This document shows, piece by piece, positions 1-64,000 of a stretch of 64,000 nt of DNA (position 1 is the stretch's first letter; the number at the start of each line of letters is the position of its first letter). Made by a program: the position numbers and the translations under genes. Source of the stretch: Blasia pusilla (lineage: Eukaryota); the NCBI GenBank assembly GCA_050084515.1, contig CM114271.1, positions 31,992,001-32,056,000 on the forward strand, in the 5' to 3' direction. The notes beneath the pieces are model-generated. The model saw nothing but the letters and a program-made list of their open reading frames with translations. It did no database searches and had not been told where the DNA came from.

Positions 1-291
1 GACTTGGTGTTTGACTTAGTGGGACTTTCAGGGGCAAGTATCAAAGGCGCCTGGCAGAGTGGCAGGAACATTCTCTGCCTCGAGGGAAGGCAGGAACTAT
101 TTGACCTTTGCAAGGAGGCAAAGGCAGAATACGAAAGGCTCGTTGGGGCGTACAACTCTCCACCGAAGCCGAGAGCTCCGGTTCCAGACCCACCCTTGGT
201 AGTGACTCCATCGTCACTTCCAACGATTCCAAAAATCGGGAGGGCAAGGCCGAAAGTAATTTTGCAAGAGCTCTCAGACGATGACGAGTGA
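1..291 (+). pseudogene. C-terminal fragment resembling the SAM-binding end of a beta-class N4/N6 DNA methyltransferase (truncated by window edge)
   Basis: DLVFDLVGLSGASIKGAWQSGRNILCLEGRQELFDLCKEAKAE aligns by eye with the N6_N4_Mtase C-terminal pattern DxVLDPFxGSGxTxxAAxxLGRxxIGIExxxxYxxxAxxR; nearby palindromes (519-619) match those of the 4942-15300 element. Confidence 0.5.
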
Positions 292-1091
292 GTTCAAAGA
301 ACTCAACGACCCAGCTTGACTGCAGCGTTTGGAGTAGGGAGTTTTTTGATGATGAGGCAAAAGATTTCATAGAATAGATCAAATGTACAGTTCCGAGCTT
401 TTTTCAGATGATATAAAGCATAAGATTTTTTCGAACGATGGTGGTGCTTGTAAAAGTTTGCTAAACATTTTTTGTCTTTTCGAATGTGATCGTCTATGTA
501 CTCCGCGGACTTCTATTTTGCAACCCGTCGGATTTCTCCTACTTGCAACTTTTCACTTTTTGACCACAACACCTTTTTACCACTTCCAGGCAACCTGTCG
601 GATTCCGACAGGTTGCCTGATCGGACTCTTTCCCTGTTGGTCCAACTTAAGAGGCAGTCTGGCAGGCTTCTTCCCTTGGCACCTTCCCCACAACTCGTAA
701 AGGCAGGCGTAGGCTTCTTTTCTTCTCTCAGACGTGTTGGATTCCTACTACCTGTGCGATTGCCATAATGGTATTACCGGGACGGAGCACATATTGATAC
801 TGGATGGGTGTCACATTGCAGAGCGTACAAGGTATACTGCCGAGGAAGGCGGTGGGACTCAAATCAGGTTACATGGGACCGTTATGGTGTACCTAGTGGG
901 GGGGGGGCCAAGGCTCTCGAATTTGCCAACTTTTTTCGATCCCCGTCTACAATCGGCCAGAGGAGCCACTTGTATCCCAGGACATTCCTTTGGTACTATC
1001 ACCGAGGAGAGTTAGGAGTAAATTTGTAGATGACGAGGCTGAAGAAATCCTAGACTAGGTCAAATGTACATTTCCGAGGTTCCTTCGGAGG

Positions 1092-4000
1092 AAATGATAA
1101 ATGGTAAATGGTAAATAGATCAAGCCCGTGGGACCCAAAGGGTCAAAAGGCTGAAAAACACATTACAAGTCATTCATTGACTGACCCTGAAAAAGATCCT
1201 TAAGACCTTCTCCTAGCTACAGCCTAGAGCACTTGAGCGATGAATGATGACATCCCTAATATAACAACCTAAATCATAAGGCACTAGCTGTAGTAAAGAA
1301 TAGAAATTCTCCACATCTATTTTATGAGCTAGTCTTATTTCTCCATACCTTGGACATGTAACAAACACATGCTCTTCATCCTCAATATTTTCTCCGTCAC
1401 ATAACCTACAAATTCGTTCACTTCTATCAATTTTAAACCATCGTCCTTCCTCAATTCCTAGCCTATGAGACCCAGTTCTATGACGTGCGATAATATGTCG
1501 TAAGAACGTGGAGATCCCCGCAAGTAGGTATCCTTGTTCACAATATACAAGCATAGGATTAACATGAAGTTGATAAAACTCCATTTTGGTGCCCGGACTG
1601 CTCCAAATGATGTTGAGAGATTGCTTCTGTAGATGCTCACGGAGGGCCATCGGTTTCAAGTCCCAATCGCGTTCTGCGACATTCCACTTTGAAGACCAAG
1701 TCACCACATCCGCCATCCACCCTATGGAACGTGTGGCTTGCAAAGCTTGATGAGGGAGGCGAGAAACATCAAGAGATCTCACCCTTGCGAGGTAAGTGAT
1801 GGTCAAGTAAAGAGCTTCAGCTTCTAGAGGAAGAAAACCTGTTTCCGCAAGAAGAATAGCATACGGAGTTTGGTTTCTTACACCCAATTCTTCTTGTAGA
1901 AAGATCTTTTGCACTCTTTCCACGCGCTCTCAACCTGTCTTCTTACAACTAGGGCCCCAAACTTGGGTCCCATATAAGACCACCGGCAACACTAAGCTCC
2001 TAAATAAGAATTTCCTTAGACTCCAAGACACAAGATGAGCTCTTCTACACCGGTTTAAAAATGAATATAGAGTTTTGTAACCAGCTTCTACTCTCTTTTG
2101 CACGCAAAGTGCCCAACTATAGTCATGAGAGAAATCGATGCCTAGATATTTGTAACTCTTCACTTGTTCTAATTGTAGACCTTTGTAAAAGAACGAGAAC
2201 TTGGATCTAGTACCCACTATAATGACTTTAGACTTGTCCATATTAACCTCCATCTGATTCTGGGTACAAAACCTTGCCAAAGTGTCGAGGTGCTTTTGTA
2301 AACTAATGCCATCACGTGCTAGTAATATGATATCATCTGCATACAATAGAGCTTTGATGACAAAGTCCCCAAGCTTGACCCCTTCACTATCACATTCCTC
2401 CAACCACTTTTCGATATCATCTATGAAAACTCCAAAAAGTGTAGGGGAGAGAGGGCAACCTTGAATGACTCCAATGGTGCTCAAGATCTCTTGAGTTTGT
2501 GAACCTTTGATCTTGGCCCGAACGGAATGGTATAACGTGGCCACGGCTGCTAGGAGATTTTGTGGAACTCCAATGGCTTGCAGCCTTTCCCATAAGAGCT
2601 TGCGAGGTACAGTATCAAAAGCTTTCTTGAAATCGATGAAGCCGCAAAACAAAGCTTTTCCATTGCCCTTAGATTTCTCCCATAAAACACGCAAGGCCAA
2701 GATATGATCGATGGTGTTGTATGTTGGACGAAAACCAGCTTGGACCCGTGCTCTCTTTTGGAAAGACTTTGTCCATGTGCTCAACTTCGACTCCACCAAT
2801 TTCCCAAACAACTTGGCAAAAACACTACCCACCATGATAGTGCGATAGTTTGTTACCAAGTCCTTCCTTCCTGATTTGTGAATAGGGACAATCTCCCGTA
2901 GCGACCACGTTGAAGGAAAACCATAGATAGCAGCATCACCCAATAATTTGGTGAGGATCGGTCCAATACAATCTCGGCAAAAGATATCAAAGACTTTTCG
3001 GCAAAAGATATCAAAGACTTGGGATCAAGAATAGGTTTTGAAGACCGTACTACTAACCGTCTCCAAAATGATTTGGGGTCCTCATGTAGCTCCCTTGTCA
3101 AGGACTCTTGTTTTCGCCGCAAGAAAGCTCGTTTCTTAGATTTCACCAAGTATTTGTAAAGGCTCGTCATAATAAACCGACTTGGGATATCCAAAGATTT
3201 ATCAGCTGCTCGTGCCCTTGCTTGCTTGCATTCAGAGTCAAACCACCCATTACAAGGCAGCCTCCTAGCACTTCTATCCCTGTGGCGCGAAAAGAACTTA
3301 GATGCACTGTTTTTGAGCAATTCCGTTAGTTGCATACTTGCCGTGTTTGGATCAGGGCTCTATACAATGCGAGTCAAGTGTTCTTGTAAATGTAGCATAT
3401 AAAGATCTTTTTTACCAGGATCTAAGCGAAACTTGGGAGAAGCTAAAATAGATTGACATGTCGAGAGAGGAATTTCCTTTGACAGTGAGAGAGTAAACAA
3501 GAGAGGTGCATGATCTGATTCAGGCTGAGGTTCTAGAATATCAAATGTAGAGATAAGAGAGCTATCAGCGGGCGAGGACAGAAGATAATCGATGGTGCTA
3601 GCGCCGGTAGAGGAGAAACACGTATTGGAGTGAGAGTTGGGAAAATGAGAGGTTCCATTAAGAACTTTCAAATTACAAGTGGCTCCAAAGGTTAAAAAAT
3701 ACTCTGTCAAAAGATTTGTAGAAAGATCTGAAGAGATTCTAGACCATAAACCATCCTCATATTCTTCGAGAAGAGGAGAAATCAAGGAACCACTGAATTG
3801 GGTAAATTAAGCAGTACGTGTGCGAGCATTGAAATCTCCAACTAGAAAGACTTCACCTTTGCTTTGATATTTGAGAACATCCCCAATAAGTCGATGGAAC
3901 GGTTGACTTTGATTGTGAGTGCGTGTTGAGTAGATAGGCATGGAGAGTGGTGCAAAATAACAAACTGCCAAATAACAATAAGATCTCCCAACCAAACCAA

Positions 4001-4536
4001 GACGTAGCCAATGATATTGACCCCCGATATCTTGATCTTCTAGATGAATGAGAGGTAGAAATTGAGACCTGATGAAAGTAGCAATACCGCCATAACCCCT
4101 TCATGCCCATTGCCTTCTTTGATTCCATGTCGATCCTACCAAAGTAAACCCTTGCATCTCTGCAATAGTATTGCTCTCATGTTCCCAAGTCTCCACAATA
4201 TTGATAATATCTGCCATCTCCCAAATTGGTAGAGCACTCACATACTTTGTTGTTGAAAGGCCTCGTATATTCCACATCAACACTCTCAGCTTCTTGGATT
4301 GCTAGGTTGATAACTCTCTTTTTCTCTGGGTAATAATTGCTCGACCATCACGTAGATAAGCAATAAAACCTGCTTCTTGAGCCTCTTTGACCTTTGCAAG
4401 CTCCTTTCTCCTAGCTTCGACTTGTAGAGGTGTGAGATCAGGATCCAACCATATCCTCCGTCCTTTGAGAATGGCCTTGTTAGCCATGGCAGTATCACGT
4501 TGAGTTTGATCAACAAACTTGACTACAATGGCACGA
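1092..4536 (-). mobile_element. LINE copy 1 (RTE-X-like), 5'-truncated within ORF1
   Basis: (TGGTAAA)n tail at ~1092-1117; ORF2 1213-4283 with APE motifs (WNIRGL, GDFNAR, SDH), RT (QGCPLSP, YADD) and C-terminal CxxC..H..C; several stops and an internal deletion with a 24-bp duplication near 2975. Confidence 0.95.
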
Positions 4537-4542
4537 ACAAAC

Positions 4543-4941
4543 TATTATCGCACGTCATAGAACTGGGTCTCATAGGCTAGGAATTTAGGAAGGACGATGG
4601 TTTAAAATTGATAGAAGTGAACGAATTTGTAGGTTATGTGACGCAGAAAATATTGAGGATGAAGAGCATGTGTTTGTTACATGTCCAAGGTATGAAGAAA
4701 TTAGACTAGTTCATAAAATAGATTTGGAAAATTTCTATTCTTTACTACAACTAGTGCCTTATGATTTAGGTTGTTATATTAGGGACGTCATCATCCATCG
4801 CTCAAGTGCTCTAGGCTCTAGCTAGGAGAAGGTCTTAAGGATTTTTTTCAAGTTCAGTGAATGAATGACTTGTAATGTGTTTTTCAGCCTTTTGACACTT
4901 TGGGTCCCACGGGCTTGATCTATTTACCATTTACCATTTAC
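4543..4941 (+). mobile_element. LINE 3'-end fragment joined 5'-to-5' with copy 1
   Basis: Matches the ORF2 zinc-finger end, 3'UTR and TTTACCA tail of the other copies. Confidence 0.93.
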
Positions 4942-6239
4942 TACAGAAACACAGGGAAAAGTAGTGCAACTTGCAACCCGTCAGAACTCGATGGGTTGTA
5001 GTCTATAGAGACTTGTTGGTGAATTTACAACCCGTCGCTTTCAAACGGATTGCAACACCGCAGACACAAGGTGTTGGGATCCGACGGGTTGCATGCACAT
5101 ATGCAACCCGTTGGAGCTTGACGGGTTGAATTTTTGTTAAACTAAATTCTTTGAATAAGAGAACTTACCTGGACTTAACTCGTCGCCGATCAGAGTGGAT
5201 ACCTGATCAGAGTGGATATCCATGATTGTGTTGTCCTCCACTTCAGCGACCTCTTCATGCAGTGAAGCTTGAAGAGCTCATCTTCGCTACCTCCAATGAG
5301 GACCAAGAAACAACCCCTGTCACTTAGATACGCGTCCGCAAAAGAAAACAACAACGCGATCTTGTCGTACGAAAGCGGGACATTCCAGTCTGGGACAGTG
5401 TCAGACGGATTGTTGTCCCACAAGAAAAACCTAGAAGGCAAATCCCAAGAATGAGGAGGTCCACCGCCACCTCCTCAACCACCCCATGCACCGTCTAGGG
5501 GGCGTGCCCGTTTCGAAGGAGTTTTCGTCCCAACACGGTCAATTTGTCGATGGCAAGTGTCGACTCCTGAGAACTGAAACTCAGCAGCTCATCGACAAGA
5601 TGAGTCAAGTGAACAAGGAAATTTGTCCTGGTGGTTATTTTCCTATATCTGCCCAATGATGATGGAGTGTATTCCACATCCTTATCTCCTCCCTCGAACG
5701 AACCACGCGCCTCCCGCTTCCGCTTCTCCCGAGTCTGCTGTCGTGTTGGACGAGGACCTGGTCCCGCCCTCTTGCCATGCTCGCACGGACGATTCCGCCT
5801 CTCGCCTCGAGAACTCAGCCTCTTTTCTGGAAGACTCCGCCTCGTAATTCCTCGATCCCCTCGCCTTCCTCAAACCCGCTGTGGATTTGTCTTTGGCGGT
5901 GACGACCTTGCCCACCAACTCCTCTATCTCAAGGGCTTGCTCCTCCGCATCTCCTTTGAAAAAATCTTCAGGTTGCACAAAGTTCGGAATGTTGTCCCTA
6001 CCTACGACCACTGCATCATACACCACACGTAGATTTTTTTTTGTAATGTCCTCTGGGTCGTTGAAGTCCAACCAGATTGGACAATTGTTAACCTCCTAGT
6101 CGGACATGCCTTGTCCCATCTCCATGTCGTACATAGAGAATGCCTCTCCATCAAGCGGAGAAGCCCACAATCTACAGGCTATAGGTAATTTTTGCCAAGT
6201 TCTTGCATTCTTACAATTGATGAGGTACATGTACCCCAT
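4942..6239 (-). pseudogene. 3' part of an intron-containing ParB/Srx-like + N4/N6-MTase-like gene of an unclassified element
   Basis: Joins in frame to 10913 after removing LINE copy 2 (QRVAQR-MGYMYL); VDLLIL/DLPS (frameshifted) followed by WNVP...FADAYLSDRGCFLVL resembles beta-MTase motif IV and downstream motifs; GTAAG donor at ~5168. Confidence 0.5.
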
Positions 6240-6242
6240 GTA

Positions 6243-6735
6243 CAAGCACAACCGAGTTATACACACGAAGTTGTGAGAGATTTGAGTTTCTGCACTTCTA
6301 GATTTGAGCATTTCAGATCTGAATCTTGCCGAGGCCATAACTTTGAGGTGGAGTGTCATATGAAGCTGAGATTTGGAGGCGACGTGAAGTATAAAGAGGC
6401 GCCCTAGCCCTCAGATTTGCAAGCACAACCGAGTTATACACACGAAGTTGTGAGAGATTTGAGTTTCTGCACTTTTAGATTTGAGCATTTCAGATCTGAA
6501 TCTTGCCGAGGCCATAACTTTGAGGTGGAGTGTCATATGAAGCTGAGATTTGGAGGCAACATGAAGTATAAAGAGGCGCCCTAGCCCTCAGATTTGCAAG
6601 CACAACCGAGTTATACACACGAAGTTGTGAGAGATTTGAGTTTCTGCATTTTTAGATTTGAGCATTTCAGATCTAAAGCTGAGATTTGGAGTCACGTGGA
6701 ATGTCTAGAGGCGTCTTAATCCTAGAAATTTCAAG
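6243..6735 (+). repeat. 177-bp tandem monomers (LINE 5'UTR)
   Basis: AAGCACAACCGAGTTATACACACG recurs with period 177; the third unit is internally deleted. Confidence 0.95.
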
Positions 6736-6817
6736 TACAACCAACTTCTAGAGCTGAAGTTGTGTGGTGTTGGAGATTCAATTATACTTTGTGGGATGGA
6801 GTGAAGTCGACTACAAG

Positions 6818-7574
6818 ATGACCACTCAAGACGAAATCTTGAATCTAGTGCAAGGGGTCTTGCATGAAGTGAAAGAGCTTCGACAAGAATTCAAGGTACA
6901 AACTTCTCAATTAAACCATGCACATATTCAAATCCGAGAGTTGAAGGCAACGCAAGAGGTTCTGAAGAAAGTGTTGAAAGATAGTTCTAGTGTGATGCTG
7001 GATCTTTCCAAATCTGTTGCGGATGTTCAAGAGAAGGCATCATCCTTGGTGATTACTCCCAATAGTTCAGGATTGCATGAGGTTGTTGAAACTTTAGAAG
7101 TGAAAATGAAATCTTATGCTGAAGCTACAAAGGTTGCTTATATCTCTTTCTGTCAAGAGCAAGAGATAGAAAAAGAAAACCAATTTGCCCAGTAGAAAGA
7201 ATGTGAGAATCTCAGTTTACCTGGAAACAGAGAGCGAAGAGGTGAAGAGTGTTGTCACCAAGTTCTTGGTTGATACACTTCATGTTCATAACCCGGACTT
7301 GGCTCAAGCTTTTCGTATTGGGAAAACGGGCACACAACCTCGTGCCATTGTAGTCAAGTTTGTTGATCAAACTCAACGTGATACTGCCATGGCTAACAAG
7401 GCCATTCTCAAAGGACGGAGGATATGGTTGATCCTTGATCTCACACCTCTACAAGTCGAAGCTAGGAGAAAGGAGCTTGCAAAGGTCAAAGAGGCTCAAG
7501 AAGCAGGTTTTATTGCTTATCTACGTGATGGGCGAGCAATTGTTACCCAGAGAAAAAGAGAGTTATCAACCTAG
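6818..7574 (+). pseudogene. LINE ORF1 (coiled coil + RRM-like RNA-binding protein), frameshifted
   Basis: MTTQDEIL... heptad-rich region, then RKNVRIS/PRAIVVKF/DLTP motifs typical of LINE ORF1. Confidence 0.85.
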
Positions 7575-7592
7575 CAATCCAAGAAGCTGAGA

Positions 7593-10500
7593 GTGTTGAT
7601 GTGGAATATACGAGGCCTTTCAACAACAAAGTATGTGAGTGCTCTACCAATTTGGGAGATGGTAGATATTATCAATATTGTGGAGACTTGGGAACATGAG
7701 AGCAATACTATTGCAGAGATGCAAGGGTTTACTTTGGTAGGATCGACATGGAATCAAAGAAGGCAACGGGCAGGAAGGGGTTATGGCGGTATTGCTACTT
7801 TCATAAGGTCTCAATTTCTACCTCTCATTCATCTAGAAGATCAAGATATCGGGGGTCAATATCATTGGCTACGTCTTGGTTTGGTTGGGGGATCTTATTG
7901 TTATTTGGCAGTTTGTTATTTTGCACCACTCTCCATGCCTATCTACTCAACACGCACTCACAATCGAAGTCAACCGTTCCATCGACTTATTGGGGATGTT
8001 CTCAAATATCAAAGCAAAGGTGAAGTCTTTCTAGTTGGAGATTTCAATGCTCGCACACGTACTGCTCAATTTACCCAATTCAGTGATTCCTTGATTTCTC
8101 CTCTTCTCGAAGAATATGAGGATGGTTTATGGTCTAGAATCTCTTTAGATCTTTCTACAAATCCTTTGACAGAGTATTTTTTAACCTTTGGAGCCACTTG
8201 TAATTTGAAAGTTCTTAATGGAACCTCTCATTTTCCCAACTCTCACTCCAATACGTGTTTCTCTCTCTGGCGCTTAGCACCATCGATTATCTTCTGTCCT
8301 CGCCTCACTGATAGCTCTCTTATCTCTACATTTGATATTCTAGAACCTCACCTGAATCAGATCATGCACTCTCTTGTTTACTCTCTCTTTGTCAAAAGAA
8401 ATTCTCTCTCGACATGTCAATCTATTTTAGCTTCTCCCAAGTTTCGCTTAGATCCTGGTAAAAAAGATCTTTATATGCTACATTTACAAGAACACTTGAC
8501 TCGCATTGTATGGAGCCATGATCCAAACACGGCAAGTATGCAACTAACGGAATTGCTCAAAAAAAAGTGCATCTAAGTTCTTTTCGCATGGGATAGAAGT
8601 GCTAGGAGGTCGCCTTTGTAATGGGTGGTTTGACTCGAATGCAAGCAAGCAAGGGCACGAGCAGCTGATAAATCTTTGGATATCCCAAGTCGGCTTATTA
8701 TGACGAGCCTTTACAAATACTTGGTGAAATCTAAGAAACGAGCTTTCTTTGGCGAAAACAAGAGTCCTTGACACGGGAGCTGCATGAGGACCCCAAATCA
8801 TTTTGGAGACGGTTAGTAGTACGGTCTTCAAAACCTATTCTTGATCCCAAGTCTTTGATATCTTTTGCCGAAAAGCTCTATTTCTTCCCGATGCTACGTC
8901 TATGCCACGTTGTGAAGGAATACGTGGCTTATTCTCTGAAGGAGAGGTGATGACTCAACTAAGAAGATTGGCGAATGGTAAATGTGAGGATTTGGATGGT
9001 CTTTCTATTGAACTTTTCAAGTGGGGAGGAGATTGTATTGGACCGATCCTCACCAAATTATTGGGTGATCTTTGCTATCTATGGTTTTCCTTCAACTGGT
9101 CGCACGGGAGATTGTCCCTATTCACAAATCAGGAAGGAAGGACTTGGTAACAAACTATCGCACTATCATGGTGGGTAGTGTTTTTGCCAAGTTGTTTGGG
9201 AAATTGGTGGAGTCGAAGTTGAGCACATGGACAGAGTCTTTCCAAAAGAGAGCACGGGTCCAAGCTGGTTTTCGTCCAACATACAACACCATCGATCATA
9301 TCTTGGCCTTGCGTGTTTTATGGGAGAAATCTAAGGGCAATGGAAAAGCTTTGTTTTGCGGCTTCATCGATTTCAAGAAAGCTTTTGATACTGTACCTCG
9401 CAAGCTCTTATGGGAAAGGCTGCAAGCCATTGGAGTTCCACAAAATCTCCTAGCAGCCGTGGCCACGTTATACCATTCCGTTCGGGCCAAGATCAAGGTT
9501 CACAAACTCAAGAGATCTTGAGCACCATTGAGTCATTCAAGGTTGCCCTCTCTCCCCTACACTTTTGGAGTTTTCATAGATGATATCGAAAAGTGGTTGG
9601 AGGAATGTGATAGTGAAGGGTCTAGCTTGGGGACTTTGTCATCAAAGCTCTATTGTATGCAGATGATATCATATTACTAGCACGTGATGGCATTAGTTTA
9701 CAAAAGCACCTCGACACTTTGGCAAGGTTTTGTACCCAGAATCAGATGGAGGTTAATATGGACAAGTCTAAAGTCATTATAGTGGGTACTAGATCCAAGT
9801 TCTCGTTCTTTTACAAAGGTCTACAATTAGAACAAGTGAAGAGTTACAAATATCTAGGCATCGATTTCTCTCATGATTATAGTTGGGCACTTTGCGTGCA
9901 AAAGAGAGTAGAAGCTGGTTACAAAACTCTATATTCATTTTTAAACCGGTGTAGAAGAGCTCATCTTGTGTCTTGGAGTCTAAGGAAATTCTTATTTAGG
10001 AGCTTAGTGTTGCCGGTGGTCTTATATGGGACCCAAGTTTGGGGCCCTAGTTGTAAGAAGACAGGTTGAGAGCGTGTGGAAAGAATGCAAAAGATCTTTC
10101 TACAAGAAGAATTGGGTGTAAGAAACCAAACTCCGTATGCTATTCTTCTTGCGGAAACAGGTTTTCTTCCTCTAGAAGCTGAAGCTCTTTACTTGACCAT
10201 CACTTACATCGCAAGGGTGAGATCTCTTGATGTTTCTCGCCTCCCTCATCAAGCTTTGCGAGCCACACGTTCCATAGGGTGGATGGCGGATGTGGTGACT
10301 TGGTCCTCAAAGTGGAATGTGGCAGAGCGCGATTGGGACTTGAAACCGATGGCCCTCTGTGAGCATCTACAGAAGCAATCTCTCAACATCATTTGGAGCA
10401 GTGCGGGCACCAAAATGGAGTTTTATCAACTTCATGTTAATCCTATGCTTGTATATTGTGAACAAGGATACCTACTTGCGGGGATCTCCACGTTCTTACG

Positions 10501-10785
10501 ACATATTATCGCATGTCATAGAATTGGGTCTCATAGGCTAGGAATTGAGAAGGACGATGGTTTAAAATTGATAGAAGTGAACTAATTTGTAGGTTATGTG
10601 ACGGAGAAAATATTGAGGATGAAGAGCATGTGTTTGTTACATGTCCAAGGTATGGAGAAATAAGACTAGCTCATAAAATAGATGTGGAGAATTTCTATTC
10701 TTTACTACAGCTAGTGCCTTATGATTTAGGTTGTTATATTAGGGATGTCATCATTCATCGCTCAAGTGCTCCAGGCTGTAGCTAG
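7593..10785 (+). pseudogene. LINE ORF2 (APE endonuclease - reverse transcriptase - CCHC finger)
   Basis: Motifs WNIRGL, ETW, GDFNAR, DFKKAFD, YADD, YKYLGI. Confidence 0.93.
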
Positions 10786-10912
10786 GAGAAGGTCTTAAGG
10801 ATCTTTTTCAGGGTCAGTCAATGAATGACTTGTAATGTGTTTTTCAGCCTTTTGACCCTTTGGGTCCCACGGGCTTGATCTATTTACCATTTACCATTTT
10901 ACCATTTACCAT

Positions 10913-13676
10913 CCTCTGGGCAACTCTTTGTCAAGATGACTCGGCGGCTTGGTCCTGAAGATCCCGCTTCTTCTTTGCAAAATCCCATTTTTTGGCGTCT
11001 ATTTCCTCATCGAGGTGTACTTGAGGGAGGATGTGATTCTTGAACATCATCCTGAATCCTGGGTTTTTTGTGGGCGTATTTATGATGTCATCAAGCCATA
11101 GTTCAAAATCTTCTGCAGCCTCTAGGTTTGCTTCCTCTAGAACTGGCTCAATCTTCTTTAGCTCCGCTTGAAGATCCACAAGCATAGACTTCCCGAGAAG
11201 GCGTAACGCATCCCAAAATGACCATTCCTGTAGCCAATGGGAGATCACTGGATGTAAAACTCCCAGAGGATGGTGTGCCGCCCGCTTTTGGGCCTCAGTG
11301 CCCTCCAGACTGATTTTCATTAGTCTGATTCGTCGAAACTTGGATATCCCAAACAGCGCAAATCCTGAGACACTTTCTCGCCGATCCGACCCTATGGATC
11401 TTCGTCTCTCTTCCGCTGGCGCTTGATCATTTCCTTGAGCTCCTTGTAAAACTCCGGGCCAAGTTCAGGGTTGAGAATCACAATGTATCAATGCATCTTG
11501 CTTGCAATGTACTTTGTAGCTACAAATACGGCAGCCTGAATAAACTTTGCACGTTCCGACAGAGACACGTTCTCCCTTTGCTCATGTTCCAACGAAGCAC
11601 TCTTCTTGGCGGCCAAGATCTTGGACCAACATAGGATTGTGACAGTAGCATCTTGGGAAATGAAGGTATTTGCCCAAGTCTTCTTTTTTATTTGAGCTCC
11701 CTTCGCGAGCATCTAATTCACCATACCGTCGCCCAAGAATCCCTTGTACTCTACCGGGTGCGTCGTAAGCACCTTCTTCATCCTATCGCAATCTTGGATC
11801 CAATGGTAGGTGACGTTCCCCTCCGATACAATCTTGCACATCCAAACACAAAGTACGAACACTGCAAGCTATCGGATTCTTGCAACCCGTCGGACTCCGA
11901 CAAGTCGCAATTCTGTCAACCCATGGGAGTCGAAATGGTAACACAGGGATAAATGTTGCAACCCGTTGAAGTTTGACTGGTCGCAACACTTATCTTTGTG
12001 TTACACTTATTGCAACACTCTCAAAATTTTTAAAGAGAATTACAAATAAATCATGCATTCATTTTTCCACCCGTCGATTTTGTGCTTGGCCACCAGGCAA
12101 CCCGTTGGACTCCAACGGTTTGCTTGACTATGACATTGACCACAAACAGGATGGTCGCAATAGACTCAAATCTTTAAGCTTTCCAATTATTCAAACCGTC
12201 TGACTCCGACGGGTGAAGCAATCAAACTTAAGGAAGAGGAAACTTACATATTCATCGCATGCATTGCCATTTCCACCGTTGCCATGTGATGAGGAAATGG
12301 ATGGAGCACAACTGCCTTCACGCAAAAATGCGCCTCCAATGAATTTGGGCGCTCCTCTGCAAACTGCGTCCATGCCATGTACCTGTGGTTTCCATCCCAG
12401 ATGAAGAAGTAAAGGTTCCGCATCCAGCTAAATTTGGTTCCTTCAATCGCTCTTCTGAACTCTTGATCTCTCATCCTCCAGAAAGTATCCAGCGCCTCCA
12501 AGTCCTCTTCCGTCACCAACGCTTGGGTTCGATGTTCATCGTGAGGCTGAACATAGAACGGAGGGAAGCTGTCGACATAGGATGCAGTCGTTGCCAACTA
12601 TTTGAGCTTTGCAATGTCCTCCTCTGACCGAATTTTTGCGGACATACTCCATTGTCCGCAATCGACAGAGTGGAATTCTCGGGGCGTTCTGGCCCTACAT
12701 CAGTGCCATCTGCTTAACAACCTGCCATAATGCGGACCAAGTCAATAACATGCAGTGTTTTGCCAATGAATTGCATAATGAGCCTTCACATAACTCAAAT
12801 TTCTTACCCATCAAAGATTGGGTTGGTATCCAGGCCCGCCAACTGCTCTGGGACAGCACCTGGCAAGTCCACGGGAAACTCATGGATCCCATAAAGGTCA
12901 ATTTCTTCCACAGGGCTCAAAGATGACAAGGACTCTTCTCTTGCTTCTTTAGAGATGTCCACCATCTCCACACTTGCTGTCCTCATGACCTCATCGTCCG
13001 TCACTTGAACTTCGGTCGTTTCCTCAGCCGATTTTTGATTCATGGTGTCCCCAGACCTCATGGGAGACATTTCCTGCATCTCAACACTCTCTGTTGGACG
13101 GGCAGGGATTTCTTCAATGGTGATTGCTTTTTCTCTTCGAGCTTTCGCCAATTCTGCTCTCCTCACAGAGGCGTCAAGACGCTTCTTCTTGCGTTTCTCG
13201 TTCGCGACTCTTTTCTACAAGGCCTTCCATGCCTCAGCCTCGGAATTTTGCTTAGCGAGCTCCTCCAGAACACATTTTGCTAGAACCTCTTGCCTGTGCA
13301 TATCTGCTTCCCTTTCCCGCTCCTCTATTTCTTGTTGCCTTATCTCATTCGCCAAACGAGGACCTGGAGATGGTGACGCAGGAGTCCTGATGGACTTGGG
13401 AGTGATGCTCCCTACCTTGGTTGCTTATGTTTTCTTTCTCAACATGGTGCACGTTGGGTCAGTTCTACCTCCTCGACTGTCTAATATGCTCATGTGCACG
13501 ATAGATCCCTCAAAGCGTTTCGTGATGAAGCGTCGTGACCCTCCATCGGATGGGCTTGCCGAAATCCAAATCTGGAAGCGTTGGTTGCTGGATCGTCGTA
13601 ACCTTTCAACGAAGTGATGATGTAACCGAGTTTGGAAGCGAAAAGGTAACGTCAACTGCTGCGAGGAAGAGCACAT
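10913..13676 (-). pseudogene. 5' part of the ParB/Srx-like domain gene (coiled-coil N-terminus), multi-exon, with premature stops
   Basis: IPLCRLRTMEYVRK..EEDIAKLK..ATTASYVDSFPPFYV and YFFIWDGNHRYMAW resemble the ParB/sulfiredoxin fold (DGxHR); GTAAG donors at ~12807 and ~12248; stops mostly consistent with CAA/CAG/CGA to TAA/TAG/TGA. Confidence 0.6.
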
Positions 13677-15022
13677 GAAATTGCGAAATGAAAAACAGAG
13701 ATGATCGAAACCTCAACCTTTTATAATTTTCGAGCCGTTGAGTTGACCATTGGGTCGTTGGGTCGTACCGACGGCGATGTGTAGGCCGTTATGGATCTTT
13801 GCACGTGGGAACCCGGGCAACCCGTCGGTCTCCGACAAGTTGCACGCTTCCCTCGTCTTGGGGATGTAGGGCGAGTTACCGAGGCAACCTGTTCGAGACC
13901 GACGGATTTCACAGATCCCTCGTCCCACCATCGGCAAATCTGCACTTTTGGTTTGCATGGTTCATTGGACAAGAGAAATCGACGCGAGATCCAAAAGGGA
14001 AAGCGAGGTTAGGTGCTTTTCAAACCCATCGCAGTCCCCAACGGATAGCCGTAGCAAATCCATGTGATGTCTCGTGTCTTGATGTTAGCAAATCCCGACT
14101 CCAATCACATAGGTCAGACAGGCAGGGGCTACCAACCCAACGGACTCCGACGGGTTGCAAGTTGCACTCGGACTCTTACAGAAGATGGTACTCCGTGGCT
14201 TTGCAACCCACGTGTATGAGTCCCAAAATTTGCAACCCGTCAGACTCCGACAAGTTGCAACAGGATTGAATCCATTCTTTCAGACAATCTCACCTACCAA
14301 ACAGCATCTTGTCAGTCAAATTCTCTCAGGAGAATAACGGTCACTATTCACTATAAATTAAATATTCTCATCCTCATTCTTATTCTTATTCTCATTCTCC
14401 ACTCGGTGGAATCATTTGGGAATGGATAATTATGTGAAACTCACTTGTGGCAGTCATCTAACTGCCCTTCCTCAATCAGAACTAGTTCGACCGCAAGCTC
14501 GTGAATGTTACATACCAGTGGATGAAAATTTCCTTTTACTGCCATTTCTTCTCCAAATTTTAACAATCTTTGTTTCCAAGGATGTTAGGGTGGACGGTAC
14601 GGAGGACGTTGTAGGTGAGACAGTCCAGCCAGTGATAGCAGACCGTTAAGTATGGAATCTCCTACCTCGTAGAGGTAGGAGATTCTGAAAGAGATACTTT
14701 TTTTTTAAGAGAGTTTCCGTTGGGTTGAAGAGAGGAAATTTTTGTGTCACTTTTTTTGCACTTTTCTGCTCAGTTCTTAAGCACTCCCACAATTTTCTTT
14801 CTCTCTTCCACATTTTGGCAATCCATCTGAGTCCGACGAGTTGCAAATTGCAAAAAATTTAAAATACTGAAAAATTAGTGGAATCATAACTGTGGAACTA
14901 ATCACTTTTTCCATCCAAGGTATGGAAAAAATCTATCATTTTCCCTGGGCTGAATAGAGTTCACGCTCAAAGCGAAGGTTCTAGAAAAATGAAAGTAAAA
15001 TCTAAAACCTCATTTTGCATCC

Positions 15023-15300
15023 TCAAAGTGGTTTGTTTAAAATACTTCGCACTTCTTTGAGGGATAGAATTGGTTGGTGGATTCCTACTCCTACCTCCGA
15101 CTCTCTTAAAACTACAAGCAACACATAATACATGTGCTTACAAGGGAAATACCTTTTTCCACTTGTCTCTCTTTGGACAAAGTCATCACATGAACATGTG
15201 GGAAAGCAATAGATGTGCACCAAATACACCCTTGTGACACTTGAATTTGTTGGATGCTCAACATCCACTCCATTGAGCACCATTAATCTGATCGGCCCCC
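15023..15300 (-). pseudogene. SWIM zinc-finger C-terminal fragment (possibly a Mutator-like transposase), interrupted by the copia element
   Basis: YLVHI..PTCSCDDF...PCKHMYYV fits the CxC-x(n)-CxH SWIM signature. Confidence 0.75.
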
Positions 15301-15607
15301 TTGTATGAGGAGAAGCCTAGATTGATGGTTCCGACTTAGACGTCGAAGGAGTCATAGTAATATGACGTAGGTGGTTTACTAGGATTATTTCTATTAATAG
15401 AAATGAAAAAAAATAGGTAAAAACCCTAGTTTCTCGAGTAGTGATGTAGTCGGGAGCCGCAACAGTAGCGCATTCTCGTATGTCGAGTTATCTCCATGTT
15501 CAGGTTCCAACGAAGCTCTTCTGTGAGCGCACGGACAGACTAGGCCACTTTGTATCTCTAAGTTATGTAAAGATTTCAGTGATTTTGTCATTTTTTGTTT
15601 TCTCACA

Positions 15608-15619
15608 TGGTATTAGAGC
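15608..15619 (+). promoter_or_regulatory. Primer binding site (tRNA-iMet type) of the copia element
   Basis: TGGTATTAGAGC, one mismatch from the canonical TGGTATCAGAGC, directly after ...CA. Confidence 0.85.
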
Positions 15620-18550
15620 AATAGATTTTCGATTATTTTGTATCTGGCGATCAAGTGTGTTTGCACAAAATCTTGAGAGATGGCTACTTCTTTGTCAATT
15701 CGTGCTCGCCCTCCTCCGCTGGGTGAAGGGAAGTTAGATGGGTCTAACTATATATTGTGGAAGTTCAAAATGAGAACTGTCCTCGAATCATTTGAGATCT
15801 GGGAGACGGCCACAAGGGTCGATTCGAATCCACAAGCTACTTTGAGTTCTGCATGTTCATCTTCATCTGGGGATATTAATCCTGTTGTATTGCTGGCATG
15901 GAAATGCAAAAACGCTAATGCTCTATATGCGATTCTCATGAATGTAACTGATTCTGTCATGACTCTCATTCAACATACGACCAGTACTGCTGAGGCATGG
16001 AACATTCTGAAGAATCAATCAGTATGAAACGAGGAATGAGACTCAGATTCAGAGTCTGGAGAATCAGCTTACGTCCGAGAAATTTTTAGAAGGAGAAAGC
16101 GCGGAGCAATTTTTGACAAGGATCAAGAATCTTCAAGATCAAATGGCGATCAAATGGCATCTGTAGGAATTTCAAAGTCTAGCGAAGATTTGGCACATCG
16201 GTGCATAAGGATTTTTCCTCCAAGGTATGATAGTTTGGTCACTCCATTGAATACTCAAGTAAGACCCACGCCGCTTACTTTTGAACAATTTAGTGCAATG
16301 ATGGTAGAAGAGGAAATGCGCTTCAAAGCAAGAGAGGGAAGTAATGCAGCATTTACTGCCAACATACAGAGAGGTACAAATCAGGATTACAGTTCAAATG
16401 TCAAGAAGAAATTTCCAAGGAAAGCCTTCAAATGCTTTTATTGTGGTAAGATTATCAAAGATTGTAGAAAGAGGAGTTATGATGAGAAGAACGGTTGTTT
16501 AAGACCTAAGAAGGAGTCTGGAAATTCTGTAGAACTAGGAGAACATGAAGTAGATGCTTGGGTAGCAATCGAAGAGTTTTGCACATAGGCAGAACATTCC
16601 ACTAAGTCAAAGAGTGAAGATGCATGGGTGCTCGATAGTGGAGCATCTAGGCATATGACCGATCGTAAGGATTGGTATAGCTCTTTACAGCCTCTATAGG
16701 AGCCCATCGTTGTTATTGTTGAAATAATGCAAAGTGCCTTGTAGAAGGGAAAGGCACAATTTCTTTAGTCTCACAAAAAGGAGATGAAAAGAAGTTAATT
16801 GATGTACTGTACGTACCATAGTTGAAGTGAAATTTGATTTCAGTAGCAGTATTATGTGATCGTGACCTAGAAGTTCGTTTCAAGAAAATTGGAGCAGTCA
16901 TTGAAGATGCCAATGGGAAAGTAGTGGGTGAAGATATACGACGTGGAAATATCTATGAGTTGTATGCTTTCACGACAAGTGTAGGTACAGATCTTAGTAG
17001 CAATAAGTTGTGGCATGAAAGATTTGGTCACCTAAGCTTTCCCTTACTAAGTCAGATGCAGAAATCTAGCATGGTTGTTGATTTACCAACAATTTCTGGA
17101 GTGTCGGATACATGTGAAGCTTGTATGATGGGCAAGCAACACCGACAACCATTTCCACAAGAGTCCAGCAATAGAGCAAAGGCTCCTCTAGAGCTGATTC
17201 ATGTTGAGCTTTGTAGTAAAATGAGAATGGCATTAGGTGGTTCTTCCCACTCCTTTTTAGTTGTCGACGATTATAGTAGGAAGATGTGGGTGTATTTCCT
17301 TCGTGATAAGACAAGTGTTTTTGGAAAATTTAAAGTATGGCACAAGCTGGTTGAGAATGAGACAGGAAAGAAGGTACAAAAGCTTTGCACCGATCGAGGA
17401 GGAGATTTCTTATCAACAGAATTCAACAAATATTTGGGGGAGCATGGAATCAAGCGCCAATTAATCACGGCACATACACAACAACAAAATGGAATTGTTG
17501 AGCGTCGAAACCGTACAGTGCTGGAGATGGCAAGATGTATGATGAAATCAAAAGGTTTGACAGAAGGATTTTGGGCTGAAGCTGTTAATACTGCCGTTTA
17601 CATTCTAAATAGAAGTGCTACCAAGTCATGACTCCTCATCAATCATACTCAGGTAAGGTACCATCACTCCAACATTTCAGGACTTTTGGTAGTGAGTGCT
17701 TTGCACATATTCCTGAAGCATCCACGACCAAGCTGGAGTCCAAGAGCAGGAAGTGCATCTTTATGGGATACAGTGATGAGTCTAAAGCTTATCCCCTTTG
17801 GTTTCCTGAGGCAAAGAAGATGCTTGTGAGTCGTGATGTGGTGTTCCAGAAATAGCCTCGTCAAGTGGCGGATATCAGTGGTCCGTCCACATTATCATCA
17901 AACGAAGAGATAACCCACCAAAGCACACCACCAATGTTAACACCAGGTCATCAAGAAGAAGAATTTGGTGATGATTACAAAGAGCAGCGTGCTCTTCCAC
18001 TACGGTCGTCATACCCTAAGTGGATAAAGCAGCTCTTGGATGGTAAGGATCCACCAGAACTCATGAAGTTGTTACACATCCAAGGAGATCCAAGAGACTA
18101 GAGGAGCATAATAGAGCTTTCGCACATCTCATTGACATGGCCTTGATGACAGAAGTCTTGAAGGTGGAAGAGCCATCATGCTTGGATGAGACCCTCGCTC
18201 ATCCTCAATGGAGAGAGGCCATGCAGATGGAGATGGACGCTATTCAGAGAAATGAAACTTAGACTTTGGTCGAGAAGCCAAAGGACCGGAAGATAATGCG
18301 CACCAAATGGGTGTACAAGACCAAGTACAAGTCAGACGGTAGATTGGATAAATTCAAAGCAAGGTTGGTTGCACAAGGATGCTCACAAATCGAAGGTTTT
18401 GACTACTATGAGACTTTTGCTCCTACTGCAAGGATGACAACCATTCGAATTGTTCTAGCGGTTGCAGGAACAAGACGTTGGCATGTATACCAATACGATG
18501 TGAAGTCTGCCTTTGTGAACAGGAGTCTCAAGGAGGAGGTGTATATGTGT

Positions 18551-19201
18551 CTTTGCGAGCCACATGTTCCATAGGGTGGATGGCGGATGTGGTGACTTGG
18601 TCTTCAAAGTGGAATGTGGCAGAACGCGATTGGGACTTGAAACCGATGGCCCTCCGTGAGCATCTACAGAAGCAATCTCTCAACATCATTTGGAGCAGTG
18701 CGGGCACCAAAATGGAGTTTTATCAACTTCATGTTAATCCTATGCTTGTATATTGTGAACAAGGATACCTACTTATGGGATCTCACGTTCTTACGACATA
18801 TTATCGCACGTCATAGAACTGGATCTCATAGGCTAGGAATTGAGGAAGGAGGATGGTTTAAAATTGATAGAAGTGAACGAATTTGTAGGTTATGTGACGG
18901 AGAAAATATTGAGGATGAAGAGCATGTGTTTGTTACATGTCCAAGGTATGGAGAAATAAGACTAGCTCATAAAATAGATGTGGAGAATTTCTATTCTTTA
19001 CTACAGCTAGTGCCTTATGATTTAGGTTGTTACATTAGGGACGTCATCATTCATCGCTCAAGTGCTCTAGGCTGTAGCTAGGAGAAGGTCTTAAGGATCT
19101 TTTTCAGGGTCAATCAATGAATGACTTGTAATGTGTTTTTCAGCCTTTTGACCCTTTGGGTCCCACGGGCTTGATCTATTTACCATTTACCATTTACCAT
19201 T
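18551..19201 (+). mobile_element. LINE copy 3, 5'-truncated, inserted in the copia RT
   Basis: Splits EEVYM|CQPPGF; imperfect TSD TATATG(TG)TC; TTTACCA tail. Confidence 0.95.
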
Positions 19202-20130
19202 TATATGTCAACCACCAGGTTTTGAGACACCCAGATCAAAAGAGAAAGTGTGTTTACTTCGTCGAGCCCCAATGGTATGGTATCAACAAATAGATATATT
19301 CTTCCAAGAGAAGGGTCTCATCAAGAGTCCGTCAGAAGCAAATTTGTATGTGTTTTGCAAAGATGGGATGTATATGTTGATAGTCCTATATGTGGATGAT
19401 CTTATCATCACAGAAGACCACAGTAAGAAAATAGTAGAAATGAAGGGAGTGTTGACATTTGAGTTTGAAATGTCAGATTTAGGTCTTTTGCACTACTTTT
19501 AAGGGCTGGAGATTTGGCAACAGTTTGATTCTATTTTTCTCTCTTGAAAAAATTATGCTAGAGAAATCTTGAAGGCATTCGGGATGACCGAGTGTAAGAC
19601 AATGGTCTCGCCAATGGAGGTAAAGTTGAAACTCTCGATGGAGGATGTTTCACCATTGGTAGATGAAAAGTTGTACAGAAACCTTGTAGGCAGTTTGATA
19701 TTTTTGTGTAACACTAGACCAGACATTAGCTTCGCTGTGGGAGTGTTGAGTAGGTTCTCAACTAAGTCTCGTGAGAACCATTGGAAGGCAGGGATGCATG
19801 TGTTGAAGTACATCAAATGCACTATCGAGTACGACATCACCTATGGAGCAGGGACGGAAATGACAGGTTTTTGTGACTCGGATTGGGCATGAGATTGAGA
19901 TTCTCGAAGATCAGTTTCGGGTTATTGCTTCTTGGTAGGATCAGGTGTGGTGTCATGGGTCAGCAAAAGGCAACCTACAGTGGCTCTTTCTTCTACCGAG
20001 GCAGAGTACAAGGCGGCTTGTTATGCTTCTTGTGAAGCACTATGGTTGAGATGGATATTGGAGGACATAGGAGAAGCACCAAAAAATGCTACTGTAATGT
20101 GGTGTGACAATCAAGGTTGCATTGCCATGC

Positions 20131-20340
20131 TGGATGAGCACCGCTCAAGCCCCAACATGCTCCAATCTCTGTGCAATTGGAAAGGACGCCCCCTGATCGG
20201 TCTCCTCAAGATGGGCGCGGACGTCAACCTGTCCTTGAGCAACTGAAATGCTCGCTCTTGCTCATCCCCCCAGTGCCATTCGTGATCCACCTTGGTTAGC
20301 AAGGTTAGCGGCTTCGCAGTCGAACTGAATCCCTTGACGA
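20131..20340 (-). mobile_element. Gypsy RT/RNase H connection fragment
   Basis: [34 protein letters not shown], near-identical to 60506-60660. Confidence 0.85.
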
Positions 20341-20407
20341 GACCGTGTTCTTCAACGTGCTAAGAGGTATCAATTGGAGGGAACACATATTCTCCGTGTG
20401 TGGGAGG

Positions 20408-23400
20408 ATGGTAGATGGTAAATGGTAAATGATAAATAGATCAAGCCCGTGGGACCGAAAGGATCAAAAGGCTGAAAAACACATTACAAGTCATTCATGC
20501 ACTGACCCTGGAAAAGATCGTTAAGACCTTCTCCTAGCTACAACCTAGAGCACTTGAGCGATGAATAATGACGTCCCTAATATAACAACCTAAATCATAC
20601 AGCACTAGCTGTAGTAAAGAATAGAAATTCTCCACATCTATTTTATGAGCAAGTCTAATCTCTTCATACCTTGGACATGTAACAAACACATGCTCTTCAT
20701 CCTCAATATTTTCTCCGTCACATAACCTACAAATTCGTTCACTTCTATCAATTTTAAACCATCGTCCTTCCTCAATTCCTAGCCTATGTGACCCAGTTCT
20801 ATGACGTGCGATAATATGTCGTAAGAACGTAGAGATCCTTCCAAATAGGTATCCTTGTTCACAATATACAAGCATAGGATTAACATGAAGTTGATAAAAC
20901 TCCATTTTGGTGCCCGCACTGCTCCAAATGATGTTGAGAGATTGCTTTCAGAGATGCTCACGGAGGGCCATCGGTTTCAAGTCCCAATCGCGTTCGCCAC
21001 ATTCCACTTTGAAGACCAAGTCACCACATCCGCCATCCACCCTATGGAACGTGTGGCTCGCAAAGCTTGATGAGGGAGGCGAGAAACATCAAGAGATCTC
21101 ACCCTTGCGATGTAAGTGATGGTCAAGTAAAGAGCTTCAGCTTCTAGAGGAAGAAAACCTGTTTCCGCAAGAAGAATAGCATACGGAGTTTGGTTTTTAC
21201 ACCCAATTCTTCTTGTAGAAAGATCTTTTGCACTCTTTCCACGCGCTCCCAACTTGTCTTCTTACAACTAGGGCCCCAAACTTGGGTCCCATATAAGACC
21301 ACCGGCAACACTAAGCTCCTAAATAAGAATTTCCTAAGACTCCAAGACACAAGATGAGCTCTTCTACACCGGTTTAAAAATGAATATAGAGCTTTGTAAC
21401 CAGCTTCTACTCTCTTTTGCACGCAAAGTGCCCAACTATAGTCATGAGAGAAATCGATGCCTAGATATTTGTAACTCTTCACTTGTTCTAATTGTAGACC
21501 TTTGTAAAAGAACGAGAACTTGGATCTAGTACCCACTATAATGACTTTAGACTTGTCCATATTAACCTCCATCTGATTCTGGGTACAAAACCTTGCCAAA
21601 GTGTCGAGGTGCTTTTGTAAACTAATGCCATCACGTGCTAGTAATATGATATCATCTGCATACAATAGAGCTTTGATGACAAAGTCCCCAAGCTTGACCC
21701 CTTCACTATCACATTCCTCCAACCACTTTTCGATATCATCTATGAAAACTCCAAAAATTGTAGGGGAGAGAGGGCAACCTTGAATGACTCCAATGGTGCT
21801 CAAGATCTCTTGAGTTTGTGAACCTTTGATCTTGGCCCGAACGGAATGGTATAACGTGGCCACGGCTGCTAGGAGATTTTGTGGAACTCCAATGGCTTGC
21901 AGCCTTTCCCATAAGAGCTTGCGAGGTACAGTATCAAAAGCTTTCTTGAAATCGATGAAGCCGCAAAACAAAGCTTTTCCATTGCCCTTAGATTTCTCCC
22001 ATGAAACACGCAAGGCCAAGATATGATCGATGGTGTTGTATGTTGGACGAAAACCAGCTTGGACCCGTGCTCTCTTTTGGAAAGACTCTGTCCATGTGCT
22101 CAACTTCGACTCCACCAATTTCCCAAACAACTTGGCAAAAACACTACCCACCATGATAGTGCGATAGTTTGTTACCAAGTCCTTCCTTCCTGATTTGTGA
22201 ATAGGGACAATCTCCCGTAGCGACCAGGTTGAAGGAAAACCATAGATAGCAGCATCACCCAATAATTTGGTGAGGATCGGTCCAATACAATCTCCTCCCC
22301 ACTTGAAAAGTTCAATAGAAAGACCATCCAAATCCTCACATTTACCATTGGCCAATCTTCTGAGTTGAGTCATCACCTCTCCTTTGGAGAATAAGCCAGG
22401 TATTCCTCCACAACGTGACATAGATGTAGCATCGAGGAAGAAATAGAGCTTTTCGGCAAAAGATATCAAAGACTTGGGATCAAGAATAGGTTTTGAAGAC
22501 CGTACTACTAACCGTCTCCAAAATGATTTGGGGTCCTCATGCAGCTCCCTTGTCAAAGACTCTTGTTTCCGCCGCAAGAAAGCTCGTTTCTTAGATTTCA
22601 CCAAGTATTTGTAAAGGCTCGTCATAATAAGCCGACTTGGGATATCCAAAGATTTATCAACTGATCGTGCCCTTGCTTGCTTGCATTGAGTCAAACCACC
22701 CATTACAAGGCGACCTCCCGGCACTTCTATATCCTGGCGCGAAAAGAACTTAGATGCATTGTTTTTGAGCAATTCGGTTAGTTGCATACTTGCCGTGTTT
22801 GGATCCGGGCTCCATACAATGCGAGTCAAGTGTTCTTGTAAATGTAGCATATAAAGATCTTTTTTACCTGGATCTAAGCGAAACTTCGGAGAAGCTCAAA
22901 TAGATTGACATGTCGAGAGAGGAATGACCTTTGATAGTGAGAGAGTAAACAAAAGAGGTGCATGATCTGATTCAGGCTGAGGTTCTAGAATATCAAATTT
23001 AGAGATAAGAGAGCTATCAGCGGGCGAGGACAGAAGATAATCGATGGTGCTAGCGCCGGTAGAGGAGAAACACATATTGGAGTGAGAGTTGGGAAAATGA
23101 GAGGTTCCATTAAGAACTTTCAAATTACAAGTGCCTCCAAAGGTTAAAAAATGCTCTGTCAAAGGATTTGTACAAAGATCTGAAGATGTTCTAGACCACA
23201 AACCATCCTCATATTCTTCGAGAAGAGGAGAAATCAAGGAATCACTGAATTGGGTAAATTGAGCAGTACGTGTGCGAGCACTGAAATCTCCAACTAGAAA
23301 GACTTCACCTTTACTTTGATATTTGAGAACATCCCCAATAAGTCGATGGAACGGTTGACTTCGATAATGAGTGCGTGTTGAGTAGATAGGCATGGAGAGT

Positions 23401-24261
23401 GGTGCAAAATAACAAACTGCCAAATAACAATAAGATCCCCCAGCCAAACCAAGACGTAGCCAATGATATTGGCCCCCGATATCTTGATCTTCTAGATGAA
23501 TGAGAGGTAGAAATTGAGACCTGATGAAAGTAGCAATATCGCCATAACCCGTTCCTGCCCGTTGCCTTCTTTGATTCCATGTCGATCCCACCAAAGTAAA
23601 CCCTTGCATCTCTGCAATAGTATTGCTCTCATGTTCCCAAGTCTCCACAATATTGATAATATCTGCCATCTCCCAAATTGGTAGAGCACTCACATACTTT
23701 GTTGTTGAAAGGCCTCGTATATTCCACATCAACACTCTCAGCTTCTTGGATTGCTAGGTTGATAACTCTCTTTTTCTCTGAGTAACAATTGCTCGCTCAT
23801 CGCGTAGATAAGCAATAAAACCTGCTTCTTGAGCCTCTTTGACCTTTGCAAGCTCTTTTCTCCTAGCTTCGACTTGTAGAGGAGTGAGATTAGGATCCAA
23901 CCATATCCTTCGTCCTTTGAGAATGGCCTTGTTAGCCATGGCAGTATCACGTTGAGTTTGATCAACAAAATTGACTAGAATGGCACGAGGTTGTGTGCCC
24001 GTTTTCCCAATGCGAAAAGCTTGAGCCAAGTCCGGGTTATGAACATGAAGTGTATCAACCAAGAACTTGGTGACAACACTCTTCACCTCTTCGCTCTCTG
24101 TTTCCGGCAAACCTGAGATTCTCACATTCTTTCTACGCGCAAATTGGTTTTCTTTTTCTATCTCTTGCTCTTGACAGAAAGAGATATGAGCAACCTTTGA
24201 AGCTTCAGCATAAGATTTCATTTTCACTTCTAAAGTTTCAACAACCTCATGCAATCCTGAA
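20408..24261 (-). mobile_element. LINE copy 4, 5'-truncated in ORF1
   Basis: Tail ~20408-20440; ORF2 20534-23735; ORF1 part 23754-24254. Confidence 0.96.
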
Positions 24262-25141
24262 CAACTGAGTTATACACACGAAGTTGTGAGAGATTTGAGT
24301 TTCTGCACTTCTAGATTTGAGCATTTCAGATCTGAATCTTGCCGAGGCCATAACTTTGAGGTGGAGTGTCATATGAATCAGAGATTTGGAGGCAACGTGG
24401 AGTATAAGGAGGCGCCCTAGCCCTCAGATTTGCAAGCACAACCGAGTTATACACACGAAGTTGTGAGAGATTTGAATTTCTGCACTTCCAAATTTGAGCA
24501 TTTCAGATCTGAATATTTCCGAGGCCATAACTTTGAGGTGGACTGTCATATGAAGCTCAGATTTCAAGGTAACGTGGAATATAAAGAGGCGCTCTAGCTC
24601 TTAGATTTGCAAGCACAACCGAGTTATACACACGAAGTTGTGAGAGATTTGACTTTCTGCACTTCTAGATTTGAGCATTTCAGATCTGAATCTTTCCGAG
24701 GCCATAACTTTGAGGTGGAGTGTCATATGAATCTGAGATTAGGAGGCAACGTGGAGTATAAAGAGGCGCCATAGCCCTCAGATTTGCAAGCCTAATTGAG
24801 ATATACACACGAAGTTGTGAGAGATTTGAGTTTCCGCACTTCTAGATTTGAGCATTTCAGATCTGCATCTTTCCGAGGCCATAACTTTGAGGTGGAATGT
24901 CATATGAATGTGAGATTTGGAGGCAACGTGGAGTCTAAAGAGCCACCCTAGCCCTCAGATTTGCAAGCACAATCGAGTTATACACACGAAGTTGTGAGAG
25001 ATTTGAGTTTCTGCACTTCTAGATTTGAGCATTTCAGATCTGAATCTTGCCGAGGCCATAACTTTGAGGTGGAGTGTCATATGAATCTGAGATTTGGAGG
25101 CCACGTGGAATGTCTAGAGGCGTCATAATCCTAGAAATTTC
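24261..25141 (+). repeat. 177-bp tandem monomers x5
   Basis: Period 177 measured between AAGCACAACC-like starts. Confidence 0.95.
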
Positions 25142-28100
25142 AAGTACAACCAAGTTCTAGAGCAGAAGTTGTGTGGTGTTGGAGATTCAATTATACTTTT
25201 TCGGGATGCAAGTGAAGTCGACTACAGGATGACCACTCAAGACGAAATCTTGAATCTAGTGCAAGTCGTCTTGCATGAAGTTAAAGAGCTTCGACAAGAA
25301 ATTCAAGGTACAAACTTCTCAATTAAACCATGCACATATTCAAATCCGAGAGTTGAAGGCAACGCAAGAGGTTCTGAAGAAAGTGTTGAAAGATAGTTCT
25401 AGTGTGATCTTTGGATCTTTCCAAATCTGCTATGCGGATGTTCAAGAGAAGGCATCATCCTTGGTGACTACTCCCAATAGTTCAGGATTGCATGAGGTTG
25501 TTGAAACTTTAGAAGTGAAAATGAAATCTTATCTTTGAAGCTACAAAGGTTGCTCATATCTCTTTTGTCAAGAGCAAGAGATAGAAAAAGAAAACCAATT
25601 TGCGCGTAGAAAGAATGTGAGAATCTCAGGTTTGCCGGAAACAGAGAGCGAAGAGGTGAAGAGTGTTGTCACCAAGTTCTTGGTTGATACACTTCATGTT
25701 CATAACCCGGACTTGGCTCAAGCTTTTCGCATTGGGAAAACGGGCACACAACCTCGTGCCATTCTAGTCAAGTTTGTTGATCAAACTCAACGTGATACTG
25801 CCATGGCTAACAAGGCCATTCTCAAAGGACCAAGGATATGGTTGGATCCTAATCTCACTCCTCTACAAGTCGAAGCTAGGAGAAAAGAGCTTGCAAAGGT
25901 CAAAGAGGCTCAAGAAGCAGGTTTTATTGCTTATCTACGCGATGAGCGAGCAATTGTTACTCAGAGAAAAAGAGAGTTATCAACCTAGCAATCCAAGAAG
26001 CTGAGAGTGTTGATGTGGAATATACGAGGCCTTTCAACAACAAAGTATGTGAGTGCTCTACCAATTTGGGAGATGGCGGATATTATCAATGTTGTGGAGA
26101 CTTGGGAACATGAGAGCAATATTATTGCAGAGATGCAAGGGTTTACTTTGGTGGGATCGACATGGAATCAAAAAAGGCAACGGGCAGGAACGGGTTATGG
26201 CGGTATTGCTACTTTCATCAGGTCTCAATTTCTACCTCTCATTCATCTAGAAGATCAAGATATCGGGGGCCAATATCATTGGCTACGTCTTGGTTTCGTT
26301 GGGGGATCTTATTGTTATTTGGCACCACTCTCCATGCCTATCTACTCAACACGCACTCATTATCGAAGTCAACCGTTCCATCGACTTATTGGGGATGTTC
26401 TCAAATATCAAAGTAAAGGTGAAGTCTTTCTAGTTGGAGATTTCAGTGCTCGCACACGTACTGCTCAATTTACCCAATTCAGTGATTCCTTGATTTCTCC
26501 TCTTCTCAAGAATATGAGGATGGTTTGTGGTCTAGAACATCTTCAGATCTTTGTACAAATCCTTTTGTGAGCATTTTTAACCTTTTGAGGCACTTGTAAT
26601 TTGAAAGTTCTTAATGGAACCTCTCATTTTCCCAACTCTCACTCCAAATGTGTTTCTCCTCTACCAGCGCTAGCACCATTGATTATCTTCTATCCTCGCT
26701 CACGATAGCTCTCTTATCTCTAAATTTGATATTCTAGAACCTCAGCCTGAATCAGATCATGCACCTCTTTTGTTTACTCTCTCACTATCAAAGGCCATTC
26801 CTCTCTCGACATGTCAATCTATTTGAGCTTCTCCGAAGTTTCGCTTAGATCCAGGTAAAAAAGATCTTTATATGCTACATTTACAAGAACACTTGACTCG
26901 CATTGTATGGAGCCTGGATCCAAACACGGCAAGTATGCAACTAACCGAATTGCTCAAAAACAGTGCATCTAAGTTCTTTTCGCGCCAGAGGGATAGAAGT
27001 GCCAGGAGGCTGCCTTGTAATGGGTGGTTTGACTCTCAATGCAAGCAAGCAAGGGCACGATCAGTTGATAAATCTTTGGATATCCCAAGTCGGCTTATTA
27101 TGACGAGCCTTTACAAATACTTGGTGAAATCTAAGAAACGAGCTTTTCTTGGCGTAAAACAAGAGTCTTTGACAAGGGAGTGCATGAGGACCCCAAATCA
27201 TTTTGGAGACGGTTAGTAGTACGGTCTTCAAAACCTATTCTTGATCCCAAGTCTTTGATATCTTTTTTTAAAAGCTCTATTTCTTCCCGATGCTACGCGT
27301 CTATGCCACGTTGTGAAGGAATACCTAGCTTATTCTCTGAAGGAGAGGTGATGACTCAACTAAGAAGATTGGCGAATGGTAAATGTGAGGATTTGGATGG
27401 TCTTTCTATTGAACTTTTCAAGTGGGGAGGAGATTGTATTGGACCGATCCTCACCAAATTATTGGGTGATGCTGCTATCTATGGTTTTCCTTCAACCTAG
27501 TTGCTACGGGAGATTGTCCCTATTCACAAATCAGGAAGGAAGGACTTGGTAACAAACTATCGCACTATCATGGTGGGTAGTGTTTTTGCCAAGTTGTTTG
27601 GGAAATTGGTGGAGTCGAAGTTGAGCACATGGACAAAGTCTTTCCAAAAGAGAGCACGGGCCCAAGCTGGTTTTCGTCCAACATACAACACCATCGATCA
27701 TATCTTGGCCTTGCGTGTTTCATGGGAGAAATCTAAGGGCAATGGAAAAGCTTTGTTTTGCGGCTTCATCGATTTCAAGAAAGCTTTTGATATTGCACCT
27801 CATAAGCTCTTATGGGGGAAAGGCCGCAAGCCATTGGAGTTCCACAAAATCTCCTAGCAGCCGTGGCCACGTTATACCATTCCGTTCGGGCCAAGATCAA
27901 AGGTTCACAAACTCAAGAGATCTTGAGCACCATTGGAGTCATTCAAGGTTGCCCTCTCTCCCCTACAATTTTGGAGTTTTCATAGATGATATCGAAAAGT
28001 GGTTGGAGGAATGTGATAGTGAAGGGTCAAGCTTGGGGACTTTGTCATCAAAGCTCTATTGTATGCAGATGATATCATATTACTAGCACGTGATGGCATT

Positions 28101-29299
28101 AGTTTACAAAAGCACCTCGACACTTTGGCAAGGTTTTGTACCTAATCAGATGGAGGTTAATATGGACAAGTCTAAAGTCATTATAGTGGGTACTAGATCC
28201 AAGTTCTCGTTCTTTTACAAAGGTCTACAATTAGAACAAGTGAAGAGTTACAAATATCTAGGCATCGATTTCTCTCATGACTATAGTTGGGCACTTTGCG
28301 TGCAAAAGAGAGTAGAAGCTGGTTACAAAGCTCTATATTCATTTTTAAACGGTGTAGAAGAGCTCATCTTGTGTCTTGGAGTCTTAGGAAATTCTTATTT
28401 AGGAGCTTTAGTGTTTACCGGTGGTCTTATATGGGACCCAAGTTTGGGGCCCTAGTTGTAAGAAGACAAGTTGGGAGAGCGTGGAAAGAGTGCAAAAGAT
28501 TTTCTACAAGAAGAATTGGGTGTAAAAACCAAACTCCGTATGCTATTCTTCTTGGAAAAGGTTTTCTTCCTCTAGAAGCTGAAGCTCTTTACTTGACCAT
28601 CACTTACATCGCAAGGGTGAGATCTCTTGATGTTTCTCGCCTCCCTCATCAAGCTTTGCGAGCCACACGTTCCATAGGGTGGATGGCGGATGTGGTGACT
28701 TGGTCTTCAAAATGGAATGTGGCAGAACGCGATTGGGACTTGAAACCGATGGCCCTCCGTGAGCATCTACAGAAGCAATCTCTCAACATCATTTGGAGCA
28801 GTGCGGGCACCAAAATGGAGTTTTATCAACTTCATGTTAATCCTATGCTTGTATATTGTGAACAAGGATACCTACTTGCGGGGATCTCCACGTTCTTACG
28901 ACATATTATCGCACGTCATAGAACTGGGTCTCATAGGCTAGGAATTGAGGAAGGACGATGGTTTAAAATTGATAGAAGTGAACTAATTTGTAGGTTATGT
29001 GACGGAGAAAATATTGAGGATGAAGAGCATGTGTTTGTTACATGTCCAAGGTATGGAGAAATAAGACTAGCTCATAAAATAGATGTGGAGAATTTCTATT
29101 CTTTACTACAGCTAGTGCCTTATGATTTAGGTTGTTATATTATGGACGTCATCATTCATCGCTCAAGTGCTCTAGGCTGTAGCTAGGAGAAGGTCTTAAG
29201 GATCTTTTTCAGGGTCAGTCAATGAATGACTTGTAATGTGTTTTTCAGCCTTTTGACCCTTTGGGTCCCACGGGCTTGATCTATTTACCATTTACCATT
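24261..29299 (+). mobile_element. LINE copy 5, full length, with 5 monomers
   Basis: Monomers at ~24261, 24434, 24611, 24788 and 24965; ORF1 25229-25988; ORF2 26007-29186; tail to 29299. Confidence 0.96.
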
Positions 29300-30144
29300 A
29301 TCTTGAACATCGGCAACGGATTTGGAAAGATCGAGCATCACACTAGAACTATCTTTCAACACTTTCTTCAAAATCTCTTGCGTTGCCCTCAACTCTCGGA
29401 TTTGAATATGTGCATGGTTTAATTGAGAAGTTTGCACCTTGAATTCTTGTCGAAGCTCTTTCAATTCATGCAAGACGACTTGCACTAGATTCAAGATTTC
29501 ATCTTGAGTAGTCATCCTGTCCTCGACTTCACTACATCCTAGAAAGTATAATCAAATCTCCAACACCACACAACTTCTGCACTAGAAGTCGGTTGTGCTT
29601 GCAATTCTGAGGGCTAGGGTGCCTTCTTATACTCCACGTTTCCTCCAAATCTCAGCTTCATATGACACTCCACCTCAAAGTTATGGGCTCGACAAGATTC
29701 AGATCTGAAATCCTCAAATTTACAAGAGCAGAAACTAAAATCTCTCACAACTTCGTGTATATAACTCGGTTGTGTTTTCAATTCTGAGAGCTAGGGCACC
29801 TCTTTATATTCCACGTTGCCTCTAAATCTCAGCTTCATATGACACTCCACCTCAAAGTTATAGTCTCGGCAAGATTCAGATCTGAAATCCTCAAATCTAC
29901 AAGAGCAGAAACTCAAATCTCTCACAACTTCGTGTGTATAACTCGGTTGTGCTTGAAATTCTGAGGACTAAGGCACCTCCTTATACTCCACGTTGCCTCC
30001 AAATCTCAGCTTCATATGACACTCCACCTCAAAGTTATGGCCTCGGCAAGATTCAGATCTGAAATCCTCAAATCTACAAGAGCAGAAACTCAAATCTCTC
30101 ACAACTTCGTGTGTATAACTCGGTTGTACTTCGTGTATAACTCG
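29300..30144 (-). mobile_element. LINE copy 6 (diverged subfamily): about 3 monomers plus ORF1 start, cut by the tail of copy 5
   Basis: MTTQDEILNLVQVVLHELKELRQ 29515-29300; monomers ~29600-30128. Confidence 0.92.
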
Positions 30145-30295
30145 TCTTCCTCGGAAGGCAATGGCCGGCCGTAGCAACCATCGCGATTTGCACTGCAGTA
30201 AATGAGTATTCATCCATAGTGTAGCAACACGCCGTCGTTCGTCAGTGGAGCAACAACTCGCATAATTCTGCTTTTGAGTTCCTTTGAGTACGAGT

Positions 30296-32325
30296 AGTGC
30301 CACATTTGGCTCAGAGAGAGCGCATTGTGCGACATGCCCATGAGGAGTTGGGACATTTTGGGGTAAAGCGTACGTATAGCTTACTCCTTGGCCAGTATTG
30401 GTGGCGTGGCATGCATACTCAGGTGCAGCAGTTTGTGTCACGTTGTATGGTTTGTGACCGGGTGAGGGCATCATTCAATGCCCCTACACCACAATTACAC
30501 CCCTTGCCTATTATGGGGTTGGGTTACCGTTGGAGTGTGGACTTTGCGGGACCGTTACCGTTGACTGTACAACATCATCGATATGTGTTGGTGATGGTGG
30601 AGCACTTCTCCAAGTGGATTGAGTTGGTGGCATTACCGGACAAGGCAAGTGAGGAAACGGCGTATGCGTTTCTTGATAGAGTGCTTAGTCATTTTGGTGC
30701 ACCAACTGAAGTGCTGACCGACCAGGGTACAGAGTTTCAGGGTGAATTTCAGGTCTTGTGTGACAAGGCGTTGATTGATCATCGGACCACGTCTCGAGAT
30801 CATCCGAGGCGGATGGTTTGGCTGGCGTGTGGTTCGGGACGGTGAAGAGGGCATTGCGCAAATATGGCCTCTGAAGGGCATCTTGGAGACCTAGGATATT
30901 CAGCTGCCATGGTTAGCCATGGGGTATAGGTTGATCGCCAAGCATCCTTGGCTTCCTTCTCATCTTATTTTTGTTATACGGCCGAGATCCGGACTTGCCG
31001 CAGAATTCGTCGGGAGTCTAGTGAGGTGGTGAACCTTGATGACCCAGAGATGTGGATGAGGATGTGTTCTCAGCGAGCGGAGCTCTTTCGGAGAGTTATG
31101 CCAACAGCCTTTGAGAATCTTGCCATTGCTCAACACAGGGATACGTTGCGGTATGCAACCATTCGGGGTGGAGGTTATCGACCATCGATTCGTAGGTTCC
31201 ATGTGGGGGACTATGTCTATTTGCAGCAGATTGCACCGACAACGTTGGATATGACGGCGGGCCGCACTATTTTACGAGTGCGCGAGGTGTTAGCTTCTGG
31301 AGTTCTCATGTTGGAGGGTCGTGATGGAGTTGTTTGGAAGGACCATGTGCGTAATTGTGCGCCATGTCATCTTCCAAATGTGGATGGTAGTGTTAACCCA
31401 AGCTTAGCCATGATACGTGCTAGTTTGAGGTGCATGTTGTGTGGGTCTGTTGGTAACGCAGCTCGTATGTTGGTGTGTGATCGGTGTTCTAGGGGTTGGC
31501 ACATGATGCGTTTGACTCCACGTATGGATGTTGTTCCTACTGGAAGGTGGGTTTGTCCTCGATGTACTTAGGAGAGGTAGATGACTTGATCTTTGCATGA
31601 TATGGATTACAGATGTGCGACTAACAATGGGGCAACCTAGCACCCGGCCTTCTGATTCGGGCACCCAAGAAGGAGTATAGCATGTAGTAGATGTATAGGG
31701 CTACCTAGGAGTTAGAGGGACCTAACCACCAATTAGGGGGCGAGTTGTGGTACACTTGTGTTTGTGGATGCTCTCGTCTATGTTATGTATGTATGTGAGT
31801 ATGGTATGTCAGCGATGTATGTTGTATGACGATGTGGATTCGCACGACAGCTGTCATGACCATACGGATTATGTCGTAGAGTATAGTGTGCTAGTAGAGG
31901 CCATTCCTTATGTAGGACCGTAGTGGCTTGGTAGAGATGCGGTTTCATACATAGGGTTGGGGGTTACTCAATTGGGGGTGACTTTCCCAGTAGGGCCCGC
32001 TCTTAGGTTGGAGGATATAAGGTGGAGTGCACTCAAAGAACAGTCAGTTCTTTGAGTTGAGCTTGTTGCGTTGGGAGTTAGCCTTGGTAGTGAGTAGAGC
32101 TCTTGGCTATGGTGTTTCCCGCAAGCTTCGACCTAGATTCTCCCATCGTGGAGTGGGTTTGGCTCGATTGTATGTGATTCTATACGTGTTTTATGACAGT
32201 AGGTCTTTCACGGATTTCAGTTGTGGTACACTTGTGTTTGTGGATGCTCTCGTCTATGTTATGTATGTATGTGAGTATGGAATGTCAGCGATGTATGCTA
32301 TATGACGATGTGGATTCGCACGACA
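30296..32325 (+). mobile_element. Gypsy-type family 1, 3' half: integrase + PHD finger, PPT and A-B-A terminal repeats
   Basis: HEELGH..C..C zinc finger, VDFAGP, TDQGTEF; C-terminal CxxC..CxxC..H..C..W.CxxC PHD-like ending at 31571; purine tract ~31731-31744; ends in ...GCACGACA. Confidence 0.9.
31744..32325 (+). repeat. Split direct repeat terminus A(31744-31849)-gc-B(31852-32219)-A(32220-32325)
   Basis: Two near-identical 106-bp A units; the 368-bp B unit matches 61957-62324 (minus). Confidence 0.93.
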
Positions 32326-32697
32326 GCAGCCATAACGAGTGATAATCATCTCGTATAAAAATTTGGCCACTGCTTTGCTGTCATCTTTGTGCGTGGCCAC
32401 CGCCTCGACCATCTTAGTACAATAGTCGGTGGCTATGAGAATATACTTCCGCCGTGTTTGGCGAGTAGCGGGGGAGATAGGTCCTACAAAGTCAATACCC
32501 CATTTTTCAAAAGGGGCTAGGGGCATGATAGGTACCAAAGGCCACCGCGAGGTTGCCGTGGGTCGACCTGCTCTTTGACACGCATCACAACTCTGGATAA
32601 AGTGACCTACACCTTTGTACATAGTTGGCCACCAATAACGTGCGGCCAAGATTTTCTTGACAGTATTTTTTACCGCATAATGTCCACCAGAATCTAA
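32326..32697 (-). mobile_element. Host gypsy integrase fragment (zinc finger to rve N-half)
   Basis: GGHY..YWWP..CDACQR..WGIDFVGP..TDYCTK..TRYGC; continues in frame at 62325 (CPLELVSDRGTHF). Confidence 0.9.
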
Positions 32698-32723
32698 GGA
32701 TGTCAGCATGCAGACATCCTTAG

Positions 32724-34215
32724 CGTCTTTGCACCGTACTTGCTACTTTATGGCCGAGAGCCAGATTTACATGCGGCCATTCGTCAAGATGTTGGTGAGG
32801 TGCTGGACCTTGATGACCCAGATGTATGGATGCGAGCATGTTCTCATAGGGTTGAATTGTTTTGGAGAGTGATGCCCATGGCGTTCGAGAACTTGGCGAT
32901 TGCGTAGCATTAGGATACGTTGAGGTATGCGACTATTCGGGGTGGTGATTATCGACCAACTATCCGGAGGTTTCATCAAGGAGATTATGTCTACTTGCAG
33001 CAGACGGCATCGACGACGTTGGATGTGATTGCAGGGCGCACTATCCTGAGAATGCGTGACGTTTTGCCATCCGGTGTTCTCTTGCTGGAGGGACACGATG
33101 GTATGGCATGGAAGGACCATGTGCGTAATTGTGCGCCATGTCACCTTCCTAACATTGATGGTACAGTAGATCTGAGCTCAACAGTAGTTCTTGTAGGCTT
33201 GCGTTGTATGTTGTGTGGTTCTGCTCGTGCTGCGGCCACGATGCTAGTATGTGATGGATGTTCGAGAGGTTGGCATATGGCATGTCTGACGCCACCTTTC
33301 ACTAAGGTTCCTCGAGGACAATGGATGTGTCCCAGATGTACATAGAGGAGATATTAGGTAGGTTTCGATTCCAACTTTTTCTGTGACATGGATGATTGGA
33401 AGGCGACTAACGATGGGGCCACATGAGCACCCGGCCTTTATGCTCTTAGCATCCTAGAGATGTATGTCATGGTAGGTAGGGATAGATGGCTATCTGGAGT
33501 TAGAGGGACCTAACCACCAGCTAGTGGGGTGATTGGAGATATTTTGGTACTTCTCGCCTCTGTGTATGGATGTCATGAGTTAGCATGGGATCGTGTGTGT
33601 TTGTGTGTGTGTTCGATGACAGCGATGTATGTTGTGTAGCGATGTGTACACGCACGACACTTGTCATGATTATTAGGATAGATCAGTGGGATCTAGCAGA
33701 ATGTCTGCACGAATAGTGGAGGACAAGCCCATGATGTCGAGGATGATCTGTTGAAGCCCAGGGAAACCTGAGAGAGCAGGTTTCCCCTTCGTTTCGGCTC
33801 ATTTGGAGCCATATTGATGATCTTGCTATTTTAGGTAAGTACCATTTTGAGTATCTGATCGACTTTCTATTATTGGTACATGGTCCTTGACCTCCTACAT
33901 CAGGTCAAGAGCCAGGGAGATGACTTGGGAGAATAGGTTACCATAGAGAGAGCTTGGGAGAGGGGAGGGGTTTACCTCAAGGAGAGAGAGCTTGAGAGCT
34001 CATTCTCTCTTTATTGAACCTCTTAGCATGAGGCGTTGGAACTATGGTCTTGCTTGCCTTGTGTGTGTAACCCAAGCCTCTCATTAGGAGAGTGGTTTTG
34101 GTTTGACATTGAGAGAGACATATGAGAGTGCACACATGTGAGAACTATGGTATTGTGAGAGAGATTGGATCTTATTTTATTGGAGATATTTTGCTACTTC
34201 TCACCTCTGTGTATG
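32724..34215 (+). mobile_element. Gypsy-type family 2, 3' end: integrase C-terminus + PHD, A'(33532-33659)-ct-B'(33662-34178)-A'(34179-, cut by LINE)
   Basis: ORF 32920-33345 with an intact C4HC3 PHD; the same CACGACA-nn-TGTCATGA junction as family 1. Confidence 0.88.
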
Positions 34216-37200
34216 AAGCACAACCGAGTTATACACACGAAGTTGTGAGACATTTGAGTTTCTGCACTTCTAGATTTGAGCATTTCAGATCTGAATCTTG
34301 CCGAGGCCATAACTTTGAGGTGGAATGTCATATGAATCTGACATTTGAAGGCGACGTGGAGTATAAAGAAACGGCCTAGCCCTCAGATTTGCAAGCACAA
34401 CCAAGTTATACACACGAAGTTGTGAGAGATTTGAGTTTCTGCACTTCCAGATTTGAGCATTTCAGATCTGAATATTCCGAGACCATAACTTTGAGGTGGA
34501 GTGTCATATGAAACTGAGATTTCAAGGTGACGTGGAGTATAAAGAGGCTCCCTAGCCCTCAGATTTGCAAGCACAATTGAGATATACACACGAAGTTGTG
34601 AGAGATTTGAGTTTCCGCACTTCTAGATTTGAGCATTTCAGATCTGAATCTTTCCGAGGCCATAACTTTGAGGTGGAATGTCATATGAATGTGAGATTTG
34701 GAGGCAACGTGGAGTCTAAAGAGCCGCCCTAGCCCTCAGATTTGCAAGCACAATCGAGTTATACACACGAAGTTGTGAGAGATTTGAGTTTCTGCACTTC
34801 TAGATTTGAGCATTTCAGATCTGAATCTTGCCGAGGCCATAACTTTGAGGTGGAGTGTCATATGAATCTGAGATTTGGAGGCCACGTGGAATGTCTAGAG
34901 GCGTCATAATCCTAGAAATTTCAAGTACAACCAAGTTCTAGAGCAGAAGTTGTGTGGTGTTGGAGATTCAATTATACTTTCTGGGATGCAGTGAAGTCGA
35001 CTACAGGATGACCACTCAAGACGAAATCTTGAATCTAGTGCAAGTGGTCTTGCATGAAGTGAAAGATTCTCGACAAGAATTCAAGGTACAAATTTCTCAA
35101 TTAAACCATGCACATATTCAAATCCGAGAGTTGAAGGCAACGCAAGAGGTTCTGAAGAAAGTGTTGAAAGATAGTTCTAGTGTGATGCTGGATCTTTCCA
35201 AATCTGTTGCGGATGTTCAAGAGAAGGCATCATCCTTGGTGACTACTCCCAATAGTTCAGGATTGCATGAGATTGTTGAAACTTTAGAAGTGAAAATGAA
35301 ATCTTATGCTGAAGCTACAAAGGTTGCTCATATCTCTTTCTGTCAAGAGCAAGAGATAGAAAAAGAAAACCAATTTGCCCGTAGAAAGAATGTGAGAATC
35401 TCGAGTTTACGGAAAAGAGAGCGAAGAGGTGAAGAGTGTTGTCACCAAGTTCTTGGTTGATACACTTCATGTTCATAACCCGGACTTGGCTCAAGCTTTT
35501 CGTATTGGGAAAACGGGCATACAACCTCGTGCCATTCTAGTCAAGTTTGTTGATCAAACTCAACGTGATACTGCCATGGCTAACAAGGCCATTCTCAAAG
35601 GACGGAGGATATGGTTGGATCCTGATCTCACACCTCTACAAGTCGAAGCTCGGAGAAAGGAGCTTGCAAAGGTCAAAGAGGCTCAAGAAGCAGGTTTTAT
35701 TGCTTATCTACGTGATGGTCGAGCAATTATTACCCAGAGAAAAAGAGAGTTATCAACCTAGCAATCCAAGAAGCTGAGAGTGTAGATGTGGAATATACGA
35801 GGCCTTTCAACAACAAAGTATATGAGTGCTCTACCAATTTGGGAGATGGCGGATATTATCAATATTGTGGAGACTTGGGAACATGAGAGCAATACTATTG
35901 CAGACATGCAAGGGTTTACTTTGGTAGGATCGACATGGAATCAAAGAAGGCAACGTGCAGGAAGGGGTTATGGCGGTATTGCTACTTTCATCAGGTCTCA
36001 ATTTCTACCTCTCATTCATCTAGAAGATCAAGATATCGGGGGTCAATATCATTGGCTACGTCTTCGTTTGGTTGGGGGATCTTATTGTTATTTGGCAGTT
36101 TGTTATTTTGCACCACTCTCCATGCCTATCTACTCAACACGCACTCACAATCGAAGTCAACCGTTCCATCGACTTATTGGGGATGTTCTCAAATATCAAA
36201 GCAAAGGTGAAGTCTTTCTAGTTGGAGATTTCAATGCTCGCACACGTCATCGCTCAATTTACCCAATTCAGTGATTCCTTGATTTCTCCTCTTCTCAAGA
36301 ATATGAGGATGGTTTATGGTCTAGAATCTCTTGAGATCTTTCTACAAATCCTTTGTGAGTATTTTTAACCTTTGGAGCCACTTGTAATTTGAAAGTTCTT
36401 AATGGAACCTCTCATTTTCCCAACTCTCACTCCAATACGTGTTTCTCCTCTCTGGCGCTAGCACCATCGATTATCTTCTGTCCTCGCCTACGATAGCTCT
36501 CTTATCTCTACATTTGATATTCTAGAACCTCAGCCTGAATCAGATCATGCACCTCTCTTGTTTACTCTCTCACTGTCAAAGGAAATTCCTCTCTCGACAT
36601 GTCAATCTATTTTAGCTTCTCCCAAGTTTCGCTTAGATCCTGGTAAAAAAGATCTTTATATGCTACATTTACAAGAACACTTGACTCGCATTGTATGGAG
36701 CCCTGATCCAAACACGGCAAGTATGCAACTAACGGAATTGCTCAAAAACAGTACATCTAAGTTCTTTTCGCGCCACTAGGATAGAAGTCCTAGGAGGCTG
36801 CCTTGTAATGGGTGGTTTGACTCTGAATGCAAGCAAGCAAGGGCACGAGCAGCTGATAAATCTTTGGATATCCCAAGTCGGCTTATTATGACGAGCCTTT
36901 ACAAATACTTGGTGAAATCTAAGAAACGAGCTTTCTTGCGGCGAAAACAAGAGTCCTTGACAAGGGAGCTGCATGAGGACCCCAAATCATTTTGGAGACG
37001 GTTAGTAGTACGGTCTTCAAAACCTATTCTTGATCCCAAGTCTTTGATATCTTTTGCCGAAAAGCTCTATTTCTTCCCCGATGCTACGTCTATGCCACGT
37101 TGTGAAGGAATACGTGGCTTATTCTCTGAAGGAGAGGTGATGACTCAACTAAGAAGATTGGCGAATGGTAAATGTGAGGATTTGGATGGTCTTTCTATTG

Positions 37201-39099
37201 AACTTTTCAAGTGGGGAGGAGATTGTATTGGACCGATCCTCACCAAATTATTGGGTGATGCTGCTATCTATGGTTTTCCTTCAACCTGGTCGCTACGGGA
37301 GATTGTCCCTATTCACAAATCAGGAAGGAAGGACTTGGTAACAAACTATCGCACTATCATGGTGGGTAGTGTTTTTGCCAAGTTGTTTGGGAAATTGGTG
37401 GAGTCGAAGTTGAGCACATGGACAGAGTCTTTCCAAAAGAGAGCACGGGTCCAAGCTGGTTTTCGTCCAACATACAACACCATCGATCATATCTTGGCCT
37501 TGCGTGTTTTATGGGAGAAATCTAAGGGCAATGGAAAAGCTTTGTTTTGCGGCTTCATCGATTTCAAGAAAGCTTTTGATATTGTACCTCGCAAGCTCTT
37601 ATGGGAAAGGTTGCAAGCCATTGGAGTTCCACAAAATCTCCTAGCAGCCGTGGCCACGTTATACCATTCCGTTCGGGCCAAGATCAAAGGTTCACAAACT
37701 CAAGAGATCTTGAGCACCATTGGAGTCATTCAAGGTTCCCCTCTCTCCCCTACAATTTTTGGAGTTTTCATAGATGATATCGAAAAGTGGTTGGAGGAAT
37801 GTGATAGTGAAGGGGTCAAGCTTGGGGACTTTGTCATCAAAGCTCTCTATTGTATGCTGAGATGATATCATATTACTAGCACGTGATGGCATTAGTTTAC
37901 AATAGCACCTCGACACTTTGGCAAGGTTTTGTACCCAGAATCAGATGGAGGTTAATATGGACAAGTCTAAAGTCATTATAGTGGGTACTAGATCCAAGTT
38001 CTCGTTCTTTTACAAAGGTCTACAATTAGAACAAGTGAAGAGTTACAAATATTTAGGCATCGATTTCTCTCATGACTATAGTTGGGCTCTTTGCGTGCAA
38101 AAGAGAGTAGAAGCTGGTTACAAAGCTCTATATTCATTTTTAAACCGGTGTAGAAGAGCTCATCTTGTGTCTTGGAGTCTAAGGAAATTCTTATTTAGGA
38201 GCTTAGTGTTACCGGTGGTCTTATATGGGACCCAAGTTTGGGGCCCTAGTTGTAAGAAGACAGGTTGGGAGCGCGTGGAAAGAGTGCAAAAGATCTTTCT
38301 ACAAGAAGAATTGGGTGTAAAAAACCAAACTCCGTATGCTATTCTTCTTGCGGAAACAGGTTTTCTTCCTCTAGAAGCTGAAGCTCTTTACTTGACCATC
38401 ACTTACATCGCAAGGGTGAGATCTCTTGATGTTTCTCGCCTCCCTCATCAAGCTTTGCGAGCCACACGTTCCATAGGGTGGATGGCGGATGTGGTGACTT
38501 GGTCTTCAAAATGGAATGTGGCAGAACGCGATTGGGACTTGAAACCGATGGCCCTCGTGAGCATCTCTGAAGCAATCTCTCAACATCATTTGGAGCGGTC
38601 ACGGGCACCAAAATGGAGTTTTATCAACTTCATGTTAATCCTATGCTTGTATATTGTGAACAAGGATACCTACTTGCTTGGGGATCTCCACGTTCTTACG
38701 ACATATTATCGCACGTCATAGAAGCGGGTCTCATAGGCTAGGAATTGAGGAAGGGCGATGGTTTAAAATTGATAGAAGTGAACTAATTTGTAGGTTATGT
38801 GACGGAGAAAATATTGAGGATGAAGAGCATGTGTTTGTTACATGTCCAAGGTATGGAGAAATAAGACTAGCTCATAAAATAGATGTGGAGAATTTCTATT
38901 CTTTACTACAGCTAGTGCCTTATGATTTAGGTTGTTATATTATGGACGTCATCATTCATCGCTCAAGTGCTCTAGGCTGTAGCTAGGAGAAGGTCTTAAG
39001 GATCTTTTTTGGTCGTGGTCAATGAATGACTTGTAATGTGTTTTTCAGCCTTTTGACCCTTTGGGTCCCACGGGCTTGATCTATTTACCATTTACCATT
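34216..39099 (+). mobile_element. LINE copy 7, full length, with 4 monomers
   Basis: Monomers at 34216, 34393, 34570 and 34747; ORF1 35008-35761; ORF2 35786-38986; tail to 39099. Confidence 0.96.
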
Positions 39100-39500
39100 A
39101 TCTTGAACATCGGCAACGGATTTGGAAAGATCGAGCATCACACTAGAACTATCTTTCAACACTTTCTTCAAAATCTCTTGCGTTGCCCTCAACTCTCGGA
39201 TTTGAATATGTGCATGGTTTAATTGAGAAGTTTGCACCTTGAATTCTTGTCGAAGCTCTTTCAATTCATGCAAGACGACTTGCACTAGATTCAAGATTTC
39301 ATCTTGAGTAGTCATCCTATCCTCGACTTCACTGCATCCTAGAAAGTATAATCAAATCTCCAACACCACACAACTTCTGCACTAGAAGTCGGTTGTGCTT
39401 GCAATTCTGAGGGCTAGGGTGCCTTCTTATACTCCACGTTTCCTCCAAATCTCAGCTTCATATGACACTCCACCTCAAAGTTATGGGCTCGACAAGATTC
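39100..39500 (-). mobile_element. LINE ORF1-start/monomer fragment, near-identical to 29300-29700
   Basis: Same sequence and same junction with a LINE tail. Confidence 0.92.
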
Positions 39501-42201
39501 TTACGTGGCATAGACGTAGCATCGGGGAAGAAATAGAGCTTTTCGGCAAAAGATATCAAAGACTTGGGATCAAGAATAGGTTTGAAGACCGTACTAATAA
39601 CCGTCTCCAAAATGATTTGGGGTCCTCATGCAGCTCCCTTGTCAAGGACTCTTGTTTTCGCCGCAAGAAAGCTCGTTTCTTAGATTTCACCAAGTATTTG
39701 TAAAGGCTCGTCATAATAAGCCGACTTGGGATATCCAAAGATTTATCAGCTGCTCGTGCCCTTGCTTGCTTGCATTGAGTCAAACCACCCATTACAAGGC
39801 GACCTCCTAGCACTTCTATCCCAGTGGCGCGGAAAGAACTTAGATGCACTATTTTTGAGCAATTCCGTTAGTTGCATACTTGCCGTGTTTGGATCAGGGC
39901 TCCATACAATGCGAGTCAAGTGTTCTTGTAAATGTAGCATATAAAGATCTTTTTTACCAGGATCTAAGCGAAACTTGGGAGAAGCTAAAATAGATTGACA
40001 TGTCGAGAAAGGAATTTCCTTTGACGGTGAGAGAGTAAACAAGAGAGGTGCATGATCGATTCAGTGAGGTTCTAGAATATCAAATGTAGAGATAAGAGAG
40101 CTATCGTGCAAGCGAGACAGAAGATAATCGATGGTGCTAGCGCCAGAGAGGAGAAACACGTATTGGAGTGAGAGTTGGGAAAATGAGAGGTTCCATTAAG
40201 AACTTTCAAATTACAAGTGGCTCCAAAGGTTAAAAAATACTCTGTCAAAGGATTTGTAGAAAGATCTGAAGAGATTCTAGACCATAAACCATCCTCATAT
40301 TCTTCGAGAAGAGGAGAAATCAAGGAATCACTGAATTGGGTAAATTGAGCAGTACGTGTGCGAGCATTGAAATTTCCAACTAGAAAGACTTCACCTTTGC
40401 TTTGATATTTGAGAACATCCCCAATAAGTCGATGGAACGGTTGACTTCGATTGTGAGTGCGTGTTGAGTAGATAGGCATGGAGAGTGGTGCAAAATAACA
40501 AAGCGCCAAATAACAATAAGATCCCCAACCAAACCAAGGCGTAGCCAATGATATTGACCCCGATATCTTGATCTTCTAGATGAATGAGAGGTAGAAATTG
40601 AGACCTGATGAAAGTAGCAATACCGCCATAACCCCTTCCTGCCCGTTGCCTTCTTTGATTCCATGTCGATCCTACCAAAGTAAACCCTTGCATCTCTGCA
40701 ATAGTATTGCTCTCATGTTCCCAAGTGTCCACAATATTGATAATATCTGCCATCTCCCAAATTGGTAGAGCACTCACATACTTTGTTGTTGAAAGGCCTC
40801 GTATATTCCACATCTACACTCTCAGCTTCTTGGATTGCTAGGTTGATAACTCTCTTTTTCTCTGGGTAACAATTGCTCGTCCATCACGTAGATAAGCAAT
40901 AAAACCTGCTTCTTGAGCCTCTTTGACCTTTGCAAGCTCCTTTCTCCTAGCTTCGACTTGTAGAGGTGTGAGATTTGGATCCAACCATATCCTCCGTCCT
41001 TTGAGAATGGCCTTGTTAGCCATGGCAGTATCACGTTGAGTTTGATCAACAAACTTGACTAGAATGGCACGAGGTTGTATGCCCGTTTTCCCAATACGAA
41101 AAGCTTGAGCCAAGTCCGGGTTATGAACATGAAGTGTATCAACCAAGAACTTGGTGACAACACTCTTCACCTCTTCGCTCTCTGTTTTCCGGTAAACTGA
41201 GATTCTCACATTCTTTCTGGGCAAATTGGTTTTCTTTTTCTATCTCTTGCTCTTGTGAGAAAGAGATATGAGCAACCTTTGTAGCTTCAAAGATAAGATT
41301 TCATTTTCACTTCTAAAGTTTCAACAACCTCATGCAATCCTGAACTATTGGGAGTAGTCACCAAGGATGATGCCTTCTCTTGAACATCCCATAATAGATT
41401 TGGAAAAGATCCAAAGATCACACTAGAACTATCTTTCAACACTTTCTTCAGAACCTCTTGCGTTGCCTTCAACTCTCGGATTTGAATATGTGCATGGTTT
41501 AATTGAGAAGTTTGTACCTTGAATTCTTGTCGAAGCTCTTTAACTTCATGCAAGACGACTTGCACTAGATTCAAGATTTCGTCTTGAGTGGTCATCCTGT
41601 AGTCGACTTCACTGCATCCCAGAAAGTATAATTGAATCTCCAACACCACACAACTTCTGCTCTAGAAGTTGGTTGTACTTGAAATTTCTAGGATCAAGAC
41701 GTTTCTAGACATTCTACGTGGAGTCCAAATCTCAGCTTCATATGACACTCCACCTCAAAGTTATGGCCTCGGCAAGATTCAGATCTGAAATGCTCAAATC
41801 TAGAAGTGCAGAAACTCAAATCTCTCACAACTTCGTGTGTATAACTCGATTGTGCTTGCAAATCTGAGGGCTAGGGCACCTCTTTATACTCCACGTCGCC
41901 TCCAAATCTCAGCTTCATGTGACACTCCACCTCAAAGTTATGGCCTCGGAAAGATTCAGATCTGAAATGCTCAAATCTAGAAGTGCAAAAACTCAAATCT
42001 CTCACAACTTCGTGTGTATAACTCGGTTGTGCTTGCAAATCTGAGGGCTAGGGCACCTCTTTATACTCCACGTTGCCTCCAAATCTCAGCTTCATATGAC
42101 ACTCCACCTCAAAGTTATGGCCTCGGCAAGATTCAGATCTGAAATGCTCAAATCTAGAAGTGCAGAAACTCAAATCTCTCACAACTTCGTGTGTATAACT
42201 C
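39501..42201 (-). mobile_element. LINE copy 8, 5' half (3 monomers, ORF1, endonuclease), 3'-truncated
   Basis: Monomers ~41680-42201; ORF1 41595-40838; APE domain from 40813 downwards. Confidence 0.94.
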
Positions 42202-42399
42202 CATGAAACTGAAGATAAGAATATCCTCTATGTAATACTGTAGAAAATCCAAGCTAGCCAGAATCCTATCCATTCAACCCAAATGGAAAGAATTGTCATT
42301 AATTTAAACAATCTCTCCCTAACCAATCTATCCTCCAAAATTTTGTGGGGGCTACTGTTGATGTGAGCAATGACACTCACATTTGCCTCTTCTCAGCCA

Positions 42400-43345
42400 T
42401 ACGACCCATATCTAGCTAGACTCACTATCCATATTATATAGTTGAGGTCCATTTTCTGCCCCAACACTTGTCTCTATGATGCCTTTGATATATGTGGCAA
42501 CACTGTAGTAGCCATAGCAAACCCCATGGCACGGTCACTTTGATCAACAGCAGGCTCCTCAATTTCTCAAGTCTCCTCATTCCCTATCATGCTTGGCCGT
42601 ATGTGAAGAAAGGCACGGTATATTGGGAAGCTCACCAACGTAGGTGAGGCTGGCCTCAACTCCCCCTAACTATTGGCTATCGCCAACAATTGTCTATTAT
42701 TTTGCGACATCACATAAGCTTGACTCCCTGGACTCAAGATAGCATCCATTGTTTCGTGTGGTGCTCTTTGAATTCCATCATAAGCTCCTCTCAATACCTC
42801 CAATGGAAGAAGGTTTGTCCATCATAACCGTGGATGGTGTGTGTGCGATCTAACTCTCACCACATCCAAAAATATGGTAGGTTTCAACCATGACTTCACC
42901 TAATGCACAATCGTCATCATTTGTGCATTGTTATCTCCCAAAAATGGCTCGTTCTCCATAACGTATGTTGGAGTATAAGTTTGACTCTATTGCAAGTATT
43001 AGGACACTACCTGACCTTGGATACTGCAATCCAAACCCTCAACTAGCCAATGAATGACCTTGACATGGCCATCCATAAATCACCAAATGAATAGTGCCAA
43101 CTCTATCAAGGTCGTACGCCCCCAACAACAAAATGTTGGCGGGTTGTATGTGTTGATATCCTCCAATGCAGAGACCGCAAATAAGTAATGATACATGTGG
43201 ATCAACCTTGCCACATGGCGCAATAAGACTCGTCATGCGATCGCATCTTTCTCCATATAAAGGTATTGATGCACACATATGCTTCCCTCCAATACCGAAC
43301 CCAATCCCTTGCTGATCCCTTCAAAGAGATCTAACACTCTGACAT
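42400..43345 (-). pseudogene. Old, degenerate gypsy-borne C5 cytosine methyltransferase domain
   Basis: VRVLDLFEGISKGL (motif I), IHLVIYGWPCQGHS (motif IV), YVMENEP (motif VI), RAMGF..RQVLGQKMDLN (motifs IX/X); colinear with 59560-60505. Confidence 0.8.
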
Positions 43346-43964
43346 CCAATGGTGTCATCGCCTCCACTCTAGAAGCTCAATTGTCACTAAATTCCATCTC
43401 CTCCAAGATGAAGGAACAACTCCAGGCCTGCCTCATAAGGTTATTTGCACTCCTTTTCAAATCACAACTCATACCACAACCACAACGGTAAAGAGATTTT
43501 AATAGCATGGGAAGAGACACCCATCATGGCATGTCTCTCCATGGGACTATCCGCCATCAGGATGTCCTCTGCATGTGCATTCCCCTCCAACAACTCTCTT
43601 CACCCGTTAGCACCATTTGTATGTGCTCCCAACGTGATCACCGTATAGTCATGTGGTCAATCACCTCGTTCTGCAAATTGCACAAGTAACAAACTCATCC
43701 GAGCATAAGCAACGGACTCCTTAAAAAATCTAGGATGAATCTTAGGGGTTATAATATCGTATTATCTATTGACACATCGTATAACTTTGTTGTTGTAGCA
43801 ATCGCACATGTACGTACCATAGCACTATTCGTGTAATGCTCCGACTGAACTTTAACAACTACGTGTTGTTGAATGATGTACTACATGGGTGACAATTGAA
43901 GTGAGCCAAATTCAAAAAATGATAACCTCAACACAACCCTTCCTACCCATAAATGTTAAAATGA

Positions 43965-44290
43965 AAAATGGTAAATAAATCAAACCGTAGGACCCTATGC
44001 CTAAAAGTATCAAAAATAATACACTAAATTAGAAAAAGACCATGTAAGCCTTATCCTAGCCAATGCTAAGAATTCTTAAGTGATGAATAATGGCATCCTT
44101 GTTATAAATTTAAATTATAAAAAAAAAAAAAAATTCTCCACATCTATTTTATGAACTAGTGTAACCCTTTCATACCGAGGACACATAGCAAACACATGTT
44201 CTTCGTCCTCTACATTTCCTATGTCACATAACCTATGTATTCGTCCACTTCTATGGCTGTTGAGTCAATGTCCTTCAATTCATAGTTTAC
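43965..44290 (-). mobile_element. Ancient, diverged LINE 3'-end fragment
   Basis: Recognisable ATGGTAAATA tail and RLCD..NVEDEEHV..HKIDVENF remnants. Confidence 0.7.
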
Positions 44291-45720
44291 AATTACCAAT
44301 CTCATCCAACAACCCAACACTACCCAGACCCAAGGTATTTGGCTGACTTATTGTCTCATGTGGTGCCCATGATATTTGGATTCTTGGAGTTCTCAGCTTT
44401 ATTACTTCACCATTTTCTATTTTTCAATTTGGATAAGACCATGGGACATTCCTGGAAGACTTCTAGACCACTTTTGCAAACCATGTCTAGTCCAATTCAA
44501 GCTTGGAAGCCGATCATCACCCAACCATTACTACATTGGGAAGTAACCATAATGTACCCTTATGGAACTTCCCAATCGCGAAGGGGTTCATAAAGTATTG
44601 AAGATGTATGGCTCTTCTATATTGTGTTATTTTGAAATTGACACTTTTCCTTGAGAACAACCTCCACCCCGGGCTGTGAGTTCAGGAAGTACCCTCCGGG
44701 CCTGGTGGAGAGTACCAAAGAGAGGGTGGTAATTATTATGCCCATTGTCCAGTGAGAATATAGTCATGTGGATTCAAACCATACCAGAAGTAAACCTCAA
44801 ATAGTCTCGCAACCCATCCCGTGCAAGTTCCCCCAAGGAAAGATATCATTTCCAATTCAGTCAGAGACACGCTAAGAGAACTCTACTTCAGTGACATTTG
44901 CACAAACATTTCCAACCCAGAAAGCACACACTGCACTTGACTCATGTTCAGGCGTCCACTTCTCTGGGTCAAAAGAACAGCAGGCTGTCGGGAGCCAAAA
45001 AGAAAAGCAGTACTTTCTAGATAATGAAATAATCACTCACTTCACAATTGGAGCCTTGGTATGGAAAAGTTAGAACAAGTAAGGGCAGTTTGCTCCAAGT
45101 GCAGAATTTCATTGACAGATTAAGACTTTACACTGGTCTGCACAGATATACATTTTCGTTGTGTGGAAGAGAAACACCTCCACCCTGGATGCCACCAACT
45201 TACAAAGAATTAAGGCTAGAAAAATTATCCTTTGGATGTCGCAAGATACCCCCCCTTGTACATCCACCTTGGACACCCTCTACTTATACCAGTCTCGAAC
45301 ATAAAAAGACTCAACTGTAGGGAAAACAAAACCACCCAGAGTGGGGCCCAGAATCTTCTCCATATGCTCAACCTATAGCCGAAGAGCACCTGTTGCTCGC
45401 ACGAGGATTGCACACCCAATCAACAGGTCCTTCCCAAATTCCAAAGGCTCTTCAAACTCATTCAAATCAAGATGCAGTGGTGGAATTGAATCAACTGCAC
45501 ATTCAGAAAGCTTTAGTCAGACACTTTTGTAGATAGTTTCCCCAGCCATATAACTCACCTTAAATCGCAGTCCCTTCAGGAACAGACCTTTCAGTATTGT
45601 ATTTTTTCATTGTCCTAATAAAGCAATACTGAACAACCTAACTTGAAAGGACAAAAATAAAATGAGGACAATCAAATGTGTGCAATTTCAGGATGTGATC
45701 AACTTGACAAACCTTCTATA

Positions 45721-48605
45721 TTACGCTCCAGTAGCATAAAGTCGGGTCCATTCCCTTGCTGTGCATCCCATGAGTAGAGTAAATATTCTTTGCAGTTCTA
45801 TTGCATCCAACTGAATGACTATCTACTGTGCCTTGACAGCTCATCAACTACAGTTCCACAGTAACTGTGGCTAGACTTTCAAATAGATATTCTGCCCAAC
45901 ATCCATATAGAATAGAACTGCTGCACAACTTCACAAAACTCATAATGACCAACCTGTTGCAACAGCTTGAGCTTCATCTGTTTTCCAGTGCTTGGCAATA
46001 TTCTCAGCTAATGGATCATCAGGGTTGGGAGCACTTAAAAGTGCTTGAATGCTGTTCAGAGCACAACAATCAGACGACCATTTGTCTTATAAAGAGTTGC
46101 TGGTCGTCCTTAACATACTCGGAACAATTTTACCCTACAGATAACCACAAGCCTCAGACAAACTCTGTGAATTTGAAGAGCAAGACTATGTTTATCATCA
46201 AGAATATCCAAGAAGATTCTGCCCCACTATACAGCACACAGAACAGTATTACCTTACACATAGTCACTAACCTCAGTAGGACTGTGCGGATTTGAAGAGC
46301 AGGACTCCACTTGTCCTTCAGAATATCCAAGCAGATCCTCCCCAACTAGAGCATAGTGCAGCAAGTTAGGAAGGAATATATGACACTTGTCCCCAAACTG
46401 AAGAGAATTCAATGCTGAGGATTCCTGTTGCATTCTCAGATGTCATTCATGCTGAATCTCTATACCACTTTTCAAGACATCAGCGGCATTCATCAATGAC
46501 CAGAAATCTCGCCTTAGTTTTGTAGTACCTTGTCAATGTTTGGATGGTAGATCTTTGTCAAAAATCGAACCTGTTGAGGAACTCTAGTCAGGGGCTCAGC
46601 TTACCGAAGAGATGAAATACCCATGTTTCACGTTACAATGAATTCAGAAATTATAACTCAGTTCTACTAGTCAGTAGACTACTTTAACCACACACGCCTT
46701 CACATTCTAGCCAACACCTAAACTAGTGGTTCAAAGTGAGCAAACCCATAATTCGAGGAAATCTTCCTTTCCCACGTTACAGTTCAAAGAGTGCAGTCAA
46801 GGACCCCAGTTCATTAATAACATAACTAAAACTCGCACATCAGACTCCAGTGGTCAGTCACAATGAGCCTAATGATAAAAGTCCTGTGAACATACAAACT
46901 CAGAACCTGGTTCAAATGTCACAGTTCACCTCCATGAGTGGTAACAATCTTCTCTCAGATGCATGTTTATGTGTCCAATCTGCAACTGTAGTTATCCCCT
47001 TCCCAAGGAATGTACTTAAGAACATTGATTTGAACAAACAAGTTTGACCCCGACTATTCTTGACTAGGGTGTTGATTTCTGATCCAATGCATCCATTGGC
47101 TGAAAAAAACTTGCAGCCACAATATCTGTCTCCAAATACATCCGTCAAAATATAAGGGAGTACACCTTCTAAGCTCATGAAATGCTCACCTTTGGAGCAG
47201 CCATGGGATATTCTTCAGGTAGGAAGAGCTCCAACTTGAACACACCACCTGCAGAACAAAGGTTTTCAGAGACTTGCACATGCAGTGTGTATCTTGGACA
47301 GAAAAGTCTCCAACTATTTCGCTTCCCACACAACCATAACACAAAAACAAAAGGGAGTGAAGATTACTTCAACTCATTCTCCTCAAGGGAACTTTGCTAT
47401 AACAGTCACATCCCAGTATAGGCAGAGGTCATAAAGCCCAGCAGCAATTCCAAAGAATTTTTAACCCAATATCTGCCCCACCAGCCCAGGAGCCAAAATA
47501 AGAGCCCAACCCTATCACTGGGAAGAAACTTCCACATGACACTACGGATTTTCTTTCTTCTCTCTTTATTTCATTTCGCTAGTTTAGACAACTTGAAGTT
47601 ATAGCTCCAAATTCCTTCTTAGGATAAGGCATACGTCCCTCAAACCCAGAAAATAAACATACCTTCATTATTAGGAAAATTCAGATACATCCCATGGCTT
47701 GATTTGGCCCTTTCACAGGTAACCGGTTCGTAATTACCCCCACAAAGGTTCGTGGAACGTACAGAACCCTAATTACTTCCGACTGAAAACAGCCAATCAA
47801 CTTGCTGACTGTCCTTGATATCTACACAGATAGATTGAAATTGAGAACATTAAGCTCACCCTCATAAGGTGATTGAGTTGGCCCCAATATCATGACATTG
47901 AAATACCGCAGGTTTTCCTCCGAAGGTGAAGCACTTATGCCTGGCGCTGCAGCACAAAGACACAAGCAGTCTAACGTTGGTGCCCCAGAGATTAAACAGG
48001 AGAAACCCAATCACTGTATGGCATTCTACAGGAAGGATCCCGAAACTGAGAAGTCCTCGTGAAGTTCAGCGATCATGAAATCATGAAATGTCGGATAGAA
48101 TCCATCACATACGAATTCACACCATCTCCAGATAATATAAGCCAACAAACTTCTTACTTTCGCAACCTACACTCGAATCATAGAAGCGAATCTTGGAGGA
48201 CTGCTCTGCGGGAGAGAGCCTTATTACCTGGTTCACTGAGCAACCGCTGTGTTTCCTGTAAAGTAGACAATCCACCCCACACCTCATCGCTTCAATCAGG
48301 ACAAGCTATAGTTCGGAAACAAAACTGAGCTCACGACATGCTCTACAACTAGCGGGGCATTCAAGCTAGAAAGAAATTCGACACTTGATCTTGTTAGGAA
48401 CGCGGACCACGACAGGCAAAACAAGAGATCATTAAGCGCACATACTGAATCCCCCGTACAAATACCGGTCGAGGACCATGAGCTCCAGGTCAAGCGCGCA
48501 AAAAATAACCACTAGTTCAAGAGACTGAATCTCCATGAGAAAGATGCCAGAGTGCACCTTGATGATCCTGCGCGGTAAATTACTATTCGCGGTGGCGGCC
48601 GACAT
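45721..48605 (-). CDS. UBC13: Ubiquitin-conjugating enzyme E2, UBC13/UBE2N type (plant UBC35/36), 157 aa, 8 exons: 48558-48605, 48228-48255, 47860-47946, 47190-47248, 46529-46570, 46272-46345, 45954-46051, 45721-45758
   Basis: All introns GT-AG with consistent phases; the spliced protein [29 protein letters not shown]...[46 protein letters not shown]...[11 protein letters not shown] has the HPN motif and the catalytic Cys. Confidence 0.97.
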
Positions 48606-48727
48606 GTTGCAGTCCGGCGTCCAAGGTCGTCCCGCCACCCACACAACAATCCTTTTGCCGCCTTCAAAAATCCTCCTGTCTAATCACCGGGCAAGCGGTG
48701 CCCCAGAATCTCCTACCAAGTTCGCTC

Positions 48728-48729
<2 letters not shown>

Positions 48730-48758
<29 letters not shown>
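48730..48758. repeat. (CT)n microsatellite, i.e. (GA)n in the UBC13 5' region
   Basis: About 14 perfect dinucleotide units, ~125 bp upstream of the ATG. Confidence 0.95.
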
Positions 48759-48762
<4 letters not shown>

Positions 48763-49531
48763 TCTCCACTTCCTTAACCTTCCTTTCCTTCGCTACCTCA
48801 ACCGCAACGCCCACCTCCGTTCTGATCGACTTCTCTTGCCCCACTTTTGTAGATCCGCGCTTCCGTCCTTTCTCGAACCCTTCCTCGTTCGACACCTTTT
48901 TCTGCTTCTCCCGATCCAATCTCCGCCCACAAGATGTGTTCCTCAGTAAACTCGCTCTAGCTAGATTCAATTCCGTCAACAATCTCACAAGGAAGCACTG
49001 AAGAAGCAAGGCACCCGAGGGAAGCAACACACCGCACCCAACTTCACCACAGTAGCATACGTTGGTAGCACAACGAAAGAAAGTGACCCAATAGAAGGCG
49101 AGGTTTCGTCCTCCCGTCTGCTGCGCTGCTTATTACAGTAGTTTAGGGCAAAGAGCTCGTCTGTCAAGAACCCTTTACCCTCACCCTATAAGATCTCATT
49201 GCAAAGGAGGTGAGTCGACCTTCAGTCTTCCGACAATGCGTCGCGCGATACGGGAGCGTCCTCTTCGTTGTATGAGAACTGCTCAAAGAGGACCGGCTCA
49301 CACTAACCTGGATTAACGGACCTTGAGGTTAAATAGTCATATCAAAATATTCTAATAACTAGTTTGCGGCCGTTGATAAATGGGGTGGGGCACCACAAGA
49401 GAGAATAAAAGGGAGTGTGATAAATGGGGTGGGAGAGAAACAAATCTCTAATTCGGAATGCTAGGTTGGGGCACCATGAGAGGAGAGAAAACTAGGGATG
49501 AGAAGTTTTGGCAACAAAAAATGCCACTAGA

Positions 49532-49578
49532 CTAGTGTGTATACGAGGTATATAGAGGATACCTCGTATACACACTAG
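49532..49578. repeat. Perfect 20-bp inverted repeat with a 7-nt loop
   Basis: CTAGTGTGTATACGAGGTAT-ATAGAGG-ATACCTCGTATACACACTAG. Confidence 0.9.
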
Positions 49579-50299
49579 AAACAGATGGAACAATTTGGAG
49601 GTTGTCAAGTGGTGTTAATATCATCAATCATGCGAATTTAACTCACACGGATCATGCGAATCACACGAATTTGTCACACGGTTCCACTGTGGACAGAATT
49701 GTTAAACTCTCATCCACGGTAGAGAGCAATCACAAAACACCATGCCCATCCAAGATGCAAAACGAAGCATACATGTAGAGGCCGTAAATAATGCTCCTAT
49801 ATTAAGCAGAAAAAACAATTTGAGTGCCATGCATAGGGGGGAGAGATCTTCCATCTTCTTTCCTCCAACTCCTCTCTTAGAGCATGTCCCCATGGAGCAT
49901 TTCTATTGTCACGGGATCCTTGTGATTGAAGATCAACGGTTGTCATTTTAGAGACCAAAGGCAGGTTGTTGGTCCATCCAGGTTGTAAAATTTATGGCAC
50001 AAAAACATAAGGGCGGTCCTTCAGATATAGAAGGACCATCGTCGGTTTTTTACATAATTTTTGCTACCCGGATATCTTTCTCGGTACCCGCAAGTTCAGA
50101 TAGAAGTGGAAGGAATTTTTGCAAAGCCCCATCAGAACCAAACGTCGGAAACCAATATGTCTCCTTGGACCAAGTATATAACCGTCGGCCTAGGACCAAT
50201 GGGACCTGGCGCCACGGTCTCCATGGGGATGGGCCCTTACTCTCTCTTCTTCAACGCTCCCCTCCTCCCTTATTCTAATGTTATCTTCATATTTACATA

Positions 50300-50459
50300 C
50301 TAGTAAGGTGCCCATGCCATGCACGGGTGCAAGAGTCAATGATACATAGTTCTTCATGCGCATTAAAAAATTGAATAGTTTATTTCAACTAAGGATTTCT
50401 TTATACATAACATTTCGCATGAAGTTACCTCCTTATTTGAATGTTCATCGTTTCCAATC
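50300..50459 (-). mobile_element. Possible Helitron 3' terminus
   Basis: Minus strand reads CCCGTGCATGGCATGGG (short hairpin), then CACCTTA-CTAG followed by T. Confidence 0.45.
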
Positions 50460-52650
50460 TGTCGTGCACATACACATCGCTACACAACATACATACATAC
50501 ATACATACATACATCGTTGTCAACGAACATACACACAAACACGCACGATCCCATGCTAACTCATGGCATCCAAATAACGAGACAAGAAGTACCAAAATAT
50601 CTCCAATAAATCAAGTAGATCTCTCTCAACATTTCACACCAATCTCTCCATGGTGTGCACTCTCTCTCATGTCAACCCAAACCCACTCTCCTAATGAGAG
50701 GCTTGGGTTACACACACAAGGCAAGCAAGACCATAGCTTTGCCACTTCATGCCAAGAGATTCAACAAAGAGAGAATGAGCTCTCAAGCTCTCTCTCTTGG
50801 AGGTATATCCCCTTCCCTCTCCCAAGCTCTCTCCTCAGTAACCTATGCTCGCAGGTCATCTCCTTAGATGCCATATGCCACTTTCTTGAATACCCATCAT
50901 ACACTAGCATAGTGGCTGCACCATGGGCAGAGCCGCACAACATGCATCGCAAGCTTGCACGAACTACTGCTAAGCTCGAATCAACTGTACCGTCAATGTT
51001 AGGAAGGTGACCTGACGCACAATTATGCACATGGTCCTTCCAAACCATACCATTACATCCCTCCAATAAGAGGATACCAGATGGCTAAACCTCACGCACT
51101 CTCAAGATAGTGCGCCCTATATTCACGTCCAACGTCGTAGATGCCGTCTGTTGCAAAATAGACATAATCTCTCTGATGAAACCTCCGAATAGTAGGTTGA
51201 TAATCACCTTCTCGAATAGCTGCATACCTCAACATATCCCAATGTTGCGCAATCGCCAAGTTCTCAAACGCCATGGGCATCACTCTCCAAAACAACTCAG
51301 CCCTCTGAGAGCATGCTCGCATCCATACATCAGGGTCATCAAGGTTCAACACCTCACCTACATCTTGATGAATGGCCGAAGGTAAATCTGGCACTCGGCC
51401 ATAAAGTAGCAAGTACGGTGAGAAAGATGTATGTTTGCTGAATATGTATCTCATCGCCAACTGGAGGTCCCAATCTCCTAGGTGACCTCTTTGCAAGCCA
51501 TAATTGCACAATCCTCTCTTCACCGTCTGCACAACCCTCTCCGCTAGTCCATCCGCCTTAGGATGATCCCGCAAAGTGGTGAGGTGGTTGATCATCGCCT
51601 AATCACACAAGGCCTGAAACTCCCCACAAAACTCTGTACCCTGGTCTATCAACACCTCAGCTGGTGCGCCGTAATGACTCAGCACTTTATCTAGGAAGGC
51701 ATACGCTACTCCCTCACTCGATTTGTCACGCAATGCAACCAAATCTATCCACTTCAAGAAGTGCTCGACCATCACCAACACATAACGACTATGGCGCTCT
51801 GTCAAAGGTAACGGTCTTGCAAAATCCAAACTCTATCTATAACCTAAACCCATGATCGAAAGTGGATGCAACTATGGAATCGGAGCATTGAACGATGCCC
51901 ATACCCAATCACAAACCATGCACATGGCAACAAACTGTTGAACGTCAGTCTTCATACCTCGCCACCAATACTATATCTGGAGCAAGTTGTACGTCCGCTT
52001 TACTCCAAAATGACCCAACTCCTCGTGGACATGACGTACCAAACATGCTCTCTATGAAGGATGAGGCACTACACATATTCTACCATCCTCCCAAACTTGC
52101 AACACATGTGTCCCCTCCCACCGGAACCGTCTGGCTAGCTGTAGGATCTGATCCCATTCTCTAGCATCCACTGTGCTCGCAACGCTGCTAGTACGCAAGT
52201 ACTCCAAGAGCACTCCATCGTCGTGCATGTCTCGGCCATCTGTCGTCTCCTCACCTGCCTCTGGATCTAAGGACTCTCCATCAGACCTCGCCATCGAAGT
52301 CTCAGCAATCTGGCTCTCTATGGCCAACAAGCCCAAATAGGATGACGCATGTCATCCTGGCATCAACTCCTCATCACTCTCACCATGCCAACGAGCTCTT
52401 GTCGCATCTCGCTGACTCGAGCATGGGTTAAGGCTCAAACCATCTGCATCTTGGTTGAGCGTCCCAGGTCTATGCACCACCTTGAAGTCATACTAGTGCA
52501 ACAAAAGAGCCCACCTCGCAAGCTTCCCTGTAAACTTGTCGGACTCCATCAACCACTTAAGTGGTTGATGATCAGTAATGATGGTAAAGGGGTTTCCGAG
52601 TAGTTAACACCTAAAATGTGTGACAACCCACACCGCATCCGAGCACTCTT
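50460..52650 (-). mobile_element. Gypsy-type family 2 copy: RNase H, integrase, truncated PHD, B'-A' terminus
   Basis: DFARPLP, IDQGTEF, DHPKADGLAERVVQT; a deletion joins PHD to B'; ends ...GCACGACA at 50460. Confidence 0.88.
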
Positions 52651-54100
52651 GTAATGTACAACTCAAGGAAAAAGATACCCTTTCTATCGAAAAGTATTAA
52701 GTTTGTTCCCAAGAGACCACTATTTCCTGAGTAAAGAGAGGCTTTATAAGAAATAACAAGAATAAATTCTATCTTCACTTAAAACGATTCACTAACTCTA
52801 ATAACTCTAACTTCACGAAGGTAAAGAAAAGATAAGATGGTCTTCTTTCCTCATAGAAAAGACTCTTCTCAAGTGTAGAGAAAGACTCTTGTGAATCTGC
52901 AATAACAAAACTCCACACAGACCTCAAAGAGACCTCGAGAATGGAGGCTCACCCTACTTTCAAAACTAAATCTGTCATGCCAGGTTACTCACTGTCTAAC
53001 AACTTTCCTACGCTTCTTCTTGATTATCTTTTGGGATTCTGAAACTACAAGACTCAACTCTCATCTCTACTATATCCCAATAAGATCTACATTTGATTCC
53101 GCACATTAGAAAGAATGAGAGAAGACTCTTCTTTACATCAAAGAGTGGAAAGAACTCGAAAGTAGAACAAGCTTCTGATAGCTTGGATCATCCCCCAACA
53201 AAACTCCTTACCCCCTCACCAAGATTACTCGTAAACTCAAGATACACAGAACTATATTGAGGAGTTCAAGATACAAGGGAAAATAATGATCCCTTCTTCT
53301 GCTAATTGCTCTTTAAATAGTATTTACAATTCCGATTAGTCTTCCTATTCTAATCTAGATTTCTAATTGATAATCATAACTCTTTGATTCTAATTCTCCA
53401 ACCCTCCATCTTGCTAAGACTGTTCATTGTCTTGGCGTTTCCTTTTCGCTCCCTTTTAAACTGCTGTAACCGCCATGACTCTCCCATTGTAGCTTCCAAA
53501 ACTGCCGCAATAGTTCAGTCTTCATAGATTTCGCGCTCTTCGCAGTTCTTCGCAAAGACTCTTCCTAGTCTTTGTAATCTTTATCTTGGCTATCCTATCT
53601 TCGCGCAAAGATTTATATCCTTCTACCATTGTGAAGAGTCTTTATGCACTTTCCTTCAGCTTTCTTCCAAACATTCTCTATCTTTCTATTCCTCTTTTTG
53701 ATACACTTGTCCACTTTTGTGAAGACTCTTTAACCTCTTCCGCTTCTTCCTCTTCCTTCTTTGAGTTCTTAGTCTTTGCTCTGGAGTCTTCATCCTTGTT
53801 TTCAAGTCTTTGTACAAAGACTATCTTCCATCTCCTTTACAAAGAAGCTTTCCTTTAGTCTTTGTTGAGAGTCCTTTACATTGTTCTTTCTACAGTCTTC
53901 CTTGCGAAGCACCCACAATTCCTCTAACTTCTTTTCCTATCTTTTCCTACTTTTACACAATTCTCACTCTTCCAAGACAGTCCTTAATCTTCTAACATCT
54001 CTTTTCCTCTCATGAGAGTTCTGTCAATTACTCCTCTCACACAATTTCAGTAAAGTAAGACCCTTTACTTCTAGTAAAGGGTCTTGTAAAGGGTCTTACT
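52651..54100. other. Unclassified low-complexity (CT-rich) insertion ending in a hairpin
   Basis: Interrupts the gypsy on the left and a LINE monomer on the right; recurrent AAGACTCTT words; no recognisable domain. Confidence 0.35.
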
Positions 54101-55412
54101 TTGAGAGATTTGAGTTTCTACTTTTCTAGATTTCAGGATTTCAGATGTGAATCTTGCGGAGGCCATATCTTTGAGATGGAATGTTCAATGGAGCTGAAAT
54201 TTTAAGGAAACATGGAATGTAAGGAGACGCCCTAGCCCTGCAAATTGCAATCATAAAAAAGTTACACAGACGAAGTTGTGAAAGATTTGAGTTTCTGCTC
54301 TTCTAAATTTTAGGATTTCATATCTGAATCTTGCGGAGGCCATATCTTTAAGTTGGATTGCTTTATGGAGCTGAGATTTTGAGACAACGTGGAATGAAAA
54401 GATATGCCTTAACCCTAAAAATTTCAAGCATAATGAAGTTACAAAGACGAATTTGTGAGAGATTTGAGTTTCTGCTCTTCTAGATTTCAGGATATCATAT
54501 TTGAATCTTGCGGAGACCATATCTTTGAGATGGAGTGTTTTATGGAGCTGAGATTTGGAGGAAACGTGGAATATAAGGAGATTTCTTAGTCTTAAAAATC
54601 TTAAGTACAACAGAGTTACACAGACGAAGTTGTGAGAGATTTGAGTTTCTGCTCTCTAGATTTAAGGATTTTAGATCTGAATCTTGCGGAGGTCATATCT
54701 TTAAGGTGGAGTGTCATATGAAGCTGAGATTTTGAGAAACGTGGAGTGTAAAGAGGAGCCCTAGCCCTAAACATTGTAAGCTCAAATGAGTTACATAGAC
54801 GAAGTTGTGAGATATTTGAGTTTCTGCTCTTCTAGATTTCAGGTATTCAAATCTGAATCTTGCGGAGGCCATATCTTTGAGGTTGAGTGTCATATGAAGC
54901 TGAGATTTTGAGACAACGTGGATTATAAGGAGGAGCCCTAGCCTTGAAAATTGCAAGCACAACTAAGTTACACATAACAAGTTGTGAGAGATTTGAGTTT
55001 TTGCTCTTCTAAATTTTAGGATTTCAGATCATAATCTTGTAGAGGCCATATCGTTGACGTGGAGTGTCATATGAAGCTGAGCTTTTGAGACAAGATGGAA
55101 TGTGAAGAGGTGCCCTAATCCTGCGAATTTCAAGAACTACCAACTTCTAGAGTAGAAGTTGTGTGGTGTTGGAGATTTGGTTATACTTTATTGGAGGTCG
55201 TGCAATATCTAGGATGTAGTGACGTCGACTACATGATGACTACTCAAGACGATATCTTGAATCTAATGCAAGTGGTCTTGCATGAATTGAAAGAGTTTCA
55301 AATATAATTCAAGGTATAAACTTCTCAATTAAACCTTGCACATATTCAAATCCGAGAGTTAAAGGCAACGCAAGAGGTTTTGAATTAAGTGTTGAAAGAT
55401 AGTTTGAGTGAT
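54101..55412 (+). mobile_element. Older LINE 5' end: about 6 diverged ~177-bp monomers plus ORF1 start
   Basis: GTTACACAGACGAAGTTGTG recurs at ~54261, 54438, 54614, 54790 and 54967, then MTTQDDILNL. Confidence 0.9.
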
Positions 55413-58053
55413 ATAAATGGTAAATAATAAATGGTAAATAGATCAAGCCCGTGGGACCCAAAGGGTCAAAAGGCTGAAAAACACATTACAAGTCATTCAT
55501 TGACTGACCTTGAAAAAGATCCTTAAGACATTCTCCTAGCTACAACCTAGAGCACTTGAGCGATGAATGATGACGTCCCTAATATAACAACCTAAATCAT
55601 AAGGCACTAGCTGTAGTAAAGAATAGAAATTCTCCACATCTATTTTATGAGCTAGTCTTATTTCTCCATACCTTGGACATGTAACAAACACATGCTCTTC
55701 ATCCTCAATATTTTTTCCGTCACATATATGAGACCCAGTTCTATGATGTGCGATAATATGTCGTAAGAACGTGGAGATCCCCGCAAGTAGGTATCCTTGT
55801 TCACAATATACAAGCATAGGATTAACATGAAGTTGATAAAACTCCATTTTGGTGCCCGCACTGCTCCAAATGATGTTGAGAGATTGCTTCTGTAGATGCT
55901 CACGGAGGGCCATCGGTTTCAAGTCCCAATCGCGTTCTGCCACATTCCTCTTTGAAGACCAAGTTACCACATCCGCCATCCACCCTATGGAACGTGTGGC
56001 TCGCAAAGCTTGATAAGGGAGGCGAGAAACATCAAGAGATCTCACCCTTGCGATGTAAGTGATGGTCAAATAAAGAGCTTCAGCTTCTAGAGGAAGAAAA
56101 CTTGTTTCCGCAAGAAGAATAGCATACGGAGTTTGGTTTTTTACACCCAATTCTTCTTGTAGAAAGATCTTTTGCACTCTTTCCACACGCTCCCAACCTG
56201 TCTTCTTACAACTAGGGCCCCAAACTTGGGTCCCATATAAGACCACCGGTAACACTAAGCTCCTAAATAAGAATTTCCTTAGACTCCAAGACACAAGATG
56301 AGCTCTTCTACACCGGTTTAAAAATGAATATAGAGCTTTGTAACCAGCTTCTACTCTCTTTTGCACGCAAAGTGCCCAACTATAGTCATGAGAGAAATCG
56401 ATGCCTAAATATTTGTAACTCTTCACTTGTTCTAATTGTAGACCTTTGTAAAAGAACGAGAACTTGGATCTAGTACCCACTATAATGACTTTAGACTTGT
56501 CCATATTAACCTCCATCTGATTCTGGGTACAAAACCTTGCCAAAGTGTCGAGGTGCTTTTGTAAACTAATGCCATCACGTGCTAGTAATATGATATCATC
56601 TGCATACAATAGAGCTTTGATGACAAAGTCCCCAAGCTTGACCCCTTCACTATCACATTCCTCCAACCACTTTTCGATATCATCTATGAAAACTCCAAAA
56701 AGTGTAGGGGAGAGAGGGCAACCTTGAATGACTCCAATGGTGCTCAAGATCTCTTGAGTTTGTGAACCTTTGATCTTGGCCCGAACGGAATGGTATAACG
56801 TGGCCACATCTGCTAGGAGATTTTGTGGAACTCCAATGGCTTGCAGCCTTTCCCATAAGAGCTTGCGAGGTACAATATCAAAAGCTTTCTTGAAATCGAT
56901 GAAGTCGCAAAACAAAGCTTTTCCATTGCCCTTAGATTTCTCCCATAAAACACGCAAGGCCAAGATATGATCGATGGTGTTGTATGTTGGACGAAAACCA
57001 GCTTGGACCAGTGCTCTCTTTTGGAAAGACTCTGTCCATGTGCTCAACTTCGACTCCACCAATTTCCCAAACAACTTGGCAAAAACACTACCCACCATGA
57101 TAGTGCGATAGTTTGTTACCAAGTCCTTCCTTCCTGATTTGTGAATAGGGACAATCTCCCGTAGCGACCAGGTTGAAGGAAAACCATAGATAACAGCATC
57201 ACCCAATAATTTGGTGAGGATCGGTCCAATACAATCTCCTCCCCGCTTGAAAAGTTCAATAGAAAGACCATCCAAATAGAAAGACCATCCAAAGCAAAGG
57301 TGAAGTCTTTCTAGCTGGAGATTTCAATGCTCGCACACGTATTGCTCAATTTACCCAATTCTGTGATTTCTTGATTTCTCCTCTTCTCGAAGAATATGAG
57401 GATGGTTTATGGTCTAGAATCTCTTCAAATCTTTCTACAAATCCTTTGACAGAGTATTTTTTAACCTTTGGAGCCACTTGTAATTTGAAAGTTCTTAATG
57501 GAACCTCTCATTTTCCCAACTCTCACTCCAATACGTGTTTCTCCTCTACCGGCGCTAGCACCATCGATTATCTTTTGTCATCGCCCGTTGATAGCTGTCT
57601 TATCTCTACATTTGATATTCTAGAACCTCAGCCTGAATCAGATCATGCACCTCTCTTGTTTACTCTCTCACTGTCAAAGGAAATTCTTCTCTCGACATGT
57701 CAATCTATTTTAGCTTCTCCCAAGTTTCGCTTAGATCCTGGTAAAAAAGATCTTTATATGCTACATTTACAAGAACACTTGACTCGCATTGTATGGAGCC
57801 CTAATCCAAACACGGCAAGTATGCAACTAACGGAATTGCTCAAAAACAGTGCATCTAAGTTCTTTTCGCGCCACTGGGATAGAAGTGCTAGGAGGCTGCC
57901 TTATAATGGGTGGTTTGACTCTGAATGCAAGCAAGCAAGGGCACGAGCAGCTGATAAATCTTTGGATATCCCAAGTCGGCTTATTATGACGAGCCTTTAC
58001 AAATACTTGGTGAAATCTAAGAAACGAGCTTTCTTGCGGCGAAAACAAGAGTC
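55413..58053 (-). mobile_element. LINE copy 9 with an inverted 5' segment
   Basis: Minus-strand RT ORF 55536-57275 with tail at 55413; plus-strand endonuclease/linker piece ~57290-58053. Confidence 0.93.
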
Positions 58054-58610
58054 AAGGTCAACTAGATGACAACAAACAGGGCTTTTCGGTTTACTACGCC
58101 GGACGGCAACTCTCTTCGGCGGAACAGAAATATACAACCACCGAACGAGAGGCGCTAGGCATGGTCTTCTCGTGTAAAAAGTTTCGACACTATTTATTGG
58201 GTTACGAATTTATTGTCCATGTCGACCATTTCGCGCTCAAACCATTAATGGTAAAGGCGGACTTGTCCGGTCGTATTGCGCGATGGATCCTTCTGCTCCA
58301 AGAATTCAGATTCGATGTGGTTACCCGTGCCGGCAAGGTGCATACAAATGCCGATTTTCTTTCCAGGTTAAGGATGACGAACACGGACCTCACCCACTCC
58401 GTCAATGATACCTTTCCCGACGAAGACCGGTTGTGCAAGTCCTTTTATGAGGATATTTTGCGTTTCTTAATTACTTTGCAACTTCCAGGCCCCATGACAG
58501 CGGAGGAGCGCGCAGTTTTCTTACATAAGATAGGACCATATGAGATATGTCAGGGGATCCTATTCAAATTAGGTGCGGATGAAGAGTATCGACGATGCTT
58601 GGAAGCAGAC
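58054..58610 (+). mobile_element. Host gypsy RNase H region
   Basis: YYAGRQLSSAEQKYTTTEREAL..FRHYLLG..DH..RIARW..NADFLSR. Confidence 0.9.
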
Positions 58611-59400
58611 TACCGGACGCGGAATAAGTGCAATAGCCTCCACCTTTGCTTGCTGAACTCCCAAACCATTTGGATAGATCACATGATCCAAGTACTCAAC
58701 ATCCTCATGGAAGAACTTACACTTTCCTGGATGCAAACGTAGACCATGAGCTTTCAACCGCTCAAACACCATCTGCAAATGTATCTGATGCTCCTCCACC
58801 GTGTTACTGAACACCTAGATATCATCAATGTAACACCGAACAAAATCCAACCCTCCTAGGATCCTGTGCATCACTCTCTCAAACTCGGCAGGTGCATTCT
58901 TCAACCCAAAGGGTAAGAATTTCCACTGGTATAAACAATCCTTGCCATGAGAGTTGACACCCCAAAATGCTGTCTTGGCCTTGTCACTCTCCCGAATCGG
59001 AAATTGATGGTATCGTGCCCGAAGATCCAAAGTACTGAAAATCTTTGCGTGTCCCACCACATCAAAGATCTCCTCAAGTGTAGGCATGGCATACCTATCG
59101 GCCTTGGTTTGCCGATTGATAGGACGGTAATCTCCACACATCCGCCTATCCGTGTAGTTGCCATGCATATCCTTTTTAGTAGGCATGACAGTGGCTGATG
59201 CATACTCTCCATGCGACAACTCCACTAATCCAGCCTCCAAAAGGTCAACATCCTACTCTGAATCAGTTCCCTCTCCATATCACTATATCGGTAGGGACGA
59301 CGGAAGATTGGCGTATCACTAGCCAAATCAATCCGTATACCGGGTCCAATCAGAGAACCCAACTCCTTCATGCTAAAAGCAAAACAACTCCTATAGCACG
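58611..59400 (-). pseudogene. Gypsy reverse transcriptase, directly downstream of the DNMT domain
   Basis: RMCGDYRPIN, LDLRARYHQ, PFGLKNAP, YIDDI. Confidence 0.93.
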
Positions 59401-59559
59401 TAGGAACTGTGTCAAGCGTCGTTTCTCACCTCCCGTAAGCTTGGGCCCAAGTAATGGCTCCCAAGTCTCCTCCACTGGCACACTAGAGGGAGAGGACGAT
59501 GCCATTGGCTGCTACGCAACCCCCTCACAAGATGGTACATCCTTAGCTACACCATCATC

Positions 59560-60505
59560 TTAGCAAATAACTCCTTCAGCAGCATGAGCAACCAACTCCA
59601 CATGCCCGGCCATTACATCCCATTTACTCCAAGGATGCAAAATACTACTCTCCTCGCCCCCAGCCGATGCTTCTACCGTCCCGGTAGCCATCGAGCTCAT
59701 TACAAGGGGTGGAAGACCCACAGACATAGTCCGAAGTCGACGCTGCTCGGCCATACCAAGACTCAAAATCCAAGTCAAACAATTCAGGTCCATGGCCTGA
59801 CCCAACACATGACGTCGTGAAGCCTCAGAAATAGAAGCAACCGCTGTCACACCAGTAGCAAATCCCATCGCACGCTCTCTCTCTCATCAGCGTTAGGCTC
59901 CACCAACTATCGCACATGAGAATCCCATACAAGCCCCGGACCACCTTCCCTGTAGGCATGTGACGAGGGAAAACTCACAAATGTGGGTAGTGCCATCCTA
60001 GGCTGGCCCACACGGTTCACCACTGCCATGGATGACCGATCAATAACCCTCACCACCTGAGAAAGTCGCCCAGTATCCAAGATACTATCCACTGTAAGGC
60101 AAGGATCCCGCTGCACTGCATCATATGCTCGACGTAGAACCTCCCTAGGCCATAAGTTTGTCCAGCACAAGCGTGGACAATGTGCACGCGAGCCAACTCG
60201 CGCTGCATCCAACAACACCGCTGGTCCAATCCAAGACCGCACCTCATGAACACTCGCCATCATCCGGGTCCGAGTGTCACCCAACAATGGAACATTCTCC
60301 AGAATGTAAGCTGGAGCACGTGCCTGATGAACCTGAAGATGTCGTAACACCCGTAACATCTCCCAAAACAATCGAGACCTAGGGTCGTGTAATCCCTTAC
60401 CACGACCTGCACGTGTATGAACCTGACATGGGCACCCAGCAATCACCAAATCCACAGGACCAACCCTCTCAAGGTCCTGCGCCCCCAACAATGCAATGTG
60501 TGACA
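59560..60505 (-). pseudogene. C5 cytosine DNA methyltransferase domain within gypsy pol
   Basis: VDLVIAGCPCQ (motif IV, catalytic PC), DPRSRLF, YILENV (VI), SRAHCPRL (degenerate VIII), ERAMGF (IX), RRHVLGQAM (X). Confidence 0.9.
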
Positions 60506-62324
60506 GACGCCCCCTGATCGGTCTCCTCAAGATGGGCGCGGACGTCAACCTGTCCTTGAGCAACTGAAATGCTCGCTCTTGCTCATCCCCCCAGTGCCAT
60601 TCGTGATCCACCTTGGTCAGCAAGGTTGGCGGCTTCGCAGTCGAACTGAATCCCTTGACGTTCCGCCGCTAGAAGTTTGCCAATCCCATGAATGCGCAAA
60701 CACAACTCACATTTGTAGGGCGTGGAATGCGTGAGATAGCCTCTACCTTTGTCTGTTGAACACCAAGGACCCTTGGGTATATTGTATGACCCAAGTACTC
60801 AATCTGGTCGTAGAAGAACTTGCACTTTCTTGGATGTAGCTTCAGCCTAAGTAATTGCAATCGTCGAAACACCTCCTCTAGATGTCGCTCATGCTCCTTA
60901 ACCGTGGCGCTAAAGACTACGATGTCATCAATATAATACCTAGAAAAATCCAAACCAGCCAAGATCCTATCCATGACCCTCTGAAACTCAACCGGGGCGT
61001 TCTTTAACCCAAATGGTAAGAACCGCCACTGGTACAAACAATCCTTCCCGTGAGGATCGATGCCCCAAAATGTTGTCTTTTGCATGTCCTCCAATCTGAT
61101 AGGCAGCTGATGGTATCTAGCTTGCAAATCCAATGAACTGAAAATCTTTGCGTGACCAATTGCATCAAAGATCTCCTCAGGGGTGGGCATGGCATACCTA
61201 TCGAACTTCGTCTGCCGATTGATAGGTCGGTAATCCCTACACACCCGCCTATCCGTCCAGTTGCCATGCACATCCTTCTTGGCAGGCATGACAGTGGCAG
61301 ATGCATACTCCCCATGCAACATCTCTACTAGTCCTAGCTCCTAATCTGAATCAGAGCCCTCTCCATATCACTATACCTGTAGTCACCAACCAACTAGACC
61401 CTCCGGTCCGCTGTCCACCATAGCTAGTCCGCAAAATTTTGATCGACAATTACTTCACAAAAAATCAGCTACAACCGAGCTCTGTACTCCGAGCTAAAAA
61501 TCAGACAAACTTGCTGTCCATACACCTCCAGAATCGCAAATCCGACAGCGCTTCCGCCAAGTTTCATGCGCACAAAAATCCGCAACGCTCCACACACTCG
61601 AGCAGATAGCTTCACATGAGATCACAATACAAGTAGCAATAGGAACCTCTCACCCAATCTAGATGAACTTCAACAGAGCTTCCGCACTCCAAGCTCTCCA
61701 CATCAGAAAACCGTCGAACACGAACCAGAATCTTCAATCCTCGATAACTTCCAACTACCTTGACGAAATCCGGCAATCTAAGACGCCTTGGAAAGCTCTT
61801 AGCAAGGCGCTTCCTTCCAACCAACCACGCACCAGATTCACACCTCCAACATAGGCCACAAGCCACGAACATCCATGGCTGAGTACACAATCAGCCCTAA
61901 CAAGATCCTACTGATCTACAATCGAAGCTACCATCGATCTACTCCAGTTCTTTGAGTGAAATCCGTGAAAGACCTACTATCATAAAACACATATACAATC
62001 ACATACAATCGAGCCAAACCCACTCCACGATGGGAGAATCTAGGTCGAAGCTTGCGGGAAACACCATAGCCAAGAGCTCTCCTCACTACCAAGGCTAACT
62101 CCCAACGCAACAGGTTCAAGTCAAAGAACTGACTGTTCTTTTAGCGCACTCCACCTTATATCCTCCAACATAAGAGCGGGCCCTACTGGGAAAGTCACCC
62201 CCAACTGAGTAACCCCCAACCCTATGTATGAAACCGCTTCTCTACCAAGCCACTACGGTCCTACATAAGGAATGGCCTCTAATAGCACACTATACCCTAC
62301 GACATAATCCGTATGGTCATGACA
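60506..62324 (-). mobile_element. Gypsy-type family 1, 5' half: terminal B repeat, leader, (gag deleted), RT and connection domain
   Basis: B 61957-62324 starts TGTCATGAC; RT ORF 60669-61322 with YIDD; flanked by the GCAG TSD shared with 32326-32329. Confidence 0.9.
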
Positions 62325-63046
62325 CTGCCCATTGGAATTAGTAAGTGATCGGGGCACTCACTTCTTAAACAAGACTATTGAGTCTCTCACTTCCCACTTT
62401 TTGATTAAGCATCGGAAAACCACGCCCTACAACCCTAAAGCCAACGGGTTGACGGAAAAATCTAACGGCCTGATCTGCCGGATATTGAATCGATTGACGG
62501 TCACCTATTCCTATGATTGGGACATGAAAATCTCCGCGGCATTGTGGGCATACCAAACAGCGGAGAAGGTCACGACAAAGCATACCCCGTTCTTCCTGAC
62601 TTATGGCGTTCATCCCTTAACCCCTATTGAATGGGCTTTGCCCACTTATCGAGTACTGGAAGGAACGAGAACGGAGGCCGTCAACAAAGTTTTCCAAGGA
62701 AGGAATGAGACCTTAGTTGCGTTGGAAGAAGCACGCACGTTGGCGTTACGCTAGACGAAACAGGTGCAAAAAGCACGCAAACAACGTTACGATCGACATC
62801 TCCGGCCACAATCTATAAGCGTGGGAGACTTGGTGCTGTTGTACGATAACCGGCGACTCAAGTTCCCCGGAAAATTAAAATTAAATTGGATGGGGCCCTA
62901 CTGGGTATTGGCCATCTATGATAATGGATCCCTAGAGTTGGGGACCTTAAAGAGAGAATCCCTGCCCACGCGGGTCAATGGAATGCATGTGCGTCAGTAT
63001 TATGAGCCTCAACCTTATGCGGACTGAAACAGGAGGAAGGGGGGTA
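62325..63046 (+). mobile_element. Host gypsy integrase C-half and purine tract
   Basis: CPLELVSDRGTHF, YNPKANGLTEK, TPFFLTYG, GDLVLL..KLKLNWMGPY; AGGAGGAAGGGGGG after the stop at 63027. Confidence 0.9.
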
Positions 63047-63244
63047 AGCGAATGCCTCTAGCTTCGTAGCTTAGCGAAGAGCAAAGAGCAAAGCAGGACG
63101 AAGTGAAAAGCGAAGCAGCAAAGCGCGACGGTTCTTGAAGAGCGAAGGGCGAAGCGCCAAACTAACTGTTGCAGTTCCAACGCCAACAACAACAGCCAAG
63201 CGGGGACTATATAAGCGTCCTTATGGAACCAGACAGGTCATTTC

Positions 63245-64000
63245 ATGGACAGGGTAAACAAAAAGTTGCGGAGCAGACCAAAGCGCGGCGTTCACCGAGC
63301 GCGACGTACAGCCATGCCTCGCGAAGACTCCACGCCCATTCTGCAAATTGCGGCAATGCCGATGGTCAAGTTGTTCCCCGAGCTGGTCGAAGCACTGGAA
63401 GCGAGCTCTTTGGCGACGTTCTTTCAATCCAATTGGACACTAACATCAGGAGAACTCCTCGGAGAGCTTCATTCCTCAACGGCAGCAGCCAAGTTTCAGA
63501 AGAAGGGTCTTTGATATCGCGCACAACCCCAACAGTGGACGCTGGATGATTGGCGAGCCACGTACATGCTTCCGGCTGCCCCAGAGTATGAGTACAATAC
63601 TCAGCTCTTGGTGAAACACGAAGAATTGTTGGCACTCGGCTGTGTCATGTCTGATCGTCTGGGCAGGAATGGTTACAAGGCTACATCGCTGTCTCCACCA
63701 TTATTTGGATAGTTTTGTGAGCATGTGATGACGTTATTTTACCCAGCTCGATCTTACTACCTAACCAACAAGCTCGTCAAGATTTGTTACCTTCTTTGGA
63801 ATCAGCACTTGGATCCCGAGGCGCCGGGAGTCGACTTTGCTTCCTTTGTCGACGGGAACGTACGAAACATGCTGGAGGTGCTTCATCCAAGCACGAAGTC
63901 ATACTTATCGCCTTTTGTAATCCATCTGTATCTTCATAAGCAGGAATTGACGTCGGACGAAGCACTCGAGTGGTCGCAGGTCACTCCGGTTCGCTTACCA
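63245..64000 (+). pseudogene. Possible extra ORF downstream of the host gypsy integrase, function unknown
   Basis: ATG-initiated 63245-63514 followed by further coding-like sequence with stops; no motif recognised. Confidence 0.3.

Follow-up and report, generated by a model that had tools for sequence, protein, structure and literature searches.

A decayed copy of a high-copy plant gene with predicted ParB/Srx-like and methylase-like domains in Blasia pusilla

Introduction

How does a stretch of plant DNA come to resemble ParB/Srx proteins at one end and beta-class N4/N6 DNA methylases at the other, and is it a gene, part of a transposon or an accident of sequence? The question is raised by 64,000 nucleotides of Blasia pusilla (GCA_050084515.1, contig CM114271.1, positions 31,992,001 to 32,056,000; hereafter the window), in which a sequence-only reading had proposed a horizontally derived, intron-bearing gene of this kind, split by a LINE and carried by a mobile element. 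That reading took amino-methylases of this class to be rare in plants, a background that needs amending, as transposon proteins combining ParB and N4/N6-methylase domains are already published for a eukaryote, Ectocarpus, in the account given there (PMC12477816), and a beta-class 4mC methylase is already described from the liverwort Marchantia (bioRxiv 10.1101/2021.02.12.428880). Our literature search returned no report of such two-domain proteins in land plants. Here we show that positions 4942-13424 of the window, on the minus strand, are a damaged copy of a plant gene that is repeated many times over, and consider what its intact relatives may do.

Results

The locus belongs to a protein family. 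A search with a 117-aa ParB-like piece of the window returned 89 proteins at E <= 1e-3, the best at 6e-13, and a profile built from 15 proteins of the liverwort Riccia sorocarpa matches six colinear minus-strand pieces of the window. The family's proteins are about 1200 aa long, multicopy in Riccia and present in two Adiantum ferns. Motif resemblance by chance, with no real gene beneath it, might have been suspected from reading frames that are broken throughout and from single window fragments of which none has a Pfam match at E <= 1; but significant, colinear matches to a family with full-length members already refute it, and we give it practically no credence.

The gene is interrupted by a nearly full-length LINE (LINE 2) encoding APE and RT domains. 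Homology to the window's other LINE copies begins at 6243/6244 and runs out between 10907 and 10916, within a (TTTACCA)n tail. We removed 6243-10912 and read 11464..10913 joined to 6242..5682 on the minus strand, with stops written as X. The rejoined frame gave one unbroken alignment to the profile of the 15 Riccia relatives (profile 462-701, residues 23-292, domain E 6e-9) that runs across the junction at residue 184, while the piece upstream of the LINE, taken alone, reaches profile 462-552 only (E 7e-7). Excision of the LINE restores a single minus-strand frame, just as had been proposed.

Because of this insertion, a missing 3' end, at least five in-frame stops and at least four frameshifts, the copy in the window is dead, a pseudogene that makes no protein. 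A stop at 13212-13214 separates the two ORFs of the N-terminal low-complexity region; the A5 stretch at 12633-12637, where 14 of 36 genomic reads lack a base at 12633, carries a +1 frameshift that parts IPLCRL.. from ..EEDIAKLK; and a TAG at 12598-12600 precedes ..PFYV...FFIWDGNHRYMAW. In the first part of the middle region the frame is broken by stops at 11713-11715, 11488-11490 and 10931-10933 and shifts once near 11400-11460; the second part has an in-frame TAG at 6096-6098, and a frameshift near 5450 divides VDLLIL from DLPS. The motifs quoted in the sequence-only reading are all present, but spread over different frames. The gene is cut off at 4942, so that its target-recognition and motif-I parts are absent. 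A SAM-binding-like end at 1-150 had been noted as matching it, and the likeness of 1-291 to the family's motif-I part stands (hhalign E 1.3e-4, probability 54%), with a SAM loop, DLVGLSG, weaker than the DFAGGWG of the family; but this sequence lies on the plus strand and therefore belongs, as the 3' end, to a second copy that runs convergently; it does not supply the end that the minus-strand gene lacks. The parts of the locus are collected in Table 1.

Table 1. Parts of the broken gene copy and of its surroundings, in window coordinates
Feature	Position	Strand	Basis
3' end of second, convergent copy: motif-I-like DLVFDLVGLSGAS...CLEGR, acidic tail, stop 292-294	1..291	+	hhalign
Palindromic repeat cluster downstream of second copy; 590-616 a perfect 13+13 palindrome	520..616	.	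sequence
3' fragment of same LINE family, 5'-truncated, abutting the truncated gene	4550..4941	+	4640-4939 94.7% identical to LINE 2 tail
Sequence past possible GTAAGT donor (about 5168); palindromic repeats 4973-5128	4942..5189	-	sequence
Methylase-like domain, first half: VAVDLLIL / (frameshift) / DLPS...VPDWN...LSDRGCFLVLIGG; degenerate motif IV and next strand	5190..5494	-	hhalign
Middle region, part 2 (..YMGYMYLIN...CRLW...EVNNCPIWLD..), then K/E/R-rich linker	5682..6242	-	alignment across LINE junction, to profile position 701
Inserted LINE (APE + RT), (TTTACCA)n tail	6243..10912	+	domains; homology to other window LINE copies
Middle-region coding sequence, part 1 (NVTYHWIQD..., NPELGPEF..., HWLQEWSFW...)	10913..11833	-	profile 306-552
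Intron with palindromic repeats; donor AT|GTAAGT at 12247/12246	11834..12246	-	relatives' models, RNA gap, spliced reads
ParB/Srx-like exon: IPLCRL ... VRK ... PFYV ... FFIWDGNHRYMAW ... AMHAMNM	12247..12694	-	profile 189-304, E 1.2e-17
Putative N-terminal K/E/R-rich low-complexity region, two ORFs	12804..13424	-	position only
Palindromic repeat cluster upstream of gene; units 13817-13843, 14133-14158, 14232-14258, 14833-14844	13817..14844	.	sequence

Intact relatives consist, in order, of a low-complexity N-terminus, a ParB-N/Srx-fold domain, a helical middle region of ~600 aa that has no known family, a K/E-rich linker and a C-terminal PF01555-like domain. The corresponding N-terminal region of the window gave no match in the family profile search, and the Riccia relatives likewise begin with ~150 low-complexity residues. 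Full-length Riccia proteins measure 1191-1244 aa, and two of them, P0092 (1207 aa; IPLCRL at 176, WDGNHR at 270, DCLYLDLPTG at 959 and DFAGGWG at 1131) and P0100 (1244 aa), each carry the ParB box, the motif-IV site and motif I. The first two occur together in 9 of 167 proteins, and motif I as well in 3. The sequence-only reading had staked itself on searches matching both domains and on the two halves being linked in other copies; ParB-like and methylase-like matches were obtained, and the linkage exists in single proteins of another species.

For the N-terminal domain, the proposed likeness to ParB/Srx is borne out by the predicted model of the family domain, which has the alpha/beta fold of ParB-N (PF02195 superfamily), although none of the Foldseek E-values reaches 0.001. 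The helices that follow (residues 154-249) were modelled at lower confidence and gave no informative structural alignment. Profile libraries were silent here: Pfam, PF02195 included, had no match at E <= 1 for ten window pieces and seven long relatives, nor for the ParB-bearing parts of five further family proteins, and PHROGs and NCBIfam had none for P0152. A lead came from the ESM-Atlas, in one cluster (score 0.94) of which 11% of members have ParB_N. In both ParB and Srx the central strand is followed by a G-x-x-R box, which reads GERR in the former and GCHR in the latter. The family has DGNHR in 76 of the 89 proteins in which the box region is present, with N119 invariant and G118 and H120 conserved at >= 90% in A2, and the window carries FFIWDGNHRYMAW. 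Model and nearly invariant box together support a ParB-N/Srx-type fold in intact relatives.

The C-terminal part had been read as a beta-class N4/N6 methylase, and several searches agree. Of 16 Riccia C-terminal members, 10 match PF01555 at E <= 0.01, the strongest at 1.9e-7, and five Riccia proteins already bear a PF01555 annotation; most matches fall just below the Pfam cut-off (23.7-26.2 bits in three examples, against 26.7). Among PHROGs, families named 'DNA methyltransferase' are matched with E as low as 4.2e-9, and an ESM-Atlas feature search returned PF01555 clusters in 30 of 30 matches (scores 0.94-0.95, 178-190 shared features). These best profile and feature matches are to phage PF01555 families, a likeness that is the one indication bearing on the possible horizontal origin put forward in the sequence-only reading. 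The profile matches are limited to the last 50-65 residues, around motifs I-II (PF01555 positions 165-218 of 221). None of the pieces taken from the window matches PF01555 at E <= 1, and 5190..5494 aligns to the Riccia C-terminal alignment (hhalign probability 93.8%, E 1.8e-7). A profile search of solved structures gave no significant match (DpnA E 0.81, CcrM 0.82), and an AlphaFold model of the P0093 C-terminal domain, built from 16 sequences, was unusable (pLDDT 34.8). Motif order is that of the beta class, motif IV preceding motif I (in P0092, DLPTG at 964-968 and DFAGGWG at 1131-1137), and CcrM aligns colinearly, if weakly, at both. The glycine-rich SAM-binding loop of such methylases reads D-P-F-x-G-S-G. 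In its place the family has DFAGGWG, which aligns to DPFMGSG of DpnA and DPFFGVG of CcrM. Of 28 members in which the region is present, 17 retain this loop together with the acidic strand end that follows, and the others have close variants.

The degenerate catalytic motif noticed in the window (DLPS for DPPY) proves to be a property of the whole family. Among 34 proteins none has the tetrad (D/N/S)PP(Y/F/W); the site reads DLPS in 11, DMPT in 8, DLPT in 7, DMPS in 4, DLSS in 2, and DMSS and DGRA in 1 each. We infer from the motif that catalysis may have been lost. An alternative is that intact members are active DNA amino-methylases, producing 4mC or 6mA, which are guided by the ParB-like domain to mark their own element. 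The retained SAM loop and acidic strand end would fit such an activity, as would the conservation of the replacement site itself (D[LM][PS][ST]G), which suggests selection on the pocket. Yet the residues lost from every tetrad include the first proline and the aromatic, which in amino-methylases position and stack on the target base. A marking function has been proposed in print for the Ectocarpus Sola1 accessory protein (PMC12477816), and in Marchantia sperm a beta-class 4mC methylase is functional, but the active Marchantia enzymes retain TSPPY (bioRxiv 10.1101/2021.02.12.428880), a motif that is not among the family's tetrads. We consider active methylation by intact members unlikely.

At least one intron is real, on thin RNA support. 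The short gene models of relatives stop exactly at the 12247/12246 donor; intron bins 11843-12214 have zero RNA in three RNA runs, as against 30-112x in the DNA run; and two X15 reads join 12251 to 11833. The window copy has no clean in-frame AG as acceptor. Of the GTAAG introns in the sequence-only reading, this donor is supported and the one at ~12806 is doubtful: a second frame runs without a stop across the supposed intron, and indels at 12799-12810 occur in other copies, suggesting that it is probably a frameshift instead. Spliced RNA from close copies exists at a low level.

Copy number was sampled by mapping about 1% of one genomic run on a 2.8-kb stretch of the locus. Of the 3501 reads recovered, 3226 were 90-95% alike to it and only 13 were >= 99%, and they covered 30 of 30 bins, including the intron and upstream non-coding parts; this supports roughly 10^2 genomic copies, 90-95% alike, that is, a high-copy repeat. 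A host gene family that has expanded, whether domesticated or never mobile, with this locus as one of many pseudogenes, would account for the introns, the low-level transcripts and the lack of a transposase beside the gene in the window. Likeness of 90-95% that extends over non-coding parts is, however, the pattern of a repeat burst and not of a gene family. Riccia also has family gene models on at least eight different contigs and dozens of fragmentary ones across all its large contigs, and the known algal relatives of the architecture, as described, sit in transposons (PMC12477816). A host family is, on this evidence, quite improbable.

Discussion

The reading we favour, and regard as likely, is that the locus is the decayed remnant of one member of a high-copy repeat, a gene whose intact members function broadly as outlined below. 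By analogy, a DNA-type mobile element, as yet undelimited, very probably carries the gene as cargo. We saw no transposase in the window, nor any terminal repeats or target-site duplication that would mark a carrier, and neither its 1-16 kb stretch nor its 40.8-55.4 kb stretch contains a transposase-like ORF, so the cargo reading rests on copy number and analogy; since the locus is truncated by LINEs, the absent transposase proves little.

In intact members, the ParB-like domain would bind the element's own DNA, possibly at the 27-nt palindromes found in clusters within the gene and around it, in introns and flanks, whose arms change together. The methylase-like domain may bind SAM and/or DNA, and probably does not act as a canonical base amino-methylase, with D[LM][PS][ST] replacing the tetrad. 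A bolder joint reading, which we put forward as a long shot, is that land plants from liverworts to ferns harbour a mobile element that recognises itself by means of a system assembled from prokaryotic components. A ParB-type nucleotide-switch clamp would load at the palindromes as at parS; the fused beta-class methylase would have been rebuilt at its pocket (D[LM]P[ST]) to take on another task, perhaps a new substrate or a SAM-sensing, DNA-binding role; and the lineage might be the source pool of the liverwort 4mC methylases.

The window copy is only a fossil, and the value of the observation lies in the family. It extends the ParB plus methylase architecture to embryophytes (one liverwort, two ferns and Blasia pusilla), where it occurs at high copy number and with a catalytic motif rebuilt family-wide. 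This offers a tractable case for asking how transposons recognise or protect themselves with prokaryotic DNA-binding and modification modules, and whether the non-5mC DNA marks of early-diverging land plants have a mobile-element origin.

The family shares its domain order with the ParB-N plus PF01555 fusions of prokaryotes and phages, and a BFVD match is to the 'DNA methylase' of Mycobacterium phage Vincenzo. Those fusions keep DPPY-type motifs. They are ~400-500 aa long, with adjacent domains and no introns, whereas the plant proteins have a helical spacer of ~600 aa and a degenerate tetrad. Among eukaryotes, Iyer et al. describe adenine-methylase genes of phage or ParB-locus origin, some tied to transposons, including a chlorophyte/chytrid 'Dam + ParB-type HTH' family and haptophyte clade 6 methylases from phage ParB-terminase loci; their ParB-fused family is Dam-type, a different methylase group from the PF01555-like domain here, and land plants are not named in that account (PMC4738411). 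MpDN4MT1a/b, the sperm 4mC methylases of Marchantia polymorpha, likewise place a prokaryote-type N4/N6 methylase of beta order in a bryophyte lineage, but these are two host genes in tandem, expressed specifically in sperm, and the preprint's account of them mentions no ParB domain (bioRxiv 10.1101/2021.02.12.428880).

Closer parallels come from algal transposons. In the Plavaka elements of the red alga Bostrychia moritziana, ParB-like and DNA-methylase domains are also transposon cargo, and inverted-repeat arrays adjoin the ParB-bearing gene much as palindromes cluster at ours; the two domains are, however, described on separate proteins with other partners, PAG2 (N6-adenine methylase and SET) and PAG3 (ParB-like and 2OG oxygenase), and the carrier is a known DDE transposon (bioRxiv 10.1101/2025.02.11.637652). 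The closest system is Sola1-1_Ec32 of the brown alga Ectocarpus. Its gene lies opposite the transposase in a defined 21.5-kb Sola1 element, while the land-plant carrier is undelimited; but going by the paper's description, its 1104-aa accessory protein, proposed to bind and mark its own element, has the same two-domain architecture, ParB-like and N4/N6 methylase, at a similar length, a combination within one protein of ~1100 aa that P0092 and P0100 also display, and both are eukaryotic genes of the intron era tied to repeated DNA (PMC12477816).

A gene interrupted by a LINE and beyond coding

The window is repeat-rich eukaryotic DNA of 41-50% G+C, in which a single LINE family is represented by nine or more copies or fragments, alongside Ty3/Gypsy- and Copia-like pieces. 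The LINE that splits the gene has endonuclease and reverse-transcriptase domains, and its likeness to the other copies starts at 6243/6244 and stops at 10907-10916, within its (TTTACCA)n tail. The principal observation of the sequence-only reading, that this LINE interrupts what was a single gene, is confirmed by a read-through in which 6243-10912 was excised, stops were written as X, and the product was aligned to a profile built from 15 Riccia relatives. This gave one alignment spanning the junction (residue 184), over profile positions 462-701 with a domain E of 6e-9; the piece upstream of the LINE, taken alone, aligned to position 552 and no further. The individual profile matches (see table) are colinear with the window.

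The motifs quoted in that reading are all in place, on minus-strand ORF fragments from about 13.4 kb down to about 5.2 kb, and are spread over different frames. On this strand the frame shifts by +1 between IPLCRLRTMEYVRKNS and ..SEEDIAKLK, within a run of five A (12633-12637); a TAG at 12598-12600 comes before ..SFPPFYVQPHDE...YFFIWDGNHRYMAW...AMHAMNM; and VAVDLLIL differs in frame from DLPSRFFLWDNN...LSDRGCFLVLIGG, the shift lying near 5450. The 3' part of the gene past about 5170 is gone, and LINE fragments start at 4941. Because of its stops, frameshifts, LINE insertion and lost 3' part, the window copy cannot encode the family protein; it is a fossil. The SAM-binding-like end at 1-150 had been matched to this gene, and here the reading has to be revised: the piece at 1-291, which resembles the motif-I region of the family (hhalign probability 54%, E 1.3e-4), is on the plus strand and therefore belongs to the end of another copy, convergent with this one. 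Except for this match at the protein level, no second DNA copy of the gene was found in the window.

Features of the gene and of other elements in the window
Feature	Position	Strand	Remark
Riccia profile match	12247-12597	-	profile 189-304
Riccia profile match	11716-11868	-	profile 306-341
Riccia profile match	11491-11712	-	profile 354-402
Riccia profile match	11395-11487	-	profile 426-455
Riccia profile match	10934-11464	-	profile 462-552
Riccia profile match	5193-5474	-	profile 919-968
In-frame stops, homologous parts	12598-12600, 11713-11715, 11488-11490, 10931-10933, 6096-6098	-	
Further possible in-frame stops	12695-12697, 5492-5494	-	
Frameshifts	12633; about 11400-11460; 5700-5870; about 5450	-	5700-5870 is linker
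Palindrome cluster	520-616		downstream of second copy
Palindrome cluster	4973-5128		after last remaining exon
Palindrome cluster	11882-12123		in intron
Palindrome cluster	13817-14844		upstream of gene
LINE 5' end with repeats	6243-6680		self-hits
LINE 5' ends with repeats, other copies	24261-24864, 34216-34651, 41724-42201, 54102-55316		self-hits
Integrase-PHD finger	30930-31571	+	PF00628, E 1.5e-8
Integrase-PHD finger	32914-33345	+	PF00628
Integrase-PHD finger	50764-51084	-	PF00628
C5-cytosine DNA methylase segment	59907-60668	-	adjoins RT 60669-61340 (-); directly after RNase H-like stretch

A protein family that links both halves

Pfam gave no match at E <= 1 to single window fragments, and a word-based search found no longer relatives of the 117-aa piece at 12244-12597. 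An exhaustive phmmer search with this piece returned 89 proteins at E <= 1e-3, nine of them at <= 1e-10, the best at E 6e-13 with 36% identity. Thirty representatives were looked up: 14 came from the liverwort Riccia sorocarpa, three from the ferns Adiantum capillus-veneris or A. nelumboides, and 13 were metagenome, ENA or Logan records. Searches with a full-length and with a C-terminal member yielded 24 and 26 proteins respectively, with Riccia in every case; these members sit on contigs of eight different lengths, and the family is therefore multicopy there. No relative was confirmed in metagenome contigs scanned with two family proteins, P0152 and P0142.

That the two halves belong together is borne out by single Riccia proteins that carry both. 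Full-length members uniting them are P0092 (1207 aa), P0100 (1244 aa) and P0027 (1191 aa); in P0092, IPLCRL starts at 176, WDGNHR at 270, DCLYLDLPTG at 959 and DFAGGWG at 1131. A ParB box and a motif-IV-like site (the position of the catalytic tetrad) occur together in 9 of 167 collected proteins, three of which also have motif I, the glycine-rich SAM loop.

The N-terminal and C-terminal domains

None of the sequence profiles tried on the N-terminal domain (Pfam, PHROGs, NCBIfam) names it, and an ESM-Atlas feature search gave leads only, with ParB_N in 11% of one cluster. For the family member P0152, AlphaFold with an alignment of 67 sequences yields a confident model (pLDDT 82.7; 135 residues >= 90), whose top Foldseek matches in the PDB are ParB, Noc, sulfiredoxin, PadC, KorB, a serine kinase and SbnI, with probabilities of 0.84-0.98 in most rows and a best E of 3.7e-3, none reaching 0.001. 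A viral structure library returned ParB-like proteins at E > 0.001, including phage ParB-methylase fusions and giant-virus proteins. DGNHR is near-invariant: of 89 proteins with the box, 76 show this sequence, and N119 is invariant in family alignment A2. We accept a ParB/Srx fold as predicted by the model; the proposed ParB/Srx identity thus stands as to fold, and by sequence no match to Pfam ParBc was found.

For the C-terminal domain several lines point to PF01555-like (N6_N4_Mtase) methylases. Ten of 16 Riccia C-terminal members match PF01555 at E <= 0.01 (best 1.9e-7), three C-terminal examples score 23.7-26.2 bits, slightly below the cut-off of 26.7, and a precomputed match exists on five family members. 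Among PHROGs, families labelled 'DNA methyltransferase' match with E values as low as 4.2e-9, and the 30 ESM-Atlas neighbours of the family protein P0093 are without exception PF01555 clusters, most of them from phages, at scores of 0.94-0.95 and 178-190 shared features. These methylase profile matches, which uphold the N4/N6-methylase-like character proposed for this half over its motif-I end, are confined to the last 50-65 residues, from the SAM loop through the strand that follows it. A profile search of solved structures with family alignment A1 places DpnA and CcrM first at E about 0.8, which is suggestive of direction only, and the AlphaFold model (16 sequences, one species) has a pLDDT of 34.8; the C-terminal fold therefore stays putative. 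The order of motifs, IV-like before I, is that of beta-class enzymes, and hhalign places the window piece 5190-5474 on the motif-IV region (probability 93.8%, E 1.8e-7). The degeneration of DPPY suspected in the window copy proves to be family-wide, since the tetrad is present in none of the 34 proteins with the site (DLPS 11, DMPT 8, DLPT 7, DMPS 4, DLSS 2, DMSS 1, DGRA 1). The SAM loop is retained, as DFAGGWG in 17 of 28 and as near variants in the remainder.

Copy number, intron and transcripts

Of a genomic Illumina run under the same species label, about 1% was mapped to 10913-13700. There were 3501 reads, of which 3226 matched at 90-95% likeness, 262 at 95-99% and only 13 at >= 99%; they reach all 30 bins, with a summed depth of about 24-356x that peaks over the DGNHR exon. 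Taking those 13 reads to represent the locus itself would put the family very roughly at 10^2 copies. One base is missing at 12633 in 14 of 36 genomic reads, so that many copies lack the window copy's frameshift there; these read ..VRKIRSEEDIAKLK.. and align well to relatives. Over the 44-nt segment 12955-12998, in the N-terminal low-complexity region, genomic depth climbs to about 356x. The reads that diverge at its two sides number 395 and 337, and the segment belongs to a commoner repeat.

Three RNA runs are sparse, at 0.2-2.7x in the exon bins flanking 11843-12214, and none of them has RNA inside the four bins of that interval, where the DNA run gives 30-112x. Two X15 reads connect 12251 with 11833, and the short gene models of many relatives stop exactly at ..MH..N. 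Taken together, the RNA gap, the junction reads and these model ends support an intron whose donor lies at 12247/12246, albeit on thin RNA evidence. Of the GTAAG introns proposed earlier, that at about 12806 is doubtful, because a second frame is open across it and indels occur at 12799-12810 in other copies. A 38-nt RNA pile-up at 12634-12671 reaches 17-21x in the three runs. It was rejected as evidence for expression of the window copy: its reads match in part only, they continue into a diverged homologue of the window on one side and into unrelated sequence on the other, and pair orientation is opposite to that of the exon reads. It seems to stem from a fragment of another family copy that is carried by a well-expressed transcript and apparently reversed relative to the exon reads.

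Palindromes and other elements

With up to 2 mismatches allowed, the window has 21 instances of the half-site GCAACCCGTCGG, where shuffled sequence gave 2.4 on average and never more than 6; 18 of the instances lie within 1-15 kb in four clusters. The palindromic unit is about 27 nt, hairpin-forming and GCAACCCGTCGGACTCCGACGGGTTGC-like. Units 590-616 and 12097-12123 show paired arm changes from the consensus (C>T with G>A), and dyad symmetry is therefore retained. Strand-switch joints are numerous in genomic reads over 11881-12251, so this region differs among copies. The palindromes may be the element's own parts or small insertions.

The 5' ends of the LINE family have tandem repeats of about 177 bp (self-hits at offset 177), and its 3' tail is an unusual (TTTACCA)n in place of poly(A). 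LTR retrotransposon integrase C-terminal regions end in a PHD finger (PF00628) where a chromodomain is usual. A Ty3/Gypsy-like pol frame includes a stretch of C5-cytosine DNA methylase that scores above the PF00145 cut-off (E 1.4e-9) and contains GCPCQ and ENV motifs; it looks like a retrotransposon-borne DNMT, and such DNMTs have been reported in some algae.

Comparison with known systems

An origin from the methylase of DIRS-type retrotransposons was dropped in view of the gene's intron, the lack of an RT or recombinase next to it, and its match to PF01555. In the openly searchable literature we found no land-plant report of the ParB and methylase architecture. Proteins of this kind have already been published from algae, a likeness drawn from their descriptions. 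Bostrychia Plavaka elements are described with PAG2, an N6-adenine methylase with SET, and PAG3, a ParB-like domain with a 2OG oxygenase, which inverted-repeat arrays adjoin (bioRxiv 10.1101/2025.02.11.637652); Iyer et al. (PMC4738411) trace some eukaryotic methylases to phage ParB-terminase loci and also list a Dam family of chlorophytes and chytrids that is fused to a ParB-type HTH; and bdelloid rotifers possess N4CMT (PMC8885841). What is new is a high-copy family in land plants whose catalytic tetrad is replaced throughout. The sequence-only interpretation was incomplete, yet largely right: the horizontal origin and the carrier element that it proposed are putative, and the copy seen here is a fossil. 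Marchantia has active sperm 4mC methylases with a TSPPY motif (bioRxiv 10.1101/2021.02.12.428880), whereas in the family described here the tetrad is absent in 34/34.

Follow-up and report, generated by a model that had tools for sequence, protein, structure and literature searches.

The window (the whole 64,000-nucleotide stretch of Blasia pusilla DNA analysed here) carries a gypsy-type retrotransposon copy, E1, whose direct repeats are split. Two identical LTRs flanking an internal region are not what is found: the 5′ end has a single repeat B and the 3′ end reads A-NN-B-A, where NN is a 2-bp spacer. This B...A-NN-B-A arrangement, with TG...CA ends and a 4-bp TSD, is the normal full form of the family and not a local or assembly artefact. 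The reading that we favour, with a probability of roughly 0.6, is that integrated copies are permuted with respect to an LTR of the form A-NN-B, so that the integrase-type ends sit at the internal junction CACGACA-NN-TGTCATGA. E1 itself probably comes from a bryophyte Ty3/gypsy-type lineage; the copy has decayed, lost internal sequence and later been rearranged.

Terminal repeats of E1

The terminal features of E1 are:

31733-31743, plus strand: polypurine tract (PPT) ttagggggcga, abutting A1
31744-31849, plus strand: repeat A1, 106 bp, 3′ end CACGACA
31850-31851, plus strand: 2-bp spacer gc, centre of the junction CACGACA-gc-TGTCATGA
31852-32219, plus strand: 3′ copy of repeat B, 368 bp
32015-32021, plus strand: TATA-like ATATAAG in the 3′ B
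32032-32056, plus strand: hairpin CTCAAAGAAC-agtca-GTTCTTTGAG in the 3′ B
32220-32325, plus strand: repeat A2, 106 bp, the right terminus of E1 (...CACGACA)
61957-62324, minus strand: 5′ copy of repeat B, 368 bp, with the E1 left terminus TGTCATGACC at 62324

A1 and A2 are 97.2% identical over 106 bp (E 1e-47), and B at 31852-32219 is 96.2% identical over 368 bp to B at 62324-61957 on the minus strand (E 1e-174). These coordinates and identities bear out an earlier note on this DNA, which had described a 3′ end of PPT-A-gc-B-A and a minus-strand 5′ end of B only. At its outer ends E1 reads gcag|TGTCATGACC and CGCACGACA|gcag, and both end sequences recur at the internal junction, CGCACGACA-gc-TGTCATGACC, again as the note had claimed. 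Across the family the TG...CA termini take the form TGTCATGA...CACGACA.

Insertion site and later rearrangement

E1 lies inside the integrase gene of another gypsy element:

62325-62328, plus strand: TSD copy, ctgc on the plus strand and GCAG in element orientation
32326-32329, plus strand: TSD copy gcag
32326-32742, minus strand: N-terminal part of the host gypsy integrase (Integrase_H2C2; rve profile positions 3-61)
62326-62754, plus strand: C-terminal continuation of the host integrase (PLELVSDRGTHF...), aligned from residue 709 of the family protein P0027

The N-terminal part (32742-32326, minus) aligns with P0027 up to residue 707/708 and the C-terminal part, which was placed by pairwise alignment (Pfam alone gives no match there at E 0.001), aligns from residue 709; excising E1 together with one 4-bp duplication therefore restores the frame exactly. 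The shared duplication GCAG and this exact restoration of the host frame confirm that the two ends belong to one insertion. Since the ends now lie on opposite strands and 30 kb apart, the insertion has been rearranged since it was made. The 3′ part of E1 is itself split, into 20338-20415 and 30286-32325, by 9.87 kb of LINE-like sequence and 177-bp repeats: the consensus of loose read ends at 30286 matches 20386-20415, and at 20338 a head-to-head junction joins the E1 linker to an RNase H fragment (20338-20147, minus). The region as a whole is heavily rearranged and nested.

Coding content and family proteins

The coding and leader segments assigned to E1 are:

61386-61956, minus strand: non-coding leader of about 570 bp, directly after the 5′ B
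60507-61385, minus strand: RT and N-terminal RNase H, P0027 residues about 24-323
20338-20415, plus strand: linker preceding the integrase, P0027 residues 545-570
30286-30845, plus strand: integrase, H2C2 zinc domain and DDE core (rve), 89% identity to P0027 residues 571-743
30930-31571, plus strand: C-terminal region of the integrase, ending in a PHD finger (PF00628, E 1.5e-8)

Pfam finds RVT_1, RT_RNaseH_2, Integrase_H2C2, rve and PHD in the window ORFs and RVT_1, RT_RNaseH, RT_RNaseH_2, Integrase_H2C2 and rve in P0027, along which tblastn confirms the gypsy order RT - RNase H - integrase. The window copy and its relatives thus have the domains implied by the earlier description of E1 as gypsy-type with a DDE integrase. 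The profile search for a tyrosine recombinase that the same note proposed gave no Phage_integrase match (Pfam) in 12 window ORFs or in four family polyproteins (P0004, P0002, P0027 and P0024). The 5′ part of E1 consists of B, the leader and RT from near residue 24, and no gag, protease or DNMT lies upstream. The DNMT ORF at 60503-59581 is part of another, neighbouring element that is 74% identical.

The architecture of the full family was read from annotated liverwort proteins. Full relatives encode gag (CCHC), protease, a Dnmt3-type C5 DNA methyltransferase, RT, RNase H, a DDE integrase and a PHD finger. The methyltransferase domain (PF00145) is present in P0004 and P0002, and all of the PDB matches of P0004 (25/25) are DNMT3A, 3B or 3C. 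It lies between protease and RT in the liverwort proteins and between RNase H and integrase in two distant relatives (P0032 and P0034). Stops interrupt the polyprotein ORF at both of the loci L014 and L036.

Related copies inside and outside the window

Two further relatives lie in the window:

32732-34215, plus strand: E2, about 70% identical (C-terminal integrase/PHD, PPT, A′, ct, B′, A″)
33534-33659, plus strand: A′ of E2, followed by the spacer ct
33662-34180, plus strand: B′ of E2
34181-34215, plus strand: A″ of E2
50460-52080, minus strand: E3 (integrase, PHD, a deletion into mid-B′, the 3′ half of B′, A)

E2 shares the PPT-A-NN-B-A layout with E1, its A″ being cut at 34216 by a block of 177-bp repeats, and E3 ends CACGACA|gattgg at 50460.

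The remaining comparisons draw on 80 related loci on short-read metagenome contigs, which are not the window's genome. Forty-seven of the 80 could be scored (a first A plus at least 12 nt beyond it), and in 19 of these the first A is followed by NN-TGTCATGA; the full A-NN-B-A is present in 14 of the 19, representing 7 distinct insertions. The layout recurs in more diverged families (L030, L075/76 and L078), and in the integrase C-terminal/PHD region the families that have it are only about 40-60% identical. A conserved PPT abuts A in E1, E2 and the related loci, and the junction spacer varies among relatives (GC, AC, AT, TC, CT, GT).

The 5′ ends are uniform. At all 12 loci with a recognisable B before the leader motif, B is flanked upstream by host DNA and followed immediately by the leader (CTCAAAGAAC...), as it is in E1; none of the 12 has A at its 5′ end or begins with B-A-NN-B. 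The 3′ ends are more varied: of 31 distinct ends, 21 go no further than the first A (PPT-A|flank), a good TSD accompanying four of the 21, and two distinct insertions end in a snap-back, in which B is followed by its own reverse complement from the hairpin back to the B start. Seven of the nine elements with both ends visible have a perfect 4-bp TSD (E1 GCAG, L013 TCTC, L018 CATA, L007 TGTT, L009 ACTA, L014 TACA and L052 ATTA); of the other two, L006 matches at 3/4 positions and L056 at none. A search for sites holding both the A-only and the A-NN-B-A form, as a test of recombination between A repeats, found no flanks common to the two classes (the flanks of L054 and L012 have only 10 nt in common).

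At the joint between B and the terminal A, the base before the primer site is in most copies fused precisely to the base after the PPT. L013 has a 17-nt insert with 2-3 extra PPT bases, L017/22 has an 830-bp insert with 7 nt of A2 missing, and in the E2 family the letters at this point are variable in DNA contigs. Judged from these sequences, the B|A joint is probably a joint of cDNA ends.

Transcription and minus-strand priming

RNA was taken from two raw runs bearing the same species label, with reads pooled over every family copy that reaches at least 90% identity, so that depth reports on the family and not on E1 itself. Sense reads lie 74-190 deep between the integrase and the end of A1-gc-B, but only 7-10 deep in the bin that holds A2 (32187-32323): the PPT, A1, NN and B are covered and A2 is essentially absent from family RNA. 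Read-through from the B end into the leader (CTCAAAGAACTAGAGTAGATCG) is seen in 28 RNA reads (X22) and 8 DNA contigs (X2). With A1-gc-B present in the transcripts and A2 missing from them, the LTR in reverse-transcription terms would be A-NN-B. Read starts pile up at 32013. As a transcription start this position is unproven: the TATA-like box lies downstream of it, conservation between families has its edge there (B position 162), and the pile may reflect clipping.

The first 12 nt of the leader, CTCAAAGAACTG (61956-61945, minus), are complementary to CAGTTCTTTGAG inside B and form a putative self-primer binding site. The complementarity, CTCAAAGAAC(TG) with (CA)GTTCTTTGAG, is conserved and covers 10-12 nt abutting B; its sequence is the same in all copies seen, with almost no covariation (only L056). 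Both snap-back 3′ ends start exactly at this leader/hairpin complementarity, and the product expected of a snap-back at CTCAAAGAAC/GTTCTTTGAG is what those ends show, B followed by inverted B. Minus-strand priming is probably Tf1-like self-priming, to judge by these motifs. Self-priming has likewise been predicted for Tcn1 elements of moss and club-moss (PMC6317226).

Proposed integration route and alternatives

In the route that we propose, RNA would start inside the 5′ B, and the 10-12 nt after B would pair with the 3′ arm of the conserved B hairpin to prime the minus strand. By the usual rules of reverse transcription the LTR of the resulting cDNA would be A-NN-B; the PPT would fix its left end and the primer site abutting B its right end. 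The terminal B|A joint would then be made anew in each cycle from the two cDNA ends, either by ligation to a 2-LTR circle or by an end-to-end RT template switch. The integrase would cut the encoded, palindromic U5/U3-like junction CA-NN-TG and not the cDNA termini, which would yield B...A-NN-B-A with a 4-bp TSD. The earlier note had proposed something close to this, a 2-LTR circle opened at an att site within the LTR. As a formal permutation of A-NN-B the idea stands, and the RNA agrees with it; a simple symmetric opening of the circle is not established. The two identical junctions in a circle predict B-A-NN-B-leader copies too, which counts against the idea given 0/12 such 5′ ends. The 21/31 3′ ends that stop at the first A also weigh against the proposed route; these might come from an integrase using the first junction (dead-end copies), from A1 x A2 recombination or from short-read assembly collapse. 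Together with the two snap-back ends, they indicate that the route is either more complicated than the one first suggested or masked by later recombination between A repeats.

The alternative that survives best, although unlikely, dispenses with the circle: the integrase would act on linear cDNA (A-NN-B...A-NN-B) at its internal junctions, with B...PPT-A as the default product. A-NN-B-A would then form only when RT runs on from the B end to another A start, and the snap-backs would come from plus-strand fold-back. This has the merit of accounting jointly for the 21 A-only, 7 A-NN-B-A and 2 snap-back distinct 3′ ends and for the missing B-A-NN-B 5′ ends (0/12), and the snap-back copies imply that the cut fell at an internal CA, well in from the cDNA end. 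Against it, A-only copies cannot regenerate the upstream half of B, which would make most integrations sterile; the same A-only copies could come from A1 x A2 recombination or assembly collapse; and the cuts would fall 108 and 370 nt from the cDNA ends, for which no precedent was found.

It is very improbable that the element is conventional with an LTR of B-A, its 5′ A deleted and an extra A placed before the 3′ LTR by chance duplication. B-A does have the better terminal inverted repeat (TGTCATG / CACGACA), as expected of an ordinary LTR, but A is absent from 12/12 related 5′ ends, the PPT adjoins A and not B in E1, E2 and the related loci, and B|A2 is missing from the RNA. One might also derive A-B-A from a single conventional LTR element in this window by local recombination or an assembly error, as the earlier note had itself allowed, or by duplication; the rearranged and nested state of the window region gives this some appeal, but it is hardly credible when E2, 7 distinct metagenome insertions and the diverged families share the layout and the B|leader joint is found family-wide in DNA contigs and RNA reads. 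There is next to no chance that this is a DIRS/Ngaro-like element integrating by a tyrosine recombinase in cis or in trans: the repeat layout matches PAT and Ngaro (see also a figure legend in PMC5890265), but the 4 family polyproteins and 12 window ORFs have no Phage_integrase match, H2C2 and DDE integrase domains are present, and the elements have TG...CA termini with a 4-bp TSD in 7/9.

Implications

Split direct repeats have been regarded as characteristic of tyrosine-recombinase retrotransposons. In this family such a layout is combined with TG...CA ends, a TSD and a classical DDE integrase, and it offers a natural system for asking two questions: whether an internal palindromic junction can be a normal substrate of retroviral-type integrases, and how untranscribed termini are regenerated. 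The Dnmt3-type methyltransferase and PHD finger of the family bear on the interaction between transposons and host chromatin. There is also a practical consequence, in that LTR-finding programs that expect two identical LTRs may miss or mis-call such elements in bryophyte genomes.

More tentatively, in a whole DDE-integrase lineage of bryophytes, and probably of charophytes, integration may have shifted away from the cDNA termini and onto an internal, encoded U5/U3-type palindrome, whereupon joining of the cDNA ends would have become obligatory. If true, the lineage would be a natural and obligatory version of the old circle-junction integration model, its integrase would be a site-specific cutter of an encoded palindrome acting after cDNA-end joining, and the split-repeat architecture of DIRS and Ngaro would have evolved independently of tyrosine recombinases.

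Comparison with known systems

The earlier note knew of no description of such a layout, and in this it was mistaken: de Mendoza et al. (2018, Nat Commun 9:1341, PMC5890265) already state, in the legend to their Fig. 4c, that KnitGypsy-Dnmt3 of Klebsormidium nitens has a DIRS-like repeat structure with gypsy domains. The split-repeat layout on a gypsy-type element has thus been published, in passing and for an alga; the main-text passages of PMC5890265 on KnitGypsy-Dnmt3 give no termini, TSD, junction sequence or replication model. Compared by features only and not by sequence, that element resembles the E1 family in being gypsy-type, in having a Dnmt3-type methyltransferase inside the Pol ORF and in its DIRS-like repeats, which in the E1 family stand one at the 5′ end and three at the 3′ end; it differs in its host, a charophyte alga as opposed to a bryophyte. 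No Klebsormidium-named protein was among the 27 and 26 matches of two protein searches, so the link rests on shared features only. SymbioDIRS-Dnmt3 has the layout A-coding-B-A-B (PMC5890265). Literature searches on split direct repeats with integrase and retrotransposon returned no title pointing to DDE-integrase elements, and the name KnitGypsy turned up in a single paper. Passages on Marchantia retrotransposons with DNMT3/Gypsy, checked in two of three papers, contained nothing relevant, and a wider search on DIRS-like Gypsy elements brought nothing further.

The likeness to the DIRS order (Ngaro, PAT) is one of form: one repeat at one end and three at the other, an internal joint that juxtaposes both termini, and termini that are in part untranscribed. 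Those elements encode a tyrosine recombinase and are not known to make a TSD, whereas in the E1 family an H2C2/DDE integrase goes together with TG...CA ends and 4-bp TSDs.

Two further comparisons concern single steps of the proposed route. First, Tf1/sushi and plant Tcn1 elements, again compared by features only, share with the E1 family a short complementarity between the U5-abutting sequence and the (here putative) 5′ part of R and, apparently, the lack of an obvious tRNA-type primer site (PMC6317226); they have ordinary LTRs and a chromodomain, in contrast to the PHD finger and split repeats found here. Second, foamy-virus and HIV-1 integrases cleave a palindromic LTR-LTR junction (PMC1180852, PMC1905944), so that there, as proposed here, a CA-spacer-TG palindrome of abutted U5 and U3 ends can serve as an internal integrase substrate. 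In retroviruses such a junction is known to form only where cDNA ends are ligated, and at most it provides an accessory route, whereas in the E1 family the palindrome is encoded in every LTR and marks the ends of all integrated copies.

Repeats and insertion site of E1

The decayed gypsy-type copy under study, E1, carries two repeats, A (copies A1 and A2) and B, and interrupts the integrase of a different gypsy element, one half of which lies on each flank. The features are:

31744-31849, plus strand: A1, 97.2% identical to A2 over 106 bp
31852-32219, plus strand: 3' copy of B, 96.2% identical to the second copy over 368 bp
32220-32325, plus strand: A2, the 106-bp partner of A1
62324-61957, minus strand: second copy of B, 368 bp
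32742-32326, minus strand: host integrase, N-part, aligned to the reference polyprotein P0027 as far as residue 707/708
62326 onward, plus strand: host integrase, C-part, its P0027 alignment beginning at residue 709

A purine tract (the polypurine tract, PPT) directly adjoins A1, and a 2-bp spacer, 'gc', separates A1 from B. The outer termini are gcag followed by TGTCATGACC on one side and CGCACGACA followed by gcag on the other; the internal junction, CGCACGACA-gc-TGTCATGACC, joins the same two sequences. The earlier note had given this repeat structure exactly, and its coordinates, lengths and spacer were reproduced, as was its claim that the internal junction repeats the outer ends. It had also assigned both ends to one insertion, and this is borne out: the host integrase halves meet at P0027 residues 707/708 and 709, and a single insertion event with one 4-bp duplication explains both ends.

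Today the ends of E1 are 30 kb from each other and on opposite strands. By tblastn with liverwort polyproteins, the 3' part falls into two pieces, 20338-20415 and then 30286-32325, between which 9.87 kb of LINE-like units and 177-bp tandem repeats intervene; the two were continuous, since the read-end consensus at 30286 matches 20386-20415. At 20338 the E1 piece meets an RNase H fragment head to head. The 5' part comprises B, a non-coding leader of ~570 bp and reverse transcriptase (RT) from about residue 24, and E1 lacks gag, protease and DNMT. A DNMT ORF just downstream of the 5' part (60503-59581) was rejected as E1's, being part of another, 74%-identical element. The E1 RNase H begins with 155 bp that occur twice (20185-20339 and 60506-60660, 98.7% identity), once per rearrangement breakpoint, which suggests either a duplication-associated inversion or a composite present in two copies. 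Arrays of the 177-bp repeat (6150-6803, 24163-25173, 29456-30131, 34122-34954, 41536-42201 and 54102-55163) sit at the ends of a repeated unit of ~4.2 kb that codes for an endonuclease and RT of LINE type (as in ORF 55536-57323, minus); its copies, in both orientations and often head-to-head, interrupt E1 and its two relatives in the window, E2 and E3.

The layout among relatives

E2 (32732-34215) is about 70% identical to E1, and its 3' end reads PPT, A' (33534-33659), 'ct', B' (33662-34180) and A'' (from 34181), the last interrupted by a repeat block. E3 ends in the 3' half of B', A and CACGACA directly against the flank.

Scanning metagenome contigs with the IN-C/PHD region gathered 80 related loci at about 40-83% identity (39% for the L030 element used in scoring). 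The first A was readable, and followed by 12 nt or more of sequence, in 47 of the 80 (L051 was re-read by eye); it runs on into the spacer and B, NN-TGTCATGA, in 19 of these and not in 28. Once loci with common flanks had been dropped, the distinct 3' ends included 21 in which PPT-A meets the flank (A-only, the majority class at 21/31 distinct related 3' ends), 7 with full A-NN-B-A, 2 with A-NN-B and then B's first ~166-190 nt in inverted orientation, and 1 in which a deletion links the PHD region to mid-B; at 2 the contig stops before A2. More diverged families share the layout, among them L030 (TCATGACA-gt-TGTCATGC), L075/76 and L078. The L080 junction is perfect (CGTGACA-gc-TGTCACG). A similar deletion in E3 (50872/50863) and at the L042/L048 locus (L042 1537-1541; L048 3317-3321) extends from where the PHD coding region ends to mid-B, taking out PPT, A1 and junction.

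At the other end, B could be seen to start ahead of the leader motif in 12 loci. In all 12, B is directly followed by leader and preceded by unrelated DNA, with A before or after it in 0/12. Both ends are visible in 9 elements, and the 4-bp target-site duplication (TSD) is perfect in 7 of them; of the other two, one agrees at 3/4 positions and one has no match. Given these TSDs, the B-only 5' ends and the recurrent A-NN-B-A 3' ends, the conventional copies (AB...AB or BA...BA) that the earlier note had named as the opposing case are not what the relatives show, and B...A-NN-B-A is a family trait.

Protein domains

The proteins closest to the E1 family come from Marchantia polymorpha, Calypogeia fissa and Sphagnum, and their domain order (Pfam included) is gag with a CCHC knuckle, a D-S-G-A protease motif, DNMT, RT, RNase H and integrase. 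All 25 of 25 PDB matches of the liverwort polyprotein P0004 are DNMT3A, 3B or 3C. E1's own integrase has a PHD finger at its end, and a scan of 12 window ORFs and 4 polyproteins turned up no tyrosine recombinase. DNMT lies between protease and RT in liverwort P0002 and P0004, and between RNase H and integrase in P0032 and P0034, distant relatives likewise ending in IN-PHD; among these lineages the domain was either relocated or gained twice. An extra DNMT-coding fragment (42414-43469, minus; 37-39% identity to Marchantia proteins) adjoins a 177-bp array and comes from yet another related element.

Transcripts and priming

RNA reads, pooled from family copies of at least 90% identity, came from two raw runs that share their species label with the best DNA match. 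Sense-strand depth is 74-190 from the integrase across PPT, A1, gc and B, and falls to 7-10 in the bin with A2, a residue that the end of B by itself would roughly account for. The joint from the end of B to CTCAAAGAACTAGAGTAGATCG, which is the joint at E1's 5' end, occurs in 28 RNA reads (X22) and 8 DNA contigs (X2). From the depth profile and joint reads, family RNA holds PPT-A-NN-B without A2 and passes from B into the leader. A read-start pile at 32013 was not accepted as a transcription start, since it lies upstream of a TATA-like box and where inter-family conservation reaches its edge. Three joints were RNA-only: a 96-nt skip over PPT and half of A1 (31695-31792; 10 + 7 reads), a 289-nt go-back in B (32169 to 31881; 4 + 6 reads) and, in E2, a 494-nt skip from before PPT to B' (33478-33973; 4 + 8 reads). 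They may reflect transcription of variants with deletions, or artefacts of template switching.

B is followed by 10-12 nt (CTCAAAGAACTG) whose complement is the 3' arm of a hairpin conserved within B, and two snap-back insertions pass from the end of B to its reverse complement, starting exactly at that hairpin. Both features point to a minus strand that is probably self-primed in the manner of Tf1. The snap-back 3' ends (two or three distinct insertions) are:

L001, 1283-1798
L016, 3361-3878
L020, 1412-1929

Their order is A-NN-B, reverse complement of B from hairpin to B start, then flank, with the right terminus ...GGTCATGACA; the resulting inverted terminal repeats recall DIRS-1. The Tf1 comparison draws on part of PMC6317226.

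A possible replication route

By standard rules the PPT would make the cDNA start, on the left, with the first base of A, and a primer site next to B would make it stop, on the right, with the final base of B, so that the cDNA LTR would be A-NN-B. Since integrated copies start with B and end with A, and the RNA lacks B/A2, the B/A2 joint would be remade every cycle. In most copies this joint is an exact fusion of the two cDNA ends so predicted; it carries a 17-nt insert and extra PPT bases in L013, an insert of 830 bp together with a loss of 7 nt in L017/22, and variable letters in the E2 family. Joined cDNA ends typically look like this. The 830-bp insert lies exactly at the joint (L017 1579-2411, L022 1725-2557) and resembles sequence in or near other copies (L052 6343-7096, L056 3437-4094, L050 6751-7456).

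The conserved palindrome CA-NN-TG has the look of a U5/U3 circle junction, and retroviral integrases are reported, in the portions consulted of PMC1180852 and PMC1905944, to cut such junctions. Because of the pattern at the joint, the palindrome and this retroviral cutting, the favoured route is one in which cDNA ends would be joined first and integrase would then cleave the encoded CA-NN-TG junction. The earlier note had read the layout as a 2-LTR circle opened at an internal att-like junction. Its observation is confirmed and its interpretation supported in part: a joint of cDNA ends and an encoded junction stand in outline, but the B-A-NN-B 5' ends that a symmetric circle model predicts were seen in none of the 12 related loci, and A-only 3' ends predominate.

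Three readings of these last two findings are in contention. Recombination between the A copies after integration, with B x B even faster, is one; no allelic pair of A-only and A-NN-B-A forms was found among the related loci. Internal junctions of linear cDNA might instead be used directly, A-NN-B-A then arising only via an end-to-end template switch. Finally, A1 and A2 may be partly collapsed in short-read assemblies.

Relation to known elements

The earlier note knew of no description of such a layout; however, the kind had been flagged in KnitGypsy-Dnmt3 of the alga Klebsormidium nitens, a gypsy element carrying a Dnmt3 domain, whose repeats are described there as DIRS-like in structure although its domains are those of gypsy (De Mendoza et al., 2018; PMC5890265, legend of Fig. 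4c). The main text, as far as consulted, gives no termini, TSD or mechanism for it, and a literature search found the name in no second paper. The E1 family is a bryophyte addition to a kind already flagged in an alga, and brings to it details of junction, TSD, RNA and variant ends.

Follow-up and report, generated by a model that had tools for sequence, protein, structure and literature searches.

Retrotransposons that carry the kind of enzyme with which their hosts silence them are rare, and their documentation in the green lineage is limited to one charophyte alga. The described cases are KnitGypsy-Dnmt3 of Klebsormidium nitens and a set of dinoflagellate elements, both given in the accessible text of de Mendoza (2018, PMC5890265), in agreement with the statement in the sequence-only reading of the present DNA; a 2026 preprint (10.64898/2026.05.21.726589), in the portion available, still lists "streptophytes (Gypsy-DNMT3)" as the known case. 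According to the same text of PMC5890265, SymbioDIRS-Dnmt3 methylates CG de novo in yeast, which is the source of the idea of self-methylation, and no methylation was seen with KnitGypsy-Dnmt3 in yeast, a result that its authors call "inconclusive." PHD fingers in retrotransposons are already known as well, from REM1 (Perez-Alegre 2005) and Gypsy-7a_cRei (PMC9940879) of Chlamydomonas, to go by the accessible parts of these reports. A description of a DNA methyltransferase (DNMT)-carrying gypsy element in liverworts or mosses was not found in the literature, of which figures, some supplements and subscription journals could hold one: the available main text of PMC5890265 contains 0 mentions of Marchantia or liverwort, one of its supplementary files lists Physcomitrella and Selaginella and not Marchantia, and one supplementary file of PMC12344493 names neither Marchantia nor Sphagnum.

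The minus strand of the window (the whole stretch of 64,000 nucleotides that was analyzed) carries at 59581-60503 a DNMT3-like C5 methyltransferase domain comprising motifs IV-X only, identified by PF00145 and by directly read motifs, and at 58611-59463, on the same strand, a Ty3/gypsy RT (RT2); the two together (60503-58611) are referred to here as fragment B. The PF00145 profile matches the ORF 60668-59910 (-) with 38.3 bits (E 1.4e-9, profile positions 62-120 only), against a gathering cut-off of 22 bits. The opening part of this ORF is a gypsy RT/RNase H connection, with positions 1-29 of RT_RNaseH_2 matched just ahead of the PF00145 match, and the frame switches abruptly to C5 methyltransferase at about 60505. 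Direct reading gives motif IV as A-G-C-P-C-Q (PCQ at 60431-60423), motif VI as ENV (60299-60291), motif VIII as S-R-A-H-C-P-R-L-C-W-T-N (60191-60156), motif IX as E-R-E-R-A-M-G-F (59883-59860) and motif X as G-Q-A-M-D (59802-59788). RT2 consists of an RT N-terminal region (59463-59246) and an RVT_1 match (59252-58815, E 1e-14). By tblastn, the DNMT-RT stretch is colinear with residues 949-1254 of the Marchantia polymorpha protein P0006, with 77% identity to residues 949-1157 and 67% to residues 1155-1254, and with residues 696-941 of P0008, the latter over RT2. The sequence-only reading had described motifs IV, VI, VIII, IX and X upstream of gypsy RT on one strand and had proposed HMMER with PF00145 as a check; the motifs, the RT at 59463-58611 and a profile match above the cut-off all bear this out.

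The copy is clearly broken. PCQ and ENV are kept in all 14 aligned rows, the window copy included, and motif VIII has lost an arginine through an R-to-C change: it reads H-C-P-R in the window and H-R-x-R in each of 12 further rows, the Sphagnum row P0021 having a gap at this point. A Trp-to-Cys change adjoins PCQ, a frameshift lies in a (GA)n run near 59880, two premature stops are present (a TAG at 59909-59907 and a copy-specific stop at 59562-59560), and there is no start. Fragment B begins after motif III, such that the SAM-binding motifs I-III, which an active enzyme needs, are absent from it; they are present in family members and in a decayed copy at 43470-42414. Both ends of fragment B are cut, RT2 at 58611/58610, where loose read ends run on as a normal RT end in paralogues, and the DNMT before motif IV, where it abuts an RT/RNase H fragment at 61382-60506, a truncation that the earlier reading had missed. 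This fragment A (60506-61382, minus strand) holds an RT (RT1, RVT_1 1.7e-28) and the first approximately 50 residues of an RNase H (RT_RNaseH_2 positions 1-29) of a different subfamily of the same family, with 74% nucleotide identity between RT1 and RT2. Fragments A and B meet at 60503-60506, with loose read ends on both sides of the junction, and none of the independent contigs listed bridges this junction. The last 155 bases of fragment A (60506-60660) are 98.7% identical, with sharp ends, to 20185-20339, which lies in a small RNase H fragment of the same subfamily on the minus strand (20030-20341; tblastn to P0058 residues 1615-1712). LTRs flanking the window fragment were not found, and broken elements form a mosaic in this region, the breakpoints lying at 60503-60506 and 58610/58611. 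We are close to certain that fragment B is an internal piece, now dead, of a Ty3/gypsy LTR retrotransposon family of bryophytes; being truncated and mutated, the copy cannot perform the self-methylation or PHD reading discussed below, and is in itself ordinary genomic debris.

More complete members of the family occur elsewhere. A search of longer proteins gave 32 matches among 2105 candidates, the best of them 73-79% identical, mostly from M. polymorpha and also from Calypogeia fissa and Sphagnum, with identities of 75-79% to M. polymorpha and Calypogeia proteins among others; 18 M. polymorpha proteins of the family were retrieved across two protein searches, and the searches for the family returned no K. 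nitens protein. The Marchantia models P0008 and P0009 contain DNMT, then RT, then RNase H (RH), and the Marchantia sequences comprise a gag with CCHC knuckles, a D-S-G protease (PR) and a complete DNMT (motifs I-X) followed by RT. The metagenomic protein P0185 encodes CCHC-PR-DNMT-RT-RH-INT (INT, integrase) in a single ORF of 2327 aa. A scan of metagenome contigs with P0006 yielded 211 related stretches, from which 80 loci were kept, and in 14 of 17 long loci that were mapped, gagPR-DNMT-RT/RH-INT-PHD is colinear on one strand, with the PHD clipped by the contig end in three of the 14 (L007, L009, and L051). The remaining three (L005, L010, and L012) reach the contig end earlier, and 0 of the 17 show another order; L056 carries both the DNMT and a PF00628 finger (37.2 bits). 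Direct, LTR-like repeats of 307-344 bp with 88-94% identity were found in five of 11 loci tested (L003, L028, L056, L078, and L066), a 159-bp repeat pair in L046, and none in the other five. From the repeat-flanked loci, complete members measure approximately 9.1 kb, with LTRs of approximately 340 bp. Decay is evident in all 80 loci, in which no open frame exceeds 545 aa, and an intact full-length bryophyte element was not seen among the sequences examined.

As judged from these alignments, the adjacency of DNMT and RT is a property of the element, and the order in complete members is LTR, gag with CCHC knuckle, aspartic protease, DNMT, stop, RT, RNase H, integrase, PHD, LTR. The family is a land-plant (bryophyte) addition to the known Gypsy-DNMT3 elements, with a distinctive layout. 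The earlier reading had named a chance fusion as the alternative to a genuine DNMT-RT unit, and had placed the element in a lineage with a PHD finger fused to the integrase. The recurrence of the same order in Marchantia proteins, in P0185 and in 14 of the 17 long loci upholds the former unit, and the PF00628 matches behind window integrases, together with the joint presence of DNMT and PHD in one element in 14 of the 17 long loci, the latter placement.

The earlier reading had also not noticed that a stop is conserved between DNMT and RT. The stop codon of the window, at 59514-59512, is in frame with the DNMT C-terminus and forms, with its context TAG CAG CCA (59506-59514, minus strand), a candidate readthrough site found at the same position in 50 metagenome loci. 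Translation of 11 loci across the interval from DNMT to RT gave a stop at the same column in nine, the other two having lost the frame. A pattern scan returned 54 rows; three of them were chance matches, and the other 51, made up of 50 distinct loci plus the window, showed the conserved context. TAG serves as the stop in 36 of these and TAA in 15, followed by CAACCC in 49 loci, by CAACCT in a single locus and by CAGCCA in the window. Two M. polymorpha models, P0004 and P0006, terminate at the corresponding residues, and the locus coordinates place DNMT and RT in one shared frame. Since the stop is conserved and both domains share a frame, Gag-PR-DNMT is the first product encoded and RT-RH-INT-PHD needs readthrough, which we infer to take place at this site. 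The leaky-stop motif of plant viruses is UAG-CAR-YYA. The window context UAG CAG CCA fits this motif, and the CAA CCC of the metagenome loci departs from CAR-YYA at its last base. For an RNA structure 3' of the stop, covariation support was none (term 0.06; double changes in three of 26 pairs).

To judge by solved structures and motif order, the family enzyme is DNMT3-like. In a search of the PDB, P0006 matched DNMT3A/B/C best (1.7e-8), followed by M.HaeIII (0.001) and plant DRM (0.0026), and a profile built from 15 family members gave DNMT3A at 8.5e-17, M.HhaI at 3e-9, DRM at 5.9e-6 and DNMT2 at 0.037, with no match to DNMT1 at E up to 1 in the same profile search. Motifs I to X stand in linear order in the 14-row alignment and are not circularly rearranged as in DRM, and the motifs F-x-G-x-x-x-G, PCQ, ENV, H-R-x-R, E-R-E and G-Q/N-A-M-D are conserved across the family. 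An exhaustive HMMER search recovered 1474 representative proteins with E values up to 0.001, and 373 when the limit was 1e-10; a protein atlas held only generic PF00145 clusters. Among 248 proteins, the DNMT lies ahead of RT, as in the window, in 17, and behind RT/RNase H or ahead of the integrase in 102, of which 51 have the full RT-DNMT-INT-PHD; the other 129 carry no second marker (128 with DNMT alone and one with INT-PHD). The named examples of the RT/RH-DNMT-INT layout are green algae (Scenedesmus "pol," Monoraphidium, and Haematococcus). In an unrooted DNMT tree of 58 rows, calculated by a quick search, a branch with an SH-aLRT of 99 separates the 26 rows with this layout from the others, and the window copy groups with M. 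polymorpha, Calypogeia and Sphagnum in a 12-row clade (support 100).

Further pieces of the lineage are scattered through the window. A second, heavily decayed copy with DNMT followed by RT, likewise missed earlier, lies on the minus strand at 42206-43470 (tblastn to P0006 residues 828-1197 at 37% and to P0008 residues 337-694); it retains the whole DNMT domain including motif I and then the RT start, before it is broken by a 177-bp satellite/LINE. Its motif I-like ORF (43233-43376) and its RT piece (42361-42206) gave no Pfam match. The exons of an E2 ubiquitin-conjugating gene at 45940-47363 adjoin this copy; the neighboring gene that the sequence-only reading had remarked upon indicates that the genome is plant-like and shows no functional link to the element. 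An RNase H, an integrase and a decayed PHD of the same lineage lie at 50872-52666 on the minus strand (tblastn to P0058 and P0093), 6 kb downstream of fragment B. Here cysteines of the PHD, near 50900-50990, are replaced by Tyr, and Pfam found no match to the decayed finger (50761-51084). That 52666-50872 and fragment B form one insertion is not supported, since approximately 105 residues are missing between RT2 and this RNase H.

On the plus strand, an integrase at 30246-31568 (Integrase_H2C2 1.5e-17, rve 4.2e-16) ends in a PHD finger (1.5e-8, Pfam match within 30930-31568), and an integrase C-terminus at 32731-33342 (tblastn) carries an intact C4HC3 PHD finger (PF00628 1e-11, within 32914-33342), adjoined by an inverted integrase fragment at 32323-32742 on the minus strand (tblastn). 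Both fingers exceed the PF00628 cut-off of 24 bits, the higher score being 45.1 and the lower 34.9. The solved fingers nearest to that of 32731-33342 in the PDB are those of CHD4, PHF12, KDM5A/B (PHD1), PHF21A, ATXR5 and AIRE, which read unmodified H3K4. The best match of the integrase at 30246-31568 is the DNMT-RT-INT protein P0206 (65.5%), and that of the integrase in 50872-52666 is Sphagnum fallax P0031 (80.5%), with algal relatives ranking after these; relative to the full-length loci, the integrase frames of the window are 74-85% and the PHD frames 53-84% identical. Pfam scans of the window and of related proteins found no Chromo domain, the C-terminus of the integrase being occupied by PHD (PF00628) instead.

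Raw RNA reads of two runs (X22 and X23), labeled with the species of the best DNA match, were mapped to 55300-64000. Depth is 26-60 over 58501-60537 for pairs with the first mate on the plus strand and 0-5.6 in the opposite direction; it is 0 at 58210-58500 and 0.6-9.6 over 60538-61410. A LINE in this stretch has its two halves on different strands, and the reads over one half run counter to those over the other, which fits a stranded library and sense transcripts. Likeness to the window is 95-99% for 917 of 961 reads in X22 and for 813 of 855 in X23, such that the RNA comes mostly from paralogues, and it is for these that transcription in sense is observed. Nine X22 reads pass 60503 into upstream DNMT (A-I-R-G-Y-Q-R-A-L-P in hand translation, Marchantia-like), and reads entering at 60506 and at 58610 continue into normal RNase H and RT sequence; fragment B thus ends at a local breakpoint on either side, and relatives more complete than this copy are transcribed.

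Comparison of the window DNMT with nine loci gave dN/dS values of 0.22-0.32 (median 0.255) at dS 0.56-0.67, and of RT2 with four loci 0.15-0.20; both partners in each comparison are dead copies, and the ratio in the living lineage is therefore overestimated. These substitution patterns indicate that the DNMT of the family evolves under constraint (dN/dS approximately 0.25). The metagenome copies, which are recent, give dN/dS values of 0.45-1.13 (median 0.64) when compared with one another; neutral decay after insertion would produce such values, which are therefore uninformative. The observed/expected ratio of CpG is 0.66-0.84 in pieces of the DNMT family and 0.41 in the old copy, and 0.53-0.61 in LINE and copia copies of the window; since the ratio in the DNMT family is not lower than in the latter, there is no footprint of extra self-methylation.

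The mode of action that seems likeliest for the family, along the lines of the self-methylation and PHD reading suggested in the sequence-only reading, is offered tentatively and with chances that we place somewhat short of even. The DNMT is the last domain of the first frame (Gag-PR-DNMT), which leaves readthrough of the stop as the only way to RT-RH-INT-PHD, and we propose that its place ahead of this stop in the Gag-PR frame would cause DNMT to be made in Gag-like amounts. The protease would free the DNMT from Gag-PR-DNMT, and the freed enzyme may then methylate the new cDNA or a fresh insertion of the element, as has been proposed for other DNMT-carrying retrotransposons. The PHD finger of the integrase would tether integration to chromatin with unmodified H3K4, comparable to the chromodomains in chromoviruses.

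Other readings of the locus differ in what they ask of the enzyme and of the copy. A host DNMT3 pseudogene and a gypsy fragment might have been juxtaposed by chance, as could happen in a mosaic region with breakpoints at 60503-60506 and 58610/58611, but the same order and spacing return in the second copy of the window, in M. polymorpha proteins and in the 2327-aa ORF, and all 17 long loci keep to the order up to the ends of their contigs, with a contig from the DNA run of a second organism (X2 record 14) spanning the DNMT-RT boundary at 59125-59906. This recurrence refutes a chance juxtaposition, to which we give practically no weight. The methyltransferase might instead be a domesticated gene, co-opted from the transposon and now serving the plant, a reading with which the sense-strand RNA coverage and the annotation of M. 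polymorpha copies as genes would agree; yet the copy lacks the SAM-binding half and a start and contains stops and a frameshift, the reads are 95-99% alike and so derive from many paralogues, and copies are numerous per genome (18 M. polymorpha proteins; 211 metagenome stretches), which leaves domestication very improbable.

A more serious competitor, though still an improbable one, accepts the element and holds that its DNMT is retained for a role other than methylation of its own DNA: on RNA, on host chromatin around insertions, or as a noncatalytic DNA-binding or structural module of Gag-PR. The lack of DNA methylation by KnitGypsy-Dnmt3 in the yeast assay, inconclusive according to the authors in the text available (PMC5890265), the CpG content without extra depletion in family copies, and the location of the domain in the Gag-PR frame and not in Pol all speak for such a role. 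Against it, the conservation of motif I (F-x-G-x-x-x-G), PCQ, ENV, H-R-x-R, IX and X across 13 aligned members argues for what is probably a working C5 enzyme, and the closest solved relatives are the DNA enzymes DNMT3A/B/C and not the tRNA enzyme DNMT2 (0.037).

The best explanation overall remains that the window holds a dead piece of a bryophyte DNMT-carrying gypsy family, taken together with the family-level mode proposed above, and we assign this a probability of roughly 0.85. A wider reading joins these observations into one history and is doubtful in its entirety: an old green-lineage Ty3/gypsy clade with a DNMT3-type enzyme and an H3K4me0-type PHD would have survived in bryophytes, transcribed and constrained, and there the DNMT would have moved into the Gag-PR frame ahead of a programmed readthrough stop, where, made in Gag-like excess, it might methylate the cDNA and new insertions of the element while the PHD-integrase picks silent chromatin. 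If this were true, a land-plant transposon would write part of the methylome of its host. Under this reading, the closeness of Sphagnum-like copies to the window (dS approximately 0.6) could also stem from horizontal transfer from one bryophyte lineage to another. Elements of this kind are now shown in land plants including the model liverwort M. polymorpha, a species amenable to genetics for which methylome data are plentiful, and with a defined architecture, transcription and constraint at hand, the gain that a retrotransposon draws from its own DNA methyltransferase becomes directly testable.

Among known systems, KnitGypsy-Dnmt3 is the closest, and its comparison draws on the accessible text of its description. 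It shares with the present family a DNMT3-type, nonrearranged C5 methyltransferase within the coding region of a streptophyte gypsy element, as well as purifying selection and the conservation of catalytic residues. The present hosts are land plants (liverworts and Sphagnum, to judge from how the nearest proteins are named), and the paper gives DIRS-like repeats where the present family has ordinary LTRs; compared by description only, the features of the present family are a DNMT between protease and RT with a conserved stop behind it, and a PHD finger at the end of the integrase. SymbioDIRS-Dnmt3 and SymbioLINE-Dnmt of Symbiodinium are likewise retrotransposons with their own DNMT, but, as far as their available description goes, they belong to the DIRS and LINE orders and to another host kingdom and have no integrase or PHD. 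Green-algal gypsy polyproteins of the order RT-RH-DNMT-INT-PHD (Scenedesmus sp. PABB004 "pol," KAF8056149.1, and many metagenome proteins), for which no describing paper was found in the literature, resemble the family in their DNMT (35-50% identity), integrase and PHD, whereas their DNMT lies between RNase H and integrase and is separate from the window clade in the DNMT tree. REM1/Gypsy-7a_cRei and the chromoviruses share a chromatin-reader domain on the gypsy Pol or integrase that is thought to steer integration, according to the parts of these reports available; the descriptions of REM1/Gypsy-7a_cRei in those parts include no DNMT, and the chromoviruses carry at the integrase a chromodomain that the present family lacks. 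The animal enzymes DNMT3A/3B, finally, provide the nearest solved catalytic domains and share the motif VIII signature S-x-A-H-R-A-R-x-x-W-x-N; the enzyme of the present family differs from them in having neither PWWP nor ADD and in being encoded in a Gag-PR polyprotein, and the reader of H3K4 type is part of the integrase, a different product of the element.

Fragment A, the reverse transcriptase and RNase H start (61382-60506, minus strand) joined to the main DNMT fragment, can be placed by a stretch of 155 bp (60506-60660) that is 98.7% identical to 20185-20339 and is sharply delimited at both ends; one of these ends falls at the breakpoint where the DNMT fragment was rearranged. Fragment A is thereby shown to be part of a young subfamily.

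A second, far more divergent element with the order DNMT-RT-INT-PHD was found on the metagenome contig locus L066 (922-6081, minus strand); its DNMT is 38% identical to the Marchantia polymorpha DNMT protein P0006. The same contig also carries a copy of the main DNMT-gypsy family, which implies that at least two families with a DNMT before the reverse transcriptase share this one genome.

The second DNMT copy of the window, which is decayed, lies about 2.5 kb downstream of a gene for an E2 ubiquitin-conjugating enzyme, whose exons (45940-47363, minus strand) give weak UQ_con matches and which is UBC13-like by our reading; a 113-bp segment inside this gene region is present twice (46117-46229 and 46236-46348, 73% identity). 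Tandem arrays of a 177-bp unit are located at 54030-55212 and 41635-42204; both sit directly downstream of a gypsy-DNMT fragment and adjoin a LINE-like 5' part.

The window carries at least six LINE copies, recognised by Exo_endo_phos and RVT_1 (Pfam): 1216-4176, 7575-10066, 21147-24269, 25989-27854, 35786-37862, and 55536-58069. The last consists of two halves on opposite strands, has sense coverage by RNA reads, and its inverted joint (57277/58053) is also found in a contig of X2, a DNA sequencing run of another organism. Pfam further identified a decayed Ty1/copia element with gag, integrase, and RVT_2 (15677-19499, plus strand), adjoined by an open reading frame that encodes a SWIM zinc finger (15026-15316, minus strand). 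Other gypsy elements, more remotely related to the DNMT family (28-42% identity), are represented by pieces of RNase H and integrase at 58059-58547 and 62323-63027 on the plus strand, opposite to the DNMT fragment.

Between the window copy (58611-60503) and L003, together with other metagenome loci of the family, dS is only about 0.6; part of the protein sequence encoded at L003 matches the Sphagnum fallax protein P0031 with 100% identity, and the Sphagnum rows are interspersed among the liverwort rows in the DNMT tree. The closeness of the window copy to these Sphagnum-like sequences could reflect slow evolution, or else transfer between bryophyte lineages.
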